From Gaiellaceae bacterium (lineage in GTDB: Bacteria > Actinomycetota > Thermoleophilia > Gaiellales > Gaiellaceae): a DNA stretch of 42,311 nt. Every line of letters starts with the position of its first letter. Position 1 is the first letter of the stretch. The notes beneath the pieces were generated by a model. It saw only the letters and a list, made by a program, of their open reading frames with translations. It was not told where the DNA came from and did not search any database. Made by a program: the position numbers and the translations under genes. Below are positions 1-42,311 of this stretch, in pieces. The stretch covers positions 1 to 42,311 of the forward strand of contig DATIBA010000194.1 in NCBI GenBank assembly GCA_035457765.1. The letters are read 5' to 3'.

Positions 1-60
1 ATCGGCTAAATCCTCGACCTCGACAATAGTGGACGAGCGCGTCCCTTTCCAGAACGGCAT

Positions 61-87
61 GGGCAGGGCGCTCGAAGCGCCCTGCCC
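61..87 (-). terminator. GC-rich hairpin just downstream of the substrate-binding-protein gene (terminator-like, no U-tract)
   Basis: Perfect 11-bp stem gggcagggcgc (61-71) / gcgccctgccc (77-87) with 5-nt loop tcgaa. It lies about 20 nt past the stop of the minus-strand CDS 109..1716. No T-run follows, which fits the I-shaped terminators common in high-GC bacteria. Confidence 0.4.
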
Positions 88-108
88 GTTGCCGGAGAGA
101 CGAGCTCC

Positions 109-1716
109 CTAATTGACCGACATACCTGTGTAGTCGGTCCGGTCAAGGAGGTCGACGTTGTATCCCTGGACGTTGGGCTTGACCAGGGAGTGGAAGACGT
201 ACCAGTAGATCGGCATGATCGGCAGCGCGCCGCTCTTGCCGGTGAGGATCGTTTCGGCCTGCTGGTACAGCTTGAAGCGCGCGGCATCGTTCGGCGTTGT
301 GGCTGCCTTCTGGACGATGGCGTCGTACTTCTTGTTGCACCAGTTGGTGTTGTTGTTGCCCGAATCGCAGGTCCAGAGCTCGAACCCGTTGTACGCGTCC
401 GGGTAGTCGTAGATCCAGCCGAGTCGGTAGACGTCGACGTCGGCGTTCGGCGGCGGCCCCAGGAAGTCGAGGTACTGGCCGAACTCCATGTTCTTGAGGG
501 TCGAGGTGATCCCCAGCTCCTTCCAGTACGCCTGGACCGCCGTGGCGATCGCCGCGTGACCGGTGGAGGTGTTGAAGTAGAGGTTGACGTTCAGCTTCGG
601 GTTCTTGGCCTTGGCCATGAACGCCTTTGCCTGTGCCAGCTTCGCGGTCTGAGGCATCGTGGAGTTCTTGTTGATCTCCTTGGCGCCCGGGGCCCTACTC
701 GGGGTGAACGCCCTGGCCGGGAACTGGCCGCCCTTGGTGACGAACTTGATGATCGCCTTCCGGTCGATGGCGAAGGCCATCGCGCGGCGCTGGTTCACGT
801 CCGGGATGTTCTTGATGTTGAACCCGTAGTAGTAGGTCCCGATCGTGCCGTACGTCTTGTACTCCTTGCTCTTCTTCCACTTGTCGACGAGCGCCCCCGT
901 CAGGTCCACCTCGTTGACGTCGGCGTTGCCCGCGGAGTACGCGTTCTCGGCCGTCGCCGCGTCGCTGATCGCGGTGAAGGTGACCTTCGTGATCTTGACG
1001 TTCTTGGCGTCCCGCCACTTCGGGTTCTTGACGATCACGATCTGCGCATCGTGCTTCCAGGACTGGAGCCTGTAGGGCCCGAAGGACACGATGTTGCCCG
1101 GCTCGGTCCACTTCTCGCCGTACTTCTCGACGGCTGCCCGAGGCACGGGGATGAACGACGTGTGGTTCAGCTGCTGGATGAACCACGCCTGGGGCGCGAT
1201 CAACGTCACTCTGAGCGTCGTCTTGTTGAGGGCCCTGATCGCGACCTGCGAGCGAAGGGCTGCGCAGTTCTCCTTACAGGCGTTGTACGCCTCGGCGCCT
1301 CTGATGCCGAAGAACTGGTAGGCGTAGTCGCTCGCGAGCTCGGACGAGATCGCCCGCAGCCAGGACCACACGTAGTCCTGAGCGGTCACCTGCTGTCCGG
1401 TCGTCCAGCGCAGGTCGTTGCGAAGCTTGATCGTAACGACCGGGCCCTTCACCGTCCAGCTCTGCGCCGCCGCGGGTACCGCCTTCAGCTGCGGCGGCGG
1501 TCCGAACGTGATGAGCGGCTCATTGAGGGCCTGGATGATGTTGGACGAGGTCGTGTCGGTGGCAGTGCCGGCGTCGAGCGACGACGCGTCTCCGAGAATC
1601 AGAATCCGCAATTCCTGCTTCTTCTGGTCCGGAGCGGCGGCCGCCGAGCCGACCACGATAATCGCGATGGCCACCAGGGCACTCGCCCACAACGGCCACC
1701 TCATTCCCTTTCGCAT
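109..1716 (-). CDS. ABC transporter substrate-binding protein, family 5 (peptide/nickel/oligopeptide type)
   Basis: 535-aa ORF with an N-terminal signal/anchor (WPLWASALVAIAIIVVGSAAA). Length and sequence pattern are typical of DppA/OppA-like SBP_bac_5 proteins (LNEPLITFG..., GPYRLQSWKHD, NPKW, YYYGFN, GWIYDYPDAYN). The antisense ORF 190..1818 is Arg-rich junk. Confidence 0.85.
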   Translation of the reverse strand: MRKGMRWPLWASALVAIAIIVVGSAAAAPDQKKQELRILILGDASSLDAGTATDTTSSNIIQALNEPLITFGPPPQLKAVPAAAQSWTVKGPVVTIKLRNDLRWTTGQQVTAQDYVWSWLRAISSELASDYAYQFFGIRGAEAYNACKENCAALRSQVAIRALNKTTLRVTLIAPQAWFIQQLNHTSFIPVPRAAVEKYGEKWTEPGNIVSFGPYRLQSWKHDAQIVIVKNPKWRDAKNVKITKVTFTAISDAATAENAYSAGNADVNEVDLTGALVDKWKKSKEYKTYGTIGTYYYGFNIKNIPDVNQRRAMAFAIDRKAIIKFVTKGGQFPARAFTPSRAPGAKEINKNSTMPQTAKLAQAKAFMAKAKNPKLNVNLYFNTSTGHAAIATAVQAYWKELGITSTLKNMEFGQYLDFLGPPPNADVDVYRLGWIYDYPDAYNGFELWTCDSGNNNTNWCNKKYDAIVQKAATTPNDAARFKLYQQAETILTGKSGALPIMPIYWYVFHSLVKPNVQGYNVDLLDRTDYTGMSVN

Positions 1717-1861
1717 TCGTTCCTCCTTGAGGTTTCGCCCGTGCCACGCCCGCGTATCCGGGCGCGCGGCCGGGAAATCCTAACGGATCGTCGGGTCTGT
1801 TACGAGTCATTGCGATGACGTCGCGCGACCCGACTGGGTTGTCACATAGCGCCCACCTCCG

Positions 1862-3940
<2,079 letters not shown>

Positions 3941-3946
3941 GGGTCG

Positions 3947-4378
3947 ATGGCGGAGTCGCACCCCAAGTTCGACGTCGCGCTCGTCACACCCGACGGCGCG
4001 GCCTTCGACGGCGAAGCGGAGATGATCGTCGTGCCGGGGGCGGCCGGGGAGATCGGTGTTCTCGCCAGGCACGCACCGCTGGTCGCGACGCTCAAGGCAG
4101 GATCGACCCGCATTCATCTCGACCCGAACGAGGTTCTGGAGTTCGCGACGGGCCCTGGGTTCTTCAAGGTCGAGCTCGATCGCGCCCTCGCGCTCGTGGA
4201 CGACGCGGTGAGCGTCGAGGAGATCGACGACGAGCGCGCGCGCGCTCAGCTCGAGGCTGCGAAGGCCGAGCTCGAGAGAGTCGAGGCGGGGGAGTCGTTG
4301 GCCGACCGCTGGCAGCTCGAGCAGCGAATCAAGCACGCCGAGAACCAGCTGACGGTCTCCGGTCGCACGACCGGGTAG
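3947..4378 (+). CDS. atpC: F1F0 ATP synthase subunit epsilon
   Basis: 143 aa, starting 7 nt after atpD. N-terminal beta-sandwich pattern (FDVALVTPDGAAFDGEAEMIVVPGAAGEIGVLARHAPLVATL) and a C-terminal helical hairpin. Confidence 0.9.
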   Translation: MAESHPKFDVALVTPDGAAFDGEAEMIVVPGAAGEIGVLARHAPLVATLKAGSTRIHLDPNEVLEFATGPGFFKVELDRALALVDDAVSVEEIDDERARAQLEAAKAELERVEAGESLADRWQLEQRIKHAENQLTVSGRTTG

Positions 4379-4395
4379 CAAGATTCCGAGGCTTC

Positions 4396-5142
4396 GTGGC
4401 TCGGAGCAACAAGGAAGGTTCCGCCCGCCGCGTCGCCGCACTCGCGGACGTCCACGGGAACGCCCCCGCGTTGGAGGCGGTTCTCACGGAGGTCGAGCAG
4501 GCCGAACCCGACCTCGTGGTGTTCTGCGGCGACCTGACCTGGGGCTCGCTCCCCCGAGAGACGCTTGCCCGCGTCCGCGCGCTCGACCTCCCGGCCCGCT
4601 TCGTTCGCGGAAACGCCGATCGATCCGTCGTCGAGGCGGATGATTCTGCCCGTGGCCGCTGGATGACCTCAATGCACACGGCCGAAGACCTCGCGTTCCT
4701 CGCGAGCTTCGAGCCGAGCGTCCTCGTTGACATCGCCGGGCTCGGCACGACCTGCTTCTGTCACGGCTCGCCACGCTCGGACGAGGAGTGCGTCACCGAG
4801 CGGACTCCGATCGAGCGCGTACGCGAGTTCATGGACGGAATCGACGCGAGTGTCGTCGTCACCGCGCACGTGCATCTCAGCTACGAGCGCGTGGTCGACG
4901 GCGTCCGTCTCGTCGGACCGGGCAGCGTCGGGCTGCCGTACGAGCGCGGGCCCGGAGCCAGGTGGGCGCTCCTCGGTCCGGACGTCGAGCTTCGGCTGAC
5001 CGAGTACGACGTCGACGCTGCCGTCGCGCTCATGCGCACCACCGACGATCCGGGCGTCGAGCAGATCGTCGAGCTGATGCTCGATCCCCCGTCACGGGAC
5101 GAGGTGATCACGCACGCCGAGGCACACGTGTACGCCGGCTGA
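4396..5142 (+). CDS. Metallophosphoesterase family protein (calcineurin-like, YfcE/MPP_2-type)
   Basis: Motifs DVHGN (block I), GDLTWG (block II), RGNAD (GNHD-like block III) and later AHVH / CHGSP. GTG start at 4396. Confidence 0.8.
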   Translation: MARSNKEGSARRVAALADVHGNAPALEAVLTEVEQAEPDLVVFCGDLTWGSLPRETLARVRALDLPARFVRGNADRSVVEADDSARGRWMTSMHTAEDLAFLASFEPSVLVDIAGLGTTCFCHGSPRSDEECVTERTPIERVREFMDGIDASVVVTAHVHLSYERVVDGVRLVGPGSVGLPYERGPGARWALLGPDVELRLTEYDVDAAVALMRTTDDPGVEQIVELMLDPPSRDEVITHAEAHVYAG

Positions 5143-5166
5143 CGCTCGGGGAACAGGTAGACGTCG

Positions 5167-5586
5167 CTACGCGTCGGCCGGAAGTCGCTCTCCGACTGCC
5201 TGGAGGACCTTGAGAGCGATATCCGGTGACTGCTTGACGAGCCGGCGGAAGTTGCGCTCGGTCACGACGAGCGCCACGCACGGCTCGAGCGTCGTCACCG
5301 TCGCCACGCGCGGACGGTGGGATACGAGCGCGATCTCTCCGAAGAACTCGCCGGCAGTTCGAGTGGCGAGCTTCTTCCCACCGCGGGTCACCTCGGCGCT
5401 TCCCTCGAGCAGGATGAAGAACTCCCGTCCATGCCCTCCTTCGCGGATCAGCACCTTCCCCGCCCGGAAGTCGAGCTCGTATGCGATCGAGGCGACCTTG
5501 GCAAGCTCCTTCTTCGAGAGGCCGGCGAAGAGGGGAACCCGGGAGAGCATCTTCACCTTCGCGTCGGTGTGGAGGCCCAGAGCCAC
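5167..5586 (-). CDS. Stand-alone cyclic nucleotide-binding domain protein (no HTH)
   Basis: 139 aa that is essentially one CAP_ED/cNMP domain: LFAGLSKKEL..., phosphate-binding-cassette-like FFGEIALVSHRPRVATV. There is no C-terminal DNA-binding domain. Confidence 0.85.
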   Translation of the reverse strand: MALGLHTDAKVKMLSRVPLFAGLSKKELAKVASIAYELDFRAGKVLIREGGHGREFFILLEGSAEVTRGGKKLATRTAGEFFGEIALVSHRPRVATVTTLEPCVALVVTERNFRRLVKQSPDIALKVLQAVGERLPADA

Positions 5587-5809
5587 GCGCGGAGTCTATG
5601 GCGGTGAACGCGTGCGCGTCCACATGGTTGATGCCGGGGCGTGAGCTCGCGCACTCCCGTCGGAAGCGCGCGCCCGGCGCAAGGCCGTGACACGGCTTCA
5701 GCCCGGGCGGAAGCGGCCCCGACGCGGCAGATCGCGCATCCGGACGCGCGAGGTCGTGGCATCGACCCTGAAGCTTCGGCCGACGCGCGAATGCACGTGG
5801 GAGCCTGAG

Positions 5810-7477
5810 ATGATCGTCCGGATGTCCGAGCGCTCATCGCTGCGGTACGTGCTGACGACGCTCACGCAGAACCCTCAGCTCCGCCGCGTGCAGGCCGCCT
5901 TCGTCACGCACAACTCCGGCGAGTACGCGAGCTGGATCGCGATGCTCGTCTACGCGTACGCCCAGGGCGGGGTGACCGAGAGCGGGATCGTCGCGACGGT
6001 GATGCTGATTCCCTCGGCGCTGTTCGCGCCGGTGCTGGCGTCGCTCGGACAACGTTTCGCCCTCGGAACGTCTCTCTTCGCCGCGTACGTTGCGCAGGCG
6101 GTCACGAATGGCGCGGTCGCGGTCGCGCTGTTCGCAGACGCCTCGAAGCTCGTCGTCTACGCGCTGCTGGTTGGCCCGGCAGTTGCGTTCACGATGACGC
6201 GTCCGACCCAGTCCGCCCTCACGCCAGCGCTCGCGCGATCTCCCGAGGAGCTGACGGCGACGAACGTCGTCTCCGGGTGGATCGAGAGCGTCAGCATCTT
6301 CGTTGCGCCGGCGCTTGCCGGTGTCGTTCTCGCGATCGGATCCGAGGCGACCGTGTTCGCGCTCGTAGGCGTCTCCTGCCTCGTGGGGGCGGGTTTCGTC
6401 GCACCCCTTCGCGGCCTGGGAGCCCCCACGCACGGGGAGCACGAGCCGGACGAGAGCGTCCGAGGCTCTCTTGCGTTCGTACGGAGCGATCCACCCGCCC
6501 GGCTGCTGCTCCTTCTCCTGAGCGTCCAGGGCATCGCCATCGGGGCTCTCGATGTCTTGGCGGTCGAGCTCGCTCTGAGTGGGCTGGGCCGAGGCGAAGA
6601 CTGGGTCGGCTACCTCGACGCGGCGTTCGGTTTGGGTGGTGTGCTCGTGGTCGGCGTGACCGCGGGTCTCGTCGGTCGGGGGAGGCTCGCACCGCCGCTC
6701 GTGGTGTCGCTCGGCGTGTGGAGCGTCGCCTTCCTCGGTCTGGCGGTGATGCCCGGGGCGTTCGGAGTGCTCGTGCTGCTCGTCGTCGCGGGCGGTGCCC
6801 GTGCGACCTTCGACGTGGCAGGCCGAACGCTCCTGCAACGCGTCGCGCGGCCGGATCTGCTCGCGCGCGTGTTCGGTCTCCTCGAGGGAGGGCAGATGGC
6901 CACGCTCGCGCTCGGATCGTTGCTCGCTCCCGTGCTCGTCTGGCTGGGCGGGTTGCCGCTGGCCTTCGTGGTCGTCGCCGCCACGCTGCCGCTGTTCGCC
7001 CTCGCAGTCGGTCGGACGCTCCTCGACATCGACCGCCACGCCACCGTTCCAGTCGTCGAGGTCGCCCTCCTCCGGAGGGTGCCGATGCTCGCACCGCTGC
7101 CGCCGCCGACGCTCGAGGCGCTCGCGCGCGCGCTCGAGCCGGTCTCCGTTCCGGCCGGCGTCGACGTCATCCGGGAGGGCGACCTCGGCGACCGCTACTA
7201 CGTCGTCGCAGACGGCGAGGTCGAGGTCGAGCGAGCCGGCCGGACGGTGGCGATCCGCCGTCGCGGAGACGGCTTCGGGGAGATCGCCCTCATGTACGAC
7301 GTTCCCCGGACCGCCACCGTGAGGGCACGAACCCCGGCGCAGCTGTACGCGCTCGACCGGGACACGTTCCTCGTCGCCGTGACCGGGCATGCGCCGGCGC
7401 AGCGCGCCGCGCGTGACCTCGCCGCGGAGCGGCTCAGGGAGCTGGAGGCTCTTGACGAGAGGGCGTCTCGGTCCTAG
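5810..7477 (+). CDS. MFS transporter fused to a C-terminal cyclic nucleotide-binding domain
   Basis: About 400 aa of multi-TM MFS-like sequence is followed by a cNMP domain (LLRRVPMLAPLPPPTLEAL...GDGFGEIALMYDVPRTATVRA...LDRDTF). I chose the start at ATG 5810 (GGGAG about 7 nt upstream). ATG 5822 or the track start 5687 are alternatives. Confidence 0.85.
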   Translation: MIVRMSERSSLRYVLTTLTQNPQLRRVQAAFVTHNSGEYASWIAMLVYAYAQGGVTESGIVATVMLIPSALFAPVLASLGQRFALGTSLFAAYVAQAVTNGAVAVALFADASKLVVYALLVGPAVAFTMTRPTQSALTPALARSPEELTATNVVSGWIESVSIFVAPALAGVVLAIGSEATVFALVGVSCLVGAGFVAPLRGLGAPTHGEHEPDESVRGSLAFVRSDPPARLLLLLLSVQGIAIGALDVLAVELALSGLGRGEDWVGYLDAAFGLGGVLVVGVTAGLVGRGRLAPPLVVSLGVWSVAFLGLAVMPGAFGVLVLLVVAGGARATFDVAGRTLLQRVARPDLLARVFGLLEGGQMATLALGSLLAPVLVWLGGLPLAFVVVAATLPLFALAVGRTLLDIDRHATVPVVEVALLRRVPMLAPLPPPTLEALARALEPVSVPAGVDVIREGDLGDRYYVVADGEVEVERAGRTVAIRRRGDGFGEIALMYDVPRTATVRARTPAQLYALDRDTFLVAVTGHAPAQRAARDLAAERLRELEALDERASRS

Positions 7478-7490
7478 GTCGCGCCCCGGC

Positions 7491-7690
7491 GCCGTCGGCC
7501 GTCCACAGCGAGACGGCCGATTCGCGACCGCGCACCTCGAACTCGCCGACGTGCTCGAGGACGACGGGAGGAGAGAGCAGCGCTCGACGCGTGGAGGCGG
7601 CGAAGAGGATCGGGCGCCCGGTGCTCGCTCGGGTCGGCGCGATGGACGAGGTGTGGGAGAAGACGCGGACGGCGCTCGTCGAAGGCCGCG
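7491..7690 (-). pseudogene. Possible relic of the C-terminal part of a class III nucleotide cyclase domain (no start codon)
   Basis: The 231-nt convergent spacer between the MFS-cNMP gene and the kinase gene translates on the minus strand as ...IAPTRASTGRPILFAASTRRALLSPPVVLEHVGEFEVRGRESAVSLWTA. This loosely follows the cyclase C-terminal pattern (N.A.R..s.a.pg.Ilvs..T...L......G...lKGk..pv.vy.l). No in-frame start is present. The similarity is weak and judged by eye only. Confidence 0.25.
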
Positions 7691-7708
7691 ACTCCGACTG
7701 AGCTCGGA

Positions 7709-10700
7709 TCAGGTCGCGGTTCTCGCGGGCGTCTTCTCGAGGGCGGCGAGCAGCTCGTGCACGCGGATGGGCTTTCCGACGTAGTCGTCCATCCCCGCCG
7801 CCAGGCATGCCTCTCGATCTCCCTCCATCGCGTTCGCCGTCATCGCGACGATTCGCGGGCCGTTCTTGCGCATGCGGGCGCGAATCTGGCGCGTCGCCTC
7901 GAGCCCGTCCATCTCGGGCATCTGGACGTCCATGAACACCACGTCGTAGTTCTGTCGCTCGACTGCGTCCACCGCCTCGAGCCCGTTCGCGGCGACGTCG
8001 ACGTCGTAGCCCATGAGCGAGAACAGGCGCAGCGCGAGCTTCTGGTTCACGGCGTTGTCCTCGGCGAGCAGGATGCGAAGCGGATGACGCGCGGCCTGGT
8101 CCGGATCCAGATCGTCCGTGCTCGCCAGCGGGGCGGCATCCTCCGGTGCGGGAGCCTCCGCTTTCGTCGTCAGCAGCGTGACGTGGAACGTGCTCCCCCG
8201 TCCCGGAACTCCCTCGCTCTCCGCCCACATGTTCCCGCCCATGGCCTCCGCGAGCCGCCTCGAGATCGCGAGCCCGAGTCCAGTGCCACCGTAGCGCCGG
8301 CTGATCGAGATGTCGGCCTGACTGAACGACTGGAAGAGGCGATCCATGCGATCGGGCGGGATGCCGATGCCCGTGTCGGACACGACGATGTGCAGCTCGA
8401 GCTCGTTTCCGTCGCCGACCGGAGAGGCAGACGCAGACAGCGAGACGCTCCCCTTCTCGGTGAACTTGACGGCGTTGTTGAGGACGTTGAGCACGATCTG
8501 TCGGAGACGTGTGCCGTCGCCCGTGATCGTCTGCGGCACGGTGTCGTCGATGTCCGTGACGAGATCGAGACCCTTGCCGACCGCGATGGAGCTGATGAGG
8601 GCGAGCACGCCGTCGACGCAGGCGCGGAAGTCCACGGGCTGGGTCTCGAGCTCCAGCCGTCCGGCCTCGACCTTGGAGAAGTCGAGGATGTCGTTGATGA
8701 TCGTGAGGAGCGACTCGCTGCTCGACCGGATGATCTCCGCGGACTCCTGCTGCTCGGCGTCGAGCTTCGTCCGGAGAAGCAGACCGCTCATTCCGATGAT
8801 CGCGTTCATCGGCGTGCGGATCTCGTGGCTCATGGAGGCCAGGAAGGCGCTCTTCGCCTCGTTGGCCGCGTCGGCCTCGACCCTCGCCTCCTCCACGTCC
8901 CGGAACAGGCGCGCGTTCTGGATGGCCGCGCCGACGTTCGCGGCGATGGTCGCGAGCAACCGCGTGTCGAGCTCGCCGTAGCGCGCCGTGTCGACGGTCG
9001 TCTGGACGCTCAGCACGCCGATCGTCGCCTCTCCGGCCTGGATCGGGACGCCGAGGTACGAGCCGGAGGATGCACCCACTCTTCGTGCCCCGAGCTCCGC
9101 GAAATCCGCCGCGCCGTGGACGAGGAGCGGCTCGCCCGATCGGAGCACGCGCGACGTCGGCCCGTCGCCGAGCGGCACGCGCTCCTGCACGACCTTGTCT
9201 TCGCCCATGCGGTAGTAGGGGAACTCGATCGCTTCGGTCGCCGAATCGAGGAACGCGACGTAGGCGACGTCCGCGGAGAACGTCTCGGCGATCAGGTCGC
9301 CGACGAGCTCGACGAGCGCATCGAGGTCGAGCTGGGACGCGAGCGCCTGGCCGATGCGATTCACACTCTCGAGCTCGCGGACGCGTTGCTGCATCTCCGC
9401 CCGCAGGCGAGTGCGTGCGAGCGCGGTCCCGATGTGTTGGCCGATGAAGGCGAGGAGCTCCTCGTCCTGCTCGGTGAAGCGCTTGCTCACGTCGTAGCTC
9501 TGCAGCACCAGCACTCCGAGCGTGCGGCCCTCGGCACGCAGTGGCACACCGAGCCAGTCGACCGAGTCGAGTCCGACTCGGTCGACTTCGCCGCTCTCGA
9601 GCAGTTCGCGGTAGACGGCCTGGGGGGCCAGCAGCGGTCGTCCCGTGTGCAGCACGTGCGCAGTCAGGCCGCGGCCAAGTGCGGTGCCTCCGAGGACCTC
9701 CCACTCGTGCGGGTCGGGTAGGTCCGTGTCGACCTCGTCGACGTAGTACGGGAAGTTGATCGCGTCCCGCGCCTCGTCGTAGAGCGCGATGTAGCAGTTG
9801 TCCGCGTACATGAGCTCGCCGACGATGCGATGGATCTCGGCGTAGAACGCGTCCATGTCCTCGGCCGCGCTCGCCGTCTCGGCGATGCTCCGCAGGGCCG
9901 CCTGCGCCTGCTCGTTCTGAACGCGCTCGGTGACGTCCATGAAGAAGCCCTGGACGTACAGCGGTCGTCCAGCCTCGTCGAGGATGTGCACCGATGCATC
10001 ACGAACCCAGAGGGTCCGCCCGTCGCGGTGCAGGAGCCGGTACTCCATCGTGAAGGGCTGGAACGTCTTCTGGGATTCGATCTGCGCCGCGATCACCCGT
10101 TCGCGATCGTCGGGATGAAGGAGTCGCTCCCACAGGAGGTTGTCTTCCCACTCCTCGAGCGGGTATCCGAAGAGCTCCTCTGCTCGTGGGCTGATGTACA
10201 GGTTCATGCCGGTGATCGACGCCCTCTCGTCGCCGGTCCACGAGGTAGTGCCTACCGGAGCGTCGATGTACGTGACGAGCGGGAGCTCCTCCGCGAGGCG
10301 GCGAAAACGCGTCTCGGCGAGCTTGATCTCACTGATGTCGCGGTAGATGGCGTAGAAGCCGATCAGCTCTTCGCCGACGTGAAGCGGCACCATCGAGATC
10401 TCGACGTCGACGAGCGAGCCGTCCTTGCGCACGCGCCGGGTGACGCGGTCGACTCGGCCGGCGTCGAGCACGTCGCTCGGTCGGACCTCGGCGTCGACTG
10501 GAAGCTCGTCGGAGCCGAGCACGAGCTCCCCGATCTGGCGGCCGATCGCTTCCTCGGACGTGTAGCCGAAGAGCTGGGTGGCGGCCGGATTCCATCCGGT
10601 CACCACCTCGTCGCGATCCATCGTGACGACCGCGACGGGGCTGATGTCGACGAGCGACTCGAAGTACTGCTTCTGCCTGTCGAGCTCGGCCGCCGCCTCG

Positions 10701-12286
10701 TGCTCGGCCGTGACGTCGATCATGAAGCCCTGGAGGTGCGTCGCCTCCCCGATCTCGTTGCGGACGATCCAGGCGTCGTCGCGGACCCAGACGGGCCGTC
10801 CGTCCTTCGCGAGGACGCGATACTCCATCGACCAGCGATCCTGTCCCGACTCGAGACCCTCGACGGATCCGCCGATCGCAACTTCCCGGTCCTCCGGGTG
10901 CACCACACTCTCGAAGAAGCCCTGCTCCAGCCAGGCCTCGACCGGGTAGCCGAGGATCTGCTCGACGCGTGGGCTCATGTACAGGGGGGCACCGGCCGTC
11001 TCTCCGGTCGGGTCGGGCTCGTCCGTGTACACGGCGAGCGGCAGCTCCTCGACGAGTCGGCGGTACCGCTCCTCGGTCGCCCTCAGCGTCTCGAGGGCTG
11101 CGGCCAGCTCCGCCGTCCGCTCGTCGACGCGCTGTTCTAGCGTCTCGACGCTCTCTCGAAGCTGGGCGGTCATGTCGTTGAAGGCGCCCGCGAGCTCGCC
11201 GACCTCGTCCTGGGTCAGGACGGGTGCTTCGCGCGTGAGATCGCCAGCGGCGACGGCGCTCGCGGTGTCGGTCATCGCGAGGATGGGGCGGGCGATCCGG
11301 CGCGACGCGTAGTAGATGGCGACTCCGAGAAGCGCCACGACGAGCAAGCCGACCCCGCCCGTGACGAACGCGAGCCGGCGGGCGGGCGCGAACGCCTCGC
11401 TCTGGCTCTGCTCGGCGAGCAGCGCCGCCCCGATCTCGGGAAGCCACTGGTAGACGCCGATCACCGGCACGCCCCGATGGTTCTCGTACAGGGCCGTACC
11501 GCTGCCCGACGCGAGAGCGCGCTCGATGCCCGTGGACGAGAGGTCTCCGTTCGCCCGGAGCGACGCGTGGAGGAACGTGCGGTCGGGAGCGACGAGGTAG
11601 GTCTCGCCGGTGTCGCCCAGGCCGGTCCGCTGGAGCACGATTCGATCGATGCGCTCGAGGCTGAGGAAGGCGGCGACGACGGCGACACGCTGACCGTCCC
11701 GGTCGAACAGAGGCGTTCCGACCGCGATGGTCTGCTTCCCCGTGAGCTCGGAGGTCTCCGCCGGCTGGACGAACGTCCCCGAGCTCCCGCGCTCGAAGTA
11801 CGGCTGGGTCGCCTGTGAGACGCCCTCGTGCTCGACGCTCGTCGAGGCGACGATCCGGCCGTCGAGCGCGAGGATCAGGAACTCCTCGGCGTCCGCGGTC
11901 TGAGAGACGGCGTACCGTAGGACGTCCACTGCCGCCTGGTGCGCCTCGAGCCGCTCGGCGGGAGTGACGTCGTCGGCGAACAGCTCGTTCGTGGGCCCGG
12001 CCAACGTCGCCGAGCCGCCGGTGTACCCGCCGAGCAGGCCCGCCGTGAACACGACATTGCGTCGCTGCTCGTCGATCCAGCGGTCGAGCGACGACGCCTT
12101 CTGGTCCGCGGCGGTCTCGAGCCTGGCGAACGCCGCGTCCTGGAGCCCGCTGCGCGCCTGCAGGTACGAGACGACGCCGACGATCGCGAGCATGACGACG
12201 GAGAGCGCGAGGAACGTCAGGACGAGTCGCGCGACGAGGCTGCGACGCGGGGACGGCAGACGTTGTCGGATGTCCGAGAGCGACAT
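7709..12286 (-). CDS. Hybrid sensor histidine kinase (TM-Cache-like-TM-HAMP-multiple PAS-2xGAF-HisKA-HATPase-REC)
   Basis: 1525 aa. Two TM segments flank a ~270-aa extracytoplasmic region. HAMP ([19 protein letters not shown]...[11 protein letters not shown]). Three to four PAS-like repeats ([15 protein letters not shown]..., [16 protein letters not shown]..., [14 protein letters not shown]...). Two GAF-like blocks. H-box [19 protein letters not shown]-boxes DTGIGIP / [13 protein letters not shown]. Receiver [13 protein letters not shown]...[12 protein letters not shown]...VAMTANA. Confidence 0.95.
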
Positions 12287-12314
12287 CCTCAGCGGCGTCG
12301 GGGCTGGCTGCGGG

Positions 12315-13259
12315 TCACGTCACGTCCTGGCCGAGGGCGCCGACGTCGAAGTCGGCGGCCGGCGTCGCGTAATCGGTCTTGAACCACCTCTGCGACAGCG
12401 TCTTCAGCGTCCCGTCCTCGTGCAGGCCCCGGATGGCCGCGTCGACCTTCTCGACGAACGCGGCCGCCGCGAGACCCGAGCTCTGGTCGACGAAGCCGGA
12501 CAGGTACTCGGTGAACGCGACGGCGTCGAGGGCCCGCAGTTCCGACCCCTCGTCGATGGCAGCCTGACCGACCTGGTCGCCGGCGAGGTACGCGTCGATC
12601 GTCCCCTTCTCGAGCGCTTCGAGACCCGGGACCTCGACCTCGAAGACGACGATGCTCGGACTCGTCACGTCGACCACGACGTCGGTTCCGGGAATCACCA
12701 GCTCGCCCTTGAGGTACGCCTCTTGCGAGCAGGTCGCGCATACTCCGATCTTCCTGCCGTCGAGGTCGCTCGGCTGCCGGAACGGGGAATCCTTCCGGAC
12801 GAAGTAGCGGTTCGCGCTCGTGACGTACGGTTGCGTCATGTAGAGCCGCTCCATCCGGTCGGTGGTGATCGCGCCCGATCCGTACGCGATGTCCCACCGG
12901 TCGCCCCAGTTCCCCGCGGTCACGTCCGACCACTGCGGCGCGACGAAGCAGGGCTCGACGCCGAGGTTCTCGGCGACGAGCTTCGTCACCTCGACGTCGT
13001 AGCCCGTGACCTCCGCGCCGGTGAGCTGGTCGCTCGCGCACTTCGTGTCCGCCGGCCGGGTCGCGCCCTCGACCACGATCGATTGCGGGGGGTAGTCGGG
13101 CTCGTAGAAGCCGACGAGCGTCCCGCGCGCCTGGATCTGGGCGAGCTTGTCGGTCGCGGGATCCCCGCCTGCGTCGCCCGCCGATCCGCCGCACGCGGCC
13201 AGTCCAAGTCCGAGGACCGCCGCGAGTGGTGCGAGGAGAGGCGATCGAGCTCGCCGCAT
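12315..13259 (-). CDS. Lipoprotein, solute-binding protein family 3 (polar amino-acid type), paralog 1
   Basis: I chose the start at ATG 13259 because AGGAGG lies about 11 nt upstream (inside the end of the preceding gene) and gives a lipobox signal [26 protein letters not shown]_bac_3-like body. Collinear with its upstream neighbour and about two-thirds identical to it by eye. Ends 28 nt before the kinase start. Confidence 0.85.
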
Positions 13260-13261
13260 TC

Positions 13262-14209
13262 TCACTGAACCTCCTGTCCGATCGCCTCGATGTCGAAGTT
13301 CGCGCCCTCGGAAGCGTAGTCCGCGCCGAACCATTTCTCGGACAGCGCCTTCAACGTCCCGTCGGCCTGCAACCCCTGGACGATCTCGTTCACACGCGCG
13401 ACGAAGGCCGTCGACGAGAGACCCGAGCTCTTGTCCACGAAGCCCGAGGGGTAGTACGTGAAGGCGATCTGATCGAGTGGCCGCAGTGCGAGACCTTCCT
13501 CGATACGCGCTTTCCCGACGGGATCGGCGGCGAGGTAAGCGTCGATCTCGCCCTTCGCGGCGGCCTCGAGACCTGGTCCCTCGGTCTCGAAGGTGACGAT
13601 CTTCGGGTGCTTCACGTCAAGGACGACGTCGATGCCCGGTATGGCCAGGTCGCCCTGCAGGTAGAGCTCGTGCGAGCAGCCGGTGCATGCGCCTATCCGC
13701 TTCCCGTCGAGGTCGCCGGGAGTCATGTACGCCGCGTCCTTGGCGACGAAGTATCTGTTCGGGACGGCGTAGTACGGCTGAGTCATGTACAGCCGCTCCA
13801 TCCGGTCGGTGTTGACGGAGCCGGAGCCATATGCGATATCCCAGCGGTCGCCCCAGTTCCCGGCAGTCACCTCGGTCCAGGTCGGCGCCACGAAGCAGGC
13901 CTCGACACCGAGTTCCTCCGCGATGAGCTTCGCGATCTCGTTGTCATACCCGGTCACCTCAGCGGCCGTCAGCTGGTTGTCAGCGCACCTGGTATCTGCT
14001 GGGCGCATGGCGCCCTCGACGTTGATCGACTGCGGAGGGTAGTTCTCCTCGAAGTACTCGACGAGCGTTCCCCTCGCCAGGATCTGGGCGAGCTTGTCTT
14101 TCGAGGGGTCGCCTGCCGCCTCGTCGCCTGAGTTACCGCCGCAGGCGACCAAGCCGACGGCGAGCACGCACACGACGAACCATGCTCCGGCCGCGGAGCC
14201 CGGTCTCAC
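13262..14209 (-). CDS. Lipoprotein, solute-binding protein family 3 (polar amino-acid type), paralog 2
   Basis: 315 aa with lipobox VLAVGLVAC. Shares long identical blocks with paralog 1 ([75 protein letters not shown]) and four conserved Cys. The stop is 2 nt from the paralog-1 start. Confidence 0.85.
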   Translation of the reverse strand: MRPGSAAGAWFVVCVLAVGLVACGGNSGDEAAGDPSKDKLAQILARGTLVEYFEENYPPQSINVEGAMRPADTRCADNQLTAAEVTGYDNEIAKLIAEELGVEACFVAPTWTEVTAGNWGDRWDIAYGSGSVNTDRMERLYMTQPYYAVPNRYFVAKDAAYMTPGDLDGKRIGACTGCSHELYLQGDLAIPGIDVVLDVKHPKIVTFETEGPGLEAAAKGEIDAYLAADPVGKARIEEGLALRPLDQIAFTYYPSGFVDKSSGLSSTAFVARVNEIVQGLQADGTLKALSEKWFGADYASEGANFDIEAIGQEVQ

Positions 14210-14276
14210 GCGTCATCTCCTCTCCTGTCGAGCCTGCGCTGCCGCGCGAGTCTACGGCCGGATCTGCCTGGTTTCA

Positions 14277-14927
14277 ATGCGCCGGAGGATCTTGCGCGCC
14301 GGCCGCGCAGGAGAGCTGTACGCTGGAGCGGTGGAGGAGATCGCGCCCGGGATCTGGCACTGGAGCGCAATCCACCCTCGGATCAAGATCCCTGTTCACT
14401 CGTACCACCTCCCGGGCGAGGGCGTCGTCATCGACCCGCTGATGCCCGACGAGGGCCTCGAGTGGTTCGACGAGCATGGACCACCCACGGACGTGCTCCT
14501 CACGAACCGCCACCACTACCGCTCGAGCGCGGTGTTCAGCGAGCGCTACGGCGTGAGGGTGCATTGCGCCCGCGTCGGCATGCACGAGTTCGAGGGCGGC
14601 GAGCGGGTCGAGCCCTTCGACTTCGGTGACGAGCTTCCGGGCGGGATCGTCGCGCACGAGGTGGGTGCGATCTGCCCGGACGAGACCGCTCTCTACATCC
14701 CTGCCCGGGAGGCGCTGGCGCTCGCCGACGGCGCGGTGCGTTGGGAGCCCGGCGGTCCGCTCACCTTCGTACCCGACGGCTTCATGGACGAGCCCGAGCG
14801 GACGAAGGAGGCGTTGCGCGAGTCGTATCGTCGGCTGGCCGAGCTCGACTTCCGGTACCTCCTCCTGGCGCACGGCGAGCCGTTCGTCGACGACGGACGC
14901 GAGGCGCTCGCCGCCTTCGCACGTTAG
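14277..14927 (+). CDS. MBL-fold-like protein with a degenerate metal-binding motif
   Basis: 216 aa from ATG 14277. Beta-lactamase-fold-like order (IAPGIWHW...VHSYHL..GEGVVIDPL...DVLLTNRHHYRSS...), but the HxHxDH box reads NRHHYR. The track extension back to 14094 overlaps the divergent SBP gene. Confidence 0.55.
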   Translation: MRRRILRAGRAGELYAGAVEEIAPGIWHWSAIHPRIKIPVHSYHLPGEGVVIDPLMPDEGLEWFDEHGPPTDVLLTNRHHYRSSAVFSERYGVRVHCARVGMHEFEGGERVEPFDFGDELPGGIVAHEVGAICPDETALYIPAREALALADGAVRWEPGGPLTFVPDGFMDEPERTKEALRESYRRLAELDFRYLLLAHGEPFVDDGREALAAFAR

Positions 14928-14972
14928 CCCCTCGCCACGCTCGCGGTGATCCAGAATTAGGCTTCAGCTCGC

Positions 14973-17900
14973 GTGAAGGCGCTGGCGCTCGAGCATCTCC
15001 ACTCCAATCCGCTCGGTGTGTATGGGGACGTGCTCGCAGATCGCGGTGTCGACGTCGACCGCGTACTCCTCGATCGAGGACACCCGCTCCGGGACTGGCG
15101 TGCGTACGACTTCCTCGTGGTGATGGGCGGCGGAATGAGTGCGTACGACGATCAGGTGTACCCGTGGCTCGTCGACGAGAAGCGCACGATTCGGGAAGCC
15201 GTGCTTGCCGGCGTACCGTTCTTCGGGGTGTGCCTGGGCGCGCAGCTTCTCGCAAGCGCGTTGGGCGCAAGTGTGTACCGCGGGCCCGCTCCCGAGCTGG
15301 GTGTCATCCCGCTGTATCTCTCCGAAGCAGCGCGCCGCGATCCGGTCTTTCGTGGTCTCCCATCCGATCTCGAGGTCTTCCAGTGGCACTGCGACACCTT
15401 TGCGCTCCCGGACGGGGCGACTCGACTCGCCGGCTCGCCGCGGTACGAAAACCAGGCGTTCCGGTACGGAGATGTCGCATACGCGATCCAGTGCCATCTC
15501 GAGACGACGGTCGAGGACGTTCAGGACTGGTTCGCGGCGTGGCCGTCGCTCGGTGAGACCTTCGAGGAGCGCTACGGGCAGGGCGCCCTCGCGGCCTTCC
15601 TGGACGAGTACGCTGCGTCGGTCCCTCACCTTCGGGCCACGGCCAGGCAGGTGTTCCGTCGCTGGCTCGAGAGCGCACTCGCGAACGGACGTCGAGCATC
15701 GAAGCAGTCGGATGAGCAGTCACTCGAGTGCAGCGGCAACGGACTGATCGGGCGAGCACGAGAGCGGGCGCAGCTGCACGCCCTCGTCGCCGATGCTCGC
15801 GACGGACGAGGCGGCGCACTCACGATTGCAGCCGCGGGCGGTGCGGGGAAGACCGCATTGCTCAACGTGGTCGAGCGAGAGGTGACGGGGATGCGCGTCC
15901 TGCGAGCGGCCGGTGTCGAGACGGTCGCCGAGCGCCCTCTAGCGGGAATCGATGCCCTGTGCCGACCCCTGCTCGACCTGCTCCCTGAGCTCGCCGAAGG
16001 CGAGTCGGCCGCGCTCGCGGCAGCTCTCGAGCTCGGCGGAGACGATGATTCACCGGACGACCGCTTCGCCGTCTACGCCGGCGCAGCATCGCTTCTACGC
16101 GCGGGGGCCCGCCGGCAGCCCCTGCTCGTGCTCGTGGACGACGCGCACCTCCTCGACGAGCCCTCGCGCGAAGCGGTCGAGTTCATCGCGTCGCAAGTGG
16201 ACGGCAGCTCGATTGCGATCGTCGTGGCGACGGAGGATCGTCCCCGCAGCGGAAGCGCCCTTCTGGAGCTGCCTCCGCTCGACCGCCCGGCCGCGCTCAC
16301 GCTGCTCGATCGGTGCTACGACTCGATTGCGAACACGGTGCTGGGGGACATCGTCGACGCGGCCGCAGGGAATCCGCTCGCGCTGCTCGAGATGGCCAAC
16401 GGCGTGACGATGGCGCAGCGTTCGGCCGAGGAGCCCGCCGAGGGCATTCCTGTGGTCTGCGCCTCTGCCGAGCAGGCGTTTCTCGCGCGGATCTCGGCAC
16501 TGCCACCGGAGGCGCGCCAGGCGCTCGTGGTCGTTGCCCTCGGCAACGGAGAGCCGGGCACGGTTGTCGGCGGCGCACTCGCGGAGCTCGGGTTCGACGA
16601 GCGAACGTTCGAGCCGGCTGTGGTCGCCGGGCTGGTCGAGCCCTCCGTGAGCGGCGTCGTGTTTCGGCACGAGCTCGCCCGCGCGACAGTGACGTACAGC
16701 GCGTTACGTTCCGAGCGTCGCGCGGCGCACGGCGCACTGGCACAGCAGGCCCGAGGAGCCGACGAGCGGGCCTGGCATGCGGCGCTCGCGGTCCCGGCAC
16801 CTGACGAGGATGCGGCTCTCGACCTCGAGGACGCCGGTCGGCGAGCGGCCGCTCGGGGCGCATTTGCATCAGCAGCCCGGGCTTTCGAGCTTGCGGCCCG
16901 CATCACGCCCGAGCAGGCGGAGCGGTCGCGGAGGCTCGTGGCGGCCGCCGAAGCGTCGTACCGGGCCGGACACACGGCGGCCGCCATCGACCACCTCGAG
17001 GAGGCGCTCGTGCATCTTCCTGCCTCCGAGAGCCGTGCCGACGCCGAGCTGCTCCTCGGCCGGGTCCTTGCGCGCTCGGGATCGGCAGCGCGGGCGAGGG
17101 TGATCCTGCTGGACGCCGCGGACTCCGGTTCGCAGTACGCGCAGGCGACGATCTGTCGCCTGCTCACGGAGGCTGTGATCCCCACGTTGCGTGCGGGAGA
17201 TCCGCTGTCCGCGATAGCGACGGGGCGGCGTGCGCTCGCGCTTGCAATGCCGGAAACGCCAGAGGAGCTCTCTGCCTCGGTCATGCTTGGAACCGCGCTC
17301 GTGCACGGCGGAGAGCTGGAGGAGGCGCGCCGCCTCGTGCTCCATGCCCGCATGCTCGCCTCGAGCGGGGGGCTGCGACCGACTCCCGGGCTGCTCGCGT
17401 ACCTTGGCGCGGCTCTCCGGCTCGTAGGAGAGCGCGAAGCAGCGCGCCAGGAGCTCGTCGTCGCGATCGAGCGGGCGCGCACGCGCGGATCGCTGAGCAT
17501 GCTCGCCTACGCTCTCGTGCGCCTCGCCGACGTCGAGCTCGACGACGGCAACTGGAGTACCGCAGCTCCAGCGCTCGACGAAGCGGTCTCGCTTGCACGG
17601 GAGACGGGCCAGGCCTCCGATCTCGGGCTTGCGATCTCCGGCGTCGCCTGGCTCGCGGCGGCACAGGGACGTGAGGACCCCTGCCGGCGGCATGCGGCGC
17701 AGGCGCTCGACCTCGCTGATCGCCTGGGTGCCGGTTCTCGCGTCGATCGCGCCCTGCTGGCGCTCGGCCTCCTCGAGCTGGGACGAGGCGATCATCCGGC
17801 GGCAGCGGCTCACCTGACCGAGCTTCGTGACCAGCAGCGAGCTCAGGGGTGGTGTGATGCGGCAGTCCAACCACATCGAGTGCCCGATCTCGTGGAGGCG

Positions 17901-18251
17901 TTGCACTTCGCCGGGAACTCGACGGCGGCGGTCGAGGAGCTTGCCGTCTTCGAGGAGGAGGCGAGGCGGGTAGGCAGAGCCTCGGCGATCGCAGCTGCAG
18001 CTCGATGCCGCGGGCTCGTTGGACCCGATGACGAGATCGACCATTGGTTCACGATCGCGCTCGATGCCCCCGTATCCGTCTCCGGCCCGTTCGAGCTCGC
18101 GCGAACCCACCTCGGGTATGCGGAGCGGCTGATCTCGACCGGACGAAGCGACCGCGGTGCGCCACACCTGTCAGTCGCCCGAGGCATCTTCGACGAGCTC
18201 GGCGCGAATCCGTGGCAGCGCCGCGTCCAGCTCGCGCTCGGCCGGTCGTAA
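14973..18251 (+). CDS. Class-I glutamine amidotransferase-like domain fused to a STAND/AAA_16 P-loop NTPase and a TPR-like helical-repeat region; no HTH
   Basis: 1092 aa, GTG start. Residues ~1-235 are GATase1: nucleophile elbow FFGVCLGAQLL (Cys ~87) and QCHLE (His ~175 / Glu ~177, compare the QFHPE motif). Walker A is AAAGGAGKTALL (~aa 286-297) and Walker B is LLVLVDDAHLLD (~aa 384-395). About 650 aa of Ala/Leu-rich repeats follow. It ends ...FDELGANPWQRRVQLALGRS* with no LuxR-type helix-turn-helix. Confidence 0.85.
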   Translation: MKALALEHLHSNPLGVYGDVLADRGVDVDRVLLDRGHPLRDWRAYDFLVVMGGGMSAYDDQVYPWLVDEKRTIREAVLAGVPFFGVCLGAQLLASALGASVYRGPAPELGVIPLYLSEAARRDPVFRGLPSDLEVFQWHCDTFALPDGATRLAGSPRYENQAFRYGDVAYAIQCHLETTVEDVQDWFAAWPSLGETFEERYGQGALAAFLDEYAASVPHLRATARQVFRRWLESALANGRRASKQSDEQSLECSGNGLIGRARERAQLHALVADARDGRGGALTIAAAGGAGKTALLNVVEREVTGMRVLRAAGVETVAERPLAGIDALCRPLLDLLPELAEGESAALAAALELGGDDDSPDDRFAVYAGAASLLRAGARRQPLLVLVDDAHLLDEPSREAVEFIASQVDGSSIAIVVATEDRPRSGSALLELPPLDRPAALTLLDRCYDSIANTVLGDIVDAAAGNPLALLEMANGVTMAQRSAEEPAEGIPVVCASAEQAFLARISALPPEARQALVVVALGNGEPGTVVGGALAELGFDERTFEPAVVAGLVEPSVSGVVFRHELARATVTYSALRSERRAAHGALAQQARGADERAWHAALAVPAPDEDAALDLEDAGRRAAARGAFASAARAFELAARITPEQAERSRRLVAAAEASYRAGHTAAAIDHLEEALVHLPASESRADAELLLGRVLARSGSAARARVILLDAADSGSQYAQATICRLLTEAVIPTLRAGDPLSAIATGRRALALAMPETPEELSASVMLGTALVHGGELEEARRLVLHARMLASSGGLRPTPGLLAYLGAALRLVGEREAARQELVVAIERARTRGSLSMLAYALVRLADVELDDGNWSTAAPALDEAVSLARETGQASDLGLAISGVAWLAAAQGREDPCRRHAAQALDLADRLGAGSRVDRALLALGLLELGRGDHPAAAAHLTELRDQQRAQGWCDAAVQPHRVPDLVEALHFAGNSTAAVEELAVFEEEARRVGRASAIAAAARCRGLVGPDDEIDHWFTIALDAPVSVSGPFELARTHLGYAERLISTGRSDRGAPHLSVARGIFDELGANPWQRRVQLALGRS

Positions 18252-18297
18252 GAGCGAAATGGGGTACGCGACGGCGGCAGGCGGGCGTGTCGGATGC

Positions 18298-18375
18298 CAC
18301 GGAGGAGCTGGTCGGAAGACCGCGTATTCGCTAGCCTGAGCGAAACCTGGAGAGCTTTGAACGGCAGCTTGGCGA
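18298..18375 (+). promoter_or_regulatory. Candidate riboswitch-like element in the metH leader (SAH-riboswitch-like strings; unverified)
   Basis: The leader contains GAGGAGCUG...GGUC-GGAA-GACC hairpin...CCUGAGCGAAAC...GAACGGCAGCUU. GAGCUG (18305-18310) can pair with CAGCUU (18365-18370). From memory, the strings resemble the SAH element consensus (GAGGAGCGCUGC ... CUCAGGAAC ... AACGGCGCUC). No covariance-model search was run. Confidence 0.25.
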
Positions 18376-18382
18376 CCAGGAT

Positions 18383-18435
18383 AAAAAACGCCTAAAGAGC
18401 CCTCGGGCGGTCTCGGCTCCCGACCTCTTTAGGCG
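18383..18435. promoter_or_regulatory. Strong extended hairpin flanked by an A6 run (T6 on the minus strand), immediately upstream of the metH Shine-Dalgarno and GTG
   Basis: Perfect 11-bp stem cgcctaaagag (18389-18399) / ctctttaggcg (18425-18435), plus an inner 5-bp stem tcggg (18403-18407) / cccga (18419-18423). AAAAAA at 18383-18388 abuts the stem. On the minus strand this reads hairpin + TTTTTTAT, the form of a canonical intrinsic terminator. On the plus strand the 3' arm abuts or overlaps GGAG (18435-18438), 8 nt before GTG 18447. Confidence 0.5.
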
Positions 18436-18446
18436 GAGCCGAATTC

Positions 18447-22073
<3,627 letters not shown>

Positions 22074-22102
22074 ATCCGTGGCGCTCTCTACCATGGCGCG
22101 CT

Positions 22103-22741
22103 GTGAAGAGGTTCGCCGCCGCCCTTCTCGTCCTCGCTCTCGTCGTCTCGGGCGTGAGCCTGGGGGCGCGAGGCGACCCGAAGAAGCAGATCACGCCGGC
22201 TGATCAGGCGCGAGCGAGGGCGATGCTGCTGCGCAAGGCCGACTTCAGCCTGGCATTCAGAGCCGCGCCTGCCTCGACCGGCTCCGACTTCTACTGTGCT
22301 GCGCTCGACGAGTCCGACCTGACGCTCACCGGCGAGGCCGAGTCCCCGAGCTTCGCGGGCGGCGTCGAGTTCGTGGCCTCGACGTCCTACGTGTACGCCT
22401 CACGGGCCAATGCGAACGCGTCGTGGCGGCGGGGTACGAGCGCGGCGGGTCAGAAGTGTCTGCGCCGAGGGCTGCAGAACGAGATCCAGGGGACGAGCGT
22501 CAGGCTCGTCTCGTTCCGGAAGCTCCCGTTCCCAACGTTCGCCCAGCGTTCGGTCCTCTATCGAGTCGTCGCCGAGCAGCAGGGAGGGGTTCGCGTCTAC
22601 CTCGATCTCGTCGCACTGCAGCACTCGCGAGCGCAGGTGGCGATCGTCTACGGGTCGGGGCTCTCTCCTCCGCCGGCCGCGGAAGAGCGCAGGCTCGCGA
22701 GGGTGACCGCGGCACGGATGGCGAGGGCGATGGGCGGCTGA
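22103..22741 (+). CDS. Secreted hypothetical protein
   Basis: Only the 3' part of the 21173..22741 frame looks real. GTG 22103 gives the signal-like N-terminus VKRFAAALLVLALVVSGVSLGA, then a 190-aa non-repetitive domain with two Cys. I recognise no family. Confidence 0.55.
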   Translation: MKRFAAALLVLALVVSGVSLGARGDPKKQITPADQARARAMLLRKADFSLAFRAAPASTGSDFYCAALDESDLTLTGEAESPSFAGGVEFVASTSYVYASRANANASWRRGTSAAGQKCLRRGLQNEIQGTSVRLVSFRKLPFPTFAQRSVLYRVVAEQQGGVRVYLDLVALQHSRAQVAIVYGSGLSPPPAAEERRLARVTAARMARAMGG

Positions 22742-22802
22742 GACTGCGTTGGGTCAGACTTCGGGCTGACCTCCAACTCGTGCCGCAGGGGGCAGGCGGC
22801 AG

Positions 22803-24359
22803 GTGCCGGGCGGCGAACCTTTCGCCCATGCTCGCTCGGGACGCGGCCGAAAGGGCCGTAGAGAGAATCGAGGAGTGGTGGTAGCGTCACCACCGGTCGT
22901 GGAGAGCTCAAGCCGTCTCGGCCTTCTTCGCCGCTCACCGTCGTTCGCATACCTCTTCCTCGCGACCGCGGGGTCGAGCATCGGCACGTATCTCGCTGCC
23001 GTCGCGCTCACGGTCGACGTCTACGATCGCACCGAGGAAACCGGCCGTGCGGGCGTCTGGGTGGCCGCCTTGCTCATCGCCGACTTCCTCCCGATCGTGC
23101 TGATCGGGCTGCTCCTCGGGCCGCTCGTCGATCGCCTCTCCCGCCGCTGGCTTATGATCGTGTCCGATCTCGTCCGCTTCGGCGTGTTCGCGGCGCTTCC
23201 GTTCGTGGACAGCGCGGAAGCAGTCATCGGCCTGGCGGCGATCTCGGGGATCGCGACGGGCTTCTTCGTACCGGCCGGGGTGGCGGGTCTTCCGAACCTC
23301 GTTCCGGACGACGAGCTCACGAATGCGAACTCCCTCATCGTGACCATCGAGACCCTCGCCGCGATGATCGGCCCCGTCCTCGGCGGGGTCATGCTCGCGC
23401 TCTGGGGGACATCCGTTCCGTATGCGGTGAACGCGATCACGTTCCTCGTGTCGGCGGCCCTCATCGCCCGCATCCCCCGGTACAAGCTCCAGTCGGACGA
23501 GTCCCTGTCTCGCGGGCACTGGCGAGACGTCGCCGACGGGCTCCGGCTCGTCGTCACCGCGCGCCCGCTGCGGACGGTGCTCGTCGTCTGGAACGTCGTC
23601 ATCCTCGGGGCGGCGGCGGTGAACGTCGCCGAGGTCGTCTTCGCGAAGGAGACGCTCGACGCGGGAAACCTCGGTTTCGGTGCTCTCGTCGCCGCGAGCG
23701 GCGTCGGTCTCCTCCTCGGAAGCTTCCTCGCGCCGAACGCGCTCCGGACGGCCGGGCTGCGGCGCGCCTACGTCAGCTCGATCGTCCTCATGGGAGTCGG
23801 CTGGGGCGCCGCGGCGCTGAGCCCTTCGATCGAGCTCGCGGTCCTGTTCGTGATCGGAGGCGCGGCAGGCAACGGAGCGGCCGTCGTGTGCAACCGGCTC
23901 CTCGTGCAGCGCGGAGCTCCCGACCAGTACCGGGGGAGAGCGCTCGTGACGATCATGAGCTCGAACTACGCGGTCCTCGGGGTCGGTATGGCCGCCGCCG
24001 GTGTGCTCACGGACGTGTACGGCGCTCGCAAGGTATGGATCGCCGCCGGGTGCATCTACCTCACGGGCGCATTCGTCGCCCTCGTGATGACGCGGTGGCT
24101 GCCCGTTTCGCAGGCGGAGGAGTGGGAGGCGGTCGGGGTGAGCTCCGAGTCGGCCGTGGCTGCCCTCGGATACGGTTACACGAACGCCCTGGACTCGGGG
24201 CCCGAGCCCGAACCCTCCCTGCTGTCCGAGCCAGAGCCGGCGCCGTTGCCGGCCGCGAACGGGAGTCGGTCGAGCGGCCTCGAGCGAATTGCGACGCTGC
24301 TCGAGGAGATCGAGGCGCGCCGGATGCGAGAAGCGCTGCGCAAGTCCGGAATGCGCTGA
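22803..24359 (+). CDS. MFS transporter (DHA3/EntS-like, MFS_3-type)
   Basis: About 12 hydrophobic segments, typical MFS loop (GPLVDRLSRRW), and a hydrophilic C-terminal tail. The start is uncertain: GTG 22803 is the longest, and GTG 22875/22878 are plausible. Confidence 0.85.
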   Translation: MPGGEPFAHARSGRGRKGRRENRGVVVASPPVVESSSRLGLLRRSPSFAYLFLATAGSSIGTYLAAVALTVDVYDRTEETGRAGVWVAALLIADFLPIVLIGLLLGPLVDRLSRRWLMIVSDLVRFGVFAALPFVDSAEAVIGLAAISGIATGFFVPAGVAGLPNLVPDDELTNANSLIVTIETLAAMIGPVLGGVMLALWGTSVPYAVNAITFLVSAALIARIPRYKLQSDESLSRGHWRDVADGLRLVVTARPLRTVLVVWNVVILGAAAVNVAEVVFAKETLDAGNLGFGALVAASGVGLLLGSFLAPNALRTAGLRRAYVSSIVLMGVGWGAAALSPSIELAVLFVIGGAAGNGAAVVCNRLLVQRGAPDQYRGRALVTIMSSNYAVLGVGMAAAGVLTDVYGARKVWIAAGCIYLTGAFVALVMTRWLPVSQAEEWEAVGVSSESAVAALGYGYTNALDSGPEPEPSLLSEPEPAPLPAANGSRSSGLERIATLLEEIEARRMREALRKSGMR

Positions 24360-24391
24360 CTCCACTCCCGCACGCCGCATAGAGTCCGGCC

Positions 24392-25378
24392 GTGGCCCGC
24401 AAGGAGTGGACGCTGGCTGAGCTCGTCGAAGGCGTGCGCGCTTCCGACCGCCGGGCGCTCGCCCGCTCGATCTCGCTCGTGGAGGACGGGGACCCGCTGG
24501 CCTTTGAGCTCGTCCGGGAGCTCTATCCGGACACGGGAGGGGCAGCCGTCATCGGCGTCACCGGACCGCCGGGAGTCGGCAAGTCGAGCCTCATCGCGGC
24601 GCTCGTCTCGCACGTGCGTGAGGCGGGTACGACGGTCGGTGTCGTCTCGGTCGATCCCTCGAGCCCGTTCTCCCATGGGGCGCTGCTCGGAGACCGGATT
24701 CGGCTCTCCGACCACTTCCTCGATCCCGGGGTCTACATTCGCTCGATGGGGACGCGAGGACACCTCGGCGGGCTCGCGGAGGCGACGCTTCAGGCGGTTC
24801 TCCTGCTCGATGCGTCGGGGAAGGACGTCGTCTTCGTCGAGACGGTCGGTGCGGGACAGAGCGAGGTCGAGGTCACCGGGATCGTCGACACCGTGCTTCT
24901 CGTCCTCATGCCGGGCTCCGGCGATTCCGTCCAGGCGCTCAAGGCCGGGATCATGGAGATTCCCGACGTGATCGCGATCAACAAGATGGATCACGCTGCC
25001 GCGAGGACGATGCTCAACGAGGTGCGCTCGATCGTCGGGCTCGCGGAGCCCGACCGTCGTCCCGCGATCCTGTTGACGGAAGCGCTGCGCGGAGAGAACG
25101 TGCCCGAGCTCTGGGTCGCGCTCGAAGAGCGCCGCGAGGCGCTCTCGAGCGACGGACGCCTCGAGGCGCGTCGCCGCCGCAACCTCGCCGCCGAGGTGTT
25201 CGCGGTCGCGTCGAACAGGGCGAAGAGCCATTTGCAGGCTGCGGTCGCGGGGGACCCGGAGCTCCGCCGCCTTCTCGATGCCGTCGAGCAGCGCCGGCTC
25301 GATCCCCTGAGCGCGGTTCGGGAGATCATGGAGGACGTGTTCCACGTGGGCTCGGATCCCGCGGGTCCGACCCCATGA
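24392..25378 (+). CDS. meaB: Methylmalonyl-CoA mutase-associated G-protein chaperone (MeaB/ArgK family GTPase)
   Basis: P-loop GVTGPPGVGKSSLI, switch VETVGAGQSEV, NKxD as AINKMD. The length (328 aa) and C-terminal dimerisation helix are typical of the family. Confidence 0.9.
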   Translation: MARKEWTLAELVEGVRASDRRALARSISLVEDGDPLAFELVRELYPDTGGAAVIGVTGPPGVGKSSLIAALVSHVREAGTTVGVVSVDPSSPFSHGALLGDRIRLSDHFLDPGVYIRSMGTRGHLGGLAEATLQAVLLLDASGKDVVFVETVGAGQSEVEVTGIVDTVLLVLMPGSGDSVQALKAGIMEIPDVIAINKMDHAAARTMLNEVRSIVGLAEPDRRPAILLTEALRGENVPELWVALEERREALSSDGRLEARRRRNLAAEVFAVASNRAKSHLQAAVAGDPELRRLLDAVEQRRLDPLSAVREIMEDVFHVGSDPAGPTP

Positions 25379-26544
25379 CGCCCACGCCGACGATCGCCGA
25401 CATCGAGGCAGCGCGCGAGCGTCTCGCGGGTGTCGCACGCGAGACTCCGGTCTATCCGACCGAGACGTTCTCGCGGCTCGCCGGTCGGCAGGTCTTCCTG
25501 AAGGCCGAGAATCTCCAACGGACCGGTTCGTTCAAGATCCGCGGCGCGTACAACACGATCGCGACGCTCGGCGACAGGGAACGCCGAGCCGGTGTTGTTG
25601 CCGCGAGCGCTGGCAACCACGGGCAGGCGGTCGCCTGGGCGGCGCGGGAGGCCGGCATACCCGCGACGATCTTCATGCCGCAGGACGCGCCCATGGCGAA
25701 GGTCGAGGCGACGCGCTCCTACGGCGGGACGACCGAGCTGACGGGCGAGGGCTTCGAGGAGGCGGTCGCCGCCGCTGCCGCGTACGTCGAGAGCACGGGA
25801 GCGACGCTCGTGCACGCCTTCGAGGACGAGCGCGTGATCGCCGGTCAGGGGACGATCGGGCTCGAGCTCGCCGAGCAGGCACCCGACGCGGAGACGGTGC
25901 TGATCCCGATCGGCGGTGGCGGGCTCGCCGCCGGGATCGCGACTGCACTGAAGGAGCGACGTCCCACGGCACGCGTCGTCGGTGTCCTCTGTCAGCCGGG
26001 GTACACGATCGCGGACGGGATCGCGGTGAAGTACCGCGGCGAGCTGGCGTCCTCGATCCTCGAGCGCGTTCTCGACGACACCGTGTCCGTCTCGGACGAC
26101 GAGATCTCGGAGGCGCTCGTGCTCTGCGTCGAGCGGACGAAGTTTCTCGTGGAGGGTGCGGGCGCGGTGGGCCTCGCCGCGCTGCTCGCGGGCCGCGTGC
26201 CGGGAACCGGCTCGGTCGCCGTCGTCCTCTCCGGCGGGAACATCGACGCGACGACGTTGATCTCGGTCCTCCGGCACGGCCTCACGCGCGCAGGTCGCTT
26301 CCTCGCCGTCCGTCTGCTGATCCCCGACCGGCCGGGAGAGCTTCGGAACGTCCTCGACCTCGTCGCGCGCGCGCGTGGCAACGTCGTCTCCGTCGATCAC
26401 CACCGCGAAGGGCGGACGACGAGCGCGCTCCAGACCGAGATCGAGCTCGTCGTCTCGACGCGGGACGAGCACCACTGCCAGGAGCTTGTCACCGCACTGC
26501 GCGAGGCCGGGCACACGATCGAACGGGTCGGCCCACCGGCGTAG
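25375..26544 (+). CDS. ilvA: Threonine ammonia-lyase (threonine dehydratase), short form with one ACT-like regulatory domain
   Basis: PLP-lysine motif FLKAENLQRTGSFKIRGAYN, glycine loop SAGNHGQAVA, and a C-terminal ACT-like segment (LAVRLLIPDRPGEL...). The start ATG overlaps the meaB stop (ATGA at 25375-25378). Confidence 0.9.
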   Translation: MTPTPTIADIEAARERLAGVARETPVYPTETFSRLAGRQVFLKAENLQRTGSFKIRGAYNTIATLGDRERRAGVVAASAGNHGQAVAWAAREAGIPATIFMPQDAPMAKVEATRSYGGTTELTGEGFEEAVAAAAAYVESTGATLVHAFEDERVIAGQGTIGLELAEQAPDAETVLIPIGGGGLAAGIATALKERRPTARVVGVLCQPGYTIADGIAVKYRGELASSILERVLDDTVSVSDDEISEALVLCVERTKFLVEGAGAVGLAALLAGRVPGTGSVAVVLSGGNIDATTLISVLRHGLTRAGRFLAVRLLIPDRPGELRNVLDLVARARGNVVSVDHHREGRTTSALQTEIELVVSTRDEHHCQELVTALREAGHTIERVGPPA

Positions 26545-26554
26545 ACTCGCCGGG

Positions 26555-29500
26555 ATGCAGACCTGCACATCCTGCGGCTTCGAGAACGCCGAGAGCGCGA
26601 AGTTCTGTTCCGAGTGTGGAACCGCACTCACGACACCGACCGCGCGCCGGGAGGAACGAAAGGTCGTCACCGTCGTGTTCGCCGATCTGGTCGGCTCGAC
26701 GGCACGCGCCGAGCGGCTCGACCCCGAGGACGTCCGCGCAATCCTCGCTCCGTACCACGAGCGGCTGCGCGACGAGCTCGAGCGGCGCGGAGGGACGGTC
26801 GAGAAGTTCATCGGCGACGCGGTCGTCGGGGTCTTCGGAGCGCCGGTGGCGCACGAAGACGATCAGGAGCGGGCCGTGCGAGCAGCGCTTGCGATTCAGG
26901 AGGCGATCGCCGAGCTGAACGACGCCGACCCGCGGCTCGAGCTCGAGGTACGGATCGGCGTCCATACGGGCGAGGCGCTCGTGAACGTGGGCGCCCGCCC
27001 CGAGCTGGGCGAGGCGATGGTCGCGGGCGACGTGGTGAACACGGGATCCCGTTTGCAGGCGGCGGCGCCGCCGGGCGGCATACTCGTCGGTGAGCAGACG
27101 TTCTGGGCGACCGAGCGCGTGATCGAGTACCGCGAGGTGGAGCCGGTCACAGCGAAGGGGAAAGCCGAGCCGATCCCGGCCTGGCAGGCGATCCAGGCGA
27201 GATCGCGGTACGGCATCGACCTCGCACGTCCCGGAGGCGCGAAGCTCATCGGTCGCGAGCGCGAGCTCGACGTGCTCGCGGACGCTCTCGCCCGCGCCCG
27301 CGCCGACCGCACGCCGGAGCTCGTGACCCTCGTGGGCGTGCCGGGAATCGGCAAGTCGCGGCTCGTCTGGGAGCTGTTCGGGCTCATCGAGCAGATTCCG
27401 GACCTCATCTATTGGCGCCAAGGCCGCTGCCTCCCCTACGGCGACGGCATCACCTTCTGGGCGCTCGGTGAGATGGCGAAGGCCCACACCGGAGTTCTCG
27501 AGTCCGACTCGAGCGCTGAGGCGGAGGAGAAGCTGCACCGCACGACCGCCGATCTGCTGCCGGACGAGCGCGAGTCTCATTGGGTGGAGGGACACCTGAG
27601 GCCGCTCGTGGGGCTCGCCACGCAGGGTGAGGGGAGTGACGAGAACCGTTACGAGGCGTTCGCCGCCTGGCGTCGGTTTTTCGAGGCCATTGCCGAAGAG
27701 CGGCCGCTGATCCTCGTCTTCGAGGACATGCAGTGGGCGGACGACGGCTTGCTCGACTTCGTCGACAGTCTTTCCGAGCGCGTATCGGGCGTGCCGCTGC
27801 TCGTCCTCTGCTCCACCCGGCCGGAACTGCTCGAACGGCGTCCCGGCTGGGGTGGAGGAAAGCGGAATGCCGTCACCGTCTCACTCGAGCCGCTCTCAGA
27901 CGACGAGACGGCGCGTCTGATCGCGGCGCTCCTCGACCGTCCCGTGCTACCGGCGGAGACGCAAACCGCCCTCGTCCAGCGCGCCGGCGGGAATCCCCTA
28001 TACGCCGAGGAGTACGTGCGCATGCTCGGCGACCGGGGCGAAGGGGACCTCCCACTTCCGGAAACGGTGCAGGGCATCGTCGCGGCCCGGCTCGACCTCC
28101 TTGGAGACGCGGAAAAGGCCCTCCTCCAACACGCGGCCGTCCTCGGCAAAGTCTTCTGGACGGACGCGCTCGTCTCGCTCGCGATCCTCGAGCGTCGGGA
28201 GCTCGAGGATCGGCTCCACGCGCTCGAGCGGAAGGAATTCATCTCCCGCGAGCGGCGGTCGGCAGTTGCCGGCGAAGCGCAATACGCCTTCCGTCACGTA
28301 CTCGTACGCGATGTCGCCTACGGCCAGATGCCCCGAGCCGCGCGCGCGGACGGCCACCGGCACGCGGCCGAGTGGATCGAGTCGCTTCCTCCCGACCGCT
28401 CGGAGGACCGGTCAGAGATGCTTGCGCACCACTACCTGGCCGCGCTCGAGTACTCGAGGAGCGCCGGTCGGCAGCCGGGAGATCTCGTCGCCCGCGCGAG
28501 TGTGGCATTGCAGGAGGCAGGCGATCGAGCGATCGCACTCAACGCTTTCGCCGCCGCCGTCCGCTACTACTCATCTGCCTCCGAGCTCGGCGAGCTCGAC
28601 GCGAGGCGCCTCCTCGCCTTCGGCAGGGCGCTCGGGCTCAGCGAGTCTCGAGGCGACGACGTGCTCGCGTCCGCGGCGGAGGCCGCACTGGCGAACGAGG
28701 ACATGGAGACCGCCGCCGAGGCGGAGATGCTCAGAGGGGAGCTCCGAATTCTCCAGGGCGAGCGCGACGACGCGCTCGCCCACATCGATCGGGCGGCCGA
28801 GCTGGTGGCGGACGCGCCGCTCTCCGCGTCCAAGGCGTTCGTCACGAGCAACATCTCCCGTTTCCTGATGCTCGCGGGGCGAAACGAGGAGGCGATCCGG
28901 ATCGGTGGCGACGCCCTGGCAATGGCCGAGGAGCTCGGCCTGGACGAGCTGCGCGCGCATGCCCTCAACAACATCGGCGCCGCAAAGGCGGCCAAGGGCG
29001 ACCTCTCGGGGCTCGACGATCTGCGCCGGAGCATCGACATCGCTTCCGAGCTGAACTCGCCCGAGGCGCGGAGAGGTCTCAACAACCTCGCAACGAACCT
29101 CAGGACGCTCGGTGACCTCACTGCCGCCGAGCCGCTCTTTCACGAGGCGCTTTCGGTCGCTGAGCGGTTCGGCATCGTCACCGACGTCTTGTGGTGCCGA
29201 GTAGAACTCGCGTCGATTGCCGCTCAGACCGGCCGCTGGGACGAGGCGGCCGCGGCGGTCGACGCGGCCATCGCGGAGTTCGCACAGCGTGCTCCGCACT
29301 ACATGGAGGGCCCGTGTCGCTACGACCGCGCCCGGATCCGTCTGGGCCGTGGAGACATCGAAGGGGCCGTCGATGACGCTCTCACAAGCGTCGAGCTCGC
29401 GGAACGCGTCAGGGATCCACAGGTCCTCTACTGGGCACGCGCGGGCGCGGCGCGAATCTTCCACGCTGCGGGTCGGACGCCCGAGGCGGAGGTTCAGGTG

Positions 29501-29887
29501 AACAGGCTGCTGGCGGACGTCAACACTGAACAAGTGCAGCAGCCGGCTCACTTCTGGGTGCTCGACCTCGCCGTCGCCATGGCTGCCGCCGGGCGCGGTG
29601 TCGAGTTCGTCGAGCGGCTGCCGACGCTCGGACCGCCGACTCGGTGGGCCGAGGCCGCGGAGCTCTGGGCGCGCGACGCGTTCGAGCGCGCAGCTGACCT
29701 TCTGGAGGAGATCGGTGCCCGGCCCGACGAGGCGCTTGCGCGTCTCCGCGCTGCCGAAACGCTCGTGGCCGCCGGTCGCCGCACGGAGGCCGACGAGCAG
29801 CTCGGCCGCGCGCTGGGGTTCTTCCGCTCGGTCGGCGCGACTCGCTACATCCGTGAGGGCGAGAGGCTGCTCGCCGCATCCGCATGA
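26555..29887 (+). CDS. Zinc-ribbon / class III adenylate-guanylate cyclase / STAND (AAA_16) NTPase / TPR-repeat protein, paralog 1; no HTH
   Basis: 1110 aa from ATG 26555, 10 nt after ilvA. N-terminal CxxC-x10-CxxC (CTSCGFENAESAKFCSECG). Cyclase motifs VVFADLVGST (metal Asp ~44), EKFIGDAV (Asp ~88), GDVVNTGSRL (Asn/Arg). Walker A GVPGIGKSRL, Walker B LILVFEDMQWAD. About 550 aa of TPR-like repeats. Ends ...LGFFRSVGATRYIREGERLLAASA*. Confidence 0.9.
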   Translation: MQTCTSCGFENAESAKFCSECGTALTTPTARREERKVVTVVFADLVGSTARAERLDPEDVRAILAPYHERLRDELERRGGTVEKFIGDAVVGVFGAPVAHEDDQERAVRAALAIQEAIAELNDADPRLELEVRIGVHTGEALVNVGARPELGEAMVAGDVVNTGSRLQAAAPPGGILVGEQTFWATERVIEYREVEPVTAKGKAEPIPAWQAIQARSRYGIDLARPGGAKLIGRERELDVLADALARARADRTPELVTLVGVPGIGKSRLVWELFGLIEQIPDLIYWRQGRCLPYGDGITFWALGEMAKAHTGVLESDSSAEAEEKLHRTTADLLPDERESHWVEGHLRPLVGLATQGEGSDENRYEAFAAWRRFFEAIAEERPLILVFEDMQWADDGLLDFVDSLSERVSGVPLLVLCSTRPELLERRPGWGGGKRNAVTVSLEPLSDDETARLIAALLDRPVLPAETQTALVQRAGGNPLYAEEYVRMLGDRGEGDLPLPETVQGIVAARLDLLGDAEKALLQHAAVLGKVFWTDALVSLAILERRELEDRLHALERKEFISRERRSAVAGEAQYAFRHVLVRDVAYGQMPRAARADGHRHAAEWIESLPPDRSEDRSEMLAHHYLAALEYSRSAGRQPGDLVARASVALQEAGDRAIALNAFAAAVRYYSSASELGELDARRLLAFGRALGLSESRGDDVLASAAEAALANEDMETAAEAEMLRGELRILQGERDDALAHIDRAAELVADAPLSASKAFVTSNISRFLMLAGRNEEAIRIGGDALAMAEELGLDELRAHALNNIGAAKAAKGDLSGLDDLRRSIDIASELNSPEARRGLNNLATNLRTLGDLTAAEPLFHEALSVAERFGIVTDVLWCRVELASIAAQTGRWDEAAAAVDAAIAEFAQRAPHYMEGPCRYDRARIRLGRGDIEGAVDDALTSVELAERVRDPQVLYWARAGAARIFHAAGRTPEAEVQVNRLLADVNTEQVQQPAHFWVLDLAVAMAAAGRGVEFVERLPTLGPPTRWAEAAELWARDAFERAADLLEEIGARPDEALARLRAAETLVAAGRRTEADEQLGRALGFFRSVGATRYIREGERLLAASA

Positions 29888-32800
29888 CGCTCGTCTGCCC
29901 TTTCTGTGGGCGCGAGAACCCTGACGACGCCCGCTTTTGCGGTGGGTGCGCGACGCCCCTTACCGTCGAGCACACTGCCCGCCGCGAGGAGCGGAAAGTC
30001 GTCACCGTCGTCTTCGCCGACCTCGTCGGCTCCACCGCGCGTGCGGAGCGGCTCGATCCCGAGGACGTCCGCGCGATTCTCGCCCCCTACCACGAACGGC
30101 TTCGTCACGAGCTCGAGCGGCACGGAGGAACGGTCGAGAAGTTCATCGGAGACGCGGTCGTCGGCGCCTTCGGTGCGCCGGTTGCGCACGAGGACGATCC
30201 CGAGCGGGCCGTCAGGGCGGCGCTCACGATCCAGGACGCGATCGCGGAGCTCAACGATGCGGATCCGCGGCTCGAGCTGGAGGTGCGAGTGGGCGTGCAC
30301 TCGGGCGAAGCGCTCGTTTCGATCGGCGCACGGCCCGAGCTGGGCGAGGCGATGGTCGCCGGCGACGTGATGAACACGGCCGCTCGTCTCCAGTCGGCCG
30401 CGCCGCCCGGAGGAATCCTCGTCGGTGAGGCCACGTACCGAGCCACCGACCGCGCGATCGAGTACGCCGATCACGACCCCGTGACTGCCAAGGGAAAGTC
30501 GGGGCCGCTTCGCGCGTGGCTTGCTGTGGCGCGACGTTCGAGGTACGGCATCGACCTCGGCGAAGGGCTTCGCGCGCCGCTCGTGGGACGCACCGAGGAG
30601 CTCGATGTGCTCTCGAGCGCACTGTCGCGCGTGCAAGCGCGGCGCGAAGCGCAGCTCGTGACCCTGGTTGGCGTGCCGGGCATCGGGAAGTCGAGACTCG
30701 TCCAGGAGCTCTTTCAGGTCGTCGAGCAGACGCCGGAGCTGATCAACTGGCGTCAGGGACGCTCGCTTCCGTACGGCGAGGGAGTCGCGCTCTGGGCGCT
30801 CGGCGAGATTGTGAAGGGGCAAGCGGGGATCCTCGAGTCGGATCGCTCGGACGAAGCCTCGGTCAAGCTCTCCGCGGCGGTGCACGACCTCGTCTCCGAT
30901 GACGTCGAGGCTCGCTGGATCGAGCGGCATCTCCGGCCTCTTGCCGGAATTCGTGACAGCCCCTCGGTGGGGGAAGCGAGCCTCGAGGAGGCGTTCACGG
31001 CCTGGCGTCGCTTTCTCGAGTCGATGGCCGAGTCGCGACCGACGGTCCTCGTCTTCGAGGACCTCCACTGGGCAGACGATGCCCTCCTCGACTTCGTCGA
31101 CTCCTTGGCCGACCGGGTGGTCGACGTACCGCTTCTCGTCGTGTGCTCGGCGAGACCCGAGCTGCTCGAGCGTCGGCCGGGATGGGGAGGAGGGAAGCGC
31201 AACGCGACCACGCTCTCCATTGCACCGCTCTCCGACGAGGAGACGGCGCGCCTCCTGGGCGAGCTCCTCGACCGCGCCGTGCTCCCAGCGGAGCAGCAGC
31301 TCGAGCTCCTCCAGCGTGCCGGTGGCGTGCCGCTCTTCGCCGAGGAGTACGTCCGCATGCAACACGACGGGGGCACCGGGGACGTGCCGGAGACGCTGCA
31401 CGGCATCGTCGCCGCGCGTATCGACGGCCTCCCGCGGACGGAGAAGGCGCTCCTTCAGGCCGCCGCGGTCCTCGGCAAGGTCTTCTGGACCGACGCGCTC
31501 GCCGCACTCGCGGACACCGGGCGAGAGGGCCCTGACGAGATGCTCTTCGCGCTCGAGCGAAAGGAGTTCGTGAGGAGGGAACGACGCTCCACCGTCGCAG
31601 GAGCGCGACAATTGGCATTCGTCCACGCGCTCGTGCGCGATGCCGCATATGGGCAGGTGCCGCGGGCCGAGCGGGCTCGGCTGCACCGACGGGCCGCCGA
31701 GTGGATCGAGACGCTCGCTCCGGACCGCTCCGAAGACCGCGCGGAGATGCTCGCGCACCACTACGTCGCCGCGCTCGAATACGCGCGCAGTGCCGGCATC
31801 GACGTGGAGGAACTGGGCGTCCACGCGGCCAAGGCGCTCAGGGAAGCGGGCGACCGTGCGTACGCGCTCAACGCCTACGTCGCCGCAGCGCGCTACTACG
31901 GATCGGCGCGCGAGCTGGGACCGCTCGATCCGAAAAGTCTGCTCGCATACGGCAGGGCGCTCTCGAGCAGCGAGAGAGGCGGCGACGACGTATTCGCGGC
32001 GGCGGCCAAAGCGGCGTTGGCAGTCGACGACGTCGAGACGGCGGCCGAGGCCGAGATGGAGCGCGGCATCCTGCGCTTCCTCCAGGGGGACCGCGACGCA
32101 GCGGGGTCCCACTTCGACGAGGCTTCCTCGCTCGTTGCAGCCGTCGGGCCGTCATGGGCCAAGGCGTTCGTGACGAGCAGCATCTCCCGCTTCCTCATGC
32201 TGGCCGGCCGTAGCGACGAGGCCATCGAGGTCGGCTCGGAAGCGCTCGCGATGGCGGAGGAGCTGGGGCTCGAGGGCATCCGAGCTCACGCGCTGAACAA
32301 CATCGGTACGGCCAGGGCGAACGCCGGAGATCGCTCGGGGCTCGACGACCTCCGGACGAGCATCGACATCTCCCTCGAGCACAACCTGCCCGAGGCGCGA
32401 CGAGGGCTGAACAATCTTGCCTCTCTCGTGTTCTCGTTCGGAGACATACGTCGGGCCGAAGCGCTCAGCCGCGAAAGCGCGGAGGTCTCGGAGCGGTTCG
32501 GGATCATCGCGGCGGCCTACTGGGATCGAGCGGAGCTTGCGTTCTGCGCCTACTACGCAGGGCGCTGGGACGACGCGATGCGAGAGCTCAACTCCCTGAT
32601 CGAACAGTCCGAGGAGGAGACGCGACACTACATGGAGGCGTCGTGCCGCGATTTCCGCTCGAGGATGAGCCTCGCGCGCGGTGACGTGGGAGGTGCCGTC
32701 GATGACGTGACGGTGATGCTCGAGCTCGCCGCCGGCATCAAGGATCCTCAGGTGCTCCACCCCGCTCGGGCCGCCGCCGCGAACGTCTTCCTCGATGCGG

Positions 32801-33213
32801 GGCGCCGCGAGGACGCGGCGTCACAAGTGGATGTACTCCTTGCCGAACTCCAAGCCGGGGACGTGACGGACGTCAATTTCTGTGCCCCCCAACTGGCCGC
32901 TGCGATGGACGCGCTCGGTCGAGGGCAGGAGTTCCTCGAACGGGCGCCAGGCCTCGGAACGGCGACACCATGGCTCGAGGCTGCGTCGTGCTGGGTACGA
33001 GGAGAGTTCGGACGCGCGGCAGACCTGTTCGGCGAGATCGGCTCGCTCCCGGACGAGGCTCTCGCACGCCTTCGCGCGGCCGAGAAGCTCGTTGCCGGCG
33101 GCCGGCGCCCCGAGGCGGACGAGGAGCTCGCGCGGGCACTCGCCTTCTGGCGATCCGTGGGTGCGACGCGCTACGTCCACGAGGGCGAGGCGCTCCTCGC
33201 GGAGGCGAGCTGA
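29884..33213 (+). CDS. Zinc-ribbon / class III adenylate-guanylate cyclase / STAND (AAA_16) NTPase / TPR-repeat protein, paralog 2; no HTH
   Basis: 1109 aa, collinear with paralog 1 over its full length. The start ATG overlaps the paralog-1 stop (ATGA at 29884-29887). Same motifs: CPFCGRENPDDARFCGGC, VVFADLVGST, EKFIGDAV, GDVMNTAARL, GVPGIGKSRL, VLVFEDLHWAD. Ends ...LAFWRSVGATRYVHEGEALLAEAS*. Confidence 0.9.
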   Translation: MTLVCPFCGRENPDDARFCGGCATPLTVEHTARREERKVVTVVFADLVGSTARAERLDPEDVRAILAPYHERLRHELERHGGTVEKFIGDAVVGAFGAPVAHEDDPERAVRAALTIQDAIAELNDADPRLELEVRVGVHSGEALVSIGARPELGEAMVAGDVMNTAARLQSAAPPGGILVGEATYRATDRAIEYADHDPVTAKGKSGPLRAWLAVARRSRYGIDLGEGLRAPLVGRTEELDVLSSALSRVQARREAQLVTLVGVPGIGKSRLVQELFQVVEQTPELINWRQGRSLPYGEGVALWALGEIVKGQAGILESDRSDEASVKLSAAVHDLVSDDVEARWIERHLRPLAGIRDSPSVGEASLEEAFTAWRRFLESMAESRPTVLVFEDLHWADDALLDFVDSLADRVVDVPLLVVCSARPELLERRPGWGGGKRNATTLSIAPLSDEETARLLGELLDRAVLPAEQQLELLQRAGGVPLFAEEYVRMQHDGGTGDVPETLHGIVAARIDGLPRTEKALLQAAAVLGKVFWTDALAALADTGREGPDEMLFALERKEFVRRERRSTVAGARQLAFVHALVRDAAYGQVPRAERARLHRRAAEWIETLAPDRSEDRAEMLAHHYVAALEYARSAGIDVEELGVHAAKALREAGDRAYALNAYVAAARYYGSARELGPLDPKSLLAYGRALSSSERGGDDVFAAAAKAALAVDDVETAAEAEMERGILRFLQGDRDAAGSHFDEASSLVAAVGPSWAKAFVTSSISRFLMLAGRSDEAIEVGSEALAMAEELGLEGIRAHALNNIGTARANAGDRSGLDDLRTSIDISLEHNLPEARRGLNNLASLVFSFGDIRRAEALSRESAEVSERFGIIAAAYWDRAELAFCAYYAGRWDDAMRELNSLIEQSEEETRHYMEASCRDFRSRMSLARGDVGGAVDDVTVMLELAAGIKDPQVLHPARAAAANVFLDAGRREDAASQVDVLLAELQAGDVTDVNFCAPQLAAAMDALGRGQEFLERAPGLGTATPWLEAASCWVRGEFGRAADLFGEIGSLPDEALARLRAAEKLVAGGRRPEADEELARALAFWRSVGATRYVHEGEALLAEAS

Positions 33214-33220
33214 GGTCGAC

Positions 33221-33256
33221 CTCCTGAGGTAGGAGGGGGGCCTGCGCCCTCAGGAG
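33221..33256. terminator. Hairpin between convergent genes (terminator-like, no U-tract)
   Basis: 9-bp stem ctcctgagg (33221-33229) / cctcaggag (33248-33256) with an 18-nt loop. It sits in the 36-nt gap between the stop of cyclase paralog 2 and the stop of the MBL-rhodanese gene, and its 3' arm overlaps the latter stop. Confidence 0.35.
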
Positions 33257-34584
33257 CCGCAGCGGCGGAACTCGACGGTGGGCTTCCCGGCGGCCGCCCA
33301 GCTGTCGATCCCGCCGTTCACGACGGGATGCGCGTCGAAACCATGCGCCGCGAGGATGCTCGCCGCGATCGCTGCGCGAGGCCCAGTCTCGCAGATGGTC
33401 ACGATCGGGCGGTCTCGCGGAAGGTCGGCCTCGCCGAGCGCGAGCAGGCGGTACGGGATGTTGCGACTCCCCGCGATGTAGCCCGTGTCCCGCTCGTCCT
33501 TCTCCCGCACGTCGACGAGCTCCGCACCGTGCTCGAGAAGGGCGTCGAGCTCGTCGACCGAGACGAGCCCGAGCTTCTCAGGCCCTGCTCCGAGCACGTA
33601 TCCGGAGATCTCGAAGACCCCCACGGAGCGAAGTGCACGGATCGCCTCTGTCGCCTCCCCGGCATCCGACGCCGAGACGACGACCGGGCGTGGCTCCAGG
33701 ACGAACGCCGCTTTCGTCGAAAACCGCGTGCCCGTGACGGGTACGTTGAGTGCGCCGGCGAAGTGGCCCGCCGCGAACGCCTCGATCCGCCGGACGTCGA
33801 GCACCTGTGCGCCTTCGGGCGGAGCGGGCAGCTCCGGGGGCTCGGGCCGAGCGCCGACGAACGGGCCGCGATTCAGCTCCACGATCGCCTGCATGTTCGG
33901 CGGACGGGGCGCCGAGACCGCGGCCGACTCGGCGACGAACAGCGCCATGTCGTCGAACGCGAGCGCGTGGTTGAAGCGCCGCTCGAAGCCGATCGTCGTC
34001 GACGCCTTCGAGCTCATCGCCTTGCCGCAGAGCGACCCCGCGACATGGCCGGGGTAGACCTCGACGCCGTCTCCGAGCTCGACGAGGCGGCGCAGTGAGT
34101 GGAAGAGCCCCTCGGCGCCTTCGCGAGCCTCCACCGCGAGATCCGGGCGCGCCGCATCTCCGACGAAGAGGGAGTCGCCCGTGAGGACGACCCAGGGGTC
34201 GGGTCCGCGCGACCGGTCGGTCACGGCGAGGCAACAGTGCTCGGGCCGGTGTCCGGGCGTGTGGATGCAGCGCAGCACGACCTGGCCGACTTCGATCTCG
34301 TCTCCGTCCTCCATCGCGTCGTTCGGGTACGCGACGCCGGCCGCGGGGTGGATGCTGACCGGAACGTCGTGCTCGAGTGCGAGTCGCCCGTGGCCCGCGA
34401 CGTGGTCGGCGTGCGTGTGCGTCTCGATCGCGCGGACGATCTGCACGTCCTGGCGCGCCGCCGCTTCGAGGTACTGCTCGATGGCGAAGGCCGGATCGAC
34501 GACGACCGCGCTTCGAGCCTCCGCGTCGCCGACGAGGTACGACGCGCATCCGAGCGCGTCGTCGACGAACTGCGTGAAGATCAT
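33250..34584 (-). CDS. MBL-fold hydrolase fused to rhodanese domains (persulfide dioxygenase-sulfurtransferase type)
   Basis: 444 aa. Intact metal motif ETHTHADHVAGH and further His/Asp ligands (HTPGH, LFVGD). The C-terminal half has rhodanese-like repeats, the last with an active-site-loop Cys (VTICETGPRAAIA). Confidence 0.85.
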   Translation of the reverse strand: MIFTQFVDDALGCASYLVGDAEARSAVVVDPAFAIEQYLEAAARQDVQIVRAIETHTHADHVAGHGRLALEHDVPVSIHPAAGVAYPNDAMEDGDEIEVGQVVLRCIHTPGHRPEHCCLAVTDRSRGPDPWVVLTGDSLFVGDAARPDLAVEAREGAEGLFHSLRRLVELGDGVEVYPGHVAGSLCGKAMSSKASTTIGFERRFNHALAFDDMALFVAESAAVSAPRPPNMQAIVELNRGPFVGARPEPPELPAPPEGAQVLDVRRIEAFAAGHFAGALNVPVTGTRFSTKAAFVLEPRPVVVSASDAGEATEAIRALRSVGVFEISGYVLGAGPEKLGLVSVDELDALLEHGAELVDVREKDERDTGYIAGSRNIPYRLLALGEADLPRDRPIVTICETGPRAAIAASILAAHGFDAHPVVNGGIDSWAAAGKPTVEFRRCGS

Positions 34585-34658
34585 GGATGGGGCCGACCGT
34601 AGCAGCGGCTCCCGCTATCTCTCTTGAAGTGCCCGGCAGAGACCGGGAGAAGCCCTGG

Positions 34659-34901
34659 TCACGCAACCTCGGGATGCCTGATTCGAACTCGGTGCTCGCG
34701 ATAGCGGATCGCCTCGTACGCGACGACGAGGGCGCACACAGTGCTGACCAGGGCGAGAGCCGCCAGTGACGGAATCGCGACCGCAACGGGAACGAGGGCC
34801 AGCAGGACGATCGCCGCGCCGACCGTCACCGAAAGACGTACCGAGTCGCCCGGAAGAGGAACGCGATGTGCCCGAGCAGGTACAGGGCAGCACCGCCGCA
34901 C
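34659..34901 (-). CDS. Possible small membrane protein
   Basis: 80-aa ORF with a long hydrophobic core (VTVGAAIVLLALVPVAVAIPSLAALALVSTVCALVVAY) and G/C-biased third codon positions in the stretch I checked. I recognise no family and found no clear RBS. Confidence 0.35.
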   Translation of the reverse strand: MRRCCPVPARAHRVPLPGDSVRLSVTVGAAIVLLALVPVAVAIPSLAALALVSTVCALVVAYEAIRYREHRVRIRHPEVA

Positions 34902-35062
34902 AACGCCACTGCAGGCACGGTGTCGAGCGCCTCTCCTGCGCTGCTGATGTCGTCGGGATTGGCATCCTCGTCGAGGTCGCTCGACGACGCGGCATGGGTT
35001 TCATCGCCTCGCGCGACGGAGCTGGCGGCCGAGAAGGCGGCGAAGAAGGCTCAGGAAACCGA

Positions 35063-35599
35063 TTAGGCCCGTCTGCGCCAGGCGAGCATCGCGATCGCCA
35101 CGATCGACAGCAGGCCGATGAGCGCGACGACGCCTGCCAGCGCGAGGTTCTGCGACGGGCTCTCGCGCGCGGGCGTGATCGTCAGCGCGACAGGCCAGCT
35201 CACGACGCTTCCGCTCGGATAGCGCTGCTCGGCCTCGAGCTCGACGGCGCCCGGCTCGACGTCGGCCTCGAGTGTCATCCCGAAGGCGATCTCGTCGTCG
35301 GGCGCGAGCGGTCCGCCGACCCAGGTCGCCGTCGAGCCCTCGACCGACTCGTCCCAGCCCTCGACTTCGTGCGCGTGCTTGATCGCGAGCCCCACGGGGA
35401 GGGTCAGCGCGAATTCCGTCATCGGCTCGTCGCGCTCGTTCGGTCCCGAGAACGTGATCGACTCGGCGCTGCCGCTCGAAACGAAAGCCGGCACGGCGAC
35501 GACGTGAGCACCGGCGGGGCCGGCGAGCAGGAGCGCGACGGCGCCAAGAGCTCCCAACGCAATGAACGACCATGCCGCTGTGCGGCGGGCGATCATCAC
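35063..35599 (-). CDS. YcnI/DUF1775-like extracytoplasmic copper-binding protein with C-terminal membrane anchor
   Basis: The signal peptide ends ...LLLAGPAGA|HVVAVP, putting His first in the mature protein as in the YcnI family. A beta-rich domain contains GW. C-terminal TM is LALAGVVALIGLLSIVAIAMLAW. The gene starts 9 nt after the acyl-CoA dehydrogenase stop. Confidence 0.7.
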   Translation of the reverse strand: MMIARRTAAWSFIALGALGAVALLLAGPAGAHVVAVPAFVSSGSAESITFSGPNERDEPMTEFALTLPVGLAIKHAHEVEGWDESVEGSTATWVGGPLAPDDEIAFGMTLEADVEPGAVELEAEQRYPSGSVVSWPVALTITPARESPSQNLALAGVVALIGLLSIVAIAMLAWRRRA

Positions 35600-35608
35600 G
35601 TCAGAAGC

Positions 35609-36742
35609 TCATAGACCGAGATGGCGCGCGATGACCATCCGCTGCACCTCGTTCGTGCCCTCGCCGATCTCGAGGATCTTCTGGTCGCGGTACAGGCGCG
35701 AGACCGCCGACTCGTCCATGTACCCGAAGCCGCCGTGAATCTGGAGCGCGGCGTTCGCGACGCGGTTCGAGAGCTCGCCGGTGTAGAGCTTCGCCATGGC
35801 GGCCTCGCGCGCGAACGCGCGCCCTGAGTCCTTGAGCCAGGCGGCCTTGTGGACCATCGCGCGGCCTGCCTCGATCTCGGTCGCCATGTCCGCGAGTTTG
35901 AACTTGATCGCCTGGAAGGACGCGATCGGCTGGCCGAACTGGATGCGGTCCTTCGCGTACGCGTACGCGAGGTCGTAGGCCCCCTGCGCGAGCCCGACTC
36001 CCATCGCCGCGACCGAGATGCGCCCTCCGTCGAGGATCTCGAGGAACTGGCGGAAGCCGGCTCCGCGCTCCCCGAGCAGGTTCTCCTCGGGCACGGCACA
36101 GTCCTCGAACGCGAGCTCACGCGTGTCCGACGCGCGCCATCCGAGCTTCTTCATCGGCGTCGAGATCGTGTATCCGGGCGTCTCGTTCTCGACGACGATG
36201 TTCGAGATCTCGTCGTCGCCGGTCCGCGCGGTAATGGTCACTCCCCAGGTGATGTCCGTACCGGCGTTCGTGATGAAGAGCTTCGAGCCGTTGACGATCC
36301 ACGAGCCGTCTAGGAGTTCCGCCGTCGTGCGGGTCGCGCCTGCATCCGATCCGGCGTCGGGCTCGGTGAGGCCGAACGCTGCCAGGCGCCGGCCCGACGC
36401 GAGGTCGGGGAGCCAGCGGCGCTTCTGCTCCTCCGTCCCGTACAGCAGGATAGGCATCGTCCCGAGCGAGGTGTGCGCGGCCATGGTGATCGCCACGGAC
36501 GAGTCGATGCGCGTGAGCTCTTCGACCGCGATCGCGTACGAGAGAGTGTCCCCGCCGGCGCCGCCGTACTCCTCCGGGATCGGGAGTCCCATGAGCCCGA
36601 GCTCGGCGAGCTCCGCGACGAGCTCGTACGGGAAGCGGCCATCCCGGTCGAGCTCGGCGGCGACTGGCTCGACTCGTTCTCGCGCGAACGTCCTGACGGT
36701 GTCGCGGATCAGCTCCTGCTCGGGGGAGAGGTCGAAGTCCAC
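35609..36742 (-). CDS. Acyl-CoA dehydrogenase (short/branched-chain, isovaleryl-CoA dehydrogenase-like)
   Basis: 377 aa with the ACAD pattern throughout (LSPEQELIRDTVRTFARE..., GLTEPDAGSD, WITNG-like FITNAG, QIHGGFGYMDE, YRDQKILEIGEGTNEVQR). GTG start at 36742. Confidence 0.92.
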   Translation of the reverse strand: MDFDLSPEQELIRDTVRTFARERVEPVAAELDRDGRFPYELVAELAELGLMGLPIPEEYGGAGGDTLSYAIAVEELTRIDSSVAITMAAHTSLGTMPILLYGTEEQKRRWLPDLASGRRLAAFGLTEPDAGSDAGATRTTAELLDGSWIVNGSKLFITNAGTDITWGVTITARTGDDEISNIVVENETPGYTISTPMKKLGWRASDTRELAFEDCAVPEENLLGERGAGFRQFLEILDGGRISVAAMGVGLAQGAYDLAYAYAKDRIQFGQPIASFQAIKFKLADMATEIEAGRAMVHKAAWLKDSGRAFAREAAMAKLYTGELSNRVANAALQIHGGFGYMDESAVSRLYRDQKILEIGEGTNEVQRMVIARHLGL

Positions 36743-36743
36743 G

Positions 36744-36766
36744 CCGCGCGGATGGTAACCGCGCGG
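36744..36766. promoter_or_regulatory. Inverted repeat (candidate operator or hairpin) in the divergent ACAD/SCP2 intergenic region
   Basis: ccgcgcgg (36744-36751) - atggtaa - ccgcgcgg (36759-36766). The 8-mer is self-complementary, so the pair is both a direct and an inverted repeat. It lies 1 nt upstream of the ACAD GTG, inside a 62-nt divergent spacer. Confidence 0.3.
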
Positions 36767-36804
36767 TAGGCTCCGCCCCGTTCCAGCGAGAGGAGAAGGA
36801 GACG

Positions 36805-37110
36805 ATGGCGAGCGTTCAGGAGTTCTTCGAAGGTCTGCCGGCCCGCGTGTCCGCGGATCGGATCGCCGGCATGAACAACACGTACGTCTTCGACATCGAG
36901 GGCGCCGGCGCCTGGACCGTCGCGATCGCGAACGGCACGATCGAGGTCACCGAGGGCGCCGGCGACGCTGACACCACGTTCTCGGCGAGCGAGGAGAGCT
37001 TCGCGAAGATCGTCGCGGGCGAGCAGAACCCGACGACCGCCTACATGACGGGCAAGCTGAAGATCAAGGGCGACATGGGCGCGGCCATGAAGCTCCAGAA
37101 GCTCTTCTGA
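36805..37110 (+). CDS. SCP2 sterol/lipid-carrier domain protein
   Basis: 101 aa. Typical SCP2 pattern (...YVFDIEGAGAWTV...FSASEESFAKIVAGEQNPTTAYMTGKLKIKGDMGAAMKLQKLF). GGAGAAGGAG lies upstream. Confidence 0.85.
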   Translation: MASVQEFFEGLPARVSADRIAGMNNTYVFDIEGAGAWTVAIANGTIEVTEGAGDADTTFSASEESFAKIVAGEQNPTTAYMTGKLKIKGDMGAAMKLQKLF

Positions 37111-37129
37111 CCCAGGGGGTCCGCGGGCG

Positions 37130-37489
37130 ATGATCCTCCTCGTTCGCTTCCTCGTCCTCTGGGGGCTCAACGTCCTCGCGCTGATCGTCGTCGACTGGAT
37201 GTTCGGCGGGGTGACGATCGGGCGCTGGGGCTCGCTCCTCCTCGGCGCGTTCGTCCTGACCATCGGCAACTCGATCCTCAAGCCGATCCTGGCGATCCTC
37301 ACGCTCCCGCTCATCATCGTCACGTTCGGGCTCGCGTACTTCGCGCTCAACGTGCTCATGCTGGCTCTCGCGGAATGGATCGCGCCGAACTTCACGATCG
37401 ACGGATTCTGGACCTACGTCGGAGCCACCATCGTCGTGTGGCTCGTCAACTTCTCGGTCGGGTGGCTGCTCGACCGCATCCGCGGGTAA
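37130..37489 (+). CDS. Phage-holin-family (Phage_holin_4_2 / YvlD-like) small membrane protein, paralog A
   Basis: 119 aa with four hydrophobic segments. Family-like strings: NVLALIVVDWMF.G..I, NSILKPILAILTLPLIIVTFGLAYFALNVLMLALAEW, IDGFWTY. Confidence 0.7.
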   Translation: MILLVRFLVLWGLNVLALIVVDWMFGGVTIGRWGSLLLGAFVLTIGNSILKPILAILTLPLIIVTFGLAYFALNVLMLALAEWIAPNFTIDGFWTYVGATIVVWLVNFSVGWLLDRIRG

Positions 37490-37499
37490 CGAGGCAAGG

Positions 37500-37961
37500 G
37501 TGATGACCTGGTACGAGCTATGGCTGTTCCTGCACATCGCAGGAGCGATGGTCTGGATCGGCGGGGCGGTCGCCGCTCAGATCTTCGGCGTGCTGGCGAA
37601 GCGCTCGGGCGATCCTCAGCGGTCGGCGGCGTACGGGCGTGACATGGCCTTCGTCGGCCCGAAGATCTTCATGCCTGCGGCGATCGTCGTCCTCGTCACC
37701 GGCGCTCTCGTGACGGAAGAGGGGAACTGGGACTGGAGCGAGCCCTTCGTCTACCTCGGGCTGATCGGAGGCGTCGGAGTCGCGCTCATCGCCTTCCTCT
37801 ACCTCACACGGGCGATGGGCGCCGCGGGTGCGGAACTCGCTCGGGAAGGCCCGAGCCCGGCGCTCGTCGCCCGCGTCGACCGCCTCGTCCTCGTCGCTCG
37901 ATTGCTCATTCTCGTCCTGTTCGTGATCGTGTTCCTCATGGTCGTCAAGCCCGGGACGTAG
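37500..37961 (+). CDS. DUF2269-like integral membrane protein
   Basis: 153 aa with four TM segments. The N-terminus WLFLHIAGAMVWIGGAV resembles the DUF2269 family. Start is GTG 37500 or ATG 37503. Confidence 0.6.
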   Translation: MMTWYELWLFLHIAGAMVWIGGAVAAQIFGVLAKRSGDPQRSAAYGRDMAFVGPKIFMPAAIVVLVTGALVTEEGNWDWSEPFVYLGLIGGVGVALIAFLYLTRAMGAAGAELAREGPSPALVARVDRLVLVARLLILVLFVIVFLMVVKPGT

Positions 37962-37974
37962 CGTCCGAGGGAGG

Positions 37975-39645
37975 CTAGTTCTCGAGCTCGACGAGAAGCG
38001 CGCCGCCCGCGACGCGATCGCCGGGGGCGACGTGCACCGCCGTCACGCTCGCGTCGAAGGGCGAATGGACGGGGATCTCCATCTTCATCGCCTCGAGGAC
38101 GACGAGCGCCGAACGCGCCTGAACCGAGTCGCCCGCCTCGACCTCGACGCGGATGACCGTCCCGGGCATGGGGGCGACGACCGTGCTCTCGCCGTGGGTT
38201 GCGCCAACGCGATGCGACTCGACGTCGACATCGGGAGGAGGTGCCGCGGGTGGAGCCGGAAGGTTCAGCCGCCATGGTCTTCGCCAGACAGCGGGTGACA
38301 GCACGGGCGGGTTAGGGGAGAGGGGCGGATGCTCGGTGAGAAAGGCGGTCGTCACCTCGGCCGCGCGGACGACCGGGTGTGCGACGAGCCAGCGCAGGAG
38401 GGAGAGGTTCGTCGTGACACCTGTGACCTCGGTCTCGTCGAGGGCCGCGGCGAGCGTGTCGAGCGCATCTTCCCGGTTCTGCCCGTGGGCGACGAGCTTC
38501 GCGATCATCGAGTCGTACGCGATGCCGACCTCGTCGCCTTCCTCGACGCCCGCATCGACCCGAACGCGTCCTGCCTCACCTCGCAGCGGACCGTTGCCTG
38601 GGAACGTCAGGCGGTCGATTCGACCGGCCTGTGGGAGGAACGACCGCGGATCCTCGGCGTAGAGGCGCACCTCGATCGCGTGCCCGTCGACGGCGGGCCC
38701 CTCGACACCGCACCCGCCGGCCTTGTCGCTTCGAGCCACGAGCTGCTCTCCTTCGGCGATGCGAATCTGGCGCTCGACGAGGTCGAGGCCGGTGACCGCC
38801 TCCGTGACCGGATGTTCCACCTGGATCCGGCCGTTGAGCTCGAGGAAGAAGAACTCGTCGCCGTCGACGATGAACTCGACCGTTCCCGCGCCGCGGTAGC
38901 CGATAGCCTGGCCGAACGCCACCGCGGCGTCGAGCATTCGGTCCCGCAGCCGCGTGTCGAGGCGAGGAGCGGGCGCCTCCTCGAGGATCTTCTGATGACG
39001 GCGCTGCACGGAGCAGTCGCGCTCACCTACCGCGACGACCCCTCCCTGAGCGTCGGCGAGGAGCTGCACCTCGACGTGTCGTGGGCGCTCGAGGTACCGC
39101 TCGCAGTACAGGGCGCCGTCCCCGAACGCGCCGGCGGCCTCGCGCTCTGCGGCAGCCAGCGCCTCGTCGAGGTCTGCCTGCGACCGCACGACGCGCATGC
39201 CACGGCCGCCGCCTCCCGCTGCCGCCTTCACGAGCAGCGGAAAACCGAGCTCGCGCGGATCCCCGTCCGGAAGCACCGGAACACCCGCCTTCCGTGCGGT
39301 TCGCTTCGCCTCGATCTTGTCGCCGCCGCGACGGAGCGCTTCGGGCGGGGGCCCGACCCAGGTCAGCCCGGCTGACTCGACCGCTTCCGCGAAGTCGCTT
39401 CGCTCTGCGAGGAACCCGTAACCGGGGTGGATGGCGTCGGCCCCGACCGATCTCGCGGCCCGGATGTGCTCCTCCGAGCGGAGGTAGCCCGCGATCTCGA
39501 CGACCTCGTCGACCGAGCGCGCGTGGAGCGAGCCCGTGTCGTCCGGCGCGACGACGGCCACGGTGGCGATCCCGAGCCTGCGGCACGTGCGAAACACGCG
39601 GACCGCAATCTCGCCACGGTTGGCAACGAGCAGCTTCCCGATCAT
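37975..39645 (-). CDS. Acyl-CoA carboxylase alpha subunit (biotin carboxylase + biotin carboxyl carrier domain)
   Basis: 556 aa. MIGKLLVANRGEIAVRV..., ATP-grasp core (LLVKAAAGGGGRGMRVV, EVQLLAD, ERDCSVQRRHQK, LELNGRIQVEHPVTE). C-terminal biotinyl-lysine motif VLEAMKMEIPV. Confidence 0.93.
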   Translation of the reverse strand: MIGKLLVANRGEIAVRVFRTCRRLGIATVAVVAPDDTGSLHARSVDEVVEIAGYLRSEEHIRAARSVGADAIHPGYGFLAERSDFAEAVESAGLTWVGPPPEALRRGGDKIEAKRTARKAGVPVLPDGDPRELGFPLLVKAAAGGGGRGMRVVRSQADLDEALAAAEREAAGAFGDGALYCERYLERPRHVEVQLLADAQGGVVAVGERDCSVQRRHQKILEEAPAPRLDTRLRDRMLDAAVAFGQAIGYRGAGTVEFIVDGDEFFFLELNGRIQVEHPVTEAVTGLDLVERQIRIAEGEQLVARSDKAGGCGVEGPAVDGHAIEVRLYAEDPRSFLPQAGRIDRLTFPGNGPLRGEAGRVRVDAGVEEGDEVGIAYDSMIAKLVAHGQNREDALDTLAAALDETEVTGVTTNLSLLRWLVAHPVVRAAEVTTAFLTEHPPLSPNPPVLSPAVWRRPWRLNLPAPPAAPPPDVDVESHRVGATHGESTVVAPMPGTVIRVEVEAGDSVQARSALVVLEAMKMEIPVHSPFDASVTAVHVAPGDRVAGGALLVELEN

Positions 39646-39696
39646 GGGTCCACTCTACGGGGCGTTCTGCCGGTCGATCTTGTACGGTCTCCTGCC

Positions 39697-40083
39697 GTGA
39701 TCCGCCTGATCGTTCGGACGCTCGTCGCCCTTGCCGCGAACGCCGTGGGCCTCATCGTCGCCGCCTCGGTGCTCGACGGCATGGAGCTCAACGCGACCGG
39801 GTTCATCACCGCGCTCGTCATCTTCACGATCGCGTACGCGTTGCTGATGCCGTTCCTCGCCAGCCAGCTCCGGCGGGGCGGATCGTCGCTGCTCGGAGGG
39901 GTCGCGCTCGTTGCCACGCTCGTCTCGCTGATCGTGACCTCGCTCATCGCGGACGGTCTCTCGATCAGCGGGATCGGGACGTGGATCGCGGCGACGGTGA
40001 TCGTCTGGATCGCATCGCTCCTCGCGGCCTTCATCCTCCCGTTCCTCGGGCTGAAGAAGTACCTCGAAGAGCGGCGCGCCTAG
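39697..40083 (+). CDS. Phage-holin-family (Phage_holin_4_2-like) small membrane protein, paralog B
   Basis: 128 aa from GTG 39697 (VIRLIVRTLVALAANAVGLIVAASVLDGMEL..., FTIAYALLMPFL, ISGIGTWIAATVIVWIASLL). Same topology and string order as 37130..37489. The upstream part of the track ORF (39427-39696) is antisense to the carboxylase and not credible. Confidence 0.65.
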   Translation: MIRLIVRTLVALAANAVGLIVAASVLDGMELNATGFITALVIFTIAYALLMPFLASQLRRGGSSLLGGVALVATLVSLIVTSLIADGLSISGIGTWIAATVIVWIASLLAAFILPFLGLKKYLEERRA

Positions 40084-40823
40084 TCCTCGGCCCAGCCGGG
40101 CGGCCTGTGTTCGAGGAACGCGCGCAACCCGTCCTGACCTTCCGCACTCGTTCGTCTCGTTGCCGCGATGCGCGCCGACTCGATGCCGGCGGGCCGCTCG
40201 CGAGCGAGGCTCTTCGCCGCACGCACCGCTTCGGGACCGCCCGCCAGGATCTCGCGCACGAACGCCTCGGCGGTCTCGCCTGCGTCTTCCGAAACCTCGT
40301 CCACGAGTCCGATCCTGAGTGCCGCCTCGGCCGTGAAGCGCTCGCCCGTCACGAAGTAGCGACGGGCTGCGGCACCGATCCTGGCGAGGACGAAGGGTGA
40401 GATGACTGCCGGAACGATCCCGAGCCGCACCTCCGTGAACCCGAAGACCGCGTCGGGCCAGGCAACCGCGATATCGGCGCACGCGACGAGCCCCGACCCA
40501 CCTCCAAGCGCGTACCCGTGCACGCAGCACACGACGGGAGCGGGACACGAGTCGATCGTCTCGAGCATCCGATAGAGGCGCATCGCGTCCTCGACGTTGT
40601 CGTCGTAGGAGAGATCGATCGAGGAACGCTGCCAGTCGACGTCCGCACCGGCGCAGAAGCTCGCCCCTTCGCCGGCGACGACGACGGCCCGCGCGCCGCC
40701 GACGTCCGCGAACGCCTCGGTGAGCTCTGCGATGAGGGCCGCGTCGAACGCGTTCCGACGCTCGGGCTTCGCGAGAGTGACCCGGAGGATGAGACCGTCC
40801 CGCTCCACGCGAAGCGCAGCCAT
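40080..40823 (-). CDS. Enoyl-CoA hydratase/isomerase (crotonase) family protein
   Basis: 247 aa. RVTLAKPERRNAF, GEGASFCAGADV, GYALGGGSGLVACADI, FGFTEVRLGIVP. Confidence 0.9.
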   Translation of the reverse strand: MAALRVERDGLILRVTLAKPERRNAFDAALIAELTEAFADVGGARAVVVAGEGASFCAGADVDWQRSSIDLSYDDNVEDAMRLYRMLETIDSCPAPVVCCVHGYALGGGSGLVACADIAVAWPDAVFGFTEVRLGIVPAVISPFVLARIGAAARRYFVTGERFTAEAALRIGLVDEVSEDAGETAEAFVREILAGGPEAVRAAKSLARERPAGIESARIAATRRTSAEGQDGLRAFLEHRPPGWAED

Positions 40824-40837
40824 CGACTCGACACCAT

Positions 40838-41311
40838 ATGGTTTCGCAGGTGGCCTCGAAGCGCTTCACGGTCGAGCTCGAGCGCGTCCAGAAGACCGCG
40901 ACGATGTTCCGCGTGCCGTTCGACCTGAAGGAGGCCTTCGGGCGGGCGCGTCCCCCGATCAGGGTCACGATTCGTGGGCACACGTGGCGAACGACGCCGG
41001 GTGTGTACGACGGGGTGGGCCATGTCGTCGTGAACCGAGCCGTGAAGGCCGCCACGGGAGTCGATGCCGGCGATCGTGTGCGCGTCACCATGGAGCTGGA
41101 CGCCGAGCCGCGGAGCGTCGCGGTTCCGGCCGATGTGCGAGCCGCCCTGGCATCCGACCCGGCCGCGCAGGCAGCCTTCGAAAGGCTGTCGTTCACGCAT
41201 CGGCGTGAGTACGTCGAGTGGGTCGAGGAGGCGAAGCGCTCGGAGACCCGGTCACGGCGTATCGGGTCGACCATAGAACGCGTCCGCCAAGGCGAGCCGC
41301 AGCGCCGATGA
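40838..41311 (+). CDS. DUF1905 + YdeI/OmpD-associated family protein
   Basis: 157 aa. N-terminal DUF1905-like beta domain (FRVPFDLKEAFGRARPPIRVTIRGHTWRTT...GDRVRVTMELD). The C-terminus is YdeI-like (ALASDPAAQAAFERLSFTHRREYVEWVEEAKRSETRSRRI). Confidence 0.7.
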   Translation: MVSQVASKRFTVELERVQKTATMFRVPFDLKEAFGRARPPIRVTIRGHTWRTTPGVYDGVGHVVVNRAVKAATGVDAGDRVRVTMELDAEPRSVAVPADVRAALASDPAAQAAFERLSFTHRREYVEWVEEAKRSETRSRRIGSTIERVRQGEPQRR

Positions 41312-42171
41312 CGCCGCTTCGCGGCGCGCTCGCCGCATCGGTCACACCGCTACGGGATCACGGGAGCGCGCTCGACGAAGACGCGTTCGGCCCGCTCGTC
41401 GACTTCTTCGTCCGGGAAAGTCTCGACGGCGTCCTTGCGCTGGGGACGGCCGGGGAGGGGATCCTCCTCCGGCCGGAGGAGCGACGTCGCGCGACCGACC
41501 TCTTCCTGCAGGCGTCCAACCGCCGGCTGCAGGTTGCGGTGCACTGCGGCGCGCAGACGACGGCCGACACGGTCGCGCTGTCGGTTCACGCTGCCGAGGT
41601 CGGGGCCGACGCCGTCGTCGTCATCGGGCCGCCGTACTTCCGGCTCGACGAGAAGGCCCAGTATGCGCACTTCCTGGCGGCGGCCACCGCGTGCGCCCCA
41701 CTGCCCTTCTACGTGTACGAGTTCGCTGCGACGACCGGGTACGAGGTCGCGCCGGCCGTGCTCGAACGGCTGCGGGAGGACGCCACCAACGTCGTCGGGC
41801 TCAAGGTTTCCGACACCCCGTTCGAGCGCTTCGCGCGCTACCTGCTCCCCGGCTTGGCCGTCTTCGTCGGGCCGGAGGCGCTCATCGCAGAGGGGATGGC
41901 CGCCGGGGCGGTCGGCGCCGTGTCGGCGCTCGCATCGGCCTTGCCGCGACACGTTGCCGGTGTTGTTCGTGACCCCACTCCGGAAGGCGCAGCCGCGCTT
42001 GGTGAGCTCCGCGCATTCGTCGAGCGTTTCCCGCGCCAGGCGGCGCTCAAGCGGCTACTCGGACTGCAAGGAATTCCGATCCACGAGGACGTACGGGCTC
42101 CCTTGCGCTCGCTCTCGCCGGAGGAGCGCGACGAGCTCGACGGCTGGTACGCATCGCTCTCCGCGCTGTGA
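41308..42171 (+). CDS. Dihydrodipicolinate synthase / N-acetylneuraminate lyase family (class I aldolase) protein
   Basis: 287 aa from ATG 41308 (ATGA overlap with the preceding stop). GTAGEG (compare GTTGE), IGPPYF (Tyr motif) and GLKVSD (Schiff-base Lys) appear in the right order and spacing. Confidence 0.85.
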   Translation: MTPLRGALAASVTPLRDHGSALDEDAFGPLVDFFVRESLDGVLALGTAGEGILLRPEERRRATDLFLQASNRRLQVAVHCGAQTTADTVALSVHAAEVGADAVVVIGPPYFRLDEKAQYAHFLAAATACAPLPFYVYEFAATTGYEVAPAVLERLREDATNVVGLKVSDTPFERFARYLLPGLAVFVGPEALIAEGMAAGAVGAVSALASALPRHVAGVVRDPTPEGAAALGELRAFVERFPRQAALKRLLGLQGIPIHEDVRAPLRSLSPEERDELDGWYASLSAL

Positions 42172-42178
42172 TGAGCCG

Positions 42179-42311
42179 TCAGCCTGCTCGCAACGACCGG
42201 ATAGCGCTCGCTAGCCACTTCCGTTCCACCGGCACGGAGGTGAAGCCCGCGTAGAGCTTCGTCCGGCTGTCGGCGCCGAGCGCCGTGACGCCGACCTGGC
42301 GGAAGTTGCCG
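42179..42311 (-). CDS. 3' end of an unidentified minus-strand gene (partial, runs off the window)
   Basis: The minus-strand frame reads ...GNFRQVGVTALGADSRTKLYAGFTSVPVERKWLASAIRSLRAG*, with almost every third codon position G/C. The stop TGA is at 42179-42181. It is too short to assign a family. Confidence 0.45.
   Translation of the reverse strand, partial: GNFRQVGVTALGADSRTKLYAGFTSVPVERKWLASAIRSLRAG

Follow-up and report, generated by a model that had tools for sequence, protein, structure and literature searches.

The gene at 14973..18251 (+) of the window, by which we mean the whole 42,311-nucleotide stretch of Gaiellaceae bacterium DNA that was analysed (GCA_035457765.1 DATIBA010000194.1:1-42311), is functional and under purifying selection, and its product joins a class-I glutamine amidotransferase (GATase) domain to a STAND NTPase body with a TPR-type repeat sensor. 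It is an HTH-less member of a GATase1-LAL fusion family that is uncharacterised in the literature we searched. The ancestral state of this family is a protein with a LuxR-type helix-turn-helix (HTH), and the window lineage has lost the HTH while keeping the three other modules under purifying selection. As the best reading, to which we give an even chance, the protein would be an ATP- and ligand-gated STAND switch with its output reduced to that of a tethered glutaminase or gamma-glutamyl hydrolase, the mechanism being the part we infer. The features are listed below (coordinates, strand, description, evidence).

14973..18251, +, complete gene, GATase1 - linker - STAND NOD - TPR; 1092 aa, GTG start, TAA stop
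14973..15689, +, class-I glutamine amidotransferase domain of the stand-alone PRK07053/TM1158/DnfC type (residues 1-239); PF00117, PRK07053, PDB and Foldseek matches
15231..15233, +, catalytic nucleophile Cys87 in GVCLGAQ; invariant in 121/121 family sequences, codon checked
15495..15503, +, His175-Leu-Glu177 of the catalytic triad in QCHLE; H175 and E177 invariant in 121/121
15690..15743, +, flexible linker of 18 residues (240-257) tethering the GATase domain to the NOD; AF2 pLDDT, family conservation
15744..16757, +, STAND NOD (residues 258-595) with NBD, helical domain and winged helix; AAA_16, LAL alignment, Foldseek 6mfv
15831..15854, +, Walker A P-loop AAGGAGKT (287-294); G290, G292 and K293 invariant in 121/121
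16122..16148, +, Walker B LLVLVDDAH (384-392); D389 invariant, D390 in 113/121
16362..16391, +, AAGNPLALLE, GxP-type motif of the helical domain (464-473); G466, N467, P468, L469, A470 and L471 invariant in A1
16758..18248, +, TPR-type helical repeat sensor (596-1092); TPR_12/TPR_MalT, AF2 paired helices, 1hz4 profile match
18252..18446, no strand, spacer before metH; near-identical in L030, no Rfam match

Gene integrity and domain architecture

The frame is uninterrupted, so the original prediction of three parts in a single frame without a stop was confirmed. Owing to a GC1/GC2/GC3 periodicity (~0.80/0.52/0.79) that is uniform over the entire frame, no hidden frameshift is visible, and the same start and stop, with near-identical flanks, recur in an independent assembly (L030, sample SRR26663103; 96% amino acid identity); a frameshift or stop dividing the frame into two genes was thus not seen. 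Against this orthologue, the whole gene gives a dN/dS of 0.31, the GATase domain by itself 0.12 and the final 100 codons 0.15.

A significant GATase1 match was found within residues 1-235, where one had been predicted: Pfam GATase (PF00117) matches residues 23-180 (E 1.6e-14, 54.4 bits, above the gathering cut-off of 22.8), and NCBIfam PRK07053 aligns over its full length (residues 2-235 to 4-232 of 234, E 2e-54), missing its equivalog cut-off (184.3 bits vs 250). By these scores the predicted domain is a relative of PRK07053, the equivalog itself being excluded by the cut-off. Sequence matches in the PDB (9xfs and 1o1y) range from E 1e-37 to 1e-39, and the GATase1 fold is recovered by Foldseek with target-normalised TM scores of 0.84 to 1o1y, 0.82 to DnfC (8khs) and 0.86 to 3l7n. 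The Cys/His/Glu triad is intact and located where it had been placed, and within the family it is better conserved than any other domain (64% mean identity, 15% invariant columns).

In the AF2 model (pLDDT 87 and pTM 0.87 for the whole protein), pLDDT drops under 50 only in the linker that follows, which is disordered; across the family its mean identity is 17%, and none of its columns is invariant. Beyond it, AAA_16 (PF13191) matches residues 258-413 (E 3e-15), bearing out, together with both Walker motifs, the P-loop NTPase of the original prediction. The GNPLAL stretch we take to be the STAND/NB-ARC GxP motif; F564 and H566, invariant in the winged-helix region (FRH motif), are presumably the STAND winged-helix signature with its conserved His, and the order NBD, helical domain, winged helix is consistent with the AF2 secondary structure.

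Some 25 paired helices with pLDDT above 90 fill residues 596-1091 of the AF2 model, and the TPR_12 and TPR_MalT matches in 650-1000, weaker and under the Pfam cut-offs, are nevertheless significant. The predicted helical repeats were therefore found, although their length was put too high at ~650 aa: the repeats proper span ~500 aa (596-1092), and the remainder belongs to the NOD, namely to its helical and winged-helix portions. Mean identity in the sensor is 48%, and Trp, His and Asp positions in it are invariant across phyla. PH0952 (6mfv_A) is matched by Foldseek at E 6e-12 over 726 columns and by the family profile at E 1.3e-7, and MalT domain III (1hz4) by the family profile at E 1.4e-4. 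With the LAL alignments, these matches uphold the proposed LAL/MalT-type core, and its Walker motifs, NOD, fold and repeat sensor place the predicted protein among the STAND NTPases, in the MalT/PH0952-like branch.

A fusion family and a lineage-wide loss of the HTH

The fusion had been thought uncharacterised, and indeed no paper describing it was found in the literature searched; it is, however, no singleton, as more than 1000 metagenomic proteins match and, among the matches listed, 120/120 share the GATase-bearing architecture. All 121 sequences keep the triad and the Walker residues unchanged. About 110 of the 121 aligned members (~90%) run on for 60-100 aa into a C-terminal LuxR/GerE HTH, and the family-profile positions that the window protein lacks (1092-1165) match VraR, NarL, GerE, DevR and similar HTHs. 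In an exhaustive search, residues 258-1087 matched residues 2-835 of hundreds of 905-945-aa proteins; seven of eight such LAL-body relatives sampled are AAA_16-TPR-GerE proteins, and the eighth ends in a BTAD domain.

The absence of a DNA-binding output from the window protein was borne out at every level searched. No HTH was found in the last 120 aa (GerE search, E up to 1) or, by Pfam, in the whole protein, no remnant in the 18252..18446 spacer translated in all six frames, and no match to a family-specific HTH HMM in the six-frame window (best E 1.7). Given that the C-terminal LuxR HTH is lacking, a role as a LAL-type DNA-binding activator is not to be expected for this protein. The sensor terminates in a conserved LGAxPW helix, after which its relatives continue into a linker and the LuxR HTH.

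The original prediction had reckoned with orthologues that uniformly carry a LuxR HTH. This holds for the wider family but not for the five nearest clusters (59-96% identity): the window protein and P0001-P0005 all stop at the same TPR/HTH junction, and the clade they make up lies within the HTH-bearing sequences. As these five clusters share one end point, the loss is lineage-wide and selected, not a one-off truncation and not a new NLR design. The HTH was lost independently in a second clade (L020, L022, P0070, P0114), where the stop codons are genuine. Three other short members (P0023, P0079 and P0120) look frameshifted or truncated. GerE matches within the family are weak (E 1e-10 to 0.02, against mostly 1e-13 to 1e-16 in canonical LAL relatives), scores consistent with a putative shift away from DNA binding.

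Genomic context

In the window, the gene is surrounded by metH, SBPs, a histidine kinase and MFS transporters, and the neighbours at other family loci are likewise housekeeping or signalling genes; over all these loci together they comprise metH, transporters, kinases and cAMP signalling genes. The original remark that the surroundings are housekeeping, with metH downstream and nothing mobile on the flanks, stood up to scrutiny; no defence island or mobile element was found at the loci examined, and no neighbouring gene is conserved among 27 loci. One alphaproteobacterial family locus lies near a D5-primase/TerB region. Genes for cNMP-binding proteins or cyclases occur within 8 kb in 12/21 loci and directly adjacent in ~9, an enrichment that is weak (Fisher p = 0.02, phylogeny ignored and no genome-wide background), and they are absent beside the window-clade genes (L002, L003). 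From these recurring cAMP-signalling neighbours, the family would seem to be part of a nitrogen/second-messenger signalling network rather than of immunity.

Proposed mechanism and alternative readings

Based on the STAND switch model (PMC6468293, PMC4381067), the protein would probably rest as an ADP-bound, autoinhibited monomer, as in MalT and PH0952. Binding of a conserved ligand or partner by the TPR sensor would be followed by exchange of ADP for ATP and multimerisation of the NOD, and the multimers may then cluster or unmask the tethered N-terminal GATase domains. The activity so switched is predicted to be that of a glutaminase or gamma-glutamyl-amide hydrolase at Cys87, as reported for DnfC and MsGATase. 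It would be the only recognisable catalytic output of the window clade, and relatives that have the HTH would couple it to transcription. Of the original proposal, the ligand-gated amidohydrolase or glutaminase output is thus retained as the best mechanistic reading, in conditional form, whereas its antiviral setting is not. The ~90% of relatives with both GATase and HTH fit equally well with the GATase as an input, i.e., a glutamine sensor. It also counts against our reading that most class-I GATases depend on a synthase partner for full activity, whereas the 1092-aa protein has no fused synthase domain and its family no conserved neighbour gene.

GATase1-like (DJ-1/PfpI) domains act as ligand sensors in AraC-family regulators, and it is possible, though we doubt it, that the GATase is here a sensor too, in which binding of, or thioester formation with, glutamine or a gamma-glutamyl compound reports nitrogen status to the NOD, the HTH being the output in most members. 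HTH-less proteins would then work by contacts with other proteins: they might, for example, antagonise HTH-bearing LALs as anti-activators or modulate them by co-oligomerising, or else use the TPR to act on signalling proteins in the neighbourhood. The retention of the HTH, the classical LAL/MalT output, by most of the family speaks for this, as do the thousands of LAL-like bodies in genomes that could co-assemble. A pure binding sensor, however, has no need of a full triad with its surrounding motifs, invariant in all 121 sequences, and two separate clades have dispensed with the HTH while the GATase stays under the strongest constraint. Moreover, a genome scan of the HTH-less MAGs L003, L020 and L022 revealed no second, HTH-bearing GATase-LAL locus, within the limits of MAG incompleteness, unlike one alphaproteobacterial MAG that yielded two GATase-LAL loci. 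Class-I GATases usually act together with a synthase, and TPR arrays are protein-binding modules; we nonetheless consider it unlikely that the protein is a true amidotransferase scaffold, in which an unlinked synthase or acceptor enzyme docks on the TPR/NOD part and receives ammonia channelled by the GATase. DnfC does act with DnfA/B (PMC11440038), but simple glutaminase activity is reported for stand-alone relatives (PMC12958103, PMC11440038), and no neighbour gene is conserved over the 27 loci.

It is very improbable, in our estimation, that the protein is an antiviral STAND of the Avs/NLR-like kind, whose TPR would sense a phage protein and whose GATase would deplete glutamine or make a toxic product, aborting infection. 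This was the inference of the original prediction and it found no support: the order effector-NOD-repeat does fit the Avs grammar, and Avs3 (8dgc_A) appears in the Foldseek list at E 6e-8, but its alignment (TM 0.14/0.08, rmsd 31 A) reflects generic STAND/TPR similarity, and the MalT homologue PH0952, with its 726 columns, is far better. In the evolution of STAND proteins, defence clades are mixed with non-defence ones (PMC13581612), and the D5-primase/TerB locus counts on the same side; against them stand the lack of any defence-system match in PADLOC (only a spurious HamB, E 0.058), the merely generic matches in a viral fold library, nearest sequence relatives that are LAL transcription regulators, an HTH kept in most of the family, a setting of metH, transporters, kinases and cAMP signalling genes with no defence island, and a sensor that is fairly conserved across phyla. 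We regard as equally improbable a decaying remnant, i.e., an ordinary GATase-LAL regulator truncated by nonsense or deletion whose function is lost. Its ancestor did carry the HTH and the three frameshifted or truncated-looking members exist, yet six clusters diverged to 59% identity have an identical end point, the dN/dS values are low to the last 100 codons, all catalytic and nucleotide-binding residues are intact with uniform codon periodicity, and no HTH relic was found downstream.

Comparison with known systems

With Avs and other bacterial NLR-like defence proteins, the window protein shares the order of N-terminal enzyme, STAND NTPase and C-terminal repeat sensor, and a presumed activation by oligomerisation; it differs in having no PADLOC match, poor structural similarity, no defence context and transcription factors as nearest relatives. 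A GATase effector is not reported in the STAND surveys searched.

The closest counterparts of its enzyme are stand-alone GATases of the PRK07053/TM1158 type, namely DnfC (8khs), MsGATase (7d54) and TM1158 (1o1y), plant GGP1 being more distant. They share 28-36% identity, TM 0.76-0.86, the Cys-His-Glu triad and a helical C-terminal extension, but are single-domain proteins of ~240 aa, whereas in the window protein a covalent connection ties the GATase to a STAND switch. The reported substrates of DnfC are Gln and gamma-glutamyl hydroxamate (PMC11440038), and for MsGATase the activity described is that of a glutaminase (PMC12958103).

The grammar of an N-terminal enzyme on a STAND/TPR body, whether an HTH follows or not, recurs in the cyclase-ATPase-(TPR)-LuxR proteins of Mycobacterium tuberculosis (Rv0386, Rv1358, Rv2488c) and in Zn-ribbon-cyclase-AAA_16-TPR proteins, two HTH-less examples of which lie in the window (26375..29887 and 29884..33213). 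According to PMC3466318, which cites Castro 2005 and Agarwal 2009, the cyclase activity of Rv0386 has been demonstrated. In these fusions the N-terminal enzyme is a class III cyclase instead of a GATase, and their STAND bodies are remote from the window protein (27% over 315 aa, E 0.001).

LAL/MalT regulators are much closer in the body: residues 258-1087 align end-to-end with ~920-aa AAA_16-TPR-GerE proteins at 33-42% identity, including Walker A and B, the GNPLAL motif and the FRH motif. The window protein has an extra N-terminal GATase domain of 240 aa and is without the C-terminal LuxR HTH that defines them. To the same family as the window protein belong the GATase1-AAA_16-TPR-LuxR proteins from soil Thermoleophilia, other Actinomycetota and Methyloceanibacter-like MAGs, none of them characterised and entered in databases as 'AAA family ATPase' or 'GMP synthase-like glutamine amidotransferase/CsgD family regulator'. 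They are 46-56% identical to the window protein over the full length, with an identical triad and P-loop, but unlike the window clade and the L020/L022 clade, which end there, they add a 60-100-aa linker and a GerE-type HTH after the LGAEPW helix. Given that most of the family end in a LuxR HTH, which was lost in the window lineage, the protein represents a variant within a known signalling class and is unlikely to be an antiviral NLR.

Gene frame and domain architecture

The gene at 14973..18251 (+) is one open frame of 1092 codons from a GTG start to a TAA stop, with codon-position GC that stays even across its length (~0.80/0.52/0.79). Its counterpart in an independent metagenome assembly (L030, 96% amino acid identity) has the same start and stop and near-identical flanks, so the frame and its C-terminal end are real; the even GC and the stop codon shared with L030 rule out a frameshift or assembly artefact and bear out the original prediction of a single uninterrupted 1092-aa product. 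Between the two genes dN/dS is 0.31 overall (GATase 0.12, NOD 0.54, TPR 0.27, last 100 codons 0.15), values that rest on small counts (102 substitutions altogether).

Profile searches match all three parts that had been read from the sequence, i.e., a GATase, a P-loop NTPase and repeats: Pfam GATase (PF00117) at residues 23-180 (E 1.6e-14), AAA_16 at 258-413 (E 3e-15), and weaker TPR_12, TPR_MalT and ANAPC5 matches within 650-1000. Residues 2-235 align with the whole of the NCBIfam model PRK07053 (E 2e-54), which describes a stand-alone "glutamine amidotransferase" of 234 aa, at a score under the model's equivalog cut-off. A word-index search with the target gave 1095 matches, with the GATase-AAA_16-TPR architecture in all 120 matches listed, and the family alignment consists of the target and these 120. 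The cited motifs sit where they had been placed (C87, H175, E177, Walker A 287-294, Walker B 384-392), and all 121 of the 121 aligned sequences (target plus the best 120 of the 1095) share C87, H175, E177, G290, G292, K293 and D389. The GATase is the most constrained domain (64% mean identity, 15% invariant columns vs 3-5% in NOD and TPR), and the TPR region holds Trp, His and Asp positions that are invariant across phyla.

An AF2 model from a 31-sequence alignment (pLDDT 87.4, pTM 0.87) has the linker at 240-257 as its sole disordered segment. In Foldseek searches against the PDB, the N-terminal domain matches TM1158 (TM 0.84) and DnfC (8khs, TM 0.82, 36% identity), for the latter of which hydrolysis of both glutamine and gamma-glutamyl hydroxamate has been reported (PMC11440038), as well as SMU.1228c, plant GGP1 and MsGATase (7d54), described as a glutaminase (PMC12958103). 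The body of the protein matches the STAND-TPR protein PH0952 (6mfv, E 6e-12, 726 columns), called a MalT homologue by its authors (PMC6468293). As to Avs, which had been proposed for comparison alongside MalT, Avs3 (8dgc) is listed, with a TM of just 0.14/0.08.

Relatives and distribution

An exhaustive search of 1.84 billion representatives recovered only ~8 full-length GATase-bearing representatives at 50% clustering, followed by hundreds of proteins of 905-945 aa whose own residues 2-835 correspond to target residues 258-1087 at 33-42% identity. Seven of eight sampled members of this size class are AAA_16-TPR-GerE proteins, i.e., canonical LAL regulators, and one ends in BTAD. Profile, family and exhaustive-search matches together describe the target as a stand-alone-type GATase1 joined to a LAL body minus its LuxR HTH. 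No paper in the literature searched mentions a fusion of a GATase with a STAND or LAL body, in line with the original remark that the fusion is not known to have been characterised; the fusion makes up a common LAL-derived family with 1095 word-index matches. Automated annotation names the relatives [quoted passage not shown] or "AAA family ATPase".

In the genome scan every carrier of the family was a MAG, from Thermoleophilia (Solirubrobacterales, Thermoleophilaceae, Gaiellales), unclassified Actinomycetes/Actinomycetota, or a Methyloceanibacter-like alphaproteobacterial branch with a truncated HTH; the closest match to the target among species representatives has 71% identity, so the organism behind the window is not one of these. 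A look-up of the exact protein sequence, begun with either V or M, gave no record. In the alphaproteobacterial branch (proteins P0006-P0028; loci L004, L005, L011, L015, L024 and L034) the HTH breaks off just past "…TVPTVKHLWGQ" and covers no more than positions 3-35 of the 57 in GerE, two family copies occur in one MAG, and the family gene of L034 has genes for D5-primase/DUF5906 and TerB in its vicinity, features that together suggest horizontal transfer from Actinomycetota. Two further variants are a GATase-LAL protein with an additional C-terminal cupin domain (P0033, 1295 aa) and a LAL-like body with a BTAD (SARP-type) C-terminus in place of GerE (P0219, 1163 aa).

Loss of the HTH

Past the end of the target lie:
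18252..18446, 195-bp spacer between the target and metH, ~96% identical in L030
18447..22073 (+), metH, complete five-domain cobalamin-dependent methionine synthase, 1208 aa

The absence of a DNA-binding output, as first proposed, was confirmed: no HTH was found in the target by Pfam or in the C-terminal portion searched, six-frame translation of 18200..18460, spacer included, gave no HTH remnant or split HTH gene, and a family-specific HTH HMM had no match in the six-frame translation of the window. By comparison, ~110 of the 121 aligned sequences (target plus the best 120 of 1095 matches) extend 40-100 aa past the target's last residue, and this extension is a GerE/LuxR HTH by Pfam (E 1e-10 to 0.02). 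Positions 1092-1165 of the family profile match the DNA-binding domains of VraR, NarL, GerE, DevR, FixJ and EL222, and there are further profile matches to PH0952 and to domain III of MalT. Where retained, the family HTH scores far worse against GerE than that of most canonical LAL relatives.

The target and its five nearest clusters (P0001-P0005, 59-96% identity, 1088-1091 aa) stop a few residues from a conserved "LGAxPWxxRA" helix, which in other relatives is followed by a linker and then the HTH. By neighbour joining, all six group as a single clade that is surrounded by sequences with an HTH. A second HTH-less clade (L020, L022, P0070, P0114; ~57% internal identity) has the same end point with genuine stop codons, and there a convergent GAF-cyclase gene abuts the end of the family gene. 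Three other short members (P0079, P0120, P0023) are not counted as HTH losses, since they appear to be truncated or frameshifted at the end. A LuxR HTH in the orthologues, which by the original prediction would have spoken against it, is present in the wider family but absent from the true orthologues, P0001-P0005. Two losses of the HTH have left the remaining modules in place; the absence is a property of the lineage, and the target belongs to an HTH-less branch, under selection, of a GATase-LAL family.

Genomic neighbourhood

Other features of the window considered here are:
2243..3940 (+), ATP synthase alpha/beta-family ORF, 565 aa, first Pfam domain from residue 101
5167..5586 (-), small cNMP-binding protein
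5687..7477 (+), MFS transporter with C-terminal cNMP-binding domain, divergent from the small cNMP-binding gene
7709..12286 (-), hybrid histidine kinase, dCache-HAMP-3xPAS-2xGAF-HisKA-HATPase-REC, 1525 aa
12315..13334 and 13262..14209 (-), two family-3 solute-binding proteins adjoining the kinase on the same strand
14277..14927 (+), 216-aa ORF with good codon bias, ending 46 bp short of the target start
26375..29887 and 29884..33213 (+), two tandem Zn-ribbon - class III adenylate/guanylate cyclase - AAA_16 - TPR genes

The surroundings are housekeeping genes, as had been noted, and signalling genes, with metH, the kinase, two SBP_bac_3 genes, cNMP-binding proteins, MFS transporters, MeaB, a PLP enzyme and the two cyclase-STAND genes, and no mobile or defence genes near the target. 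The longest ORFs of the two solute-binding proteins overlap by ~70 bp, so one start codon probably lies further downstream; the ATP synthase-family ORF may either have an unusual N-terminal extension or a longest-ORF start set too far upstream. Rfam had no match over the whole window, so there is no riboswitch ahead of metH, and a promoter/terminator scan gave nothing useful, with no terminator-like hairpin in the spacer.

All-against-all ORF clustering of 27 related loci revealed no conserved operon partner save among near-identical MAGs; the family gene is followed by metH in the window, whereas L001 has a metallo-beta-lactamase gene in that place and L002 has RNase J. The ORF at 14277..14927, whose conservation beside the target had been put forward for checking, has no Pfam/NCBIfam match and no counterpart near the target's homologues. 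Its motifs (…LLTNRHHYRSS…HEVGA…LLLAHGEP) hint at a degenerate metallo-hydrolase-like fold, and the recurring metallo-beta-lactamase neighbours (L001, L002) are not homologous to it. Downstream of the 71%-identical orthologue (L001/L003, 12453..16200) are a metallo-beta-lactamase, a 1104-aa protein without a Pfam match and a 136-aa CHAT-domain fragment.

In 12/21 full-flank loci, from several lineages, cyclic-nucleotide signalling genes are no more than 8 kb away from the family gene, and in ~9 of the 21 they directly adjoin it (L008, L009/L031, L014, L015, L020, L022, L025, L033 and L034, where the flanking genes sit at ~8001-11500). They encode Crp-like proteins, GNAT- (GNAT/FeeM-), patatin- and PLP-decarboxylase-cNMP_binding fusions, and GAF- or CHASE2-cyclases. 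A crude adjacency test shows a weak enrichment (6/37 adjacent vs 7/154 other flank genes, Fisher p = 0.02); it ignores phylogeny and compares against flank genes of the same loci, not against whole genomes. Such neighbours are absent from L002 and L003, which belong to the window clade, and we regard the link to cAMP signalling as a lead only. L031 also has the MFS-cNMP fusion, ~6 kb away from its family gene. The tandem cyclase-STAND pair, 8 kb downstream of the target (1170 and 1109 aa, 4-bp overlap, 65% mutual identity), is HTH-less, and in L008, L016 and L025 its homologues (~32% identity) follow the family gene at a distance of 2-3 kb; the pair is too far from the target (E 0.001) to serve as an outgroup or to be its recent paralogues.

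Proposed function and comparison with known systems

The reading we prefer, at roughly even confidence, is a STAND switch with a ligand/ATP-gated tethered glutaminase or gamma-glutamyl hydrolase as output, following the STAND paradigm of MalT and PH0952 (PMC6468293, PMC4381067). At rest the target would be an ADP-bound, autoinhibited monomer; binding of a conserved ligand or partner to the TPR would be followed by nucleotide exchange and multimerisation, whereupon the flexibly tethered GATase domains would be clustered or unmasked and the glutaminase or gamma-glutamyl hydrolase switched. In the window clade (target and P0001-P0005) this tethered activity is probably the sole recognisable output. 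More tentatively, the family could be a new class of metabolic STAND switch, in which ligand/ATP-driven oligomerisation of a MalT-type NOD turns the tethered enzyme on, wired to cAMP signalling via the recurring Crp-like, cNMP-binding and cyclase neighbours and the cyclase-STAND proteins encoded nearby; the HTH-less clades, the target's among them, would then have the enzyme as their whole output.

Rather less probable is that the GATase serves as a glutamine sensor and the HTH-less proteins work through protein-protein interaction, and we think it unlikely that the target is a scaffold for an unlinked synthase partner. A non-functional remnant seems very improbable; the GATase domain retains every catalytic residue, and the Walker A, Walker B, GNPLAL and FRH motifs of the NOD are all intact. 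The original prediction had drawn an Avs-like antiviral role from the order of the modules, but "enzyme-STAND-repeat" is by itself no sign of an antiviral NLR, PADLOC is negative for the target, a viral fold library returned generic GATase and TPR matches only, and with the low Avs3 scores this role is unsupported and we give it hardly any credence.

STAND ATPases switch transcription (MalT, LAL, AfsR), cell death and immunity (Apaf-1, NLRs, Avs) and cAMP synthesis (Rv0386-type cyclases). A catalytically intact glutamine-amide hydrolase tethered to such a switch throughout a large, strongly conserved family (>1000 sequences from soil Thermoleophilia, related Actinomycetota and an alphaproteobacterial branch) suggests that STAND logic gates a reaction of nitrogen metabolism too; if true, this would be the first bacterial STAND protein with an output in primary nitrogen metabolism, as opposed to transcription, cell death or second-messenger synthesis. 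The two HTH-less clades are a natural experiment and show that the enzyme-NOD-TPR core is selected for by itself.

The target is homologous to the MalT/LAL STAND proteins and, by our reading, works like them, yet it lacks the LuxR HTH that defines LAL regulators and is therefore not to be classed as one, and it belongs to none of the known defence families. Its closest architectural analogues are the M. tuberculosis cyclase-ATPase-LuxR proteins, e.g., Rv0386 (PMC3466318), along with those cyclase-AAA_16-TPR proteins that have no HTH; the two in the window share its enzyme-STAND-TPR grammar.

What the first reader, a model, noticed from the sequence alone, without database searches (positions are those of the whole stretch)
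26555..33213. Tandem, translationally coupled zinc-ribbon / cyclase / STAND / TPR paralogs that lack the usual HTH
Seen directly: two collinear 1110/1109-aa genes overlap by ATGA (29884-29887). Each carries an N-terminal CxxC-x10-CxxC zinc ribbon and a class III cyclase domain with both metal Asp residues and the Asn/Arg transition-state pair. Each also has a P-loop NTPase (GVPGIGKSRL; VFED..WAD) and ~550 aa of TPR-like repeats, and each ends at ...SVGATRY..EGE.LLA... with no helix-turn-helix. Established: cyclase-ATPase-TPR proteins are known in actinobacteria (for example the M. tuberculosis Rv0386/Rv1358/Rv2488c type), but those end in a LuxR-type HTH. Inference: without the HTH, the only evident output is the second messenger itself. 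That makes these NLR-like sensors whose effector is a nucleotide cyclase. The tandem pair could be two receptors with different specificities or a hetero-oligomer. They follow ilvA by only 10 nt, so they may be co-transcribed with meaB-ilvA.
Basis: partly seen in the sequence, partly recalled or inferred. Interest (0 to 1): 0.7.

Follow-up and report, generated by a model that had tools for sequence, protein, structure and literature searches.

The report
Tandem STAND-regulated adenylate cyclase paralogs

Summary
Gene A (26555-29887, 1110 aa) and gene B (29884-33213, 1109 aa) overlap by ATGA and are 65% identical. Each has a C-x2-C-x10-C-x2-C zinc ribbon, a class III cyclase domain, an AAA_16/STAND NTPase and about 515 aa of MalT-like TPR. 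Neither ends in an HTH.

The claim that this is unusual is not supported. The HTH-less architecture is the norm for a huge family:
- 21,603 representative clusters match at E<=1e-30.
- 0 of 120 close homologues and 0 of 83 C-termini from genomes carry a GerE/HTH domain.
- About one locus in four has another paralog within 5 kb.

Related HTH-less cyclase-STAND proteins are already described, namely full-length mammalian sAC and Leptospira LA_4008.

The most likely mechanism (inferred) is this: ligand binds the TPR sensor, the STAND module exchanges nucleotide and oligomerises, the cyclase domains dimerise, and cAMP is made. The two genes most likely encode independent receptors with different specificities.

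I found no defence context. The mildly interesting extra is that the slot after meaB-ilvA is a birth-and-death array. At least four paralog lineages occupy it in different combinations, and the sensor half of A is recombinant and far more diverged than its flanks.

Verdict: new member of a known kind, low to moderate interest.

The parts
26555..29887 (+). Gene A: zinc ribbon - class III cyclase - STAND NTPase - TPR sensor protein, 1110 aa
   Evidence: ORF and translation; Pfam domains; AF2 model pLDDT 84; best PDB fold match is 6MFV, a STAND-TPR protein
26564..26617 (+). A: C-x2-C-x10-C-x2-C zinc ribbon (C4, C7, C18, C21)
   Evidence: Motif positions; Zn_Ribbon_1 E 4e-6; C18/C21 invariant and C4/C7 >=90% conserved in 64 relatives
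26654..27169 (+). A: class III cyclase homology domain (aa 34-205). Metal residues D44 and D88, substrate Lys K84, M155 at the second specificity position, transition-state N162/R166
   Evidence: Guanylate_cyc E 1e-18; alignment to Cya2 2W01 and CyaB 3R5G; fold TMt 0.87 to CyaB; all six residues invariant in the family
27242..27805 (+). A: P-loop NTPase (AAA_16, aa 230-417). Walker A GVPGIGKS 261-268, Walker B LILVFED 385-391
   Evidence: AAA_16 E 3e-22; motifs; K267 and D391 invariant
27815..28324 (+). A: helical domain plus winged-helix domain of the STAND core (aa 421-590). Includes sensor Arg R422, GGNPL 478-482 and the conserved His in FRHVLVR (H581)
   Evidence: Motifs; invariant R422, P481 and H581; helix/strand pattern H518-530, E533-535, H536-559, E563-566, E576-579 in the model
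28334..29884 (+). A: arm plus TPR/MalT-like repeat sensor (aa 594-1110). This is the recombinant, fast-diverging half
   Evidence: TPR_12, TPR_10 and TPR_19 hits; profile match to MalT domain III 1HZ4 at E 7e-7; continuous helical hairpins at pLDDT >90; four-fold-site divergence 0.59 against a background of 0.25-0.35
29884..29887 (+). ATGA stop/start overlap between A and B (a translational-coupling arrangement)
   Evidence: Sequence; the same 4-nt overlap occurs in L001, L086, L087 and L088
29884..33213 (+). Gene B: paralog of A with the same architecture, 1109 aa. Zinc ribbon at nt 29896-29949; cyclase aa 36-207; AAA_16 aa 232-420; TPR to the C-terminus
   Evidence: Residues D46, K86, D90, M157, N164, R168; Walker A 263-270; Walker B 388-393
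24392..26544 (+). meaB (24392-25378) and ilvA (25375-26544). These upstream genes are probably in the same transcription unit; a 10-nt spacer (26545-26554) precedes A
   Evidence: MeaB matches TIGR00750 and IlvA matches TIGR01127, both above cut-off; gene order conserved in L001-L006 and L086-L088

Best explanation
A and B are two independent cytoplasmic receptor cyclases of the 'cyclase-STAND-TPR' type.

**Resting state (inferred).** The MalT-like TPR sensor and the arm hold the ADP-bound NBD-HD-WHD core closed. The N-terminal class III cyclase domains stay monomeric and inactive.

**Activation (inferred).** Each paralog binds its own ligand, a metabolite or protein that is unknown. Binding releases autoinhibition, ADP is exchanged for ATP, and the STAND core multimerises. 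Multimerisation brings cyclase domains together into the head-to-tail dimers that class III catalysis requires.

**Output (inferred).** The product is a cyclic nucleotide, most likely cAMP because the adenine-specifying Lys is present. It is read by the organism's cNMP-binding proteins. Two of these are encoded about 19 kb upstream in this window.

**Origin of the pair.** It comes from birth-and-death turnover of paralogs at a fixed chromosomal slot downstream of meaB-ilvA. The sensor half diversifies by recombination.

**What is shown and what is inferred.** Shown: the domain anatomy, the motif integrity, the family size and the locus dynamics. Inferred: the activation mechanism, the nucleotide specificity and the ligands.
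For: **Anatomy and motifs**
- Anatomy and intact motifs in both genes.
- All catalytic cyclase residues and all NTPase motifs are invariant across 64 relatives.
- The cyclase domain aligns to and superposes on active bacterial cyclases: CyaB TMt 0.87, Cya2 and CyaC.
- K84 aligns with the specificity position that is Glu in the guanylyl cyclase Cya2 and Lys in its adenylyl-converted form 6FHT.

**STAND classification**
- The best whole-chain fold match is PH0952 (6MFV), a STAND with a TPR sensor. Apaf-1 also matches.
- The C-terminal repeats match MalT domain III in a profile search.
- The STAND-TPR activation model comes from PMC6468293 and PMC4381067.

**Output and independence of the two genes**
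- No HTH or other output domain is present.
- In relatives the locus holds one copy (L002, L003) or different pairings, so neither paralog needs the other.
- Sensor divergence exceeds cyclase divergence: A vs B is 83% identical in the cyclase and 55-63% in the TPR.
- cNMP-binding proteins are encoded at 5167-5595 and 5645-7477.
Against: - No member with this exact architecture has been characterised biochemically, as far as my literature searches found.
- Full-length mammalian sAC has a cyclase plus a predicted STAND module. Added nucleotides had no isoform-specific effect on its activity in vitro (PMC12802110). STAND control of a cyclase is therefore unproven even there.
- The second specificity residue is Met rather than Asp/Thr/Ser, so ATP specificity is not assured.
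- The role of the conserved zinc ribbon is unexplained.
Confidence: 0.55

Rival explanations
1. Anti-phage or conflict system. A and B are Avs/NLR-like pattern-recognition receptors whose TPR sensors bind phage proteins. Their cyclase makes an alarm nucleotide, as in Pycsar, that activates an effector encoded elsewhere.
For: - The STAND plus repeat-sensor architecture is shared with Avs and NLRs.
- The cyclase domain hits PADLOC PycC models at E 2e-15.
- The locus is hypervariable within conserved flanks, with at least four paralog clades in changing combinations.
- The sensor half of A is recombinant and 2-3x more diverged at silent sites than the flanking genes.
Against: - The PycC hits are generic domain-level homology and score below Pfam Guanylate_cyc.
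- No PADLOC model matches the NTPase or sensor, apart from one weak PDC-S27 hit (E 6e-5, no matched stretch passing threshold) on B at its Walker A region. None matches the ilvA or MBL-rhodanese neighbours, and meaB gives only weak P-loop-level hits (mad8, PifA, MkoA).
- No cNMP-activated effector is adjacent. The neighbours are metH, an MFS gene, meaB, ilvA, an MBL-rhodanese gene and an acyl-CoA dehydrogenase gene, in conserved synteny.
- The family is expanded to many paralogs per lineage without a conserved partner gene.
- dN/dS in the sensor is 0.2-0.37, which indicates purifying selection.
Confidence: 0.1
2. Obligate hetero-oligomer. A and B work only together, as a sensor/helper pair or a cyclase heterodimer. 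This would explain the conserved translational coupling.
For: - The ATGA overlap is conserved in five contigs.
- Class III cyclases act as dimers, and heterodimers are known in mammalian C1/C2 enzymes (established knowledge).
- A evolves faster than B, which resembles a sensor/helper asymmetry.
Against: - Both copies keep all six catalytic residues and intact Walker motifs, so there is no complementary degeneration.
- L002 and L003 carry a single copy at the same site.
- Partners differ between genomes: A-B, A-D, C-A, C-B'.
- In C-A and C-B' arrays the genes are separated by 9 nt rather than overlapping.
Confidence: 0.1
3. The output is not cAMP. The invariant Lys/Met specificity pair could direct synthesis of another cyclic nucleotide (cGMP, cCMP or cUMP), or give mixed specificity as in Rv0386.
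For: - M155/M157 replaces the canonical Asp and is invariant in 64 relatives.
- Rv0386 has a non-canonical pair and a side activity with GTP (Castro et al. 2005, cited in PMC3789758; own knowledge).
- The best sequence match in PDB is the guanylyl cyclase Cya2.
Against: - Lys at the first position (K84) is the adenine-selecting residue. The Cya2-derived adenylate cyclase 6FHT carries Lys at the same aligned position.
- Active adenylyl cyclases such as CyaB and CyaC have Thr rather than Asp at the second position (own knowledge).
Confidence: 0.15

Closest known systems
M. tuberculosis Rv0386 / Rv1358 / Rv2488c (class III cyclase - ATPase - TPR - LuxR HTH)
   Same: N-terminal class III cyclase followed by an AAA_16/MalT-type P-loop NTPase and, in Rv0386, TPR repeats (10.1101/2024.03.06.583649). 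Both are actinobacterial.
   Different: Those proteins end in a LuxR/GerE HTH. A and B do not, and they carry an N-terminal zinc ribbon. The specificity pair is Lys/Met here and Gln/Asn in Rv0386 (own knowledge).
Leptospira interrogans LA_4008 and Myxococcales orthologues (2 x cyclase homology domain - AAA ATPase - TPR)
   Same: HTH-less cyclase-ATPase-TPR architecture, already described in 2013 (PMC3789758).
   Different: Two tandem cyclase domains instead of one, no zinc ribbon, and a proposed role in host cAMP elevation rather than as a cytoplasmic sensor.
Full-length mammalian soluble adenylyl cyclase (sACfl, ADCY10)
   Same: Cyclase catalytic region followed by a predicted STAND module with a P-loop and no DNA-binding output (PMC12802110; it cites Leipe 2004 and Danot 2009).
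   Different: C1-C2 pseudo-heterodimer in one chain. Regulated by bicarbonate and calcium through the catalytic core. Eukaryotic. The role of the STAND part is still unknown.
MalT / PH0952 / AfsR-type STAND regulators with TPR sensors
   Same: NBD-HD-WHD core, arm and TPR/SUPR sensor. The best fold match is 6MFV, with a profile match to MalT domain III. The activation logic is presumed to be the same (PMC6468293).
   Different: Their effector is a DNA-binding domain; here it is a cyclase. Some relatives of A/B do combine both, for example the SARP-zinc ribbon-cyclase-AAA_16 protein P0135.
TOMM-system kinase/cyclase fusion proteins (TIGR03903)
   Same: The cyclase-AAA_16-repeat portion aligns over about 600 residues (E 2e-69). 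Kinase-fused relatives exist in the same family (P0241).
   Different: The score of 235 is far below the 706 cut-off. A and B have no N-terminal Ser/Thr kinase, and the window holds no TOMM biosynthetic context.
Pycsar PycC cyclases
   Same: Homologous class III-like cyclase fold (PADLOC PycC E 2e-15). The output would be a cyclic mononucleotide.
   Different: There is no adjacent cNMP-activated effector and no defence-island context. PycC proteins do not carry a STAND-TPR module.

Membership tests
Class III nucleotidyl cyclase (PF00211) | Domain match above the curated threshold, and the cyclase fold | tested here: met
   67.9 and 70.2 bits against a cut-off of 21.9; TMt 0.87 to CyaB 3R5G
Class III nucleotidyl cyclase (PF00211) | Two metal-binding Asp residues and the transition-state Asn/Arg pair | tested here: met
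   D44, D88, N162, R166 in A and D46, D90, N164, R168 in B. All are invariant in 64 relatives and aligned to Cya2 and CyaB
Class III nucleotidyl cyclase (PF00211) | Canonical adenine-specifying Lys...Asp pair | tested here: inconclusive
   Lys is present (K84/K86). The second position is an invariant Met (M155/M157), judged by spacing of -7 from the Asn and by alignment to Cya2. Specificity cannot be read from sequence
Class III nucleotidyl cyclase (PF00211) | Catalytic activity as a dimer | not testable with these tools
   Needs enzyme assays and oligomer analysis
STAND NTPase, MalT-like / AAA_16 with TPR sensor | Walker A, Walker B, sensor Arg, GxP motif and the conserved His of the winged-helix domain | tested here: met
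   GVPGIGKS, LVFED, S[TA]RPE, GG[NV]PL and F[RV]H.LVR in both proteins. K267, D391, R422, P481 and H581 are invariant
STAND NTPase, MalT-like / AAA_16 with TPR sensor | NBD-HD-WHD-arm-repeat sensor fold | tested here: met
   AF2 model; the top PDB match is the STAND-TPR protein PH0952, 6MFV, at E 1e-12, and Apaf-1 3SFZ also matches; MalT domain III at E 7e-7
STAND NTPase, MalT-like / AAA_16 with TPR sensor | Inducer-dependent ADP/ATP switch and multimerisation | not testable with these tools
   Biochemical property; inferred only
Rv0386-type cyclase-ATPase-LuxR regulators (LAL-like) | C-terminal LuxR/GerE helix-turn-helix | tested here: not met
   No GerE or HTH model at E<=0.1. 0 of 83 C-termini of A, B and 81 relatives from genomes. 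0 of 120 precomputed domain lists. The model is a TPR solenoid to the last helix
TOMM kinase/cyclase fusion (TIGR03903) | Whole-protein score above the cut-off, and an N-terminal protein kinase | tested here: not met
   234.7 and 232.9 bits against a cut-off of 705.75. Only profile positions 278-893 match, and there is no kinase
Pycsar anti-phage system | PycC cyclase with an adjacent cNMP-binding effector gene | tested here: not met
   Only domain-level PycC hits. The neighbours are ilvA and an MBL-rhodanese gene. The nearest cNMP-binding genes are about 19 kb away
Avs / bNACHT-type antiviral STAND | Match of the NTPase/sensor to defence-system models, and a defence-island neighbourhood | tested here: not met
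   No PADLOC model matches the NTPase or sensor, apart from one weak PDC-S27 hit (E 6e-5, no matched stretch passing threshold) on B at aa 233-278, its Walker A region. The neighbourhood is housekeeping and syntenic in 9 contigs

The most novel reading that the evidence does not exclude
The slot after meaB-ilvA could be a chromosomal 'receptor cassette' locus where STAND-gated cyclases behave like NLR genes. Paralogs are gained, lost and swapped, and sensor halves are exchanged by recombination. The selective pressure could be a changing biotic ligand such as phage or competitor proteins, and cAMP (or another cNMP) would be the alarm signal. That would make these proteins a STAND-sensor counterpart of Pycsar, with the effector encoded in trans, for example a cNMP-gated MFS transporter or other cNMP-binding protein.
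Probability: 0.1. Interest if true: 0.75.

Novelty: new member of a known kind. Interest (0 to 1): 0.3.

Why it matters
If the inferred mechanism is right, these proteins are a simple and very abundant bacterial model for how a STAND/NLR-type switch can gate an enzyme that needs dimerisation. That question is still open for full-length mammalian soluble adenylyl cyclase.

The family makes up a large part of the signalling repertoire of uncultured soil Actinomycetota, Chloroflexota and Dormibacterota, yet no ligand is known for any member.

The locus-level turnover and sensor recombination seen here suggest which part of the protein sets specificity. They also offer natural chimeras for testing that idea.

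The finding as written does not reveal a new kind of system.

Tried and rejected
- **Cryptic HTH.** I searched with Pfam at E<=0.1 on both proteins, Pfam on 83 C-termini, and a full-length AF2 model. None was found. The only winged helix is the internal WHD that every STAND core has.
- **Sequence search of the STAND-TPR part against PDB.** No hit at E<=0.01 with the single sequence. Only the family profile and the fold search gave MalT and PH0952.
- **Defence assignment.** PADLOC gave only PycC domain-level hits, so I rejected it as evidence.
- **Conserved partner gene.** I clustered 478 neighbouring ORFs from 79 loci. No family recurs in more than 7 loci. An MFS_3+cNMP-binding transporter is adjacent in only three Dormibacterota loci, which I kept as a weak lead only.
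- **Promoter and terminator scan of 22000-35000.** There were 0 promoter-like sites, and terminator-like sites were at the shuffle expectation. This is uninformative for a 70% GC actinobacterium.
- **Hairpin between B and the convergent gene.** The fold gives -26.3 kcal/mol but z = -0.83 against shuffles, so it is not evidence for a terminator.
- **Gene conversion between A and B.** Rejected, because silent-site divergence between A and B is high everywhere (p4 0.46-0.63).
- **Positive selection on the sensor.** dN/dS is 0.2-0.37, so no gross signal. The excess divergence is also seen at silent sites, which points to recombination rather than selection alone.
- **Literature.** The main text of the 2004 actinobacterial cyclase survey (PMC2447327) is not held. 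Searches for a characterised protein of this exact architecture found none.


Full report
**1. Observation**

The region holds two collinear ORFs on the + strand. Gene A runs 26555-29887 (1110 aa) and gene B runs 29884-33213 (1109 aa). B's ATG overlaps A's TGA as ATGA at 29884-29887.

A longer in-frame GTG ORF from 26375 overlaps the end of the upstream gene. All relatives start at the M-x-x-C-P-x-C-G zinc ribbon, so ATG 26555 is the real start.

The two proteins are 65% identical over their full length with only four gaps. Pfam finds the same domains in both: Zn_Ribbon_1, Guanylate_cyc, AAA_16 and TPR_12/10/19. No HTH family appears at E<=0.1.

- C-x2-C-x10-C-x2-C zinc ribbon
- FADLVG and KFIGD, carrying the two metal Asp residues
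- the Asn/Arg transition-state pair
- GVPGIGKS (Walker A)
- LVFED..WAD (Walker B)
- SVGATRY...LLA at the C-terminus

The upstream genes are meaB and ilvA, both above NCBIfam cut-offs.

**2. Cyclase domain**

The best sequence matches in PDB are Synechocystis Cya2 (2W01), its adenylate-converted derivative (6FHT), P. aeruginosa CyaB (3R5G) and Spirulina CyaC. The predicted fold superposes on CyaB with TM 0.87.

D44, K84, D88, R133, N162 and R166 are invariant across 64 relatives. K84 sits at the position that is Glu in Cya2 and Lys in 6FHT, so an adenine-selecting Lys is present.

The second specificity position, seven residues before the Asn, is Met (M155 in A, M157 in B). It is not Asp/Thr/Ser, and it is also invariant. 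cAMP is therefore the likely product but not an assured one.

**3. NTPase and sensor**

Beyond Walker A and B, both proteins carry the STAND hallmarks: the sensor Arg (S[TA]RPE), the GxP motif (GG[NV]PL) and the conserved His of the winged-helix domain (F[RV]H.LVR). All are invariant in the family.

An AlphaFold2 model of A built on 64 homologues has mean pLDDT 84, and above 90 through most of the repeat region. It shows:
- a Rossmann-like NBD
- a helical domain
- a winged helix at about residues 518-590
- uninterrupted helical hairpins from about residue 594 to the last helix, 1096-1109

The best whole-chain PDB match is PH0952 (6MFV), the reference structure of a STAND with a TPR sensor. Apaf-1 also matches. 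A family profile matches MalT domain III (1HZ4, E 7e-7). There is no terminal HTH. The only winged helix is the internal one that all STAND cores possess.

**4. How unusual is the architecture?**

It is not unusual.

- **Word-indexed search.** All 120 best hits have the same length and domain list, with no GerE. Sources name them 'class 3 adenylate cyclase/tetratricopeptide (TPR) repeat protein' or 'AAA family ATPase [Gaiellaceae bacterium]'.
- **Exhaustive HMMER search of 1.84 billion cluster representatives.** It gave 21,603 clusters at E<=1e-30 and 82,657 at E<=1e-10. The 150 best almost all cover residues 1-1110 in proteins of about 1,050-1,150 aa.
- **Species-representative genomes.** They come from Thermoleophilia/Gaiellaceae, other Actinomycetota, Chloroflexota, Dormibacterota and Rokubacteria MAGs.
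- **C-termini.** Of the 83 C-termini scanned (the two window genes plus 81 relatives from the genome loci), none has an HTH and all have TPR models. 25 match TPR_MalT.

So within this family the HTH-less form is the rule. Some relatives add an N-terminal SARP DNA-binding module (P0135) or a Ser/Thr kinase (P0241) in front of the same zinc ribbon-cyclase-AAA_16-TPR core.

In the literature:
- HTH-less cyclase-ATPase-TPR proteins were drawn for Leptospira LA_4008 and Myxococcales in 2013 (PMC3789758).
- Full-length mammalian sAC is described as a cyclase followed by a predicted STAND P-loop module (PMC12802110).
- The LuxR-ending Rv0386 group is a mycobacterial variant.

I found no biochemical study of a protein with exactly this architecture.

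**5. The tandem pair and its locus**

The gene order metH - small ORF - MFS - meaB - ilvA - [cyclase array] - convergent MBL-rhodanese - acyl-CoA dehydrogenase is conserved in nine related contigs. The array itself is not conserved.

| Contigs | Array content | Junction between array genes |
|---|---|---|
| window, L001, L086; L087 (second gene is a 51-aa fragment at the contig end, clade not checked) | A-B | ATGA overlap |
| L088 | A followed by a fourth paralog clade, D (about 72% to P0118/P0048, 48-71% to B) | 4-nt overlap |
| L004 | C-A | 9-nt gap |
| L006 | C-B' | 9-nt gap |
| L002, L003 | B' alone | single gene |

In the wider family, about 18 of 79 loci carry another paralog within 5 kb, and L049 has three in a row. 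Tandem copies are therefore common. This pair is one state of a birth-and-death array. Neither gene requires the other, and that argues against an obligate hetero-oligomer.

**6. Asymmetric, mosaic divergence (new here)**

I compared the window with L001 (GCA_035720185.1).

| Region | NG dS | Four-fold-site divergence | Protein identity |
|---|---|---|---|
| Flanking genes | 0.31-0.54 | 0.25-0.35 | 88-94% |
| Gene B | 0.12-0.50 in sliding windows; whole gene 0.27 | 0.15-0.29 | 92.5% |
| Gene A, residues 1-500 | - | 0.34-0.39 | - |
| Gene A, residues 501-1110 | - | 0.585-0.59 | - |
| Paralogs A vs B, residues 501-1110 (for reference) | - | 0.62-0.63 | - |

Gene A as a whole is only 76% identical to its L001 counterpart. 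Its C-terminal half is as diverged as the paralogs are from each other.

Other genome pairs show different mosaic patterns. For L086 vs L087, four-fold-site divergence is 0.17 in ilvA, 0.13 in A residues 251-500 and 0.42-0.48 in A residues 501-1110.

Partition trees are discordant. P0005 groups with the window's A for residues 1-480 but with the L001 type for residues 520-1110.

dN/dS stays below 0.4. The simplest reading is recombinational exchange of sensor halves between diverged alleles, with a junction near the WHD/arm. This pattern is typical of receptors under diversifying pressure. It does not identify the pressure.

**7. Context and possible downstream readers**

PADLOC gives only PycC (cyclase-domain) hits. 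It gives nothing for the ilvA and MBL-rhodanese neighbours and only weak P-loop-level hits for meaB. The neighbourhood is core metabolism.

Clustering of 478 neighbouring ORFs from 79 family loci found no conserved partner.

One weak lead came out of it. An MFS_3 transporter with a C-terminal cNMP-binding domain lies directly next to family genes in three Dormibacterota loci (L056, L080, L085). In two of these (L056, L085) it is sandwiched between two family genes.

The window itself encodes an MFS+cNMP-binding protein (5645-7477) and a stand-alone cNMP-binding protein (5167-5595) about 19 kb upstream. It also has a plain MFS_3 gene two genes upstream of A. cNMP signalling is clearly in use in this organism, but no target can be assigned.

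**8. Mechanism**

My best-supported explanation has confidence about 0.55, and its steps are inferred from the MalT/PH0952/Apaf-1 paradigm (PMC6468293, PMC4381067):
1. The TPR sensor and arm hold the ADP-bound core closed.
2. Ligand binding releases this autoinhibition.
3. ATP binding drives multimerisation.
4. The N-terminal cyclase domains, which need to dimerise to form active sites, are brought together and make cAMP.

A and B would be parallel receptors with different ligands, expressed from one operon with meaB-ilvA. The conserved zinc ribbon remains unexplained.

The rivals are a defence sensor (0.1), an obligate A/B complex (0.1) and a product other than cAMP (0.15). They are listed with their tests.

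**9. Verdict**

The architecture is a very common, already annotated and previously noted type, and its tandem arrangement is also common.

It is a new member of a known, biochemically uncharacterised kind. The locus turnover and the mosaic sensor are the only features that go beyond routine annotation.

Interest is 0.3.

Noticed in passing
window 28050-29884 (gene A, aa ~500-1110), compared with L001, L086, L087, L088: The sensor half of gene A is a recombinant mosaic. Four-fold-site divergence from its positional orthologue is about 0.59, against 0.25-0.35 in flanking housekeeping genes and 0.15-0.29 in gene B. Partition trees for the N-terminal and C-terminal halves are discordant.
   Followed up: partly
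window 26555-33213 and loci L001-L006, L086-L088: The slot between ilvA and the convergent MBL-rhodanese gene holds different combinations of at least four paralog clades in related genomes: A-B, A-D, C-A, C-B', or B' alone. Flanking synteny is conserved throughout.
   Followed up: partly
window 5167-5595 (-) and 5645-7477 (+): This is a divergent gene pair. One gene encodes a stand-alone cNMP-binding protein of 142 aa. The other encodes an MFS transporter with a C-terminal cNMP-binding domain. Both are candidate readers of cyclic nucleotides in this organism.
   Followed up: no
L056:3330-4850, L085:3042-4925, L080:~8500-10291: In three Dormibacterota MAG loci an MFS_3 + cNMP_binding transporter gene lies directly next to cyclase-STAND-TPR genes on the same strand. 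In L056 and L085 it sits between two of them. This is a weak hint at a cAMP-gated transporter target.
   Followed up: partly
P0135 and P0241 (relatives): Some family members carry an extra N-terminal module in front of the cyclase-AAA_16 core. P0135 has a SARP (Trans_reg_C + BTAD) module before a zinc ribbon-cyclase-AAA_16 core, which makes it AfsR-like with an inserted cyclase; no TPR was reported for it at E<=1e-4. P0241 has a Ser/Thr kinase before a cyclase-AAA_16-TPR core; no zinc ribbon was reported for it.
   Followed up: no
window 7709-12319 (-): A very large hybrid sensor kinase of 1536 aa: dCache-HAMP-PAS x3-GAF x2-HisKA-HATPase-REC.
   Followed up: no
window 27017-27019 and 30352-30354 (M155 of A, M157 of B): An invariant Met occupies the second substrate-specificity position of the cyclase domain, where adenylyl cyclases normally have Asp, Thr or Ser. 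The consequence for nucleotide choice is unknown.
   Followed up: partly
window 33214-33249: The 36-nt gap between the stop of B and the stop of the convergent MBL-rhodanese gene contains an inverted repeat (CTCCTGAGG...CCTCAGGAG). It folds at -26.3 kcal/mol, but no better than shuffled sequence (z = -0.83).
   Followed up: yes
L004:4332-4601: In one related genome a small DUF7218/Rho_N-like gene of 89 aa is inserted between ilvA and the first cyclase gene. It breaks the otherwise conserved 9-10-nt junction.
   Followed up: no
window 1862-2383 (-): An ORF with a zf-HC2 anti-sigma-factor-type zinc finger. The partner sigma factor was not examined.
   Followed up: no
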